A DNA stretch of 43,503 bases from an uncultured Candidatus Saccharibacteria bacterium (GCA_964631935.1 CAZWAV010000001.1:70979-114481), one strand, 5' to 3'. Positions 1 through 43,503 are shown, numbered from the stretch's first letter. A program made the numbers and translations. The notes: a model not told the origin generated them from the sequence alone.

Positions 1-604
1 AATTGGCCACATGAAGAAAACTGAAGTAAGAAAACTTGCAGAAAAATATAAACTTCCTACGTCGAAAAAGAAAGATAGTCAGGGGGTATGTTTCCTTGGG
101 CCACTTGATATGAAAGATTTCTTGTCACACTATATAGAATCTAAAAAAGGCGACGTGTCTGATGAAAAAGGTAAAGTTATTGGCTACCATGATGGAGCAG
201 TATTTTTTACATTAGGCGAACGCCACGGATTTACAATTACAAATAAAACTTCGCACGACAAAGCCTATTATGTAGTATCTAAAGATATAAATAAAAATAC
301 TATAACAGTATCAACTGATATATCTTCATCAAAAGTTTCCATTTCTTCTGGTCTTCGGGGAAAGTCACCAGACCACTCAGAAACGGAAGCTTTCGGCTAC
401 GTCCTTAAAAACATAAGTTGGGTTGCAGGTTCCCCTAAAGAGAATAAAAAATATACAGCCCAAATTCGTTATCATGGAGAACAGCTTTTTTGTAGTATCA
501 AAAATACTAATATTACTTTTGATAAGCCTATTTTAATTTCACCTGGCCAATCAATTGTTATTTATGACAAAAATGTGTGTCTCGGTGGTGGAGTTGCTCA
601 GTAA
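1..604 (+). CDS. mnmA: tRNA-specific 2-thiouridylase MnmA, C-terminal portion (5' end outside window)
   Basis: Frame is open to the window edge. KLAEKYKLPTSKKKDSQGVCFLG matches the conserved MnmA K-x-D-S-Q-G-[IV]-C-F block. YTAQIRYHGE fits the C-terminal barrel domain. Confidence 0.85.
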   Translation, partial: IGHMKKTEVRKLAEKYKLPTSKKKDSQGVCFLGPLDMKDFLSHYIESKKGDVSDEKGKVIGYHDGAVFFTLGERHGFTITNKTSHDKAYYVVSKDINKNTITVSTDISSSKVSISSGLRGKSPDHSETEAFGYVLKNISWVAGSPKENKKYTAQIRYHGEQLFCSIKNTNITFDKPILISPGQSIVIYDKNVCLGGGVAQ

Positions 605-617
605 ATTTTTACTTATT

Positions 618-628
618 TGTGATATAAT
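618..628 (+). promoter_or_regulatory. Extended -10 promoter (TGaTATAAT) ending 6 nt before the ATG at 635; implies a leaderless or near-leaderless mRNA
   Basis: tgtgatataat, then agccta, then ATG. No Shine-Dalgarno sequence is possible in this space. Confidence 0.45.
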
Positions 629-634
629 AGCCTA

Positions 635-3526
635 ATGCGTTCAATTTTTAACCCCAAATATATTATATTGTCAGTTTTTTCTGCTTGTTTGTTGATTACC
701 ACTAACGCTTTTGCCACTAATGTAACTATAGGTAATAATCCTTGGTATGGTGTTGCAGTAGGAAGCAAGGTTTATGTAATTGCGCAAGGAGAACAGCAAG
801 TAGTTGTCATTGATTCTAATACTGATACTGTTATTGCAAATATAAATGTTGGACTTGGGCCATATTCTATGAGTCTAGTAGGAAATAAAATGTATGTTTT
901 GAACTCTACTGATAATAGTGTTTCTGTTGTTAATACAGTCACCGATACAGTTATTACTACAATTACCGTTGGTGGCTCACCTCAATTTTCTGCTGTTGCT
1001 GGTGATAAAGTTTATGTAGTAAATACTGGAAGTGATACGGTTTCTGTTATTGACTCTAATACAGATACAGTATCCACTACTATTTCAGTTGGAAGCCAGC
1101 CATACTTCCCTGTAGTTGCTGGTAATAAAGTATATGTAACTAATCAAGGAAATAATACAGTTTCTGTTATTAGTACTGTTACAAATACAGTTGTCGCCAC
1201 AATTCCAGTAAATGGTCCAGGTTTTTCTGCTGTTGTAGGTAATAAGATTTATGTTGAAAATGATGTTGATTATAATATGAAAGTCATTGATTCAACTACT
1301 GACACAATTATTGCTACCATTCCTGTAGGTACCAACATGCAATATACACCAATAGCTATAGGTAATAAGCTTTATATTAGTAATGATCAGTCTAGTACTG
1401 TCTCTGTGATTAATACAGCAACTAATACCTTAATGGCGACAATCCCTGTTGGTGATGGCGCTTATTTTTTACAAGGGTTAGGTACTCATGTTTATGTTGC
1501 AAATCAAAATAGTGATTCTGTTTCTGTTATTGATTCTAATACTAATTCAGTTATCGATACCATAGCTGTTGGAAGTCAGCCTATTATTGCTATTCCGGCT
1601 GGGCATAAGGTTTACGTTGCAAACAATATTAGCCTTTTTGTGTCTGTAATCGACGACAACACCATCCCTTCTCAACTCCCAAACCTCACCTCTTTCAGCA
1701 CCTCAAGTTCAAGTGGAACATATACCACAGGTAATACTATAACCATCACAGCCAACTTCGGCACTACAATTCAAGCAGGTAGCACAATGACAGTCCTTCT
1801 TAATTCAGGAACCTCAGTAGTATTGAATAATGTATCAGGTACAACAATATCAGGAACATATACAGTCCAATCGGGCGATTCATCACCTGATCTTGCTATT
1901 CGAAGCATCACCTCAGCTAACGTCTCTGATGGCGCTCATACTCGTACATCATATTCCTTACCATCATCTCAAGGTTCATTTACTGCGGAAAACTCATTCA
2001 TCACTCGTAGTCTAGGGGATACAAAGAACATCATTATCAACACACAACCAATAACAATCACAACCGGCTCTCACCCATACCAAGTCTCACAAGCAATTAA
2101 CGGATTCCTTTATGTTGCTAACCAAGGAGCAGGAACTGTATCTGTCATAGATATTGCAAGTGGATCACTTGCAACTACAATTTCAGTTGGCTCTGAGCCA
2201 TATGGTTTAGCCCTCTCAGGTACTACACTATATGTTGCTAATACTGGTAGCAATACAGTATCAGCTATCAATACAGCTACGAATACAGTGATAGCTACAA
2301 TATCTGTTGGTGTTAAACCATACTATGTCGCCACCATCGGTACCAACGTCTATGTCACTAACGGTGCATCAAACACAGTCTCAGTCATTAATTCAAATAC
2401 AAATCTTGTAACAGCGACTATCCCCGTCGGTTCATACCCAAGAGGTATCAAAGCACATGGTACTGATTTATATGTTGCCAACTATGGAGACCCAAACTAT
2501 TCAGGAGGGAACTATATATCGGTCATCAATTCTCTTACAAATACAGTATCCGCTAATATTTTTCTTCCTGTAGGATCTGATGGTCCACGAGGAGTTACTG
2601 TTCTTGGAACAAAAGCCTATGTTACAAACTTTAGATCAAACAATGTTTCAGTAATTAATACTGCCACAAACACCATCACAGCAACTATTTCTGTAGGTAT
2701 GGGGCCTAGAGGTATCGTTGGTGTAGGAACAAATATATATGTTGAGAACTTCGATGATGGAACAATATCAATTATTGATACTAACTCAAATACTGTTACT
2801 TCTACTATCGATGTTGGCTCTTCTCCTGCAGGTATGGGAGTATCAGGAACGGATATTTATGTAAGTGCTTTTCAAGATGATGAGGTAAGGGTGTTGGATA
2901 GTACGACTGGATTATTAAAATTAACCACAGCACCTGGTGCTCCTACTTCCGTTTCTGCAAGTCCTGATAATGGCCAAGCTTCTGTTTCCTTTACTCCTCC
3001 TACCTCTAATGGTGGATCTGCTATTACTTTATACACTGTGACATCTTCACCTGGATCTATTACTGCTACTGGTGCATCTTCTCCAATTACTGTAACTGGG
3101 CTTACAAATGGTACTCCTTATACATTTACAGTAACTGCTACTAATAATGCTGGAACAAGTACTGCGTCATCTCCCTCATCTGCCGTTACTCCAAGTGGTC
3201 CGTCTGGTGGAAGACACTACCCGGCCCCAACCCCAGAACAACCTCAGATAAAAACAGTAGATCATTACTCTCCAATTATTAATAGTATTAAATTTACAAA
3301 GTACATAGGCCCTAAAAATCCTAAGAGTGAAGTGAAGGAATTGCAATCATCGCTCAATATTATTTTAACTTCAAAGCTTGTTAAGCTGTTAAGTGTCGAC
3401 GGAGTTTATGGTAGAAACACTATATCTGCGTTAAAGCTATTCCAAAAAGAAAATAATCTAAAAGCAGATGGTATCTTTGGTCCAAAGACTAGGGAGGTTA
3501 TTAATAAGATTTTAGCAACTAAATAA
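635..3526 (+). CDS. Secreted multidomain surface protein: two YVTN-type beta-propellers, Ig-like linker, fibronectin-III domain, C-terminal peptidoglycan-binding domain
   Basis: N-terminal signal peptide (LLITTNAFA/TN). About 15 copies of a ~40-aa unit (G.xP..xAxxGxK[VL]YVxNxxSxTVSVIDxxTxTV). FN3-like APGAPTSVSASPDNGQASVSFTPP...GTPYTFTVTATNNAG. C-terminal DGVYGRNTISALKLFQKENNLKADGIFGPKTREVI resembles PG_binding_1. Confidence 0.85.
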   Translation: MRSIFNPKYIILSVFSACLLITTNAFATNVTIGNNPWYGVAVGSKVYVIAQGEQQVVVIDSNTDTVIANINVGLGPYSMSLVGNKMYVLNSTDNSVSVVNTVTDTVITTITVGGSPQFSAVAGDKVYVVNTGSDTVSVIDSNTDTVSTTISVGSQPYFPVVAGNKVYVTNQGNNTVSVISTVTNTVVATIPVNGPGFSAVVGNKIYVENDVDYNMKVIDSTTDTIIATIPVGTNMQYTPIAIGNKLYISNDQSSTVSVINTATNTLMATIPVGDGAYFLQGLGTHVYVANQNSDSVSVIDSNTNSVIDTIAVGSQPIIAIPAGHKVYVANNISLFVSVIDDNTIPSQLPNLTSFSTSSSSGTYTTGNTITITANFGTTIQAGSTMTVLLNSGTSVVLNNVSGTTISGTYTVQSGDSSPDLAIRSITSANVSDGAHTRTSYSLPSSQGSFTAENSFITRSLGDTKNIIINTQPITITTGSHPYQVSQAINGFLYVANQGAGTVSVIDIASGSLATTISVGSEPYGLALSGTTLYVANTGSNTVSAINTATNTVIATISVGVKPYYVATIGTNVYVTNGASNTVSVINSNTNLVTATIPVGSYPRGIKAHGTDLYVANYGDPNYSGGNYISVINSLTNTVSANIFLPVGSDGPRGVTVLGTKAYVTNFRSNNVSVINTATNTITATISVGMGPRGIVGVGTNIYVENFDDGTISIIDTNSNTVTSTIDVGSSPAGMGVSGTDIYVSAFQDDEVRVLDSTTGLLKLTTAPGAPTSVSASPDNGQASVSFTPPTSNGGSAITLYTVTSSPGSITATGASSPITVTGLTNGTPYTFTVTATNNAGTSTASSPSSAVTPSGPSGGRHYPAPTPEQPQIKTVDHYSPIINSIKFTKYIGPKNPKSEVKELQSSLNIILTSKLVKLLSVDGVYGRNTISALKLFQKENNLKADGIFGPKTREVINKILATK
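1664..2920 (+). repeat. Paralogous cassette copy 1 (Ig-like linker plus second propeller), shared with 4568..5821
   Basis: Protein colinear and highly similar from IPSQLPNLTSFST... to ...TTGLLK. Long near-identical nucleotide runs, e.g. atcggtaccaacgtctatgtcactaa. Confidence 0.8.
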
Positions 3527-3529
3527 TAA

Positions 3530-6500
3530 ATGAAAAATATATTTCTTACAAAAAAATTTTTTGTTGCCATTGTATTTCTTTTGTGTTTTTTTGCTTCTAC
3601 TGAACATGTTTTTGCGGATATAAATATTGGTTCTGGGCAAAAGTATGTAACCTTAGTAGGCAACAAAATATATACCTCCAATAATGATAATACAATATCT
3701 GTTATAAATACCACCAATGACTCAGTCATAAAAACCATTGGATCAGTTAGTTCTGGATATATGACCTCTGTAGGAAATAAATTGTACGTTGCTGGTACTG
3801 CTGGAAATGTTATAACTGTAATAAATACTTTGACAGATACTGTTTCATCAACAATAAATGTGAGTAATTCACCCTTTTATATCTCTGTTTGGGGGACAAA
3901 ATTATATGTAAATCATTACGATGGTACTAATAATCCGCATATTATTACAGTTATTAATACTAATACAGATGCAATTACTACTACAATTACAGGATTGAAT
4001 CAACTTTACTATACGTATTCATTGGGGGATAAAGTCTATGTAAGCAATTCGGGCTCAAATTCTATTTCAATAATAGACGCAATAAACGATACAATATCTA
4101 CTATTATTGGTTCCGTACAGTCACCAGTCAGTTTTAAATCTATAGGAACTAAATTATTCATAGGTAATGGAACTCTTACTAATACTAGCGTTCTTGATAC
4201 TGTCAACAATAGTATTTCTAATATATCAGAGCCAGGTGTTTCTACGGCAGGATCTTTATGTGGCATGGGGACAAAAATTTATAAAATGAATCTAGGCAAT
4301 TCTATGTCTGTAATTGATGCTATTAATAATACAGTAAGTTCGAATATCACAGTGGGAAATTCTCCATCTCAGTGTATAGTACTTAACTCTAAGGTATATG
4401 TAATAAATGCAAGTAGTAATACTGTATCAGTTATTGACACTAATACAGATACCGTTGTTGATACTATCTCAGTAGGCTCTTCTCCACAATCCTTAGTTGC
4501 TTTAGGTAATAAAATTTATGTAGAATCCTTGTCGAGTGCTTTTGTGTCGGTCATTGACACAACAACTATCCCTTCTCAACTACCCAACCTTACTTCTTTC
4601 TCAACCAATACACCATCTGGTCCGTATGATACGGGAGACTCTATAACTATCACAGCCAACTTCGGCACTACAGTTCAAGCAGGTAGTACCATGACAGTTC
4701 TTCTTAATTCTGGAACATCTGTGGTGTTAAATAATGTCTCCGGGTCAACTCTTTCTGGAACATATACAGTCCAAGCAGGAGATGCAACTCCCGATCTTGC
4801 CATTAGAAGCATCACATCAGCATCTGTCTCAGATGGTACTCACACAAGAACATCATACTCACTACCGTCATCTCAAGGTTCATTTACTGCGGAAAACTCA
4901 TTCATCACTCGCAATCTTGGAGATACAAAGAACATCAATATAGGTTCATATGAAAAGATTAATGTAGGCTCAAACCCATACCAAATCTCTACAGCTATCA
5001 ATGGATACCTCTACGTTGCCAACCAAGGTGCTGGTACTGTCTCGGTCATCAACCAAGCAACCGGTGCACTCACTCAAACCATCACCGTGGGTTCTGAGCC
5101 ATATGGACTTGCTTCGGTTGGTACACAACTCTATGTTGCCAATACCGGAAGTGACACGGTGTCTGTCATTGATACTACAACCAACACAGTCACGACAAGT
5201 ATTTCTGTTGGTGTCAAACCATACTACGTCGCAGTCATCGGTACCAACGTCTATGTCACTAATGGTGCATCAAACACCGTCTCCGTCATAAACAGTGCCA
5301 CAAATACGGTCACAGCAACGATTCCCGTTGGTTCATATCCACGCGGCATCAAAGCCTATGGCACTGACCTCTATGTTGCCAACTACGGAGATCCTAACTA
5401 TTCAGGAGGGAACTATATATCTGTTATTAACTCACTTACTAATACAGTCTCAAACTACATCATCACCCCTGCAGGTTCTGACGGTCCCCGTGGTGTCACC
5501 GCGCTAGGATCAAATGTTTACGTAACCAATTTCCGCTCAAACAATGTCTCTGTCATCAATACAACAACCAAAGCAATCACTGCAACCATACCAGTCGGCA
5601 CGGGCCCTCGTGGAATCACAGGATTAGGCAGCAAGCTCTACGTCGAGAACTTCGACGATGGTACCATATCTATAATAGACACGAACTCAAATACCGTCAC
5701 CAGCACTGTTGACGTCGGTCACTCACCAGCAGGTATGAGTATTGTTGGTACTGACATATACATCTCACTCTTCCAAGATGATGCACTTCGCATCTTAGAT
5801 ACAACGACAGGACTACTAAAAGAAGACTCCAAACCCATATCTAAAACACTACCATCTGTTTCATTTGAAGGTAATACGGCAACTTTGTCAGGAGAAATTA
5901 TTGCCATAGGTAATTCAAATGTTATTACTAGGGGTTTTGAGTATGGAACTACTACATCTTATGGTACAACAACCATAGAAAGTGGTTCATTTTCTGCTGG
6001 TACATTTAGCGCTGATGCCGAAGGTCTCATTAGTGGAACTACTTACCATTTTCGTAGTTATGCAACAAGTTCTTTGGGTACAGGTTATGGTAATGATATG
6101 ACTTTTGTTTCCTCAGCCTCTACCTATACTTTGGTTGGGCCATCAAGCGGACTCAAAGATACTGAATCTGAGGTATTCACAGTCACTCCAAATGGTAACT
6201 TTATTGGTAATGTTACTATCACACCTTCAGGTGGTGGACTCACTAATCCAATAAACCTAGCTTTCTCATCTGCTGATCCTCAAACTTTTACTATAACTCC
6301 TACACTATCAGGTACTGTTACTCTAACGGCAACAAATGATGGAGGTCTTACTGATCCAGGAGAGGTTGAGTATGTGGTTTTAAATACATACTGGTTCACT
6401 AGTTACAATAATCAGTCACCGAACGATCTCTCCAATTATTGGACTAACGAAGGTCTTAATGAACAAGCTACATCTTTACCTCTACCGACAGATGTTTTAA

Positions 6501-8485
6501 ATATAGCCCAGGATTCGATATATGGAGGAACCGCAAAATTAAATGGGAGTGCTAAAAATTCTGGTATTATTAGTGGTAACGCTATTTTTAATGGTGACTA
6601 TTCTGAAAATTTAGGAACTATAATAGGAAACAAAATCCGCCGTTATCTTTCTAATACCACTACCACAAGAAATAATACTAAGTGGATTGTGGTTGCTGAC
6701 GGGGCGGTCGTAGATATCACTAATAGCGCATATGATTCCCAGTCTACTTTTTTTCGAATGAATGGAGGATCATTTACGCCAAGTCAAATATACCACTTCT
6801 ATGTTAATGATGGTTCTATTTCATCACCATCAAGCTATACGGTTGACGGCGACCACTCCTCTGAAATTCTCCCCACTTTTAATTTAGATGAAATATATGT
6901 TGATGCTAACATTAGATTTAATGGAAATATTGTTTTTAATGGTTCATCGCAAAATAATGGAATAGTAATTGGTAATGCAATCTTTAAAGATAATTCTGTC
7001 AATAATTCAATAGTTAACGGCGATTCTATTTTTTATGGTGACTATTCTGAAAATTTAGGAACTATCTCAGGAGATAAAATCCGCCGTTACCTTTTTGATA
7101 CTACTACTACAAAAGATTTTGATGGATGGACCGTTGTTGCTGATGGAGCAGTAGTAAATGTCGAAGGTGCAATAATAGGGTCAGCAACATTAACCACTGA
7201 AAATTTCGGTTCTTTTGTGTATGCCCATCCATTGTCAGCTGTATTGAGCAACTCAAATTTGTTAACTATTACTTATAGTCAAATATTAGATCCTGGTTCA
7301 ATTCCAAGTACTAATGATTATCAAATTTTAGTAAATGGATCTACATCTATTGGTATTGATAATATTAATATTGATGGAGATAAAGTATTGATTACCATTA
7401 ACGGTAGTGTTAATGAAAATGATGTTGTAAAATTAACTTATATTATTGGAGAATCTCCAGTAAGAGTAGATGCTGACAAAAATACTGGTAATCTTATTAA
7501 TTATACAGTCGTAAATTCTATAATTTCCTCAGCCTCTACCTATACTTTGGTTGGGCCATCAAGCGGACTCAAAGATACTGAATCTGAGGTATTCACAGTC
7601 ACTCCAAATGGTAACTTTATTGGTAATGTTACTATCACACCTTCAGGTGGTGGACTCACTAATCCAATAAACCTAGCTTTCTCATCTGCTGATCCTCAAA
7701 CTTTTACTATAACTCCTACACTATCAGGTACTGTTACTCTAACGGCAACAAATGATGGAGGTCTTACTGATCCAGGAGAGGTTGAGTATGTGGTTAATTA
7801 TATAGATACTACTGCACCAACACTTACAGAAGTCACTCCTGTTTCCACACCAAGCACCACCACCACACCTACATATACCTTCTCATCTAGTGAAGCAGGT
7901 TCTATTAGTTATGGTGGTGCATGTACTTCAAGTACAACCTCTGCAACAACAGGAAACAACACCATCACTCTCGCTACTCTCACTCCTGGTACCTACACTA
8001 ACTGCACAATTACTGTCACCGACAGTTCTCTAAATGCTTCAACTCCTCTTACTATCACTACGTTTACTATAACCCAACCTTCTTCAGGTGGTGGGGGAGG
8101 TGGTTCTTCTGGTGGCTCAATACCTCGTACACCTGATCCGATAGCTTGTCCTACTGGTGTAATGCTTGACTTACTCACAGGTAAACGCTGTACTGTATTT
8201 ACTACACCACCGCTAACTACAATTAACCCTAATACTCCTGATAGACTAGCATCTATTTTTGATCGCAATCTAAAACTTAAAATGAAAGGCTCTGATGTTA
8301 AAGCACTTCAACAATATCTAAACACAACACTAAATCTACCTAAACCACTTATTATAGATGGAATATTTGGCAAGTATACATTAAATGCTTTAAAGATATT
8401 CCAGAAAGATAACAATTTAATACCCGATGGTATCTTTGGCCCGAAGACTAAGGAAGTTATGAACAAGATTTTAGCAGCTAAATAA
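3530..8485 (+). CDS. Giant secreted surface protein (1651 aa): two YVTN-type beta-propellers, FN3/Ig-like modules with internal duplications, Gly/Ser linker, C-terminal peptidoglycan-binding domain
   Basis: Starts 3 nt after the previous stop. Signal peptide (FFASTEHVFA/DI). Same YVTN repeat unit as the upstream gene. Duplicated Ig-like module SSASTYTLVGPSSGLKD...EVEYVV. GGGGGGSSGGS linker. C-terminal DGIFGKYTLNALKIFQKDNNLIPDGIFGPKTKEVM resembles PG_binding_1. Confidence 0.85.
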   Translation: MKNIFLTKKFFVAIVFLLCFFASTEHVFADINIGSGQKYVTLVGNKIYTSNNDNTISVINTTNDSVIKTIGSVSSGYMTSVGNKLYVAGTAGNVITVINTLTDTVSSTINVSNSPFYISVWGTKLYVNHYDGTNNPHIITVINTNTDAITTTITGLNQLYYTYSLGDKVYVSNSGSNSISIIDAINDTISTIIGSVQSPVSFKSIGTKLFIGNGTLTNTSVLDTVNNSISNISEPGVSTAGSLCGMGTKIYKMNLGNSMSVIDAINNTVSSNITVGNSPSQCIVLNSKVYVINASSNTVSVIDTNTDTVVDTISVGSSPQSLVALGNKIYVESLSSAFVSVIDTTTIPSQLPNLTSFSTNTPSGPYDTGDSITITANFGTTVQAGSTMTVLLNSGTSVVLNNVSGSTLSGTYTVQAGDATPDLAIRSITSASVSDGTHTRTSYSLPSSQGSFTAENSFITRNLGDTKNINIGSYEKINVGSNPYQISTAINGYLYVANQGAGTVSVINQATGALTQTITVGSEPYGLASVGTQLYVANTGSDTVSVIDTTTNTVTTSISVGVKPYYVAVIGTNVYVTNGASNTVSVINSATNTVTATIPVGSYPRGIKAYGTDLYVANYGDPNYSGGNYISVINSLTNTVSNYIITPAGSDGPRGVTALGSNVYVTNFRSNNVSVINTTTKAITATIPVGTGPRGITGLGSKLYVENFDDGTISIIDTNSNTVTSTVDVGHSPAGMSIVGTDIYISLFQDDALRILDTTTGLLKEDSKPISKTLPSVSFEGNTATLSGEIIAIGNSNVITRGFEYGTTTSYGTTTIESGSFSAGTFSADAEGLISGTTYHFRSYATSSLGTGYGNDMTFVSSASTYTLVGPSSGLKDTESEVFTVTPNGNFIGNVTITPSGGGLTNPINLAFSSADPQTFTITPTLSGTVTLTATNDGGLTDPGEVEYVVLNTYWFTSYNNQSPNDLSNYWTNEGLNEQATSLPLPTDVLNIAQDSIYGGTAKLNGSAKNSGIISGNAIFNGDYSENLGTIIGNKIRRYLSNTTTTRNNTKWIVVADGAVVDITNSAYDSQSTFFRMNGGSFTPSQIYHFYVNDGSISSPSSYTVDGDHSSEILPTFNLDEIYVDANIRFNGNIVFNGSSQNNGIVIGNAIFKDNSVNNSIVNGDSIFYGDYSENLGTISGDKIRRYLFDTTTTKDFDGWTVVADGAVVNVEGAIIGSATLTTENFGSFVYAHPLSAVLSNSNLLTITYSQILDPGSIPSTNDYQILVNGSTSIGIDNINIDGDKVLITINGSVNENDVVKLTYIIGESPVRVDADKNTGNLINYTVVNSIISSASTYTLVGPSSGLKDTESEVFTVTPNGNFIGNVTITPSGGGLTNPINLAFSSADPQTFTITPTLSGTVTLTATNDGGLTDPGEVEYVVNYIDTTAPTLTEVTPVSTPSTTTTPTYTFSSSEAGSISYGGACTSSTTSATTGNNTITLATLTPGTYTNCTITVTDSSLNASTPLTITTFTITQPSSGGGGGGSSGGSIPRTPDPIACPTGVMLDLLTGKRCTVFTTPPLTTINPNTPDRLASIFDRNLKLKMKGSDVKALQQYLNTTLNLPKPLIIDGIFGKYTLNALKIFQKDNNLIPDGIFGPKTKEVMNKILAAK
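4568..5821 (+). repeat. Paralogous cassette copy 2, shared with 1664..2920
   Basis: Same as copy 1. This copy has the stronger C-ending codon bias (acc, atc, gtc, aac, tac, ctc). Confidence 0.8.
6108..6379 (+). repeat. Intragenic direct repeat A, copy 1 (272 bp, identical to 7524..7795)
   Basis: Base-by-base comparison shows no mismatch over 272 bp. Offset is 1416 bp (472 codons, in frame). Encodes SSASTYTLVGPSSGLKDTESEVFTVTPNGNFIGNVTITPSGGGLTNPINLAFSSADPQTFTITPTLSGTVTLTATNDGGLTDPGEVEYVV. Confidence 0.9.
6591..6715 (+). repeat. Intragenic diverged repeat B, copy 1
   Basis: atggtgactattctgaaaatttaggaactat and aaaatccgccgtta recur exactly 444 bp downstream. Protein NGDYSENLGTIIGNKIRRYLSNTTTT..W.VVADGAVV. 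Confidence 0.75.
7035..7159 (+). repeat. Intragenic diverged repeat B, copy 2
   Basis: Same frame, 444 bp (148 codons) after copy 1. Protein YGDYSENLGTISGDKIRRYLFDTTTT..WTVVADGAVV. Confidence 0.75.
7524..7795 (+). repeat. Intragenic direct repeat A, copy 2 (272 bp, identical to 6108..6379)
   Basis: See copy 1. The flanking bases differ (g/a upstream, t/a downstream), which defines the repeat ends. Confidence 0.9.
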
Positions 8486-8490
8486 TAAAT

Positions 8491-8500
8491 TTGTTATAAT
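8491..8500 (+). promoter_or_regulatory. Extended -10 promoter (TGtTATAAT) ending 6 nt before the MgtC-family ATG
   Basis: ttgttataat, then aaaaac, then ATG at 8507. Confidence 0.4.
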
Positions 8501-8506
8501 AAAAAC

Positions 8507-8992
8507 ATGGAAAACATATTTGATCAGGGTACGCTTGATATAGTATTACCACTTTTTATAGCATTAATCTTGGGTATGATTATTGGCACAGAGAGAGTCT
8601 GGGCTCACAAGACAGCTGGCATGCGAACATATGCTCTTGTATCTATGGGTTCTGCGCTTTTCGTTCTCGTGTCTAGTGAGATGGTTAAACAATACGCAGG
8701 ATTCTCTGGTATGAATCCGTTGCATATAGTTGCTCAGATAATAGTGGGTGTTGGATTTATCGGAACAGGATTAATATTTACTAAAGATAATAAGTTGATG
8801 GGTCTTACTACTGCTACTGGCTTGTGGGTCTCTGCAGGTATCGGTATGGCTTGTGGATTTGGATTGTATAAAATTGCGATTGTAGCAACTCTCCTTACTC
8901 TATTTATATTTATTGTATTATGGTTCCTAGAAGAGCAACTAAAAGAAACTAAATTTTTTAAAGATTCCCATCCTGAAGATTTTGGTAAATAA
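8507..8992 (+). CDS. MgtC/SapB family membrane protein
   Basis: LILGMIIGTERVWAHKTAGMRTYALVSMGSALF matches the MgtC N-terminal signature (G.ER....K.AG.RT..LV..G.A). About four to five hydrophobic helices. Confidence 0.8.
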   Translation: MENIFDQGTLDIVLPLFIALILGMIIGTERVWAHKTAGMRTYALVSMGSALFVLVSSEMVKQYAGFSGMNPLHIVAQIIVGVGFIGTGLIFTKDNKLMGLTTATGLWVSAGIGMACGFGLYKIAIVATLLTLFIFIVLWFLEEQLKETKFFKDSHPEDFGK

Positions 8993-9024
8993 GAAAAGCC
9001 CCGATTGACGGGGCTTTTCTGTTT
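8993..9024 (+). terminator. Rho-independent terminator
   Basis: gaaaagcccc / gattgac / ggggcttttc: 10-bp stem followed by a T-rich tail. Confidence 0.8.
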
Positions 9025-9050
9025 AGTCTTTTTGGTATAGTATAAGGAAT

Positions 9051-10697
9051 ATGCAATCAGATGAAGTTCGCAGTAGATTCCTCAAATTTTTTGAATCGAA
9101 AGGTCACAAGATTTTACCATCATCTTCTTTAATTCCAGAAGGTGATATTTCTGTATTATTCACAACAGCGGGAATGCAGCAGTTTAAACCCTACTATGGA
9201 GCACCAGAAAATGCTATACGAGATTTTGGAAATAAAAATATAGTCACAGTGCAGAAATGTGTCCGTACTGGAGATATAGATGAAGTTGGGGATGATACAC
9301 ATCTATCATTCTTTGAAATGCTAGGAAACTTTTCTTTTGGTGGTTATGGACGCAAAGAAGCCATATCTTATGCTCATGAATTTATAACCAAAGAACTAGG
9401 ACTACCTATTTCATATGTGACTATATATAAAGGTGAGGGTATTGTTCCCAAAGATGAGGAATCAAGAAAAATTTGGGCAGAGATTGATTCGAATCTAGAT
9501 ATCCGTGAAGATGGTAAAGATGTTTTCTGGGGTCCGACGGGTGACTCTGGTCCTTGTGGTCCGACCACAGAGATATATTGCAAAAATGCTAATGGCGAAG
9601 ACGTGGAAATTTGGAATATAGTTTTCAATGAATATTTCTGTGATGGTTCAAGAGAAAATTTAGACAAAGGACAGGCTTCGCTTACAAAATTAGAAACATT
9701 GGGAATTGATACGGGTATGGGATTTGAGAGATTGCTTGCGACAGTACAGAATAAAAAAAGTGTATACGGAACTGATCTTTTTAATAGTGAGGATACTAAA
9801 GAAGAACGTATTGTTGCCGACCATGTAAAGACAGCACTCTTTATGATCTCTGATGGACTAACTCCATCAAACACAGGCAGAGGTTATGTACTTCGTAGGT
9901 TAATAAGACGAGCTGTGAGATTCTCAAAAGACTCGCTTTCAAAAGAAATCGAAAAAATAAAAAAGATTTATAATGGTGTATACAACCTTGATGATAAAGG
10001 AGAAATAGAAAAAGAAGAAAATAAATTTAGGATTACTCTCGATAATGGTCTAAAAGAATTTGAAAAAGGAGTTGATCCATTTATATTGGCTACTACATAT
10101 GGTTTTCCGATAGAACTTACTGAAGAATTAGCAAAAGAAAAGGGAATTGTAATAGATAGAGAAGAATTTGATAAAAAAATGGCTGAGCACCAGAAACTTT
10201 CACAGACCGCTTCAGCAGGAATGTTCAAAGGTGGTCTTGCGAATCATAATGAGCAGACTATCAAGCTACATACTGCACATCACCTACTTCTTGCTGGACT
10301 CCAAGCGATAGTTTCTCCTGGTATTAAACAACGGGGAAGTAATATCACAGAAGAGCGATTGCGTATAGATTTCCTCTGTGATCACAAGCTCACCGATGAA
10401 GAGAAGAAGGGTGTTGAGGATTGGGTAAATGACAAAATATCACAAGAGCTTGATATGGTTCGCAAAGAAATGCCGCTTTCTGAAGCAGAAAAGATTGGTG
10501 CCGAAATGGAGTTCGGGGCAAAGTATCCAGAGACTGTCTCTGTGTATATGATTGAAGATAAAAATGGTAATGCTATATCAAAAGAATTTTGTGGTGGGCC
10601 ACATGTATCAAATACAAGTGAACTTGGTCACTTCAAAATACAGAAAGAAGAAGCTGTTGCCCAAGGCATACGTCGTATTAAAGCAATACTAGAATAA
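9051..10697 (+). CDS. alaS: Alanine--tRNA ligase, short form (catalytic, reduced tRNA-recognition and editing domains; no C-Ala domain)
   Basis: FLKFFESKGHKILPSSSL, FTTAGMQQFKP, FFEMLGNFSFGGY, GMGFERL, editing-site HTAHHLL and CGGPHV. The protein ends at GIRRIKAILE, only 548 aa. Confidence 0.9.
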   Translation: MQSDEVRSRFLKFFESKGHKILPSSSLIPEGDISVLFTTAGMQQFKPYYGAPENAIRDFGNKNIVTVQKCVRTGDIDEVGDDTHLSFFEMLGNFSFGGYGRKEAISYAHEFITKELGLPISYVTIYKGEGIVPKDEESRKIWAEIDSNLDIREDGKDVFWGPTGDSGPCGPTTEIYCKNANGEDVEIWNIVFNEYFCDGSRENLDKGQASLTKLETLGIDTGMGFERLLATVQNKKSVYGTDLFNSEDTKEERIVADHVKTALFMISDGLTPSNTGRGYVLRRLIRRAVRFSKDSLSKEIEKIKKIYNGVYNLDDKGEIEKEENKFRITLDNGLKEFEKGVDPFILATTYGFPIELTEELAKEKGIVIDREEFDKKMAEHQKLSQTASAGMFKGGLANHNEQTIKLHTAHHLLLAGLQAIVSPGIKQRGSNITEERLRIDFLCDHKLTDEEKKGVEDWVNDKISQELDMVRKEMPLSEAEKIGAEMEFGAKYPETVSVYMIEDKNGNAISKEFCGGPHVSNTSELGHFKIQKEEAVAQGIRRIKAILE

Positions 10698-10698
10698 T

Positions 10699-11244
10699 AT
10701 GAAGCCTTTCTCAAAAGACATAGTTATTGTGGATTTTGAAGTCACTGATTTTGATTTTGTAAAAGGTGAACCAGTACAGATTGGTGTCCTTGTCTTAGAT
10801 AAAGATACACTAGAGGAAAAGGGGAGTTTCGTTTCGTGGATTAAAGTAGATCAAGAATTACATACCGACCTCCCGGGCCTAAAATGGGCAACTATATCAT
10901 GCTCAGATATTGAAGAGATAAAGAAAGCACCTAGTCTATCAGAAGTTGCAAGTGAGATTGTAAAAATACTTCCAGAGACGTATTCACTCTGTGCTTGGAA
11001 TGCTAATTTTGATTTCAATTTTTGGAAGAAGTTATTAGCGACAGTAGATAAAAATATAAGATCAACTGGTATCATAGACCTCTGGACTCTTGCCTATATA
11101 AAATTATTAAAAGATCCAAATTATAACGGAGATTTTAAATCTGAATCCGTCTTCCAATATTTCGGAGCAGAACCTCGTCTAAAGCATGATGCTCTAGGAG
11201 ATTGCAAAATAGAAGCCATGGTTTTCAAAAATTTGATAAAATAG
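10699..11244 (+). CDS. DEDDh-type 3'-5' exonuclease (DnaQ/epsilon-like fold)
   Basis: Exo I-like IVIVDFEVT, Exo II-like AWNANFDFNF, Exo III-like HDALGDCK. The start is 1 nt after the alaS stop. Confidence 0.65.
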   Translation: MKPFSKDIVIVDFEVTDFDFVKGEPVQIGVLVLDKDTLEEKGSFVSWIKVDQELHTDLPGLKWATISCSDIEEIKKAPSLSEVASEIVKILPETYSLCAWNANFDFNFWKKLLATVDKNIRSTGIIDLWTLAYIKLLKDPNYNGDFKSESVFQYFGAEPRLKHDALGDCKIEAMVFKNLIK

Positions 11245-11284
11245 TTTTGTTATAACAATTCATATAGTATAATATAAGTATTAT

Positions 11285-12463
11285 ATGGCATTATTTTCAT
11301 CATCAAAGAAAGAAAGAATTGTGGCTATTTTCGACATAGGCTCTGGTAGTGTGGGTGGAGCCATTACTCGTATTCCAAGCGATGTAAAAGATATACCAAC
11401 TATTATAAAATCTGCCCGTACTGAAGTACCTGTTCGTGATGAACTCAAGTTTGATGTTCTGCTTGAAGACATGCTTGTGGCCCTCAACGCTACAGCTACA
11501 TCGCTATATGAAGGTAAGGTTGGTGCTCCAGATGAGATTGTGTGCGTATTAGCATCCCCATGGTATGTCTCTGAGACTCGTATAATAAAGATTGATAGAG
11601 ATCACTCATTTGTATTTACCAAAAAGATAGCTGATGAAGCATTACAGAAAGAAATATCTGCCCTCAAATCTGTATACGATAATAAATACGCTAATACCAA
11701 AAGTGTCCCTGAGGTAATAGAGAACCATGTTATGGGTGTTTCTCTTAATGGCTATCTTGTAGATGAACCAATCGGCAAGAAAAGTAAATCTATAGAAATG
11801 CATATGGTCATTTCTCTTTCACCAAAAGTATGCCTAGATAAGATACGCAAAACTCTCTCAAACACCTTTCATCATATGCCGGTATCATTCTCTTCGTTTG
11901 TGATGTCTTCTTACTTAGCTGTTCGTGATAAGTATGTAGTTCCTGAGTCTTATTTATTGCTCGATATCGGTGGAGAGGTAACAGATGTGGCTATTATAAA
12001 TAGAGGAGTATTAAAAGCCTCACTATCATTTCCTTTTGGAAAAAACACATTCTTTAAATATATTTATACAAAGATGGAGATCGAGCTACGTGACGCTAAA
12101 GAACTCTTCAATCTGTTTACCACTGATGCTCTAGCAGTTAAGAGAAAACAAAAAGCTGAGCTCCTATTTAAATCAATCGAGAATTCATGGGGTGAAGCAT
12201 TCCGTGCGTGCATTGGTACATTGCCACACACGCTTAATCTACCCAATACAATATTTGTCACAGCCGATGCCGACATAAGAGGGTGGTTTGTGAATGTTGT
12301 CCGCAATGAACCATATATACAGTCGATGGTTGCTGACCACAAGGCTACGGTTATAACTCTAGAAGGCCCAGAATTTCTCACAATGTGTAGTGTGAAAGAT
12401 GGTACATGTGACCCATTCCTCATGGTTGAAGCGATAGGATTTATGAGAAAATTAAGAAAATAA
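11285..12463 (+). CDS. Actin-fold (ASKHA) ATPase, FtsA/PilM-like
   Basis: Phosphate-1 like IVAIFDIGSGSVGGAI and phosphate-2 like LLLDIGGEVTDVAII at the spacing expected for FtsA/PilM/MreB-type proteins. I could not see a clear FtsA C-terminal amphipathic helix. Confidence 0.6.
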   Translation: MALFSSSKKERIVAIFDIGSGSVGGAITRIPSDVKDIPTIIKSARTEVPVRDELKFDVLLEDMLVALNATATSLYEGKVGAPDEIVCVLASPWYVSETRIIKIDRDHSFVFTKKIADEALQKEISALKSVYDNKYANTKSVPEVIENHVMGVSLNGYLVDEPIGKKSKSIEMHMVISLSPKVCLDKIRKTLSNTFHHMPVSFSSFVMSSYLAVRDKYVVPESYLLLDIGGEVTDVAIINRGVLKASLSFPFGKNTFFKYIYTKMEIELRDAKELFNLFTTDALAVKRKQKAELLFKSIENSWGEAFRACIGTLPHTLNLPNTIFVTADADIRGWFVNVVRNEPYIQSMVADHKATVITLEGPEFLTMCSVKDGTCDPFLMVEAIGFMRKLRK

Positions 12464-12465
12464 TT

Positions 12466-13890
12466 ATGGCAAAAAAAGTAATGGAAGACATGAAATCAAA
12501 AGGTGTGAGGATTACAAAGATTTTAAAGAAAGATGTAGATCCGACATTTAAAGAAAAGCCGGCACAAAAACCGGAGAAAGTTGTAGTAAAAGAGGAAGAA
12601 GAAATTATTGTTCCTAAAAGCATGATTCCAGAAAGACCCAAACCAGAATCGGGAAATGAAAATCACTTAGAGACAAGGGTATATGTAAACCAGCAAGAAA
12701 TGGCTAAAAGAATGTACTCTAGTCCTAGAACTAAAAGCAAGTCTGGTTTAATCAAAAAGCCAATATTGATAATGCTACTTGCTTCAATTTTTATTGGTGG
12801 AGTTTATTTCATCTGTGATAAATTCCAGAATGCAAAAATTTCCGTTATTGCTAAACAGCAATCATTCAACCTTGATCACGCATCATTTAGTGCGTCTACT
12901 TCATCAGAAGCACCTGTGCACTTTGAATTAATGATAGTTTCCAATGAAGAGTATAAAGATTTCAATCTCAGTAATCCACAAAATGTATCCATAAAAGCTC
13001 ACGGAGAAGTGACTCTATATAACGAGAACTCTACGAAGCCCCAAAAGTTATTAATCCACACATTCCTTGCCGACGAAAAAGGTAAAACTTATCAGACAGA
13101 TCAAGCTGTGACGATACCAGGGTACACACTCGACGCATCTAAGAAAATTATCCCAGGTAAAATAGACATTGGTATTACCGCATTTCTTGCTGGAGATTCA
13201 TATAATGGTACACCAAAGACTTTAACCATTACTGGATTCAAAGGTACAGCAAAAGCTAAGACTGTATATGCTAAATTAAAGACACCGCTTACTGGCGGAG
13301 CTCAAGGTACAGCTTATACTCTAAGTCCTACAGATAAAGGTACTGTTACGGCCTTTGCGCAGTCTACATTTAAAAGCAATCTCATGAATAAAGTGAATGC
13401 CGAGGTACCAGCAGGGTACATATTGTATCCAAGTGCTATGAATTTTACCTATAACACAGAGCAGGATGTTCTATCTCCGACACCAAATGCAAAAGTTAAA
13501 GTCAGTGGTACCATTTCTTCAATAATCCTGGATAAAAAAGATCTATCAAAAGCATTAGTGAAGAGTTTGTTACCAAGTATTACAGCAAAAGAATTAGAAG
13601 AAGTTAGTATCCCCGATATATCAAAACTAACATTTAATTTCAAAAATTCCGGCCAATTAATAAGTAAAGATTTAAAACAAGTTGATTTTAATTTAACTGG
13701 TCCCATCAATGCTATCTGGGCACCAGATGTTGCGACACTACAGACAAGTATCTTGGGGGTTAAGAAAGCTGATCTCATACAAATATTTAAAACTGACCCA
13801 GGAATTACTTCTGCGACAGCTCGTATTTTCCCACCATGGCAGGGAACTGTGCCTATGAATGAGAATAAGATACATATAGAAGTGAAGTAA
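12466..13890 (+). CDS. Bitopic membrane protein: Lys/Glu-rich cytoplasmic N-terminus, one TM helix, ~350-aa extracytoplasmic beta-rich domain (function unknown)
   Basis: Start is 2 nt after the upstream stop. Only hydrophobic segment is ILIMLLASIFIGGVYFI. The external domain (GEVTLYNENSTKPQKLLIHTFLADEKGKTYQTDQAVTIPG...) loosely recalls baseplate-J-like domains; this is unverified. Confidence 0.6.
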   Translation: MAKKVMEDMKSKGVRITKILKKDVDPTFKEKPAQKPEKVVVKEEEEIIVPKSMIPERPKPESGNENHLETRVYVNQQEMAKRMYSSPRTKSKSGLIKKPILIMLLASIFIGGVYFICDKFQNAKISVIAKQQSFNLDHASFSASTSSEAPVHFELMIVSNEEYKDFNLSNPQNVSIKAHGEVTLYNENSTKPQKLLIHTFLADEKGKTYQTDQAVTIPGYTLDASKKIIPGKIDIGITAFLAGDSYNGTPKTLTITGFKGTAKAKTVYAKLKTPLTGGAQGTAYTLSPTDKGTVTAFAQSTFKSNLMNKVNAEVPAGYILYPSAMNFTYNTEQDVLSPTPNAKVKVSGTISSIILDKKDLSKALVKSLLPSITAKELEEVSIPDISKLTFNFKNSGQLISKDLKQVDFNLTGPINAIWAPDVATLQTSILGVKKADLIQIFKTDPGITSATARIFPPWQGTVPMNENKIHIEVK

Positions 13891-13903
13891 CTAGGTAGAA
13901 GAG

Positions 13904-13939
13904 ATATAATACACTACTTTGACAAGTAGTGTATTATAT
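13904..13939 (+). terminator. Perfect 16-bp hairpin after the two-gene operon (terminator-like, weak T tail)
   Basis: atataatacactactt / tgac / aagtagtgtattatat. Confidence 0.5.
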
Positions 13940-14045
13940 GTTATAAAGACACAAATTTGTGGATACTCTCATTTTGGTATTTAAGCATTTTTGATATCAA
14001 TATGAGGGTATCGATATTGGTGCTCTTTAAAATAAATTTACTAAC

Positions 14046-14750
14046 ATGAAAAAATTATTTTTTATATCAGTTGCATTAGTTGTAACTGGTTTAAGTTCAT
14101 TCAGTTGCAAGAAAAGCAAAGCTGAAGATCTGCTACAGATAGCAACGCCTACAGTGGAATCTACTAGTAACGGTGCCACATTTTTAAAATCCGCATGGGT
14201 TACTGAATTTATGGTAAGGACCTGGATCGGCTCCGATGGCATGACTCCAACAAAGGCGGAATATCAACTGGGTGTAAGTATCCCTGCTGACTCGTTTGAC
14301 CTGTACATCCCTCAAAGCATTAAATTCATTCCTGGTGCAACAGGTGGCAACAGTACAGCAATTCCTTACACCAAACTTTCGGCTGGAGCATATACCGGTA
14401 TGATCAACTTTGCTGTGTTGGATTCATCTGGTAATTATCTCGATGCTGCATCAGGTTTGAATGCTGCAGGAAATGGCAGACTTGGTACAGAAGGTGTAAA
14501 TATTACTTATCAAATGACATTTTCACCAAATGTAATTGTTGATCAATCAGGAATGGTAAAGATACCGAAAGGTACCATCGGCCGTGTTGATATCACAATT
14601 TTTATTACTGAGCCCGGTACAAATGAGGTGAAAGGTAAATACCAAATCGGAGTACTTTCAATTAATGCTTCAAAAACACCCGTTGCAAGTAAAATAACAG
14701 CGTGGCCTAATTTATTTAAGACCCAGCTGCAAAACCCTGCCTTTAATTAA
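14046..14750 (+). CDS. Probable lipoprotein or secreted protein of unknown function
   Basis: MKKLFFISVALVVTGLSSFSC has a signal peptide with Cys at position 21 (lipobox-like). I recognised no family. Codon usage differs from neighbours (several CTG Leu codons and one AGG Arg codon). Confidence 0.65.
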   Translation: MKKLFFISVALVVTGLSSFSCKKSKAEDLLQIATPTVESTSNGATFLKSAWVTEFMVRTWIGSDGMTPTKAEYQLGVSIPADSFDLYIPQSIKFIPGATGGNSTAIPYTKLSAGAYTGMINFAVLDSSGNYLDAASGLNAAGNGRLGTEGVNITYQMTFSPNVIVDQSGMVKIPKGTIGRVDITIFITEPGTNEVKGKYQIGVLSINASKTPVASKITAWPNLFKTQLQNPAFN

Positions 14751-14779
14751 TTATTTCTTTTGCTGGTAATTCAAGCTAT

Positions 14780-14814
14780 AAACCTGTCTCCATGGTGAGG
14801 CAGGTTTTTTGTTT
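14780..14814 (+). terminator. Rho-independent terminator
   Basis: aaacctgtctc / catggt / gaggcaggttt (one G-U pair) followed by ttttttgttt. Confidence 0.8.
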
Positions 14815-14888
14815 GCTTTTTTAATTCATAGTGCATATACTCCCAAGCCAAAAAATAGTTAAAATATCCATATATTGGTTAAATAGAT

Positions 14889-14917
14889 TTGACCAAGAAC
14901 TATTTTCTTGGTATTAT
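14889..14917 (+). promoter_or_regulatory. Sigma70-like promoter for the infA/ribosomal cluster
   Basis: TTGACC, 17 nt, TATTAT. The spacer contains the 7-bp palindrome ccaagaa/ttcttgg. Confidence 0.5.
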
Positions 14918-14928
14918 ATAAACATTAA

Positions 14929-15144
14929 ATGAATCAAAAAGACGATACAAACACTGTTATAGGTACTGTTACTGAGGCGCTTCCTAATACATTATTTCGA
15001 GTAGATATAGGTAATGATAAAATCATTATTTCATATCTTGCCGGAAAGATGAGGATGCACCGCATAAAAGTGCTAGTAGGAGACAAGGTAGAAGTGCTTT
15101 TGGACCCTTACGGAGGTAAAGGCAGGATAATAAAAAGAAGCTAA
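14929..15144 (+). CDS. infA: Translation initiation factor IF-1
   Basis: GTVTEALPNTLFRVDIGNDKIIISYLAGKMRMHRIKVLVGDKVEVLLDPY is close to the IF-1 consensus. Confidence 0.95.
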   Translation: MNQKDDTNTVIGTVTEALPNTLFRVDIGNDKIIISYLAGKMRMHRIKVLVGDKVEVLLDPYGGKGRIIKRS

Positions 15145-15264
15145 GGCGTCTATCAGCATACTCCACTTGCGTTTTAAAGAAGGATAGTGTAGTATAGCCT
15201 GATATACGCATAAGTCGAAAATAGAGGGTGGAAGCCCTATATTTTTCTTTCGCGTTATAAATAT

Positions 15265-15375
15265 ATGAAGATAAAATCAGCCGTTAAAAAAATCTGTGCG
15301 AAATGCAAAATGATAAAGCGACAAGGTCATCTTCGCGTTATTTGTTCTAATCCTAAACATAAACAAAAACAATAA
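15265..15375 (+). CDS. rpmJ: 50S ribosomal protein L36
   Basis: 36-aa ORF below the ORF-track cut-off, translated by hand: [36 protein letters not shown] (C-x2-C...C-x-N-P-K-H-K-Q signature). It sits in the canonical position between infA and rpsM. Confidence 0.9.
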
Positions 15376-15381
15376 TTTTCT

Positions 15382-15762
15382 ATGAGAATACTCGGTATAA
15401 CTATCCCAAACAACAAGCATTTAGACATTGGCCTTACATCCCTCTATGGTATTGGTGTTTCCCGTGCTCGTGCAATCCTCAAGGAAGCCGGCATTGATCA
15501 CACTATCAAAGCAGATGCTCTATCTGTAGATGATGAAAATGCAATCCGTAAAGTTATAGAGACTATGTCAATCGAAGGAGCATTAAAGCGTGAAATCTCT
15601 GCAAACATAAAAAGACTGAAAGATATCAAATCATACCGAGGTGTCCGACATATGCGCCGTCTTCCTGTAAATGGTCAACGAACAAAGACAAACTCTCGTA
15701 CTGTCCGTGGTAACGTCCGTAAGACTATGGCATCAGGTCGCCGTAAAGAAAGTAAAACATAA
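15382..15762 (+). CDS. rpsM: 30S ribosomal protein S13
   Basis: MRILGITIPNNKHLDIGLTSLYGIGVSRARAIL...YRGVRHMRRLPVNGQRTKTNSRT. Confidence 0.95.
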   Translation: MRILGITIPNNKHLDIGLTSLYGIGVSRARAILKEAGIDHTIKADALSVDDENAIRKVIETMSIEGALKREISANIKRLKDIKSYRGVRHMRRLPVNGQRTKTNSRTVRGNVRKTMASGRRKESKT

Positions 15763-15767
15763 TTAAT

Positions 15768-16211
15768 ATGGGAAAAGTAAAAATCATAACTAAAGAAGAA
15801 GGTAAGCCTGAAGTAGAAGTTACAGCAGAAGCGCCAAAGTCAACTGTAAAAGTTCCTAAGAAGAAGGTTGTTTCTGGTACTTTGCACGTTGAAGCCACTT
15901 TCAATAATACAAAGGTGGTGCTATCTGATAAAGAAGGCAATACACTATTCTGGACTTCAGCAGGCTCACTCGGATTCAAAGGTGCAAAGAAAGGAACTCC
16001 ATTTGCTGCTTCAAAAGCGGGCTCTGTAATAGGAGAAAAAGCAAAAGCTCTTGGAATCAAAGAAGTTGATGTAAAGGTAAAAGGTGTCGGTAGTGGTCGT
16101 GAACCTACTATCCGCGCATTCATGGCTTACGATATAGAAATATCAGGAGTTCGTGATATGACACCGGTACCACACAATGGTCCAAAGCCAAAGAAGCCTC
16201 GCCGAGTATAA
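15768..16211 (+). CDS. rpsK: 30S ribosomal protein S11
   Basis: GTLHVEATFNNTKVVLSDKEGNTLFWTSAGSLGFKGAKKGTPFAA...TPVPHNGPKPKKPRRV. Confidence 0.95.
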   Translation: MGKVKIITKEEGKPEVEVTAEAPKSTVKVPKKKVVSGTLHVEATFNNTKVVLSDKEGNTLFWTSAGSLGFKGAKKGTPFAASKAGSVIGEKAKALGIKEVDVKVKGVGSGREPTIRAFMAYDIEISGVRDMTPVPHNGPKPKKPRRV

Positions 16212-16229
16212 TCAAAGTTTAAATATAAT

Positions 16230-16838
16230 ATGAAAACAGTTCAAAAATATAAAATTTGCAGACGTTTAGGACCAGGTGTGTTTGAAAAGTGTCAAACAGC
16301 TAAATTTGTCATGTCTGAAGCTCGCCATGCAAAGAGTTCAAAAGGCAAGCGCCCTAAAGCTCTTTCTGGTTATGCTACTCAATTCCTAGAAAAGCAGAAA
16401 GTTCGCTTTATGTATGGTATCAGTGAAAAGCAATTCCAGAATTATATTAATGAAGCGGTTGCCCACAAAGGTACCCCAGCTACAGAACACCTATTTGAAT
16501 TACTCGAGACTCGCCTAGATAACGTCGTATACAAATTCGGTCTTGCCCACACACGACGCCTTTCAAGACAGATGGTATCTCATGGGCACATCACAGTAAA
16601 CGGAAAGAAAACTACAGTTGCCTCACAGAGAGTAAAAGTAGGAGATGTTATTGCTGTCCGCCCTGGAAGTTCAAAGAGCGTTTTATTTGCTGACATGGCT
16701 AAGAAGATGAAGGAGTATACATTACCAAACTGGTTAACGTTCAATGTCGATACGCTATCCGGTGTTATGCAAGGTAAGCCAAAAAATGTCGAGGGTTATT
16801 TAGACCTCAACACAGTGCTTGAATTTTATAGTCGTTAA
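16230..16838 (+). CDS. rpsD: 30S ribosomal protein S4
   Basis: KICRRLG..., YGISEKQF, LETRLDNVVYKFGLAHTRRLSRQMVSHGHITVNGKK (S4 domain). Confidence 0.95.
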   Translation: MKTVQKYKICRRLGPGVFEKCQTAKFVMSEARHAKSSKGKRPKALSGYATQFLEKQKVRFMYGISEKQFQNYINEAVAHKGTPATEHLFELLETRLDNVVYKFGLAHTRRLSRQMVSHGHITVNGKKTTVASQRVKVGDVIAVRPGSSKSVLFADMAKKMKEYTLPNWLTFNVDTLSGVMQGKPKNVEGYLDLNTVLEFYSR

Positions 16839-16903
16839 TTGCGTTCGGTCGGGTTCGCTCTTAATAAATAATAACGAAAGCCTTAAAAACTTTCCAATAT
16901 CAT

Positions 16904-17884
16904 ATGTCTGATTTAAATATAATATTACCATCAAAGTTATCTATCATTTCTGAAGTAGGCACAAAAGGTGTCTATGAAATTGACGGCCTTTACCCTGGTT
17001 ATGGACATACTCTCGGCAACTCCCTTCGCCGCATAATACTCTCTTCTCTCACTGGTGCAGCTATTACATCATTAAAAATCGACGGTGCTGATCATGAATT
17101 CTCAGTACTAGATGGCGTTAAAGAAGATGTCATCACTATACTTCTTCATTTGAAGCAGGTGCGTTTTCGTTTACTTACAGATGAACCTCAGACCGTAAAA
17201 CTTTCAGTAAAAGGACCAAAATCTGTCACTGCTGGTGATATAGAAGTTTCTGGTCAAGTAGAAGTTTTAAATAAAGATATGTATATTGCTGAAGTTACAG
17301 GCAAAGTAAATCTTTCAATAGAAATGACAGTTCAGAAAGGTCTTGGATTCGTTGCGAAAGATTCTCACCAGAAGACAAAGACTGAAGTAGGTATGATTGC
17401 CGTTGATGCAATCTTTACTCCTATACGCCGTGTATCATACGAAGTAGAAAACATGCGCGTTGGTGACAAGACAAACCACAACCGCCTACGTATGACTATC
17501 GAAACTGATGGTACTCTTACTCCACGTGAGGCACTTGAACAAGCTATCACTATTATGGTAGAACAATTACAGGCAATCGTAGGATTCACTATATCTTCAA
17601 AGAGTGTCGCTAAAGACTCTAGTGAAGAAAGTGGTAATGACGACGCAGATGAGAAAGGAACACCAGAAGGTGGTAATGAATTCACAGATATATTGAAAAC
17701 TCGTATTGATACACTAGATCTTTCTACTCGTACTCTTAATGCTCTTACAGGCGCAAATATCCGTACTATCGGAGGTGTGGCTCGTAAGAAGAAAGAAGAT
17801 TTACTAGAGATCGAAGGTATTGGCGATAAAGGAATCCAAGAGATCAAGAAAGTTCTTGGTGGATATGGTATAACACTTAAGTAA
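16904..17884 (+). CDS. rpoA: DNA-directed RNA polymerase alpha subunit
   Basis: GYGHTLGNSLRRILLSSL, VENMRVGDKTNHNRLRMTIETDG, and the C-terminal domain LDLSTRTLNALTGANIRTIGGV. Confidence 0.95.
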   Translation: MSDLNIILPSKLSIISEVGTKGVYEIDGLYPGYGHTLGNSLRRIILSSLTGAAITSLKIDGADHEFSVLDGVKEDVITILLHLKQVRFRLLTDEPQTVKLSVKGPKSVTAGDIEVSGQVEVLNKDMYIAEVTGKVNLSIEMTVQKGLGFVAKDSHQKTKTEVGMIAVDAIFTPIRRVSYEVENMRVGDKTNHNRLRMTIETDGTLTPREALEQAITIMVEQLQAIVGFTISSKSVAKDSSEESGNDDADEKGTPEGGNEFTDILKTRIDTLDLSTRTLNALTGANIRTIGGVARKKKEDLLEIEGIGDKGIQEIKKVLGGYGITLK

Positions 17885-17896
17885 TAATATAATTTT

Positions 17897-18250
17897 ATGC
17901 GACATCACAGTAATGTAAGAAAATTTGGAAGAACACGAAGCCAGCGTCACGCTCTATTAAAGGGGCTTACTTTGTCGCTTATTGCGCATGGTCGCATAGA
18001 GACTACAGAAGCGAAAGCCAAAGAACTTCGCCCTCATATAGAGAAGCTTGTTACAAAGGCAAATGTTGGTACACTTGCATCACGTCGCTTGGTCCTTTCC
18101 CGACTTTACAACTTGAGTGCTGAAGCGAATAAACTTATCGATACTATTGCTCCTAAATACAAAGGGCAAGCAGGTGGATATACACGTATTACAAAGCTCG
18201 GTGCCAGAGCAGGAGATGCAAGTAAAATGGCTGTAATTGAATTTATATAA
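17897..18250 (+). CDS. rplQ: 50S ribosomal protein L17
   Basis: MRHHSNVRKFGRTRSQRHALLKGLTLSLIAHGRIETTEAKAKELRPHIEKLVT...GGYTRITKLG.R.GD. Confidence 0.95.
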   Translation: MRHHSNVRKFGRTRSQRHALLKGLTLSLIAHGRIETTEAKAKELRPHIEKLVTKANVGTLASRRLVLSRLYNLSAEANKLIDTIAPKYKGQAGGYTRITKLGARAGDASKMAVIEFI

Positions 18251-18254
18251 TACT

Positions 18255-18605
18255 ATGACTACTACACACACAATTGACGCTAGCGGTAAAACTTTTGGAC
18301 GCATTGCTTCGCAAGCTGCCAAGGCTCTTATGGGCAAGACTACTCCTGACTATGTGCCAAACAAAGTCGCTGACGTTCGCGTATATATTACAAATGCGAA
18401 GCTTACAAAAATGTCTGAGCGCCGAATGAAAGAAACTCTTCATGAGACTTATTCTGGCTACCCAGGTGGATTTAAAACAGCGACAAACGAAAAGATCGTA
18501 AAGACAAAAGGATGGAAAACTCTTTATGAATTGGCTGTTTACGGAATGCTACCTGCGAATAAACTACGCCCACTTATGATGAAGCGCTTAACAATAAACG
18601 AATAA
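18255..18605 (+). CDS. rplM: 50S ribosomal protein L13
   Basis: IDASGKTFGRIASQAAKALMGKTTPDYVPN...YSGYPGG...GMLPANKL. I chose the ATG at 18255; the ORF-track start at 18237 would overlap rplQ. Confidence 0.9.
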   Translation: MTTTHTIDASGKTFGRIASQAAKALMGKTTPDYVPNKVADVRVYITNAKLTKMSERRMKETLHETYSGYPGGFKTATNEKIVKTKGWKTLYELAVYGMLPANKLRPLMMKRLTINE

Positions 18606-18608
18606 TAT

Positions 18609-19019
18609 ATGGAAAAGAAAGCATCAACAAAAGAATATTTCAGAGCTATTGGTCGCAGAAAGACTGCTACTGCTGTAGTGAAGCTCTTCAAAGCATCAAA
18701 AACTTCTTATGATATAAATGGCAAAGATCTTGCTGTATATTTCCCAACAGCTGAACTAAAGAAAATAGTTACAGGTGCATTTGAAACTGCAACTCCAAGT
18801 GAGAAATTTGAAGTAGTCGTTACTACAAAAGGTGGTGGCTCTCATGCTCAAGCCGAAGCTGTTCGACATGGTATCTCACGTGCCCTTGTGCTCTTCGATG
18901 CAGAACTTCGTACAACTCTCAAGAAAGCAAAAATGCTTAAACGTGATCCTCGTAAAGTTGAACGTAAGAAATTCGGTCTTAAGAAAGCTCGTAAATCTCC
19001 ACAGTGGTCTAAACGTTAA
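18609..19019 (+). CDS. rpsI: 30S ribosomal protein S9
   Basis: GRRKTATAVVKL..., GGGSHAQAEAVRHGISRAL, RDPRKVERKKFGLKKARKSPQWSKR. Confidence 0.95.
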   Translation: MEKKASTKEYFRAIGRRKTATAVVKLFKASKTSYDINGKDLAVYFPTAELKKIVTGAFETATPSEKFEVVVTTKGGGSHAQAEAVRHGISRALVLFDAELRTTLKKAKMLKRDPRKVERKKFGLKKARKSPQWSKR

Positions 19020-19032
19020 TATGTTTACAAAA

Positions 19033-19064
19033 AATCAGATTTGCGAGAATCTGGTTTTTTGTTT
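19033..19064 (+). terminator. Rho-independent terminator after the ribosomal cluster
   Basis: aatcagatt / tgcgag / aatctggtt (one G-U pair) followed by ttttttgttt. Confidence 0.7.
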
Positions 19065-19658
19065 ATGATAATGCCTATGAACGAAGATGAAGTAAAAAAT
19101 ACAGAAGAAAATGAACACTTTGAAGATGTGACTTTTGTCGATAGTACTGAAGATGGTGATGCTCTACCTACGAAAGATGTCGTAAAGAAACTTAGTGATG
19201 ATCTCAAGAAAGCTCGCGCTGATAAAGAAGAATATCTGACTGGCTGGCAGAGAGCAAAAGCTGATTATGTAAACTTACAGAAAGAAATGGATCAGGTCCG
19301 CGCGAATACATCGTTGATTACAAAAGAAAAAATTGTAGAGAGTTTACTCCCTTCGATTGATAGCTTTGACATGGCAATGGCAAATAAGAAAGCGTGGGAG
19401 AGTGTTGATAAGAATTGGCGCACAGGCGTGGAATATATATACCAGCAAATCATTTCAGGATTATCAGATGTTGGAGTAGAAATTATAGATAAAACTGGAA
19501 TCCCATTTGACCCAAATCTCCATCAATCAATTGAAAGTATTGTTACGGATGACCAAAGTAAAGATCACACTATCGAAAAAGTAATCCAAGCTGGATACAA
19601 AATAGGGGAACGAGTAATCCGCCCAGCGAGGGTAAATATATTTGAATATAAAAAATAA
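19065..19658 (+). CDS. grpE: Nucleotide exchange factor GrpE
   Basis: Coiled-coil EEYLTGWQRAKADYVNLQKE and C-terminal FDPNLHQSI...GYKIGERVIRPARV. Start set at the first ATG after the terminator (19071 and 19077 are also possible). Confidence 0.85.
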   Translation: MIMPMNEDEVKNTEENEHFEDVTFVDSTEDGDALPTKDVVKKLSDDLKKARADKEEYLTGWQRAKADYVNLQKEMDQVRANTSLITKEKIVESLLPSIDSFDMAMANKKAWESVDKNWRTGVEYIYQQIISGLSDVGVEIIDKTGIPFDPNLHQSIESIVTDDQSKDHTIEKVIQAGYKIGERVIRPARVNIFEYKK

Positions 19659-19684
19659 AACTCCACAATGTGGAGTTTTATTTT
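19656..19684. terminator. Bidirectional hairpin terminator between convergent grpE and the regulator gene
   Basis: taaaactccac / aat / gtggagtttta, flanked by A-run and T-run. It overlaps the stop codon of the minus-strand gene. Confidence 0.75.
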
Positions 19685-20214
19685 AATCTAAACAATCTCA
19701 ATAATTCTGTCTCAGTTTCTTCGTCAACTTTATCTGTTACTAGTATCATCATCTCTGTCATAAGACCGAGATCTTTTTTTATATTTGTGAATAGATGCTC
19801 GAAAGGGTACATAGATACCCACATAGAATTTTTCATACAAATGAATCCAGCTTTCTTGAGGAGATAACGAAGAGCTTCGCGCTCACTTTTACGCTCTTCC
19901 GGAAGATCAAGGAGGATGATACGCCAATACCCATCCCAAGAGGTGTTGATGATAGCGTTATCACCTTCGAGCTTTATGCTGTGTGCTCTCTTCTTTCCTT
20001 CCTTTGTAAGACGAGCATAATCACTTTGTGGAGAAGATATCTGCTCTATGAAACCAGCCTCTTCTAGGCCCTTTATAGAGCGATTTATGGCGTATTTTGA
20101 GTCATTTTCAGGGTTTATTTGCTCTATTATTTCAGACAGGGAAATAGCTGGCCTATTTGCCAGTATTTTGATGATTCTCCTTGAGAAATCCTGCCTTTTA
20201 ATCATATTTGACAT
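19678..20214 (-). CDS. Winged-helix transcriptional regulator with PaaX-type / Cas2-like C-terminal domain
   Basis: N-terminal wHTH (ILANRPAISLSEIIEQI...AINRSIKGLEEAGFIE). The C-terminal WDGYWRIILLDLPEERKSEREALRYLLKKAGFICMKNSMWVSMYP is the W-D-G-x-W...D-[IL]-P-E pattern of PaaX-like regulators. The true start may be the second ATG at 20205. Confidence 0.65.
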   Translation of the reverse strand: MSNMIKRQDFSRRIIKILANRPAISLSEIIEQINPENDSKYAINRSIKGLEEAGFIEQISSPQSDYARLTKEGKKRAHSIKLEGDNAIINTSWDGYWRIILLDLPEERKSEREALRYLLKKAGFICMKNSMWVSMYPFEHLFTNIKKDLGLMTEMMILVTDKVDEETETELLRLFRLK

Positions 20215-20265
20215 TATACCAAGTATAAATATAATATCAACATACTTTCCGTGGTCACGAAATAC

Positions 20266-20294
20266 TTGTCAAAAATAAATAGGGAGTATATAAT
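20266..20294 (+). promoter_or_regulatory. Sigma70-like promoter for DUF3467-dnaK-dnaJ
   Basis: TTGTCA, 17 nt, TATAAT. Confidence 0.5.
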
Positions 20295-20337
20295 AGATCT
20301 AGAAATCGAAAATTAATAAAATTAAGTAGAAAATTAT

Positions 20338-20604
20338 ATGATAGACCCAACAAAGATAGATTTTAATCAGCTGCCAAAGAAGTTCGGAGACGGAGCAATT
20401 GGAGCTTTTAACAAGGACGTGTTTTATTTCGGTATAACATCTGGCAACAATATAGATGTCTTCGCCACAACTCCAAGAGTTATGAAAGATGTTGCAATAT
20501 TCTTCCAGAGACATATCGAGAATTATGAAAAGCAATTCGGAGAAATAGATATGAGTATTCCACCAATCCCGAGCCCGCTTCAGTCATCTGATTTACAAAA
20601 GTAA
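20338..20604 (+). CDS. Small DUF3467-like protein
   Basis: The tail ATTPRVMKDVAIFFQRHIENYEKQFGEI resembles the DUF3467 C-terminal ...L...l..YE..fG.I block. Same orientation as dnaK, which lies 104 nt downstream. Confidence 0.5.
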   Translation: MIDPTKIDFNQLPKKFGDGAIGAFNKDVFYFGITSGNNIDVFATTPRVMKDVAIFFQRHIENYEKQFGEIDMSIPPIPSPLQSSDLQK

Positions 20605-20616
20605 TTAAAAGTAATT

Positions 20617-20699
20617 AGGCCTCATGCATTATTTCCTTTTCTCGGGTCCTCGGGGGAAGTCACCAGACCGGCTCGAAAAGAAATTAATGCACTCGGCCT
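20617..20699 (+). ncRNA. GC-rich structured leader or intercistronic RNA element immediately upstream of dnaK (class unknown)
   Basis: Outer arms aggcc...tgcatta / taatgca...ggcct and inner arms cttttc / gaaaag enclose a locally GC-rich core (ctcgggtcctcgggggaagtcaccagaccggctcg) in an otherwise AT-rich spacer. Confidence 0.4.
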
Positions 20700-20708
20700 C
20701 AAAACAAT

Positions 20709-22601
20709 ATGAGTAAAATAATAGGAATAGATTTGGGTACGACAAATAGTGCTGTTGCCATAATCGAAGGTGGACAGCCAAAAATTATTGAGAATGTAGA
20801 AGGTGCACGTACAACACCTTCTATAGTAGCCATCGGCAAGAACGGAGATCGTCTTGTCGGTCTTCTTGCAAAGCGCCAAGCAGTTACAAACCCGCAGAAT
20901 ACTATCTATGGTATCAAGCGCTTCATGGGTCACATGTTCGAAGATCCAGAAATACAAAAAACTCAGACTACAGCGCCATTCAAAATCCAAAAAGGTAAAG
21001 ATGGCGGAGTAGAAGTAAATATCGGTGACAAATGGAATCGTCCGGAAGAAATTTCTGCAATGATTCTTGCAAAGATCAAAGCCGATGTTGAAGCAAAGCT
21101 CGGAGAGAAAATTACCGAAGCGATTATCACTGTGCCTGCATACTTCAATGATGCACAAAGAAAAGCAACAAAAGATGCTGGTCAGATCGCAGGCCTTGAG
21201 GTGAAGCGTATCATAAATGAGCCGACTGCTGCAGCGCTTGCGTACGGATTCAATACAAAGAAAGATGAAAAGATCGTCGTCTACGACTTCGGAGGAGGTA
21301 CGTTTGACGTATCTGTCCTTGAAGTTTCAAATGATGTGATAGAAGTTAAATCTACCGACGGTGACTCACACATGGGAGGCCGTGATATTGATCAGAAGAT
21401 CATTGCATGGATCGCAAGTGAATTCAAAAAACAATCAGGTGTTGATGTAACGAAAGATCCTCTTGCTCTTCAGCGTCTTGATGAAGCTGCTGAAAAAGCA
21501 AAGATCGAACTCTCTACAACTGCTGAGACAGAAATAAATATCCCATTCATTACTTCTACAGAAGCTGGACCTCAGCACTTGTTACTGAAGATGAACCAAG
21601 CTCAGCTTATATCTCTTTCACAAGAGTACATTGATCGCTCAATAGAGATCACAAAGCGTGCTATGGAAGCAAGTCCTTTCAAGATGTCTGAAATCAATGA
21701 GATTATAATGGTAGGAGGTCAGACAAGAATGCCTGCAATAGTTGAAGCAGTAAAAGCGCTATTCGGCAAAGAACCAAACCGCTCAATCAACCCAGATGAA
21801 GTTGTAGCTCTTGGTGCTGCTGTTCAAGCTGGAGTTCTACAAGGCGATGTGAAGGACGTGCTCCTTCTAGACGTCATTCCACTATCTCTCGGTATTGAGA
21901 CTCTTGGTGGAGTCGCTACGAAGCTTGTAGAGCGCAATACGACTATACCTAGCTCAAAGTCTCAAGTGTTCTCAACCGCAGCTGACAATCAAACATCTGT
22001 TGAGATTCACATCACTCAAGGTGAGCGCCCAATGGCTTCAGATAATAAATCTCTAGGTAGATTTATCCTTGGTGATATACCACCAGCACCTCGAGGTATG
22101 CCACAGATTGAAGTGACATTTGATGTCGACGCCAACGGCATACTAAATGTCAAAGCTAAAGACAAAGCTTCCGGTAAAGAATCATCAATCCGTATTGAAG
22201 CATCATCTGGACTAACAGATGCCGATATCAAGCGCATGCAAGATGAAGCGGAAACTCACAGAGAAGAAGATGCAAAGAAGAAAGAGCTTGTCGACGAGAA
22301 AAATACAGCCGAAATGATGATCTTCTCTGCTGAGAAATCTGTTAAAGAATATGGTGACAAGATCACTCCTGAAGTGAAAGCAAGTGTAGAAGAAAAGATT
22401 GCAGCTGCAAGAACTGCGAAAGAAGGAAATGATGTTGCTGCTATTAAATCCGCACTTGAAGCTCTTACGACAGAAGTTTCTAAAATCGGCGAAGCGATGA
22501 GTAAAGAAAATCCGCAAGGAGCGGAAGCTGGTACAACAGCTGAACCTCAGAACCCTGAAGTCAAAGATGCTGAAGTAAATGAGAATCCAGAGAATAAATA
22601 A
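20709..22601 (+). CDS. dnaK: Molecular chaperone DnaK (Hsp70)
   Basis: [45 protein letters not shown]. Confidence 0.97.
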
Positions 22602-22621
22602 AATTATGATAATATAATTTT

Positions 22622-23692
22622 ATGGCAAAAGACTATTACGAAACATTAGGAGTATCAAAGAGTGCGTCAAAGGACGAGATTAAAAAAGCGTTCCATAAGA
22701 TGGCGCACAAATACCATCCTGACAAGAACAAGGGTGATGATTCAAAGTTCAAAGAAGTGAATGAAGCTTATCAAACTCTTTCTGATGATCAGAAGAGATC
22801 TCAATATGATCGCTTTGGTTCTGCGGGTCCGCAAGGATTCAATCCTGGGCAAGGAGGTGGATTCGGAGGTTTCGATTTCTCAGGTCAAGGAGGAATGGAA
22901 TTTGATATGGGTGACCTTGGTGATATCTTCGGAGATTTCTTTGGAGGTGGCATGGGTCGCAAGCAAGCTCGCCGTGGACGAGATATCTCTACTGAAATAG
23001 ATCTGACTTTCGAAGAATCTATTTTTGGAGTGACTCGTACAATTCTTCTGACTAAACAATCAGTCTGTGATATCTGTAAAGGAACAGGAGGCAAGCCAGG
23101 CACCAAGATGGATACATGCAAGACTTGTAATGGTAACGGCCAAGTCCGCGAAATGAAGCGCTCAATACTAGGAACATTTGAGACGAGAAAGACTTGTGAT
23201 ACTTGTCATGGACAAGGGAAAATTCCATCAGAGAAATGTACAGAATGTCGTGGTAATGGAGTTCTTAACAAACAGCAAGAAATTGAAATCAAAGTTCCAG
23301 CAGGAATTAATTCAGGCGAGATGATCCGCATGACAGGCATGGGTGAAGCAGTCCAAGGAGGCACAGCTGGAGATTTATATATCAAGATCAACGTCCGCTC
23401 ACATGCCACATTTAAACGCGATGGGTTAAATCTTACTCTTGATCTACCAATCAAGCTCACTGATGCATTACTTGGAATGACATATAATCTAAAAACATTG
23501 GAAGGGAATATGGTTGAAGTGAAAATACCAGAAGGTATAAATCATGGAGATTTGCTCCGAGTCAAAGGCAAAGGTGTGCCATCCAACCGTGGCCGAGGCG
23601 ATATCATTCTCCGCATCCAAGTCCAAATGCCGAAGAAAATCTCGAAAACTTCAAAAGAACTCATTCAAAAGCTCAAAGAAGAGGGAATCTAG
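22622..23692 (+). CDS. dnaJ: Molecular chaperone DnaJ
   Basis: J domain (DYYETLGVSKSASKDEIKKAFHKMAHKYHPDKN), G/F-rich linker, and four C-x2-C-x-G-x-G zinc-finger motifs. Confidence 0.95.
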   Translation: MAKDYYETLGVSKSASKDEIKKAFHKMAHKYHPDKNKGDDSKFKEVNEAYQTLSDDQKRSQYDRFGSAGPQGFNPGQGGGFGGFDFSGQGGMEFDMGDLGDIFGDFFGGGMGRKQARRGRDISTEIDLTFEESIFGVTRTILLTKQSVCDICKGTGGKPGTKMDTCKTCNGNGQVREMKRSILGTFETRKTCDTCHGQGKIPSEKCTECRGNGVLNKQQEIEIKVPAGINSGEMIRMTGMGEAVQGGTAGDLYIKINVRSHATFKRDGLNLTLDLPIKLTDALLGMTYNLKTLEGNMVEVKIPEGINHGDLLRVKGKGVPSNRGRGDIILRIQVQMPKKISKTSKELIQKLKEEGI

Positions 23693-23694
23693 CA

Positions 23695-23723
23695 TTGACA
23701 AAACTCAATAAATATGCTATCGT
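23695..23723 (+). promoter_or_regulatory. Possible promoter for the muramidase gene
   Basis: TTGACA, 17 nt, TATCGT (weak -10). It starts 3 nt after the dnaJ stop. Confidence 0.3.
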
Positions 23724-23816
23724 GCAAGGATAGTAGTTCTTCGATATGGGTTTTATTTGGTTCCCAAAGTAGATATGCAATATTGTCTTTTCTGGGAACC
23801 AAAACAAAACCTAAAC

Positions 23817-24500
23817 ATGAAAAAAATAATTTATCTTATCATTCCAGTGATATTTTTGGCAGCATATAAAAATGCTCCTAAAAAACCGAGATCAGGAACT
23901 TTATTTGGGATTGATATATCCGAATGCCAACCCGGTAATATAAACTGGAAAAAAGTTAAAAGCTCTAAACACAAAGTTAAATTTGTCATTATGCGTTCAA
24001 CTATGGGTGATGACCGCACAGATGATAAATTTAACCAAAGGTTTAAAGAGGCAAAAGCTGCTGGGTTTATAGTGGGTGCTTACCACTATTATGATCCGAA
24101 TGAAAATTCGGTGAAACAGGCATACAATTACCTCTCTGCTATTAAACTTAAAAAAGGCGATTTCATCCCTATCGTTGACCTGGAAAGATTGAGTAGAATT
24201 CAATCAACAGACAAACTAAAGAAAGGACTGAAGAATTGGCTTGATATTGTTGAAAAGCATTATCATGTTAAACCAATACTTTACACTAGCTATAGTTTTT
24301 ATCTGGACAACCTCGCAAAAGAATTTTCCAATTATCCGCTCTGGGTTGCTACGTACTCTGTTGAAAAAAGGAGTACTGGGGTTGTAAAATCTTGCGAAAT
24401 TCTCCAGTTTGCTTGCAGGGTTCCTGTTCAAGGCATCAGAGGGAGAGTTGATGGCAATGATATTAAAAGGGCAAAGCTAAAAAAGCTACTCTTACAATGA
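23817..24500 (+). CDS. Secreted glycoside hydrolase family 25 muramidase (lysozyme)
   Basis: Signal or anchor peptide MKKIIYLIIPVIFLAAY. GH25 blocks GIDISECQ.GNINW, VKFVIMRSTMG, AGFIVGAYHYY, PIVDLE, PILYTS and LWVATY. Start placed at the ATG before the hydrophobic segment, not the ORF-track start at 23757. Confidence 0.8.
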   Translation: MKKIIYLIIPVIFLAAYKNAPKKPRSGTLFGIDISECQPGNINWKKVKSSKHKVKFVIMRSTMGDDRTDDKFNQRFKEAKAAGFIVGAYHYYDPNENSVKQAYNYLSAIKLKKGDFIPIVDLERLSRIQSTDKLKKGLKNWLDIVEKHYHVKPILYTSYSFYLDNLAKEFSNYPLWVATYSVEKRSTGVVKSCEILQFACRVPVQGIRGRVDGNDIKRAKLKKLLLQ

Positions 24501-24542
24501 GGCAGATAGAAAAAGTCAGACGACATTCTATCTGCCTTTTTC
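24500..24542 (+). terminator. Rho-independent terminator
   Basis: aggcagatagaa / 14-nt loop / ttctatctgcct followed by tttttct. Confidence 0.8.
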
Positions 24543-24624
24543 TATTTACATTTGGTGAGAGTTTGCTATTATTACGATATTATTATTTATCCGAGTCTGG
24601 CTAGACAGATTTGATATAAAAGAA

Positions 24625-26004
24625 ATGACTAAACGTTCTGTGGCTTCAAAGAAGCTCTGGAAGATCGGTGCGAAGGAGTTCAACACGCAATATTTCGATT
24701 TCAATAAAGATGGTGACCTTATTATCAAAGAAGGCCACAATATTTACAATGTCCGCTACATGGCCGAGAAGTTCGGTACATCGCTTGAGATTCTTTTACC
24801 GTTCGTCATTGAGGAGCGTATTGAGGATTTCCTAGACCTTGTGAAGGACCTCTCAAAGAAGACTGGATACTTGGGTAAATTCTTCTACCATTACCCGATG
24901 AAGGTGAATCAGAATAAGGAAGTGGTTATGGCCCTTGTTGGTGAAGGGGCTCATCTGGAGACTTCTTCCTATAACGATCTTTGGCTTGTGAAGAAAATGC
25001 TTGAGCAGGAAACATTTAATCCGAACATCCGTATTCTTTGTTCTGGTCCAAAGACAGACAAATATATTTCTCTTATAGACGATCTTCAGCACAAGGGTGT
25101 GAAGATTTTTCCCCTTATCGAGGGCCCAAACGAATTGAAGTTTCTGCAGTATTCAAAATACGACGTCGGTATAAGGCTTGATATGCCGATCAAAGCAAGC
25201 TCATATTGGAACAAGCCAATTGATCGCTTCGGATTCTCCTCGAAAGAAATTTTAAATATGGGTTCATTTAAGAACCTCAAAATTCTTCACTATCATATAG
25301 GTTCACAAATTGAGAAGCTCTCAGATGTTCTTGGTCCTATCAAATATGCGCTTGATATTTATTTCAAATTAAAAGAAAAGAATCCATCACTTGATACTAT
25401 AGATATCGGAGGTGGTATGCCAATTCCGTATACTCGCAATAAGAGCTATCCAGTGGATAAATTAATGGAGAAAGTGTTCAAGCTTATAAAAACTGAATCC
25501 GAGAAAAGAGGTCTTCCGCACCCAAACCTTATTTGTGAATGGGGTCGCTACATCGTCGCCCCTGCGCAGATTACAGTATTCAAGATTATTGATACAAAAG
25601 CTATTGCCAACAAGAAAGCACCAGCGAAGAAATGGTATGTTATCGATGGAAGTTTTATGAATGATTTGCTAGATACATGGGCAATAGGTCAGAAATGGGC
25701 GATATCACCAGCCAACAATAAGCATGATGCTAATCTAAATGAAATATGGCTAGCTGGATCTAGTTGTGACTCTGATGATATCTACACAGGTGTACACGGC
25801 ACAGTAACTCTTCCAGATTATGACAGTGCAAGTGGTGAACCAATGTACATCGTCGTCTACGATACTGGTGCATATCAGGATCCACTTGCGGCGCATCACT
25901 GCATGCTCTCATCCCCACTTAAACTTATCGCTGAGAATGGGCACATAGTTGTCGCTCGTAAGCGTGAATCCCCTGATGATGTAGGCAAGAATTTCGGTTG
26001 GTAA
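24625..26004 (+). CDS. speA: PLP-dependent (alanine-racemase-fold) decarboxylase, SpeA-like arginine decarboxylase
   Basis: The Y-P-M-K-V-N-Q PLP-lysine block is the SpeA-type variant (YPIKVNQ), not the ODC/DapDC type YAVKAN. Also IDIGGGMPIPY, CEWGRYIVAP and GSSCDSDD. Agmatinase lies nearby. Confidence 0.75.
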   Translation: MTKRSVASKKLWKIGAKEFNTQYFDFNKDGDLIIKEGHNIYNVRYMAEKFGTSLEILLPFVIEERIEDFLDLVKDLSKKTGYLGKFFYHYPMKVNQNKEVVMALVGEGAHLETSSYNDLWLVKKMLEQETFNPNIRILCSGPKTDKYISLIDDLQHKGVKIFPLIEGPNELKFLQYSKYDVGIRLDMPIKASSYWNKPIDRFGFSSKEILNMGSFKNLKILHYHIGSQIEKLSDVLGPIKYALDIYFKLKEKNPSLDTIDIGGGMPIPYTRNKSYPVDKLMEKVFKLIKTESEKRGLPHPNLICEWGRYIVAPAQITVFKIIDTKAIANKKAPAKKWYVIDGSFMNDLLDTWAIGQKWAISPANNKHDANLNEIWLAGSSCDSDDIYTGVHGTVTLPDYDSASGEPMYIVVYDTGAYQDPLAAHHCMLSSPLKLIAENGHIVVARKRESPDDVGKNFGW

Positions 26005-26129
26005 GCGAAGCAAATTATTTTATGAAAAAATGTCTGGCCGAGCTTCCAAAAGAATTTGGCGAGGAGATCCGAGGACTTTTTTCAGAATATAATTTGGGAA
26101 GCTTTTATTATAAATGATACAATAAACTT

Positions 26130-27149
26130 ATGGATAAAAATTTACACACACTAGAATTTATATTAAAGAATTACAAGAACTTCAATTCACGTGCGACTCG
26201 TGATGCTACTATTGCATATTGGAAACATATTGAGAAAGGAGGCAAGATGTTCTGGGCAGTAGCAGGAGCTATGTCTTCAGCACAGCTTGGCATAACTCTT
26301 GCTCCCGCAATTAGAAATGGTCTTATTTCTGGAATGTCTGTGACTGGTGCGAATCTTGAGGAATCACTTTTCCGATTAGTCGCTCATGATAGTTATAAAG
26401 ATTTTCCAGATTATAGATATTTTACAAAAGATGATGATACAAAAATTCTTGAAAATCGTATGCGTCGTGTTACTGATACAAGTATTCCTGAAGATGAAGC
26501 TTTCCGTGCGGTAGAGAAGCATATCGTTCCTGTGTGGAAGAAAGCTACAGAAGATGGTACTCGCAAATTCTGGCATGAATATTTCTATGATTTAATTCAA
26601 GCCATAGATAAAGATAAGCACGAAGGCAAGGCTGAAGAGTGCTGGCTACTTGCGGCAGCAGAGAATAATATCCCAATTGTTGTACCTGGATACGAAGATT
26701 CTACATTTGGAAATATCTTTGCTTCACATGTGAAGATGGGTGATGCAAGCGCATCTATAGCAAAGTCTGGTATCGAATACATGGGAGCATTCTATGATCA
26801 ATATCAAGAGCTCTCAAAAGGAGAGGGAATTGGATTCTTCCAGATTGGTGGAGGTATAGCTGGAGATTTCCCGATATGTGTCGTGCCTTCTCTTAAATAT
26901 GATATGGAGCAGGAGGCTAAGCCATGGGCTTACTTCTGTCAGATATCTGACTCAACTACTTCTTATGGATCATACTCTGGAGCGACACCTAACGAGAAGA
27001 TTACTTGGGATAAACTCACAAAAGATACACCAATGTTCGTCGTCGAATCCGATGCAACAATCGTAGTACCTCTTATGCTTACTGCTCTTATGGAATGCAA
27101 AGCAAACCCTAGTGAAGCAAACAAATTGATTGAAAAATATTTAGCTTAA
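26130..27149 (+). CDS. Deoxyhypusine synthase-like protein (bacterial DHS homologue; possible homospermidine-forming enzyme)
   Basis: SVTGANLEESLFRLV, VVPGYEDSTFGN, FQIGGGIAGDF, and YSGATPNEKITWDKL (equivalent to the DHS E-A-V-S-W-G-K catalytic-lysine block). Confidence 0.8.
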   Translation: MDKNLHTLEFILKNYKNFNSRATRDATIAYWKHIEKGGKMFWAVAGAMSSAQLGITLAPAIRNGLISGMSVTGANLEESLFRLVAHDSYKDFPDYRYFTKDDDTKILENRMRRVTDTSIPEDEAFRAVEKHIVPVWKKATEDGTRKFWHEYFYDLIQAIDKDKHEGKAEECWLLAAAENNIPIVVPGYEDSTFGNIFASHVKMGDASASIAKSGIEYMGAFYDQYQELSKGEGIGFFQIGGGIAGDFPICVVPSLKYDMEQEAKPWAYFCQISDSTTSYGSYSGATPNEKITWDKLTKDTPMFVVESDATIVVPLMLTALMECKANPSEANKLIEKYLA

Positions 27150-27152
27150 ATT

Positions 27153-27179
27153 AAAAATCCCGCATAGTGCGGGATTTTT
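27153..27179. terminator. Bidirectional hairpin terminator between convergent genes
   Basis: aaaaatcccgca / tag / tgcgggattttt. Confidence 0.85.
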
Positions 27180-27181
27180 AA

Positions 27182-28069
27182 TTATTTTAGTTTGTCTTTA
27201 AATTTATTAGCAATTATAGAATAGCAAAGTTGTGCTGCCCCGTATTCAGTAAGCACTGAATCTTTCATTGGTGAGACTTCTACAATATCTGCACCTATAA
27301 GATTTTTTTCCTTTACTATTTTTGTTATAAGTTCCATACCATACCACCACTCAAGTCCTCCTTGCACAGGTGTACCGGTTCCTGGCATATGTGCCGGGTC
27401 AAAGCCATCTACGTCTATCGTTATGTAGACATTTTTTGTAGTTATTGATTTAAGTATCTCATCTATCGTTGGAACTTTAGCTTTTCCCCATTCAAATACT
27501 GTTATGTTGTTCTTCGGGTCGCTAAAGTATTTATACTCATCTATTGAATATGTACGGATACCGACTTGGACTAGTTTATAGCCAAGCTCATTACCTCGAT
27601 GAAGTACACAAGAGTGTGCATATTTTGATGGGTGAGAGCTATAGTCGCCATCAGTATCACGAAGATCACAGTGAGCGTCTATTTGAACTATAGTAGTATC
27701 TTTAGGGTTATTATGTTTAGCTAGCGCTTGGAATAAGCCTAACGACACAGAATGTTCTCCACCTAGAAGAAATACAAACTTACCCTTAGCTACTAACTTC
27801 TCACATTCATCAGTAATTTTCTTTAATGCCTTCTCTGGAGTAAGGCTACTTATTTTACCTAAATCTTTCTGGCTTATTTTTACAAATTTATTAACTTCTT
27901 TCTTGTATTCACGATCGAAGAATTCAAGTTTTGTATCAAGGCATTTTAGTATCGCTTTTGGCCCATGAACTGTACCTTTCCGAGATGATGCAGTTTTTTC
28001 GTAAGAAGCACTAACAATCACTACATCAGCGTTTTCAGGTTTCTTTTCATTTAAAATTGAATTTATCAT
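27182..28069 (-). CDS. speB: Agmatinase (ureohydrolase/arginase family)
   Basis: Mn-binding blocks LGGEHSVSLG, QIDAHCDLRD and ITIDVDGFDPAHMPGTGTPVQGGL. Confidence 0.85.
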   Translation of the reverse strand: MINSILNEKKPENADVVIVSASYEKTASSRKGTVHGPKAILKCLDTKLEFFDREYKKEVNKFVKISQKDLGKISSLTPEKALKKITDECEKLVAKGKFVFLLGGEHSVSLGLFQALAKHNNPKDTTIVQIDAHCDLRDTDGDYSSHPSKYAHSCVLHRGNELGYKLVQVGIRTYSIDEYKYFSDPKNNITVFEWGKAKVPTIDEILKSITTKNVYITIDVDGFDPAHMPGTGTPVQGGLEWWYGMELITKIVKEKNLIGADIVEVSPMKDSVLTEYGAAQLCYSIIANKFKDKLK

Positions 28070-28144
28070 ATGTTCGTATATTACGAAAAATATGACAATA
28101 TTGCAACGATTATGTTATAATAATCCTATCCCATTTAACTTTTT

Positions 28145-29059
28145 ATGATACCCGAATTTCCACAGTTCAAAAAAATTGAATTATCTGATAGAGAAGAAAT
28201 AAATAAATTTACCAAATCCTACCCACCATATTCGGATTTTAACTTTGTCAGCATGTGGTCCTGGGATATAAAAGGAGAAATGCAGATCTCACAATTAAAT
28301 AATAACCTTGTTGTCAAATTCACTGATTACATCACAGGAGACTATTTCTACTCGTTCCTAGGTAATAATAAGCCCAATGAGACAGTAGAGTCACTTCTTG
28401 ATTTATCAGACAAAGAAGGTTTTATAACTGAACTTAAGCTAATACCTGAAGACTCTATAAAAGGTATTGATACAAAGAAATTCAATATAAAAGAAAACAG
28501 AGATCATTTTGACTATATTTTAGATTTAAACCACTTATCTACTTATGCACATTCGAAATTAAGGGGCCATGCTAGCTTCCATCGACGTTTCCTGGATGAG
28601 CATAGTAATTTTTTATCGAGTAAAGTTCTTGATTTGAAAGATGAAGATACTAGAAATCAAATAGTTAATCTAACCAAGATATGGATGCAGAATAAAGTGA
28701 GCGAACAAAAGGATTTTCTGCCGAAACTTGAAGATGTTATCCACAAGTATTTTATGCAAGAAAGCTTCAATAATAAAAATTTCATTTCAGTAGGTATTTT
28801 CCATGATAATAAAATGATAGCTTTTACAATAAACGAATTAGAAGAAGGGGATTTCTCCGTTTGTCATTTCATGAAAGCAAATAGTGCTTTTAAGGGTATA
28901 TATTCTTATTTGGTTAGTGAAACTAGTAAGGTTCTACTTTCAAAAGGCAAAAAATATATAAATTTTGAACAAGATCTAGGGTTAAGTAATCTTAGGCAAT
29001 CCAAAAAGACCTATTACCCTATAGATTTTTTAAAGAAATTTAACATTAGTAAGAAATAG
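28145..29059 (+). CDS. Stand-alone DUF2156 protein (MprF C-terminal, FemX/GNAT-like aminoacyl-transferase fold)
   Basis: SDFNFVSMWSWD..., NRDHFDYILDLNHLST..SKLRGHASFHRRF, INFEQDLGLSNLRQSKKTYYPIDFLKKF: the order and wording of blocks I associate with DUF2156. Confidence 0.6.
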   Translation: MIPEFPQFKKIELSDREEINKFTKSYPPYSDFNFVSMWSWDIKGEMQISQLNNNLVVKFTDYITGDYFYSFLGNNKPNETVESLLDLSDKEGFITELKLIPEDSIKGIDTKKFNIKENRDHFDYILDLNHLSTYAHSKLRGHASFHRRFLDEHSNFLSSKVLDLKDEDTRNQIVNLTKIWMQNKVSEQKDFLPKLEDVIHKYFMQESFNNKNFISVGIFHDNKMIAFTINELEEGDFSVCHFMKANSAFKGIYSYLVSETSKVLLSKGKKYINFEQDLGLSNLRQSKKTYYPIDFLKKFNISKK

Positions 29060-29076
29060 TTTGCTAATTATATTTG

Positions 29077-29085
29077 TGATATAAT
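29077..29085 (+). promoter_or_regulatory. Extended -10 promoter (TGaTATAAT) for the membrane protein / small protein / kinase operon
   Basis: tgtgatataat. The surrounding 16-mer tatttgtgatataata is identical to 614..629. Confidence 0.4.
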
Positions 29086-29106
29086 ATACCAAGCATAAAT
29101 AATCAT

Positions 29107-29916
29107 ATGAAAAAAAAGATACTATACATTATTCCGATTGTCATACTTTTATTTTTTACTATTTGGTGGCTGCGTCTCCAGTATTTAGGTATCGACTCTA
29201 CTCGTGATCAGAGGCAATTATGGGGTGCTACATATCAGATACTCGCACTATACGGTGCGATAGTTGGTCTATTTATATCTCGTCAGTGGGGTGGGCATAG
29301 AAGTCTTATTGGTAAGACAATACTTGCTTTCTCTATAGGCCTTTTCCTTCAATCATTTGGTCAGACATATAGTAGTTACTATGTTTTTGCCTATAAAGTA
29401 GAATCTCCTATCTATCCTGGTATAGGCGACATAGGATTTTTCGGAAGCGTACTTTCTTATATATATGGAGTGTTACTATTAGCAAAAGCTGGTGGTATCA
29501 AAACCCCACTTAAAAAGGTTAGAAATAAGTTATGGGCTATTGCTATACCTGCCCTTATACTTACTTCTTCTTACTTATTCTTCTTGCAAGGTTATGAATT
29601 TGATTGGACAAATAGAGTTAAGATTTTCTTAGATTTCGGATATCCATTCGGCCAGGCTCTATATGTATCTATTGCTATTTTGTCTTTACTCATGTCTGCA
29701 AACATCTTAGGAGGTATGATGAAGAGACCCATATGGTTCCTTATCTTCGCACTCCTATTCCAGTATTTTGGAGATTTCTTCTTTTTGTATGAAGCTAATC
29801 AAGGAAGTTGGTATGTCGGCAACATAAATGATTACATATACTGTGCATCATATTTCATTATGACAATGGCAATTTTATATATGGGTATTATATTTAATAG
29901 GATACAAAAATCTTAA
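29107..29916 (+). CDS. Polytopic integral membrane protein (about 7-8 TM helices), unknown function
   Basis: Alternating long hydrophobic stretches throughout. No soluble domain. First gene of a tight three-gene operon. Confidence 0.7.
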   Translation: MKKKILYIIPIVILLFFTIWWLRLQYLGIDSTRDQRQLWGATYQILALYGAIVGLFISRQWGGHRSLIGKTILAFSIGLFLQSFGQTYSSYYVFAYKVESPIYPGIGDIGFFGSVLSYIYGVLLLAKAGGIKTPLKKVRNKLWAIAIPALILTSSYLFFLQGYEFDWTNRVKIFLDFGYPFGQALYVSIAILSLLMSANILGGMMKRPIWFLIFALLFQYFGDFFFLYEANQGSWYVGNINDYIYCASYFIMTMAILYMGIIFNRIQKS

Positions 29917-29919
29917 TTT

Positions 29920-30225
29920 ATGATAGCTACTATATTACCAAATATGAATATTTTTGATCAAATATCAGTAAAAATAATCCAAGAACAAGAGCTAATCATA
30001 GGCCCTGTGGCTTGGGAGGAGGCAAAGAAAGTGCCAGGATTTCATGTGATTGATCAGAAAAAAGGAGAAGTTTCTTTTGATGGAGATGGCAAGGAAGTTC
30101 TTAATTCGCTTGTTGCTCAATATGCAAGACTTTTCGGGAAAGCATCAAATGAAGTTTGTAAAGAAGCAGCTCATGATTTAATTGCCGGATTATCACCAGA
30201 CCAAATACCGTCTAGCCTAAAGTAA
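29920..30225 (+). CDS. Small soluble hypothetical protein (101 aa)
   Basis: Starts 3 nt after the upstream stop and ends 1 nt before the kinase start. I recognised no family. Confidence 0.55.
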   Translation: MIATILPNMNIFDQISVKIIQEQELIIGPVAWEEAKKVPGFHVIDQKKGEVSFDGDGKEVLNSLVAQYARLFGKASNEVCKEAAHDLIAGLSPDQIPSSLK

Positions 30226-30226
30226 T

Positions 30227-31081
30227 ATGTCAGATACACAATCAACCAACGATACAACTCCAGAAGAGTTTCAAAAGGCTACTGAAGAGCTATATAAGAA
30301 AAACCTAGAGTTAGTCCATCTAAATAAAGAAGTTGAAAGACTTAATGGCGAGCTAGAAGGTGCCAATGATAAATTAAAATCTCTTGATAAATTAAAGACA
30401 GAGTTTCTTTCTCTTGCCTCACACCAGCTAAGATCGCCACTTACTGCTATTAAGGGTTACACTTCCATGGTTCTTGAGGGTGATTTTGGTGAAGTAAACC
30501 CGAAAGCTAAAGAGGCCATTGACCGTGTTTTTCAATCAAGCCAGAATCTAACTAAAGTTGTAGAGGATTTACTAAATGTATCAAAAATAGAACAAGGTGG
30601 AATGAAATATGAGATGGCACCATTTAGTCTTGTTGAAGTAGCTGGTGACATGGCAAAAGATCTATCTATTACAGCAGAGAAGAGAGGCCTCAAATTAACT
30701 TTCGAATCTGACAATGATCTAGATTGCATGGTAAATGGTGATAAAGAAAAAATTCGCCAAGTTGTATTAAACTTTATCGATAACTCTATTAAATATACAA
30801 AAGAGGGAATTATTGCAGTGTCCGTTAGAAAAGTAGGTGACAAAGTTATCTTTGCAGTTAAAGATACAGGCATGGGTATGACTCCAGAAATCAAAGCGAC
30901 ACTATTCCAGAAATTTGCTCGTGGAGAAGGCGCTAGGATGAACACTAGCGGATCAGGCTTAGGGCTTTACCTAGCGAAAGAAATTATTGAAGCCCATAAA
31001 GGAACGGTTAATGTAGATTCAGAAGGACCTGGCAAAGGTTCAACATTTTCTTTCTCTCTAGATATTCTAAAACAGCAATAA
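30227..31081 (+). CDS. Soluble sensor histidine kinase (coiled coil, HisKA and HATPase_c; no TM or sensor domain)
   Basis: H box FLSLASHQLRSPLTAIKGY, N box VVLNFIDNSIKYT, G1 DTGMGM, G2 GSGLGLYLAKEI. The N-terminal 50 aa are a coiled coil. Confidence 0.9.
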   Translation: MSDTQSTNDTTPEEFQKATEELYKKNLELVHLNKEVERLNGELEGANDKLKSLDKLKTEFLSLASHQLRSPLTAIKGYTSMVLEGDFGEVNPKAKEAIDRVFQSSQNLTKVVEDLLNVSKIEQGGMKYEMAPFSLVEVAGDMAKDLSITAEKRGLKLTFESDNDLDCMVNGDKEKIRQVVLNFIDNSIKYTKEGIIAVSVRKVGDKVIFAVKDTGMGMTPEIKATLFQKFARGEGARMNTSGSGLGLYLAKEIIEAHKGTVNVDSEGPGKGSTFSFSLDILKQQ

Positions 31082-31082
31082 T

Positions 31083-32438
31083 TTAGATTTTTGATACCTT
31101 GTAACCACTATCTACGTCTTTAATCTCGTAACCTAAATCTCTAATACTGTCTCGCAATTCATCACTTTTCGCCCAATCTTTATTGTCGCGTGCCTTAGAT
31201 CTATCTTCGGCTAAATTTTTTATATTATCGGGTATAATATCTTCTTTTATATTTTCAAACCCAAACCCAAATACCTTATCGAAATCAAGCATTGTTGTAC
31301 GTTTATCTCTATTTAGTATTTCTGGATCACGCACTAGGTCAAATAAAAGTGCTAAAGCTTTTGGTGTATCTAAATCATCATCCATATATGATATGAGTTT
31401 ATCTTTGTATTCTTTATTTACTTCGCCATTATCTTCTCCTAAAGACAAAAAGCTCTCATATAGTCTCTTTAGTGCTGTTTTACTAGCATTCACGGCATCT
31501 AGTGTAAAGTTTGTTTTAGTTCGATAGTGGGCAGTATAGAGCCATAGGCGGAAGTCTACAGGATTAATATCCTCTTCTATTAAGTCACGAAGGGTGTAAA
31601 AATTCCCAGCAGATTTTGCCATCTTTCTACCGTCTACCATCAAATGCTCATTGTGTATCCAGTATTTAACAAAATCCTTACCAGTAGCGCACTCTGATTG
31701 AGCAATTTCATTTTCATGATGAGGGAATATTAAATCAACTCCACCAGTGTGAATATCAATATACTCTCCTAGGTTTGCAATACTCATTGCTGAGCATTCT
31801 ATATGCCAGCCTGGACGTCCTTTACCAAGTGAAGTTTCCCAAAATACATCCCCGTCATTAGCATCCCAAGATTTCCAAAGAGCAAAATCTTGAGCATTGT
31901 CTTTATCATATTCGTCTTTTTTTAATCTACCATCTGCGTTCTCTTTTAAATCATCAATATTAAAATGAGAAAGCTTGCCATAATTTTTGTCTTTATGGAT
32001 ATCAAAATATACTGAGCCGTCTTCTGTCTTGTATGCATAACCTTTCTCCATGAGAATCTCAACCATCTTTACCATCTCGTCTATATAGTCGGTGGCTTTG
32101 GTGTAAGTATCTGGAGCTATAATATTTAGCATATCTCTATCTTTGAAGAATTCCTCAGTGTAAAATTCTGTGAACTCTTTCAATGTTTTACCTTTTGCTT
32201 TTGAATCTCGTATAGTCTTATCATCTACATCAGTAATATTCATGACATGTTTAACATTAAAACCTTTGTATTTTAAGTATCTCTTTAACATGTCGGCAAA
32301 AACATAAGCTCTGTAGTTGCCTATGTGAGGATAATTATAAACAGTAGGCCCACAAGTATATAAACTTATAGAGTCTTTGTTTATAGGGTTGAATTTTTCT
32401 TTCTCGCGGGAGAGGGAATTAAATATTTCTAAATCCAT
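31083..32438 (-). CDS. cysS: Cysteine--tRNA ligase
   Basis: CGPTVYNYPHIGNYRAY (HIGH), GWHIECS, KMAKSAGN (KMSKS). Confidence 0.95.
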   Translation of the reverse strand: MDLEIFNSLSREKEKFNPINKDSISLYTCGPTVYNYPHIGNYRAYVFADMLKRYLKYKGFNVKHVMNITDVDDKTIRDSKAKGKTLKEFTEFYTEEFFKDRDMLNIIAPDTYTKATDYIDEMVKMVEILMEKGYAYKTEDGSVYFDIHKDKNYGKLSHFNIDDLKENADGRLKKDEYDKDNAQDFALWKSWDANDGDVFWETSLGKGRPGWHIECSAMSIANLGEYIDIHTGGVDLIFPHHENEIAQSECATGKDFVKYWIHNEHLMVDGRKMAKSAGNFYTLRDLIEEDINPVDFRLWLYTAHYRTKTNFTLDAVNASKTALKRLYESFLSLGEDNGEVNKEYKDKLISYMDDDLDTPKALALLFDLVRDPEILNRDKRTTMLDFDKVFGFGFENIKEDIIPDNIKNLAEDRSKARDNKDWAKSDELRDSIRDLGYEIKDVDSGYKVSKI

Positions 32439-33340
32439 TTTTTTAATTTAAAGTAAATAAAAGTAATGACACTTGTTAGCAACATAGCTCCAAGTATCAG
32501 ATATAGCTGAGCAGGTGTATTAATAAGAGAAAAGCTCGTGTTCATCATAAATACACTAGATATAACAGTAATAGGAGAAATAAGGAAAGTTATTATTGTT
32601 AAGATTTTCATTGTCTCATTAGTTTTACTTGCAAGCAATGAATCGTTAGTATCACGTAGGTCATCTAGGATTTCCTTGTGAGAATCTAGTATTGCTTGAG
32701 TTTTGTTGTACTCGCTAATAATAGCAGAAAGATAGTAGCCAAATTTTTCTCCAAAGAATTCTTTTGCTGCCATCTCAAATGAATTCAAGACCTCTTTATG
32801 GAAACGAAGAGCTTGTCTAAAATCAAGCAATGTACGATTAATATCTGATATAGTTGCAACCATTTTACTCTCTGTGCCTTCAAATATCTTCTTCTCCGTA
32901 TCTTTTAAGACAAGATTTATATCATTGAGTTGATATCTTGAATGGATGTAGAGTGTTTTTATAAGGTGAAAGAATAAGAAACCGGCATGATCTACGTCCA
33001 TTCTTTTTTCTAAAATAGCATCCACTTCAAAAGTCTTAGAGAATTCATGAAGCGAGTCTATGAATTCATAATGTGTAGTAATTATAAACTTATTTCCAAC
33101 AACGAAATCTATTTCTTGTTCGCTACTCTTTCTGTTTTTATGAGAAACTTGAGGGAAGTGTAATATAAGGTATATAAAGGTAGGATATAGGTCAATTTTA
33201 GATTGGAAGCTCTTTGTGTGCATCTCTTCACCCACAAGAACGGGGATAGAATACTCTTCCATGATATGAACCAATTCTTCCTCTGTTGGAGATTCAAGGT
33301 CAACCCAGGTGAGCCCTTTATAAGTGTACTTTGATATCAT
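32429..33340 (-). CDS. corA: CorA-family divalent cation transporter with a variant pore motif
   Basis: CorA-like length and layout: cytoplasmic domain then two C-terminal TM helices. The signature loop reads VFMMNTSF instead of YGMNF. Confidence 0.75.
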   Translation of the reverse strand: MISKYTYKGLTWVDLESPTEEELVHIMEEYSIPVLVGEEMHTKSFQSKIDLYPTFIYLILHFPQVSHKNRKSSEQEIDFVVGNKFIITTHYEFIDSLHEFSKTFEVDAILEKRMDVDHAGFLFFHLIKTLYIHSRYQLNDINLVLKDTEKKIFEGTESKMVATISDINRTLLDFRQALRFHKEVLNSFEMAAKEFFGEKFGYYLSAIISEYNKTQAILDSHKEILDDLRDTNDSLLASKTNETMKILTIITFLISPITVISSVFMMNTSFSLINTPAQLYLILGAMLLTSVITFIYFKLKKWI

Positions 33341-33362
33341 ATTCTATAGTATAACACCCGAC

Positions 33363-33391
33363 TTGCATATTTTGAAACTTTTGTGTATTAT
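33363..33391 (+). promoter_or_regulatory. Sigma70-like promoter for rplU
   Basis: TTGCAT, 17 nt, TATTAT, followed by a ~50-nt leader. Confidence 0.45.
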
Positions 33392-33443
33392 AAGCCCTGT
33401 GGAAATGGTCTTTTTTAGGACCTTTCTCTGGTACAGATAATAT

Positions 33444-33806
33444 ATGGCTACAACAAAAACTACAACAAAAAAGAAGGCTTCAGACAACACTGAATTTGCG
33501 GTGATTGAAACTGGCGGTAAACAATACAAAGTCGCTGTTGGCGATGTCCTAAAAGTTGAAAAACTCGATGGTTCATTTACTGCTGGAGACAAAATCGTTT
33601 TCGACAAGGTTTTACTTGTAGATAACGGTATCGATACAACTATTGGCTCACCTTATATCAAGACAGCTACAGTAGAATCACTATTCCAACGCCATGGACG
33701 CGGTAAAACAGTAAAGGTAGTCAAATACAAGCAGAAGAGCCGATACCTCAAGAAGAACGGCCATCGCCAACCTTTCGTTGAAGTCAAAATCTCAGCAATA
33801 AAATAA
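33444..33806 (+). CDS. rplU: 50S ribosomal protein L21 (with a short Lys/Thr-rich N-terminal extension)
   Basis: FAVIETGGKQYKVAVGDVLKVEKL...KVVKYKQKSRYLKKNGHRQPF. Confidence 0.9.
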   Translation: MATTKTTTKKKASDNTEFAVIETGGKQYKVAVGDVLKVEKLDGSFTAGDKIVFDKVLLVDNGIDTTIGSPYIKTATVESLFQRHGRGKTVKVVKYKQKSRYLKKNGHRQPFVEVKISAIK

Positions 33807-33830
33807 AACCACTCAGAGATGAGTGGTTTT
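33805..33830. terminator. Bidirectional hairpin terminator between rplU and recR
   Basis: aaaaccactca / gaga / tgagtggtttt. Confidence 0.8.
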
Positions 33831-33831
33831 A

Positions 33832-34446
33832 TTATGCTCTATTTTTTAATGCATTCTTGATAGTTTCACTATCAGAGTATTCAAGCTCAGTACCAGTAGA
33901 GAGTCCGCGGCCCAGACTTACAATATTAAAATTATAATTTTTTTGAATAAGCGAGAGTATTTCTCTTAAATACATATCAGTATGTTCTCCTTGAGGATTA
34001 AGAGATAATGCTATTATGATTTCTTTTAAATTATCTTTCTTTGCACGATCTTCCACACTTCGTGTCAACTCTTTTATTCGAATAAAAGTCGGAGTTTCTT
34101 TTGTAACTATTGGGACCAACCCTCCTAATATAAAGTACATACCATTGTAATTTTTACTTTTCTTTATACTTTCAAAGTCAGCATCTTTTTCAACAATTAG
34201 AAGGGAAGTCTTGTCCGTTTTTGGGTTTGCGCATGTCTCACATAGTACATTCCTATCTCCCTGGAAGAATAGAAAGCATGATGGACATTGGTGAATTTTC
34301 TCCTTGATTTCTAAGACTGCTTCTCCTAGCTCCTGAACGTAATTAGGATTTTTATGTAATAAGAAATATACAAAACGTTTTGCTTGTCGTTCACCTATAC
34401 CTGGGAATTCTTTAAATTGCTGTGCAAGTTTCTCTATTGGATTCAT
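33832..34446 (-). CDS. recR: Recombination protein RecR
   Basis: HhH FPGIGERQAKRFVYFLL, C4 zinc finger CPSC...CETC, and a Toprim region LLIVEKDADFESI. Confidence 0.9.
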   Translation of the reverse strand: MNPIEKLAQQFKEFPGIGERQAKRFVYFLLHKNPNYVQELGEAVLEIKEKIHQCPSCFLFFQGDRNVLCETCANPKTDKTSLLIVEKDADFESIKKSKNYNGMYFILGGLVPIVTKETPTFIRIKELTRSVEDRAKKDNLKEIIIALSLNPQGEHTDMYLREILSLIQKNYNFNIVSLGRGLSTGTELEYSDSETIKNALKNRA

Positions 34447-34447
34447 A

Positions 34448-35860
34448 TTAGAATTGATCTATATCACCCTTACTTAGGGATGAAGGCATGAACTCACTGA
34501 CATTACTCTTCTGTAGTGATACAAATGTTGTAAGCTTCTGGTCGAAGTAAAGATCTACTTTACCAACTGGACCATTTCTGTGTTTTTCGATAAGCACCTC
34601 GACTATGTTGGTATGTTCTGACTCATCTTTACCTTTGTCTTCACGGTGTAGGAACATAACTACGTCAGCATCCTGTTCGATTGATCCTGAATCACGGAGG
34701 TCAGATAAACGAGGTCTACCACCACGAGATTCAACAGCACGAGAAAGCTGGGAAAGAGCAAGTACTGGAACATCAAACTCTTTAGCTAAAGCTTTGAGTG
34801 AGCGTGAAATCTCTGTAACTTGGTTGACCATGCTATCGTAATTCTTAGAAGTCGACATAAGTTGCAAGTAATCAACGATAATCATACCTATACCATGCTC
34901 GGCTCTTATTCGACGACAAACAGATCGCATGCGTACTATAGAGTTACCAGCCATGTCATCTACAAATATTGGGGCACGAGAAAGCTTGTCTAGTGAGTCA
35001 CGTATCTTTGAGAATTCGTTCTCTGCTGATAAGTTACCCGTACGAAGATTCCAAGCATTAACTTTTGATTGAGCAGCTAGCATCCTGTCAACTAACTGCT
35101 GTGTACTCATTTCAAGTGAGAATATGACGACCGGTGTACCAGTATTAAGTGCCGCCTGACGAGCAATATCAAGAGCAAGAGTTGTTTTACCGACAGAAGG
35201 ACGAGCCGCAAGGATTATCAAGTCAGACTTCTGAAGACCAGATAGGTATTGATCAAGGTCATGGAATCCTGTTGGTACGCCACGAAGTTCTCCTTTAGTT
35301 TCATGTAGTCGTTCCAACCTTTCCCATGCTTCGGGCAAACTTTGCTTCATAGATGTAAAAGCATGACCCCCAGCATTATTATTGATACCCATCATGCGTT
35401 TTTCTGCTTGATCGAGAGTTTCAAATACATCTTCTACTTCTTCTCTAAATCCAAGTTCAGAAATATCTGTACCCGCATCAATAATTTTCCTTAAGATATT
35501 TTTTTTATTAACTATCTCAGCGTAGTGTTTGATATTTGTTGAAGCGGGGACTGAGTTTGCTAATTCACTTAGATAATTACTACCGCCGATTTGTTCAAGG
35601 ATCCCTTTTTCTTCTAGTTTATGAGAAAGAGAAATTATATCTATCGGATCTCCTTTACTTGAGAGTTCAATCATGACTTTATAGATTTGAGAATGTTTAG
35701 AAACATAAAAAGACTCTATCGATATGAGATCATTTATTTCATGTATTGCTCCGGGTCGAAGCATTATGGAACCAAGCACTGCTTTCTCTGAATCGATGCT
35801 TTGTGGGGGGACCCGTAGGTTTGATCTATTTTTGATATTTTTATCTGCCATAGGACTCAT
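34448..35860 (-). CDS. dnaB: Replicative DNA helicase DnaB
   Basis: PPQSIDSEKAVLGSIM, Walker A AARPSVGKTT, LEMS, DYLQLM, ALSQLSR. Start placed at MSPMADK; the ORF-track start at 35935 adds 25 non-conserved residues and removes the divergent promoter space. Confidence 0.9.
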   Translation of the reverse strand: MSPMADKNIKNRSNLRVPPQSIDSEKAVLGSIMLRPGAIHEINDLISIESFYVSKHSQIYKVMIELSSKGDPIDIISLSHKLEEKGILEQIGGSNYLSELANSVPASTNIKHYAEIVNKKNILRKIIDAGTDISELGFREEVEDVFETLDQAEKRMMGINNNAGGHAFTSMKQSLPEAWERLERLHETKGELRGVPTGFHDLDQYLSGLQKSDLIILAARPSVGKTTLALDIARQAALNTGTPVVIFSLEMSTQQLVDRMLAAQSKVNAWNLRTGNLSAENEFSKIRDSLDKLSRAPIFVDDMAGNSIVRMRSVCRRIRAEHGIGMIIVDYLQLMSTSKNYDSMVNQVTEISRSLKALAKEFDVPVLALSQLSRAVESRGGRPRLSDLRDSGSIEQDADVVMFLHREDKGKDESEHTNIVEVLIEKHRNGPVGKVDLYFDQKLTTFVSLQKSNVSEFMPSSLSKGDIDQF

Positions 35861-35955
35861 TGTAGCATAGTAGGAGATTTTAAAAATCTCTAATCTTAGA
35901 ACAAATATGTTAGTAAAATGTGCAAAACTAGCCATTTTTTGGTATTATTGTCTAT

Positions 35956-36927
35956 ATGAAGAAACGATTACTTTCGGGAGTCAAACCTACAGGTGCCCCA
36001 CATATAGGTAACTACTTTGGAGCTATGCGCCAGTTTGTCGATTTGCAAGATGAATATGAAGCTCTTATTATGATTGCTGACTATCATGCTCTTAATTTCA
36101 TTCAAAACAAGAAGGAAATGGAAGATAATATAATAAATGTCACTCTCGATTACCTTGGAATTGGTCTCGACCCAGAAAAAGTGACTATATTTAAGCAGTC
36201 AGATATAAGTGCGCACACAGAGCTTGCTTGGATATTTGATACGATCACAACCATGCCTTACCTTATGCGCGCACACGCATATAAGGATGCTGAAGCTAAA
36301 AATAAAGAAATAAGCGTCGGTACTTTTAATTACCCAATGTTAATGGCATCAGATATATTACTTTACGATCCAGAGATTGTGCCTGTAGGTTCTGATCAGA
36401 AGCAACACGTAGAGTACGCACGTGATACAGCTCAAAAGTTCAATAATATTTTTGGAGAAACTTTCTCGATGCCGAAAGCTATGATAATGGAAGGTGTAGC
36501 AACTGTGCCAGGTACAGATGGGCAGAAAATGAGTAAGAGCTACAAGAATACTATTCCACTTTTTGGTACTGACGAAGAAATTAAAAAAGCAGTGATGAGC
36601 ATAGTTACAGATTCAAAAACTCCTGACGAACCGAAAGAACCAGAAGCTTGTAATATTTTTGCTCTACATAAACTATTCTTGAAGAAAGATGAAGCTGAAT
36701 CTTTAGCTAATCGTTACAAGGCTGGTGGTATGAGCTATAAAGAATCAAAAGATATGTTATTGGGAGAAATTCTTACCCTTATCGCTCCAATGCGACAGCG
36801 CAGAGATATGTACGCAAAAGATTTAGACAAAGTACGAGCAATTCTAAATAAAGGAAAAGAGAAAGCCAAAGAGATGGCTGAAAAGAAGATGAGTTCAGTA
36901 AAAACAAACATAGGAGTATCTATATAA
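35956..36927 (+). CDS. trpS: Tryptophan--tRNA ligase
   Basis: SGVKPTGAPHIGNYFGA (HIGH-type), GSDQKQH, KMSKS. Confidence 0.95.
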   Translation: MKKRLLSGVKPTGAPHIGNYFGAMRQFVDLQDEYEALIMIADYHALNFIQNKKEMEDNIINVTLDYLGIGLDPEKVTIFKQSDISAHTELAWIFDTITTMPYLMRAHAYKDAEAKNKEISVGTFNYPMLMASDILLYDPEIVPVGSDQKQHVEYARDTAQKFNNIFGETFSMPKAMIMEGVATVPGTDGQKMSKSYKNTIPLFGTDEEIKKAVMSIVTDSKTPDEPKEPEACNIFALHKLFLKKDEAESLANRYKAGGMSYKESKDMLLGEILTLIAPMRQRRDMYAKDLDKVRAILNKGKEKAKEMAEKKMSSVKTNIGVSI

Positions 36928-36931
36928 CAAT

Positions 36932-37210
36932 ATGCTAATGTCCATTATAAAAATTTTAGTTATTGCTGCGATTATATATGTCTTGCTAAAGACGGTTAAA
37001 GTTTTCCGCATCATACTAACCGTAGTGCTAGGTGTTATTTACATACCTATAAATACATTTAATGTGGCAGTTCAAAAATGGTATTTTGGAATGAGGCATA
37101 AGGATGAAATCATATACTATGCCTTTACTCCGTTTTATTGGATAATCGTTGGTATTACATTCATTATATCTATACCTTATGAATTCGTTATAGCAATGGA
37201 TCTGCATTAG
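36932..37210 (+). CDS. Small membrane protein (about 3 TM helices), unknown function
   Basis: Hydrophobic 92-aa ORF packed between trpS and aspS. No recognisable family. Confidence 0.5.
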   Translation: MLMSIIKILVIAAIIYVLLKTVKVFRIILTVVLGVIYIPINTFNVAVQKWYFGMRHKDEIIYYAFTPFYWIIVGITFIISIPYEFVIAMDLH

Positions 37211-37244
37211 ATTATAGAATCTTTCTGTGATAAAGTATTTTAAT

Positions 37245-38579
37245 ATGACCAATCGTATTTATATTAAGGATTTAAAAGATTTTATAGGCCAAGAAGTAGC
37301 CATTGCGGGCTTCGTGGATGTTCGTCGCGACCAAGGTAAGCTTGTATTTATGGATATGCGTGATATGTCAGGCAAAGTCCAAGGAGTAGTCTTACCAAGT
37401 CACACTGAAGCAATGGAGCAAGTCAAAGAAGTTCGTACAGAATGGGTACTTAAAGTCACAGGCATAGTGAATAAACGTCCAGAGAAAAACGTAAAAGAAG
37501 GAGTTCTTAATGGAGATATTGAGCTTGAAATAACTGGAATTGAAGTATTAAGTGCTGCTCAAGAATTACCATTTGCTTCCGATGCAGATTTAAACCTCGA
37601 TACACTTCTCGATTATCGACCTCTTACTCTTCGTCGTGCCAGAGAACAAGCAATCTTTAAAACTCAGCATGTTATACTTTCTGCTTTTCGTGAATATTTA
37701 AATAGTCAAAATTTTACAGAATTTCAAGCTCCAAGAATAGTTGGTGATGACGCAGAAGGCGGGGCGGGTATCTTTAAGATTGAATACTTATATGAAAAGC
37801 CTGCTTACTTATCTACTAGCCCTCAATTGTATAAACAGATGATGGTTGGTGTATTTGAAAGAGTATACACAACAGGCCCGCAATTTCGTGCGGAAAAACA
37901 CGCAACTTCAAGACATCTAAACGAGCTTACAATGCTTGATATAGAAATGGGATTTATTAAAGATCATACAGATGTGATGTCTATGATTTCAAATACTTTA
38001 AAAAGTGTGGTTGTTGCTGTCGGTGAGAAAGCAAAAAATGAACTTAATTTTTTCAACATAGAACTTCCTAAAACCCCAGACGTATTTCCAAGTATGAAGC
38101 TAAGCGAAGCTCATGAATTGATAAAAAAAGAAACTGGTAAAGACAATACAATTGAACCTGATCTTGAACCAGAAGAAGAAAGATGGTTGTGTGAGTATGC
38201 CGCAAGAGAATTAAATAGTGACTTTATTTTTATCACTCACTACCCAGTGTCAAAAAGACCGTTCTATACAATGGAAGACCCAGAAGATCCTGGCTTTACA
38301 AAGAGTTTTGACCTACTTTTCCGTGGAGTGGAGATAATTTCAGGAAGTCAACGTGTCCATGACTACAACATGCTCATAGAGAAAATAAAAGGTAAAGGTC
38401 TTGATCCAGAAAAGTTTGATTTCTATCTTATGGCTTTCAAGTACGGACTACCTCCTCATGGTGGAATTGGTATGGGTCTTGAGCGTCTTACACAAAAGTT
38501 CCTAGGTATTGAAAATGTAAAAGAAGCCACACTTTTTCCTCGTGATATTAATCGTATTGATAAGAGATTGTCTCTATAA
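37245..38579 (+). CDS. aspS: Aspartate--tRNA ligase, archaeal/eukaryal (type 2) form
   Basis: OB-fold N-terminus, STSPQLYKQ, FRAEKHATSRHLNELTMLDIEM, GGIGMGLERL. About 445 aa with no bacterial GAD insertion. An alternative GTG start lies at 37227. Confidence 0.88.
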   Translation: MTNRIYIKDLKDFIGQEVAIAGFVDVRRDQGKLVFMDMRDMSGKVQGVVLPSHTEAMEQVKEVRTEWVLKVTGIVNKRPEKNVKEGVLNGDIELEITGIEVLSAAQELPFASDADLNLDTLLDYRPLTLRRAREQAIFKTQHVILSAFREYLNSQNFTEFQAPRIVGDDAEGGAGIFKIEYLYEKPAYLSTSPQLYKQMMVGVFERVYTTGPQFRAEKHATSRHLNELTMLDIEMGFIKDHTDVMSMISNTLKSVVVAVGEKAKNELNFFNIELPKTPDVFPSMKLSEAHELIKKETGKDNTIEPDLEPEEERWLCEYAARELNSDFIFITHYPVSKRPFYTMEDPEDPGFTKSFDLLFRGVEIISGSQRVHDYNMLIEKIKGKGLDPEKFDFYLMAFKYGLPPHGGIGMGLERLTQKFLGIENVKEATLFPRDINRIDKRLSL

Positions 38580-38581
38580 AT

Positions 38582-38971
38582 ATGAATGATTGTATTTTTT
38601 GTAAAATTTCAAAAGAGGAGATACCTTCTGCTAAAGTCTACGAGGATTCTGAATTCTTCGCATTTTTAGATATAAATCCCGTAGTTAAAGGTCATACTAT
38701 TTTAATTCCAAAAGCTCATAGTAGATGGATGCAAAATACTGATGATGAAACTGTGGGTAAAATATTTATAGTTGCAAAAAAAATAATGAACAAGATCCAA
38801 GGCTCTTTGTCTTGCGATTATGTATCATTAAATGTTGTAGGCGAGGAAGTTGAACACTTCCATATACACCTAATGCCTCGATATTTAGGAGATAAGATAG
38901 CGACATTCATATCTACTCCTTACGAATCACCAGAAGAGAAAGACGAATACGCCAATAAAATAAGAGGATAA
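38582..38971 (+). CDS. HIT-family (histidine triad) nucleotide hydrolase/transferase
   Basis: CIFCKI..., VVKGHTILIPK, HFHIHLMPR (H-x-H-x-H-x-x motif). Confidence 0.85.
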   Translation: MNDCIFCKISKEEIPSAKVYEDSEFFAFLDINPVVKGHTILIPKAHSRWMQNTDDETVGKIFIVAKKIMNKIQGSLSCDYVSLNVVGEEVEHFHIHLMPRYLGDKIATFISTPYESPEEKDEYANKIRG

Positions 38972-38972
38972 T

Positions 38973-39746
38973 ATGTCAGAAGAAAACATTACATCTACAT
39001 ACAATGTACGGACAGGTTCGTTCGAAGGACCACTTGAACTTCTGCTTTCTCTTATAGAACAGAGAAAACTTTTTGTAAATGAGATATCTCTTGCTCAAGT
39101 TACAGATGATTATATATCATATATAAAATCACTATCAGATTTGCCAAACGAGAAACGAATTGCTGACGTTTCTTACTTTATATTAATAGCAGCGACACTG
39201 ATTCTTATTAAATCAAAATCATTACTACCCAGCCTGTCTTTAACTGAGGATGAGGAAGAGAAAATAACTGATCTTGAAACAAGATTGAAGTTATATCAGA
39301 TCATAAAGAATGCAAGTCTTGATATAAAGACAAATTTCGGTGCTAGTATTATATTTACACCACTTGAGCGTACATGGAGTGAACCTCTCTTTTCTCCAGA
39401 TGAAGGTATAACAATATCTTCGATGTCACAATCAGTAAATGACGTATTGGCTCATATTCCCAAAAAACAAGAAAAGTTAACTGAAATAGAAGTAAAAAAG
39501 ATTATTAGTATAGATCAGGTGATCGATAATCTCACAGAACGCATACAGAGTGCTATAAATATTTCATTCAAAGAATTTGCTAAAAGTCATAATGCTGAGA
39601 ATGTTAGCGAAGCCCGTGTTCATATTATCGTTTCGTTTTTAGCTATGTTAGAATTAGTACGTGAAGGAATTATAGATGTTATACAGAATACTTCTTTTGA
39701 AGATATCAGTATTACTAAACCACAACTTGAAGCAGAAATTAATTAA
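38973..39746 (+). CDS. scpA: Segregation and condensation protein A
   Basis: FEGPLELLLSLIEQRKLFVNEISLAQVTDDY and the C-terminal winged helix IVSFLAMLELVREG. Confidence 0.85.
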   Translation: MSEENITSTYNVRTGSFEGPLELLLSLIEQRKLFVNEISLAQVTDDYISYIKSLSDLPNEKRIADVSYFILIAATLILIKSKSLLPSLSLTEDEEEKITDLETRLKLYQIIKNASLDIKTNFGASIIFTPLERTWSEPLFSPDEGITISSMSQSVNDVLAHIPKKQEKLTEIEVKKIISIDQVIDNLTERIQSAINISFKEFAKSHNAENVSEARVHIIVSFLAMLELVREGIIDVIQNTSFEDISITKPQLEAEIN

Positions 39747-39749
39747 TAT

Positions 39750-40292
39750 ATGGAATTAGAATCAAAAATTGAAGGCTTACTTTTTTACAAAGGAGAAGAT
39801 GTGACCATAAAGTCACTATCTACTCTTTTAAAGGTGTCTGAAGATGAAATAAAGGAAGCTTTAAATAAACTTGGGGAATCTTTATCTGGGAGAGGTCTTG
39901 TGTTAGTTAGAAAAGATGATTCTGTTTTGCTTGGAATATCTGCAACACTCAGTCCTATAATAGAGTCCATTCGTAAAGATGAAATTACCCGTGAATTATC
40001 CAAAGCATCACTCGAAACTCTGTCCATAATACTCTACAAGGATGGCGTTGCTCGAAGTGAGATAGATTACATAAGGGGAGTAAACTCTAGTTTCATTTTA
40101 AGAAATTTACTAGTTAGAGGGCTTATAGAAAAGATACTTGATCCAAAAGATAGCCGGCGAGCCTTGTATAAACCCACTTTTGATACACTGTCATATATGG
40201 GTGTATCTTCAGTTGAAAATTTACCCAATTACGTAAATATAAAAACACAATTAGAAGAAGTAATTAATCAGAGTCAAAACAACAATGACTAA
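39750..40292 (+). CDS. scpB: Segregation and condensation protein B
   Basis: IEGLLFYKGEDVTIKSL, SKASLETLSIILYKDGVARSEIDYIRGVNS, LLVRGLIE. Confidence 0.85.
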   Translation: MELESKIEGLLFYKGEDVTIKSLSTLLKVSEDEIKEALNKLGESLSGRGLVLVRKDDSVLLGISATLSPIIESIRKDEITRELSKASLETLSIILYKDGVARSEIDYIRGVNSSFILRNLLVRGLIEKILDPKDSRRALYKPTFDTLSYMGVSSVENLPNYVNIKTQLEEVINQSQNNND

Positions 40293-41334
40293 TGCACTTA
40301 AAATTTTCCTACCAGCAACCGTAAGCTTTATTGTTGGTATTTTGCTCACACCCATTGCTACACACTATTTTTATAAATATAAAATGTGGCGTAAAGTTTC
40401 CAGAAACGAAAATGTTCCTGTTGGGGAATTTCATAAGATACACAATGAGGTTGCTGAATTATCCACGCCTCGTACTGGCGGGATGATCATATGGATATCT
40501 GTAATAATAACTATATTTATATTTGGATTCATTGATCTTACTTTCAATAATACTTTAACAAGCAAGTTATACTTCGTAAGTCGTAACCAAACCCTTCTTC
40601 CATTATTCACTCTAATTATGGCATCTCTAATAGGACTTTGGGATGATTTCTTGCAGATTTTCGGAACAGGCAAATGGACAACTGATCCTATAAAATTACG
40701 CTACTTAAAAGTGAGCATAATTATTGGTCTTGGCCTTGTGATAGGTTGGTGGTTTTTCGTAAAACTCGGAATCTCTGGTATTTATATTCCTTGGCTTGGT
40801 TTTGTAGAACTTGGGTATCTATTCATTCCTTTTTTCATACTCATAATGCTTGGTGTATGGTCAACAAGTGTCATAGATGGTGTTGATGGACTCTCAGGTG
40901 GAATATTAGCATCAATCTTTGCAAGCTATACACTTATAGCTTTCTTTCATAATCAAATAGATTTAGCGGCCTTCTGTGGAGTTATCACAGGAGGACTTCT
41001 TGCCTTTTTGTGGTTCAATATACCACCAGCTCGTTTCTATATGGGTGAAACTGGCATGATAGGACTCACCGTCACTCTTGCTGTCATTGCGTTCCTCACT
41101 AATACCGTTCTATTATTACCGATTATTGCTTTCCCGTTATTTATCACATCTGTCTCGACGATCATTCAGATGACATCAAGAAGGTTGCGTAATGGTAAGA
41201 AAGTTTTCCTTTTCGCGCCACTCCATCATCATTTTGAAGCCTTGGGTTGGCCTTCTTATAAAGTAACTATGCGTTACTGGATTGTCGGAATAATAACTGC
41301 AGTTATAGGAGTTATACTTTCACTTATTGATTAA
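40285..41334 (+). CDS. mraY: Phospho-N-acetylmuramoyl-pentapeptide transferase
   Basis: TPRTGGMI, DDFLQI, DGVDGLSGG, APLHHHFE. Overlaps scpB by 8 nt. Confidence 0.95.
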   Translation: MTNALKIFLPATVSFIVGILLTPIATHYFYKYKMWRKVSRNENVPVGEFHKIHNEVAELSTPRTGGMIIWISVIITIFIFGFIDLTFNNTLTSKLYFVSRNQTLLPLFTLIMASLIGLWDDFLQIFGTGKWTTDPIKLRYLKVSIIIGLGLVIGWWFFVKLGISGIYIPWLGFVELGYLFIPFFILIMLGVWSTSVIDGVDGLSGGILASIFASYTLIAFFHNQIDLAAFCGVITGGLLAFLWFNIPPARFYMGETGMIGLTVTLAVIAFLTNTVLLLPIIAFPLFITSVSTIIQMTSRRLRNGKKVFLFAPLHHHFEALGWPSYKVTMRYWIVGIITAVIGVILSLID

Positions 41335-42437
41335 TGAAAAAGACAGGAATAGATAAAATATTTTTTGGCATAGTCATCACTCTTATTGTTATAGGAGTTA
41401 TTATGTTCACTTCTGCCTCTCTCGGAATACTCGCCAAAAACGAAGCGAAGTTTTATAGTGTGATGTTCGCTCAATTTGCTTTTGGTTTAGGCGGTGGACT
41501 TGTAGCAATGTATATAGGATTTAAAATACCTTACAAATTTTGGCGGACTTACTCTTTGCCAATATTTATTATTTCAATAATATTAACTACACTCGTATTT
41601 GTTCCAAAGCTCGGATCCTTACACGGTGGTGCAAGGCGCTGGATTAATATCCTTGGTGTTTCATTTCAACCAGTAGAATTTCTGAAGATAGGGTTCGTTA
41701 TGTATTTTGCCGCATGGCTCTCATGGGTAAAGAATAGGATAAATGATATGAGGTTTAGTGTTATACCGCTTCTGGTTCTACTTTCAATTATTGCCCTTGT
41801 TCTCATAAAGCAACCAGATACTAAGAGTATAATACTTATTGTTATTACAGCCCTATGTATGCTTTTTGTTTCTGGAGTTCCTTGGAAATATATATTAGGT
41901 ATATTGGGAATAAGTCTAATAGGCTTTATGGTCCTAGTATTCTTTAAACCTTATCTGATGGAGAGAATTAATACATTCATAAATCCTAGTCAAAATAGTA
42001 GTGGTTCATCCTACCAACTTCAACAATCTCTAATCGCTATAGGCTCAGGTGGAGTTTTTGGTAGAGGGCTTGGACAAAGTATTCAGAAATTTAATTACTT
42101 ACCAGAACCACAAGGGGATTCAATCTTCGCGGTTCTAGGTGAAGAATTAGGATTTTTTGGAGCTTTTATTCTAATATGTATATACATAGCTTTTGCTTTG
42201 CGTGGATATAAGATTGCTTATCATGCCCCCGATTCTTTCTCTAAATTACTTGTTATAGGTTTTATAACAATAATAACAGCCCAATCTTTTATGAACATAG
42301 CTTCTATTATTGGCGTATTCCCTTTGACTGGTGTGCCCCTGGTATTTATAAGTCATGGGGGAACAGCACTACTACTGTCTCTTGGTATGATGGGTATAGT
42401 TCTAAACATATCGAGAGTCGCAAAGAAACAAAACTAG
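41334..42437 (+). CDS. ftsW: FtsW/RodA/SpoVE-family (SEDS) peptidoglycan polymerase
   Basis: QPVEFLKI, YQLQQSLIAIGSGGVFGRGLG, LPEPQGDSIFAVLGEELGF. TAATG overlap with mraY. Confidence 0.9.
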   Translation: MKKTGIDKIFFGIVITLIVIGVIMFTSASLGILAKNEAKFYSVMFAQFAFGLGGGLVAMYIGFKIPYKFWRTYSLPIFIISIILTTLVFVPKLGSLHGGARRWINILGVSFQPVEFLKIGFVMYFAAWLSWVKNRINDMRFSVIPLLVLLSIIALVLIKQPDTKSIILIVITALCMLFVSGVPWKYILGILGISLIGFMVLVFFKPYLMERINTFINPSQNSSGSSYQLQQSLIAIGSGGVFGRGLGQSIQKFNYLPEPQGDSIFAVLGEELGFFGAFILICIYIAFALRGYKIAYHAPDSFSKLLVIGFITIITAQSFMNIASIIGVFPLTGVPLVFISHGGTALLLSLGMMGIVLNISRVAKKQN

Positions 42438-42471
42438 AAAAGTTATATAAAATAGGCTACAATATATCAAT

Positions 42472-43503
42472 ATGAAGGTATTACTTACAGGAGGCGGAAC
42501 AGGAGGACATTTCTACCCGCTTATTGCAATTGCTGAGGAATTAAATTCAATCGCCCAAAAAGAAAAGATAATAGATCTTAAGCTCTACTACATGTCTGAT
42601 TCTCCTTACGATAAGCGTATGCTTTTTGAGAACAGAATGACTTTCGTTCAAGTTCCAGCTGGTAAGATGCGATTATATTTCTCTATTAGAAATTTTTTCG
42701 ATATTTTCAAAACAGCTATTGGAGCATTTTTTGGTTTTATAACAATGTTCTTTATCTATCCTGACGTAGTTATTTCGAAAGGTGGTTATGCTGCTTTTCC
42801 TGCTGTGTTCGCTGCTAAATTACTTCGTATTCCAGTTATAATCCACGAATCAGATTCTTCGCCGGGTAGATTAAACCTCTGGACTGCAAAATTTGCGAAA
42901 AACATTGCAGTATCTTGGCCAGAAGCAGGTGAAAAATTCCCCAAAGATAAAACAGCTTTAACTGGCCAGCCTATAAGAAAAGCAATACTGCACGGATCAC
43001 CTGAAGGTGCGTACGATTTCTTTAAATTAAATCCTAGCCTACCTATTATTTTTATTTCTGGTGGCTCATCTGGTGCAGAGAAAATTAATAATGCAATAAT
43101 AGAAGTTCTACCTGAGCTACTTTCAAGATACCAAATAATTCATCAAACAGGTGCAAAGTTGTATGATGATGTTATAGCAAGCTCTAAACTAGTTCTTGAA
43201 GGTAATCAAAATATAGATAGATACAAACCTATGCCATATTTAAATAATCTAAGTATACGTATGGCTGCTGGAATATCTAGCCTAGTAATATCTCGTGCGG
43301 GATCTGCTATTTTTGAAATTGCTTCATGGGGTGTACCTTCAATAATTATTCCAATTACAAACTCAAATGGTGATCATCAAAGAAAAAATGCTTTCAGTTA
43401 TGCCAGGTCTGGCGCATGTGAAGTCATAGAAGAAAGTAACCTTACCTCTCATGTACTTATCGCTGAGATAGATAAACTAATTGGATCAAAAGATAAACTT
43501 CTT
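42472..43503 (+). CDS. murG: UDP-N-acetylglucosamine--N-acetylmuramyl-(pentapeptide) pyrophosphoryl-undecaprenol GlcNAc transferase (3' end outside window)
   Basis: Not in the ORF track because it runs off the window. Hand translation gives MKVLLTGGGTGGHFYPLIAIAEEL..., later HESDSSPG and SRAGSAIFEIASWGVPSIIIP. Confidence 0.9.
   Translation, partial: MKVLLTGGGTGGHFYPLIAIAEELNSIAQKEKIIDLKLYYMSDSPYDKRMLFENRMTFVQVPAGKMRLYFSIRNFFDIFKTAIGAFFGFITMFFIYPDVVISKGGYAAFPAVFAAKLLRIPVIIHESDSSPGRLNLWTAKFAKNIAVSWPEAGEKFPKDKTALTGQPIRKAILHGSPEGAYDFFKLNPSLPIIFISGGSSGAEKINNAIIEVLPELLSRYQIIHQTGAKLYDDVIASSKLVLEGNQNIDRYKPMPYLNNLSIRMAAGISSLVISRAGSAIFEIASWGVPSIIIPITNSNGDHQRKNAFSYARSGACEVIEESNLTSHVLIAEIDKLIGSKDKLL

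Follow-up and report, generated by a model that had tools for sequence, protein, structure and literature searches.

Tandem double-propeller proteins ending in peptidoglycan-binding domains: candidate wall-tethered binding devices of a Parcubacteria-type bacterium

What purpose two very large, apparently exported proteins might serve in a small-genome bacterium is the question raised by a pair of adjacent genes, here termed A and B, which together occupy about 18% of the window (the whole stretch of DNA analysed, 43,503 nucleotides). We consider it probable, at roughly 60%, that they encode tandemly duplicated, Sec-exported surface proteins that are tethered non-covalently to the cell wall and act as binding or recognition devices. 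The most likely role would be that of an adhesin, binding either the surface of a partner cell or a polymer from the environment.

Results

Gene A (635–3526; all features described here lie on the plus strand) encodes 963 residues comprising a putative signal peptide, an eight-bladed YVTN propeller, a SwmB-type Ig domain, a seven-bladed YVTN propeller, an fn3 domain, a disordered linker, and a PG_binding_1 domain. Gene B (3530–8485) encodes 1651 residues with a head organised as in A, followed by a long stalk (in order, fn3-like, Ig, two beta-solenoids, SwmB Ig, Ig, and Ig-like modules), a Gly-rich linker, and PG_binding_1. The genes are co-directional and separated by 3 nt (TAA-TAA-ATG), and these coordinates bear out the original prediction, made from the DNA alone, of two ORFs with this orientation, length, spacing, and share of the window. 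That prediction had named frameshifted pseudogenes as a way in which it might fail; judged on the sequence rather than on reads, both ORFs are intact, with continuous frames and no frameshift. The exact A and B proteins are both recorded on two contigs (54 kb and 360 kb).

An extended -10 promoter-like box read from the sequence (TGaTATAAT, 620–628) lies 7 nt upstream of the A start codon, a leaderless-type spacing, with no -35 match seen upstream. The feature start of 618 given originally includes this box. A box similar to that of A is also present in front of mgtC, where it is conserved among relatives. The first strong terminator-like hairpin downstream (8992–9020) is located 3' of mgtC, and none was found between A, B, and mgtC. 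Co-transcription of A and B is thus plausible, given the 3-nt gap, the lack of a terminator between the genes, and the presence of a promoter-like box before A only. Codon adaptation (0.69 for A and 0.66 for B) is average for the window and so provides no mark of high expression. Both mature proteins are acidic (pI 5.05 for A and 4.45 for B), Ser and Thr make up 26% of each, and A contains no Cys.

The AlaRS relatives belong to Parcubacteria, Nomurabacteria, or Paceibacterota; as judged from these relationships, the producer is a small-genome Parcubacteria/Paceibacteria-type (CPR) bacterium, in line with the small-genome bacterium envisaged originally. In four close relatives (AlaRS 85–91% identical), mnmA directly adjoins mgtC-alaS without A or B, which identifies the pair as a lineage-specific 7.9-kb insertion and hence as accessory rather than core equipment. 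As neither gene is present here in these relatives, the function would be either dispensable or supplied from elsewhere. The best homologue of A sits between ftsW and murG, and tandem paralogues of the family occur in other MAGs.

The same architecture recurs widely. We defined the core as a collinear eight-bladed propeller, a SwmB-type Ig domain (containing ENSFITRNLGD.KNI), and a conserved seven-bladed propeller. This propeller–Ig–propeller core is common to about 90 clusters (90% identity), mostly from Patescibacteria MAGs, and is carried by about 85 of the best 100 homologues as well as by A and B. It is invariant across relatives, with stalk modules shuffled and C-terminal anchors varying around it. 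The original prediction knew of no characterised system with this domain order; with PG_binding_1 strictly C-terminal in 52 of the 90, the order is not singular. By sequence comparison, A and B belong to a family with a recurrent architecture that is itself uncharacterised and largely restricted to CPR bacteria.

Within the heads, the NCBIfam YVTN repeat model TIGR02276 matched A (E 1.5e-132, 431 bits, 13 stretches) and B (E 1.9e-94, 309 bits, 9 stretches) far above its cut-off of 27.85 bits. A blade HMM built from A resolved eight plus seven blades in each protein, refining the two blocks of about seven to eight YVTN copies per protein first noted. Propeller 1 of A (716–1654, residues 28–340) has 32 strands in eight blades and propeller 2 (2054–2911, residues 474–759) has 28 strands in seven blades, both by AlphaFold (AF2) strand count and blade HMM. 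Between them lies a highly conserved Ig-like domain of the SwmB/TIGR02059 type, modelled as a beta-sandwich (1655–2053, residues 341–473). The AF2 model of A (pLDDT 91.3, pTM 0.81) is most confident in the propellers (pLDDT 95–98), and its YVTN repeats are accordingly predicted to fold into the closed propellers expected of them, closure being judged by strand count and confidence rather than by coordinates. The propeller structure of B is predicted by homology to A. Its propeller 1 (3617–4567, residues 30–346), collinear with that of A, comprises eight degenerate YVTN blades (blade HMM E 1e-4 to 1e-11); the inter-propeller Ig-like domain (4568–4957, residues 347–476) and the seven blades of propeller 2 (4958–5812, residues 477–761; blade HMM) complete the head.

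The three parts of the head diverge at different rates. Identity between A and B is 37% for propeller 1, 82% for the Ig domain, and 80% for propeller 2, and the family medians are 40%, 56%, and 64%, respectively. Propeller 1 is therefore the variable propeller and propeller 2 the strongly conserved one, with invariant Arg, Tyr, and Asp in the motifs EPYG, KPYY, YPRG, GPRG, ENFDDG, and FQD; an Arg or Tyr recurs after the GxxP motif at the same blade position.

Putative signal peptides, anticipated for both proteins, occupy residues 1–27 of A (635–715, AFA|TN) and 1–29 of B (3530–3616, VFA|DI). An n/h/c-region heuristic fits both: in each, a basic n-region and a hydrophobic core of 12–13 residues (Kyte-Doolittle 2.9 and 3.2) lead up to an AxA or VxA site. 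Residues 1–24 of A are unstructured in the AlphaFold model (pLDDT <50), in which the first strand begins at residue 27. No further transmembrane-like segment was found in either protein besides this N-terminal core, and by the same heuristic 83 of the 96 relatives that begin with M share this type of N-terminus.

The stalks contain Ig/FN3-like modules, as proposed from the sequence, and differ greatly in length. That of A is a single fn3 domain (2939–3184, residues 769–850; PF00041, E 2.6e-10; AF2 strands 771–844), followed by a disordered Gly/Pro-rich linker (3206–3283, residues 858–883; pLDDT <50). The stalk of B, modelled at pLDDT 90.1, begins with an fn3-like domain (5822–6106, residues 765–859) that weakly matches Pfam Pur_ac_phosph_N (E 0.013) and whose homologous units form 3–9 repeats in fn3/PF16656 proteins. 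An Ig-like domain (6108–6379, residues 860–950) is then followed by two beta-solenoid modules (6392–7234, residues 955–1235; pLDDT 90), whose strands are short and evenly spaced; searches of Pfam, PDB, and BFVD gave no match for these modules, and the Foldseek hits fell only on the adjoining Ig domain. Next comes a SwmB-type Ig domain (7235–7522, residues 1236–1331; Pfam SWM_repeat, E 2.7e-6, matching about 1246–1310). It matches the Ig domain of the S-layer protein SbsC (Foldseek E 2.8e-4), and resemblance extends to Ig domains of the S-layer proteins Sap and SbsB. A second copy of the first Ig-like domain (7524–7795, residues 1332–1422) is 100% identical to it in DNA; this 272-nt repeat covers exactly one Ig domain with sharp borders, and the other internal repeats of B are 60–82% identical. 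The last Ig-like domain, starting with DTTAP (7817–8119, residues 1430–1530), has a weak PKD-like Pfam match and counterparts 64–79% identical in relatives L005 and L010. The Gly-rich linker (8120–8269, residues 1531–1580) contains a CPxG...TGxxC motif read from the sequence. Apart from the fn3 of A and the SWM_repeat of B, the stalk modules gave weak Ig/fn3 matches only. In A and B propeller 1 forms the outermost tip; this does not hold for the whole family, as most relatives place their beta-solenoid modules N-terminally.

Both proteins end, as predicted, in a peptidoglycan-binding domain. In A, PG_binding_1 (3323–3520, residues 897–962) is modelled as three helices (897–910, 927–939, and 950–962; pLDDT 85–97), and PF01471 matches residues 898–955 at E 6e-11 and 42.8 bits, against a gathering cut-off of 23 bits. 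In B (8288–8461, residues 1587–1644) the match reaches 48.2 bits (E 1.3e-12; E 4.7e-14 for the segment alone), and the domain also matches the PDB endolysin 7RUM (E 2e-7). Both C-termini match PHROG endolysin families (E 1e-13). Neither an LPxTG-like sortase motif nor an SLH or other recognised S-layer anchor was found in A or B. Among relatives, the C-terminal anchor is replaced by an unnamed repeat in about 30 of 90 and by SLH, a classic self-wall anchor, in one (P0078). MraY, FtsW/RodA, and MurG are encoded in the window, so the producer makes murein.

Discussion

The architecture originally put forward, wall-anchored stalks displaying propellers, is supported by the HMM matches and by the AF2 model of A; the adhesin or host-recognition role attached to it is one that we infer. 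In outline, the signal peptide would be cleaved after AFA in A or VFA in B, and the C-terminal three-helix domain, whose fold and family are supported directly, would bind the cell's own murein as its family suggests. The disordered Gly/Pro linker could then cross the wall, and the stalk would hold the double-propeller head away from it. With one fn3 domain in A and about seven modules, including two beta-solenoids, in B, the heads would stand at different heights. A conserved interaction may be carried by the Ig domain and propeller 2, with its regularly recurring Arg/Tyr, and the fast-diverging N-terminal propeller 1 may provide variable specificity.

An alternative that we regard as unlikely sees A and B as S-layer or structural coat proteins, their heads self-assembling into a two-dimensional lattice on the PG_binding_1 anchor and serving envelope protection more than specific binding. 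The closest structure, 1L0Q, carries the annotation of an archaeal surface layer protein; the main S-layer protein of Methanosarcina, however, is a DUF1608 protein, distinct from the YVTN protein whose crystal structure is 1L0Q. Composition (acidic, Cys-poor, Ser/Thr-rich), the SLH anchor of one relative, and the resemblance of the stalk Ig to those of SbsC, Sap, and SbsB all fit a coat, and the conserved Ig–propeller 2 core could serve as a lattice contact. Cells of Parcubacteria have been observed to bear S-layers (10.1101/2022.04.20.488981), and predictions of S-layer proteins exist for Paceibacterales (10.1101/2024.05.28.596244). Yet the genes are missing at this locus in four close relatives and family members lie at differing loci, two paralogues of such different stalk length suit a single lattice poorly, and codon adaptation is no more than average.

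More doubtful still is a head that works as a wall-held extracellular enzyme or nutrient receptor, with propeller 2, for example, binding or degrading a polysaccharide or binding DNA. CPR bacteria rely on imported building blocks, and the YncE propeller binds DNA; the invariant Arg, Tyr, and Asp motifs of propeller 2 and sub-threshold HMM similarity to YncE, hydrazine synthase beta, and PQQ-associated propellers are consistent with such a function. The scores for these families are nevertheless far below the curated NCBIfam cut-offs (96.6 against 400 bits for YncE, 128.8 against 560 for hydrazine synthase beta, and 227.8 against 287.3 for PQQ_ABC_repeats) and reflect no more than a generic likeness of repeats. 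No catalytic motif was identified in the head, and the best structural and sequence match, 1L0Q, is a non-enzymatic surface protein.

The original prediction had also allowed that PG_binding_1 might grip the wall of a bacterial partner, with propellers and stalk holding the symbiont. Endolysin PG_binding_1 domains do bind murein from outside, but we give this reversed topology very little credence. Among methanogens, Methanothrix and Methanospirillum lack murein. Host attachment by PG-binding-domain proteins has been proposed as a possibility for Paceibacteria, but the known hosts of cultured members are methanogenic archaea (PMC10936435). A tether to the producer's own wall is favoured on three grounds: the cleavable signal peptide is the sole other attachment element, so that, once it is removed, no other link to the producer would be left; in relatives, SLH or another C-terminal module can take the place of PG_binding_1; and the cell itself makes murein.

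Least credible is an assembly artefact that left B chimeric or of the wrong length: the exact, sharply bordered 272-nt repeat stands out from the more diverged ones and could mask a copy-number error, as short-read assemblers are unable to count 1416-nt units bounded by such a repeat, but the identical 1651-residue product occurs on two contigs, its frame is continuous, each module has homologues in similarly built relatives (e.g., P0010, P0014, and P0020), and the flanking segments are joinable through the repeat only.

Returning to the preferred reading of A and B as wall-tethered binding devices, we tentatively suggest, as a more specific and rather speculative form of it, that the insertion is a partner-specificity cassette. 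The diverged eight-bladed propellers, presented at two heights, might recognise different partner-cell ligands, with the Ig–propeller 2 core docking on a conserved component of the envelope or partner. If so, gain, loss, and relocation of the cassette among near-identical Parcubacteria genomes would set or switch the host to which an episymbiont can attach.

Comparison with known systems

Among solved structures, 1L0Q is closest (phmmer E 5.7e-47 and 34% identity over A residues 491–737; Foldseek E 4e-24); it is a fragment of a 'surface layer protein' from Methanosarcina mazei. Like A and B, it comes from a secreted multi-domain surface protein, and its seven-bladed YVTN propeller is likewise succeeded by a domain of the Ig type; it differs in being archaeal, in having one propeller per unit and a PKD rather than a SwmB-type Ig domain, and in lacking a PG_binding_1 anchor. 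In A and B, a conserved Ig domain instead sits between two propellers, the first of them eight-bladed. The archaeal family of 1L0Q, described in 2002, is likewise reported to join propellers with PKD and beta-helix modules. The module set of YVTN propeller, Ig/PKD, and beta-helix is already that of 1L0Q-type archaeal surface proteins.

Other systems share individual parts. The cell-surface protein SwmB and other TIGR02059/SWM_repeat giants share the inter-propeller Ig type and one stalk domain of B; they carry up to 25 tandem copies of related domains per protein and have no YVTN double-propeller core, whereas the single copies in A and B act as connectors. The Leptospira antigen Lp49 (3BWS; Foldseek E 2e-18, TM 0.62 on the target) is likewise secreted, with an Ig-like domain beside a seven-bladed propeller, but it is only 17% identical, has one propeller, and lacks a wall anchor. 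Phage endolysin wall-binding domains (7RUM and 5NM7) are PG_binding_1 domains like the C-termini of A and B; in endolysins they direct a lytic enzyme to the wall, whereas A and B have no attached catalytic domain.

In archaea-parasitising Paceibacteria, genes for extracellular proteins with PG-binding domains rank with those of highest expression, and the authors of that study considered that such proteins might act in host attachment (PMC10936435). Compared by description, these proteins (e.g., PMX_810_sub_00350, 692 residues) resemble A and B in bacterial class, signal peptide, Ig-like modules, and PG-binding domain, but the supplementary table lists neither YVTN repeats nor propellers for them. 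Finally, the ARMAN episymbiont Mia14 has strain-specific YVTN/PKD surface proteins proposed for cell–cell or host contact (PMC5498576), so the host-contact idea for YVTN surface proteins is not new. These proteins are archaeal, with murein-free anchoring and CARDB fusions; likened to A and B by description rather than by sequence comparison, they too are very large, secreted, strain-specific YVTN propeller proteins that take up a notable share of the genome of an ultra-small, host-dependent cell.

Domain architecture and export signals

Genes A (635..3526, forward strand; 963 aa) and B (3530..8485, forward strand; 1651 aa) are, as the original prediction held, two co-directional open reading frames separated by 3 nt, with the junction reading TAA-TAA-ATG. 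The proposed domain content was borne out: the YVTN repeat model TIGR02276 (NCBIfam) matched A with an E value of 1.5e-132 over 13 stretches and B with 1.9e-94 over nine, Pfam fn3 matched residues 769–850 of A, in line with the Ig/FN3 modules claimed, and PG_binding_1 (PF01471), the predicted C-terminal peptidoglycan-binding domain, lies at residues 898–955 of A (E 6e-11) and 1587–1644 of B (E 1e-12). A blade HMM built from A resolved the two anticipated blocks of 7–8 repeats into 8 + 7 units in both proteins, the propeller 1 blades of B being degenerate by the same model. Each protein opens with a basic n-region, a 12–13-residue hydrophobic core and an AxA-type site, with putative cleavage between AFA and TN in A and between VFA and DI in B. 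The claimed signal peptides therefore stand as heuristic calls, supported for A by an AlphaFold model in which residues 1–24 are unstructured and the first strand begins at residue 27. Neither A nor B contains a second transmembrane-like stretch or an LPXTG motif.

The AlphaFold2 model of full-length A, for which 92 aligned sequences served as input, is confident (mean pLDDT 91.3, pTM 0.81). It comprises propeller 1 with eight blades (residues 27–340, 32 strands), an Ig-like beta-sandwich (351–468), propeller 2 with seven blades (474–755, 28 strands), an fn3 domain (771–844), a disordered Gly/Pro-rich linker (858–883) and a three-helix domain (897–962). Two propellers, of 8 + 7 blades by strand count, are thus predicted, as expected; strand counts and model confidence suggest that the propellers close.

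The stalk of protein B

Residues 1–874 of protein B align collinearly with A at 56% identity. After this shared part, the stalk has one fn3-like and one Ig-like domain, followed by a pair of beta-solenoid modules. Next come a SwmB-type Ig domain (Pfam SWM_repeat, E 2.7e-6), the Ig-like domain once more and another domain of Ig-like type, and the protein ends with a Gly-rich linker and PG_binding_1. In the model of residues 955–1345 (pLDDT 90.1), short, regularly spaced, beta-solenoid-like strands are followed by an Ig domain. The two solenoid modules (window 6392–7234, residues 955–1235, pLDDT ~90) have a conserved cap motif, YYFNNAVNTSP..LGNYW. Their fold class is assigned from the strand pattern of the model alone, and searches with Foldseek (PDB and BFVD) and Pfam returned no confident relative; a likeness to pectate lyases or tailspikes was rejected at Foldseek probabilities below 0.25. 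Solenoid and SwmB modules are N-terminal in most relatives and lie in the C-terminal stalk in B, which indicates that the solenoid module has been shuffled.

A 272-nt segment of B (6108–6379) recurs as a direct repeat at 7524–7795 with 100% identity. It corresponds precisely to one Ig-like domain (residues 860–950 = 1332–1422), with sharp borders; the remaining internal repeats of B are 60–82% identical. The repeat may stem from a domain duplication or conversion of very recent date; alternatively, it marks a place where the number of copies of the 1416-nt unit that it bounds is uncertain. A metagenome scan for strain variants of B returned only three relatives, at 52–56% identity.

Homologues and conservation of the core

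With A as query, thousands of YVTN proteins were returned, of which the top ~90 clusters (35–60% identity) have the same core; by domain mapping, the order propeller 1–Ig–propeller 2 is present in ~85 of the 100 top matches. Those members that bear a name are called either 'YVTN family beta-propeller protein' or 'SwmB domain-containing protein', and they derive from MAGs of Candidatus Paceibacterota, Patescibacteria group and Falkowbacteria. A genome scan used a degenerate pattern equivalent to the generic YVTN motif; of its 79 loci, the top 11 alone held true family members, and the rest were set aside as unrelated YVTN proteins (Methanosarcina, Streptomyces and others). These 11 loci come mostly from small-genome MAGs labelled Paceibacterota or Saccharibacteria, with Gammaproteobacteria as the label of two and only 'bacterium' as that of one. 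The comparison of relatives originally suggested shows a recurring core, with tandem or nearby paralogues in other MAGs at two loci (L009 and L011). At a further locus (L010), the family gene is present as two ORFs (6720–8843 and 8871–10913; 707 and 680 aa) split at the propeller 1/Ig boundary, which may represent a frameshift or a pseudogene. The inter-propeller Ig domain, searched against 1.84 billion cluster representatives (E ≤ 1e-3), returned 795 proteins: giant proteins in which the Ig occurs up to 25 times, at ~31% identity, make up part of these, and ~50 are single-copy family members with at least 50% identity, so the family is real and of modest size.

Conservation is uneven along the core. 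Median identity across the family is 40% for propeller 1, 56% for Ig and 64% for propeller 2, and the contrast is sharper between A and B (37%, 82% and 80%, respectively). Propeller 2 carries near-invariant motifs at the same position in successive blades: EPYG, KPYY, YPRG, GPRG, GPRG and ENFDDG.

Predicted C-terminal wall-binding modules

By iterated HMM search, 52 of the 90 family members carry a PG_binding_1-like domain, in each case at the very C-terminal end. In about 30 of the 90, the protein closes instead with a conserved repeat present twice, RLKGRLLLQVE..G..WYVD..G.RH....LGI.N.NL..I, for which Pfam gave no match. This repeat is absent from the window and occupies the C-terminal ~130 aa of members including P0016, P0039 and P0083; it is a candidate for an undescribed CPR wall-anchoring module. 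One homologue (P0078) terminates in SLH domains, and two others (P0069 and P0070) in yet another helical tail. For PG_binding_1 of A and B, the PDB gave wall-binding domains of endolysins as matches (7RUM, E 2e-7; 5NM7) and PHROG gave endolysin families (E 1e-13). The window encodes MraY, FtsW/RodA and MurG, indicating that the cell makes murein. PG_binding_1 and the unnamed repeat appear to be general wall-tethering modules of CPR surface proteins, and recognising them helps to annotate many "hypothetical" giant proteins in CPR genomes.

Genomic context and transcription

The neighbouring AlaRS is 77–91% identical to proteins from Patescibacteria group, Candidatus Nomurabacteria, Parcubacteria, Paceibacterota and Minisyncoccia, which places the genome in a CPR bacterium of Parcubacteria/Paceibacteria type. 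This AlaRS (9051–10697) has only 548 aa; the short form, named 'alanine--tRNA ligase-related protein' by NCBI in relatives, is kept in many Parcubacteria at that same identity. Outside A–B, the window is housekeeping. Four relatives with AlaRS 91, 90, 89 and 85% identical, GCA_964502615.1 and GCA_039809245.1 among them, retain the order yceG–methyltransferase–mnmA–mgtC–alaS, with mgtC directly following mnmA in all four and no trace of A in their 20-kb loci; the A–B pair is therefore a 7.9-kb lineage-specific insertion. In GC and GC3 it does not differ from the genes beside it, and no mobile-element genes, integrase, transposase or tRNA genes flank A–B or occur among the window ORFs, so the insertion looks compositionally native. 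A phage or mobile origin was rejected for lack of evidence, PHROG matches being confined to the PG-binding domain; promoter-like strings at the two insertion ends are similar and too short to call a target duplication. The closest homologue of A (P0001; 58% identity, same architecture) lies between ftsW and murG, which are adjacent in the window. At locus L090, the A-like gene (4093–7098) occupies this ftsW–murG position, within the cell-wall synthesis cluster.

An extended -10 box, TGaTATAAT (620–628), lies 7 nt before the ATG of A, with nothing comparable before B, and the first strong terminator-like hairpin (8992–9020) follows mgtC; from these sequence features, A and B are likely co-transcribed. 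The mgtC gene keeps its own promoter-like box, conserved in relatives without the insertion. Because 27 of the 29 window genes lack a Shine–Dalgarno sequence, its absence before B is uninformative as evidence of coupling. TATAAT-type boxes 6–7 nt upstream of ATG precede A (620–637), mgtC (8486–8509) and the genes at 11285 and 26130, among other starts, a pattern that suggests widespread leaderless or SD-independent translation in the genome. Codon adaptation was discarded as an expression proxy, since A and B are average and the genome bias is weak.

Other genes of the window

In every relative examined, alaS and rnt are followed by two conserved genes of no assigned function (11285–13890; 392 and 474 aa); the former has a weak FtsA/actin-like match (E 0.003) and the latter an N-terminal TM segment. 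Between the 474-aa gene and infA, an ORF at 14046–14750 encodes 234 aa without a Pfam match, headed by a signal peptide resembling those of lipoproteins (MKKLFFISVALVVTGLSSFSC...). Four of five close-relative loci have no gene at this position, and L086/L087 have a ~620-nt uncalled gap; the ORF is possibly another small insertion specific to the lineage, with an exported protein as its product. A GH25 muramidase is encoded at 23757–24500 (Pfam E 3.9e-37), its true start being likely the internal MKKIIYLIIPVIFLAAY..., which would give a signal or anchor sequence. As an exported lysozyme in an episymbiont-type genome, it could target the cell's own wall or that of a partner. Genes for an Orn/Arg decarboxylase, a deoxyhypusine-synthase-like protein (PF01916) and a member of the arginase family are clustered at 24625–28069; together they make up a polyamine pathway of homospermidine type, here within a minimal genome.

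Proposed function

The domain composition, the fold of A, the fold of the B stalk modules, the family-wide modularity and the accessory nature of the locus are established. Architecture and wall anchoring, as first interpreted, are well founded, and function is what we still infer. Whatever their exact kind, it is highly probable that A and B are secreted surface proteins associated with the wall. We propose that they act as adhesins or recognition proteins (probability roughly 0.6), since such proteins are expected to pair a variable tip with a conserved core, to expand by paralogues and to be strain-specific in their presence. Both would be exported by Sec with cleavage of the signal peptide, and PG_binding_1 would tether them non-covalently to the cell's own murein. 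The flexible linker would cross the wall, and stalks of very unequal length (one module in A, about seven in B) would hold the double-propeller heads at different heights. Ig and propeller 2 would carry a conserved interaction, and propeller 1 a variable specificity.

An S-layer or coat protein is a less probable alternative. The Ig part of residues 955–1345 of B found as its best Foldseek match (PDB, BFVD) the S-layer protein SbsC (E 2.8e-4), with further matches of the stalk Ig to Sap, SbsB and the Ig domains of LdtMt2; the variable tip and strain-specific presence are those expected of an adhesin. Were the proteins ordinary structural coat components, their significance would be correspondingly lower. 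A wall-tethered enzyme or scavenging receptor is improbable: assignment as YncE, hydrazine synthase or a PQQ-associated enzyme was rejected, every score lying far below the cut-off. A reversed topology, in which the C-terminal end grips the wall of the partner, is very improbable, because the C-terminal modules are interchangeable and one of them, SLH, is a classic self-wall anchor, features that point to attachment of this end to the producer's own envelope. Partial assembly artefact, to which the exact repeat of B might point, is the least probable of all, as neither ORF is interrupted by frameshifts and the exact A and B products both recur on two contigs, of 54 kb (JGI 3300045313) and 360 kb.

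Comparison with known systems

Little is known of the means by which Parcubacteria and other CPR bacteria recognise partner cells and keep hold of them; to our knowledge, the only tested factors in CPR attachment are the type IV pili of Saccharibacteria. Among the papers searched, none links YVTN proteins with Patescibacteria or the candidate phyla radiation, so the family appears undescribed. The locus points to a recurrent, uncharacterised CPR surface-protein family with a modular logic: an interchangeable wall anchor, a variable stalk, a conserved core and a variable tip. The family is useful in that its structure is modelled confidently and it shows strain-level presence or absence on an otherwise syntenic backbone, and its domains are small enough for expression, making wall and ligand binding directly testable.

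The ARMAN episymbiont Mia14 devotes ~2.5% of its genome to strain-specific secreted PKD/YVTN surface proteins, proposed as mediators of cell–cell interaction (PMC5498576). Of the genes of unknown function in archaea-parasitising Paceibacteria, those for extracellular proteins with PG-binding domains rank with the most highly expressed (PMC10936435); one protein from that work, PMX_810_sub_00350 (Kuroda et al., PMC10936435), compared by annotation only, has no YVTN or propeller annotation in the supplementary table.

Among solved structures, the closest is 1L0Q, in which a YVTN propeller and PKD from a 'surface layer protein' of Methanosarcina stand in tandem (Foldseek E 4e-24, 34% identity; phmmer E 5.7e-47). 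The archaeal family of 1L0Q joins propeller and PKD domains with beta-helix modules, a toolkit shared with A and B. Lp49 of Leptospira (3BWS) offers a weaker structural parallel. In A and B, the YVTN/Ig/beta-helix type of surface protein takes a bacterial form with two propellers and a putative murein anchor.
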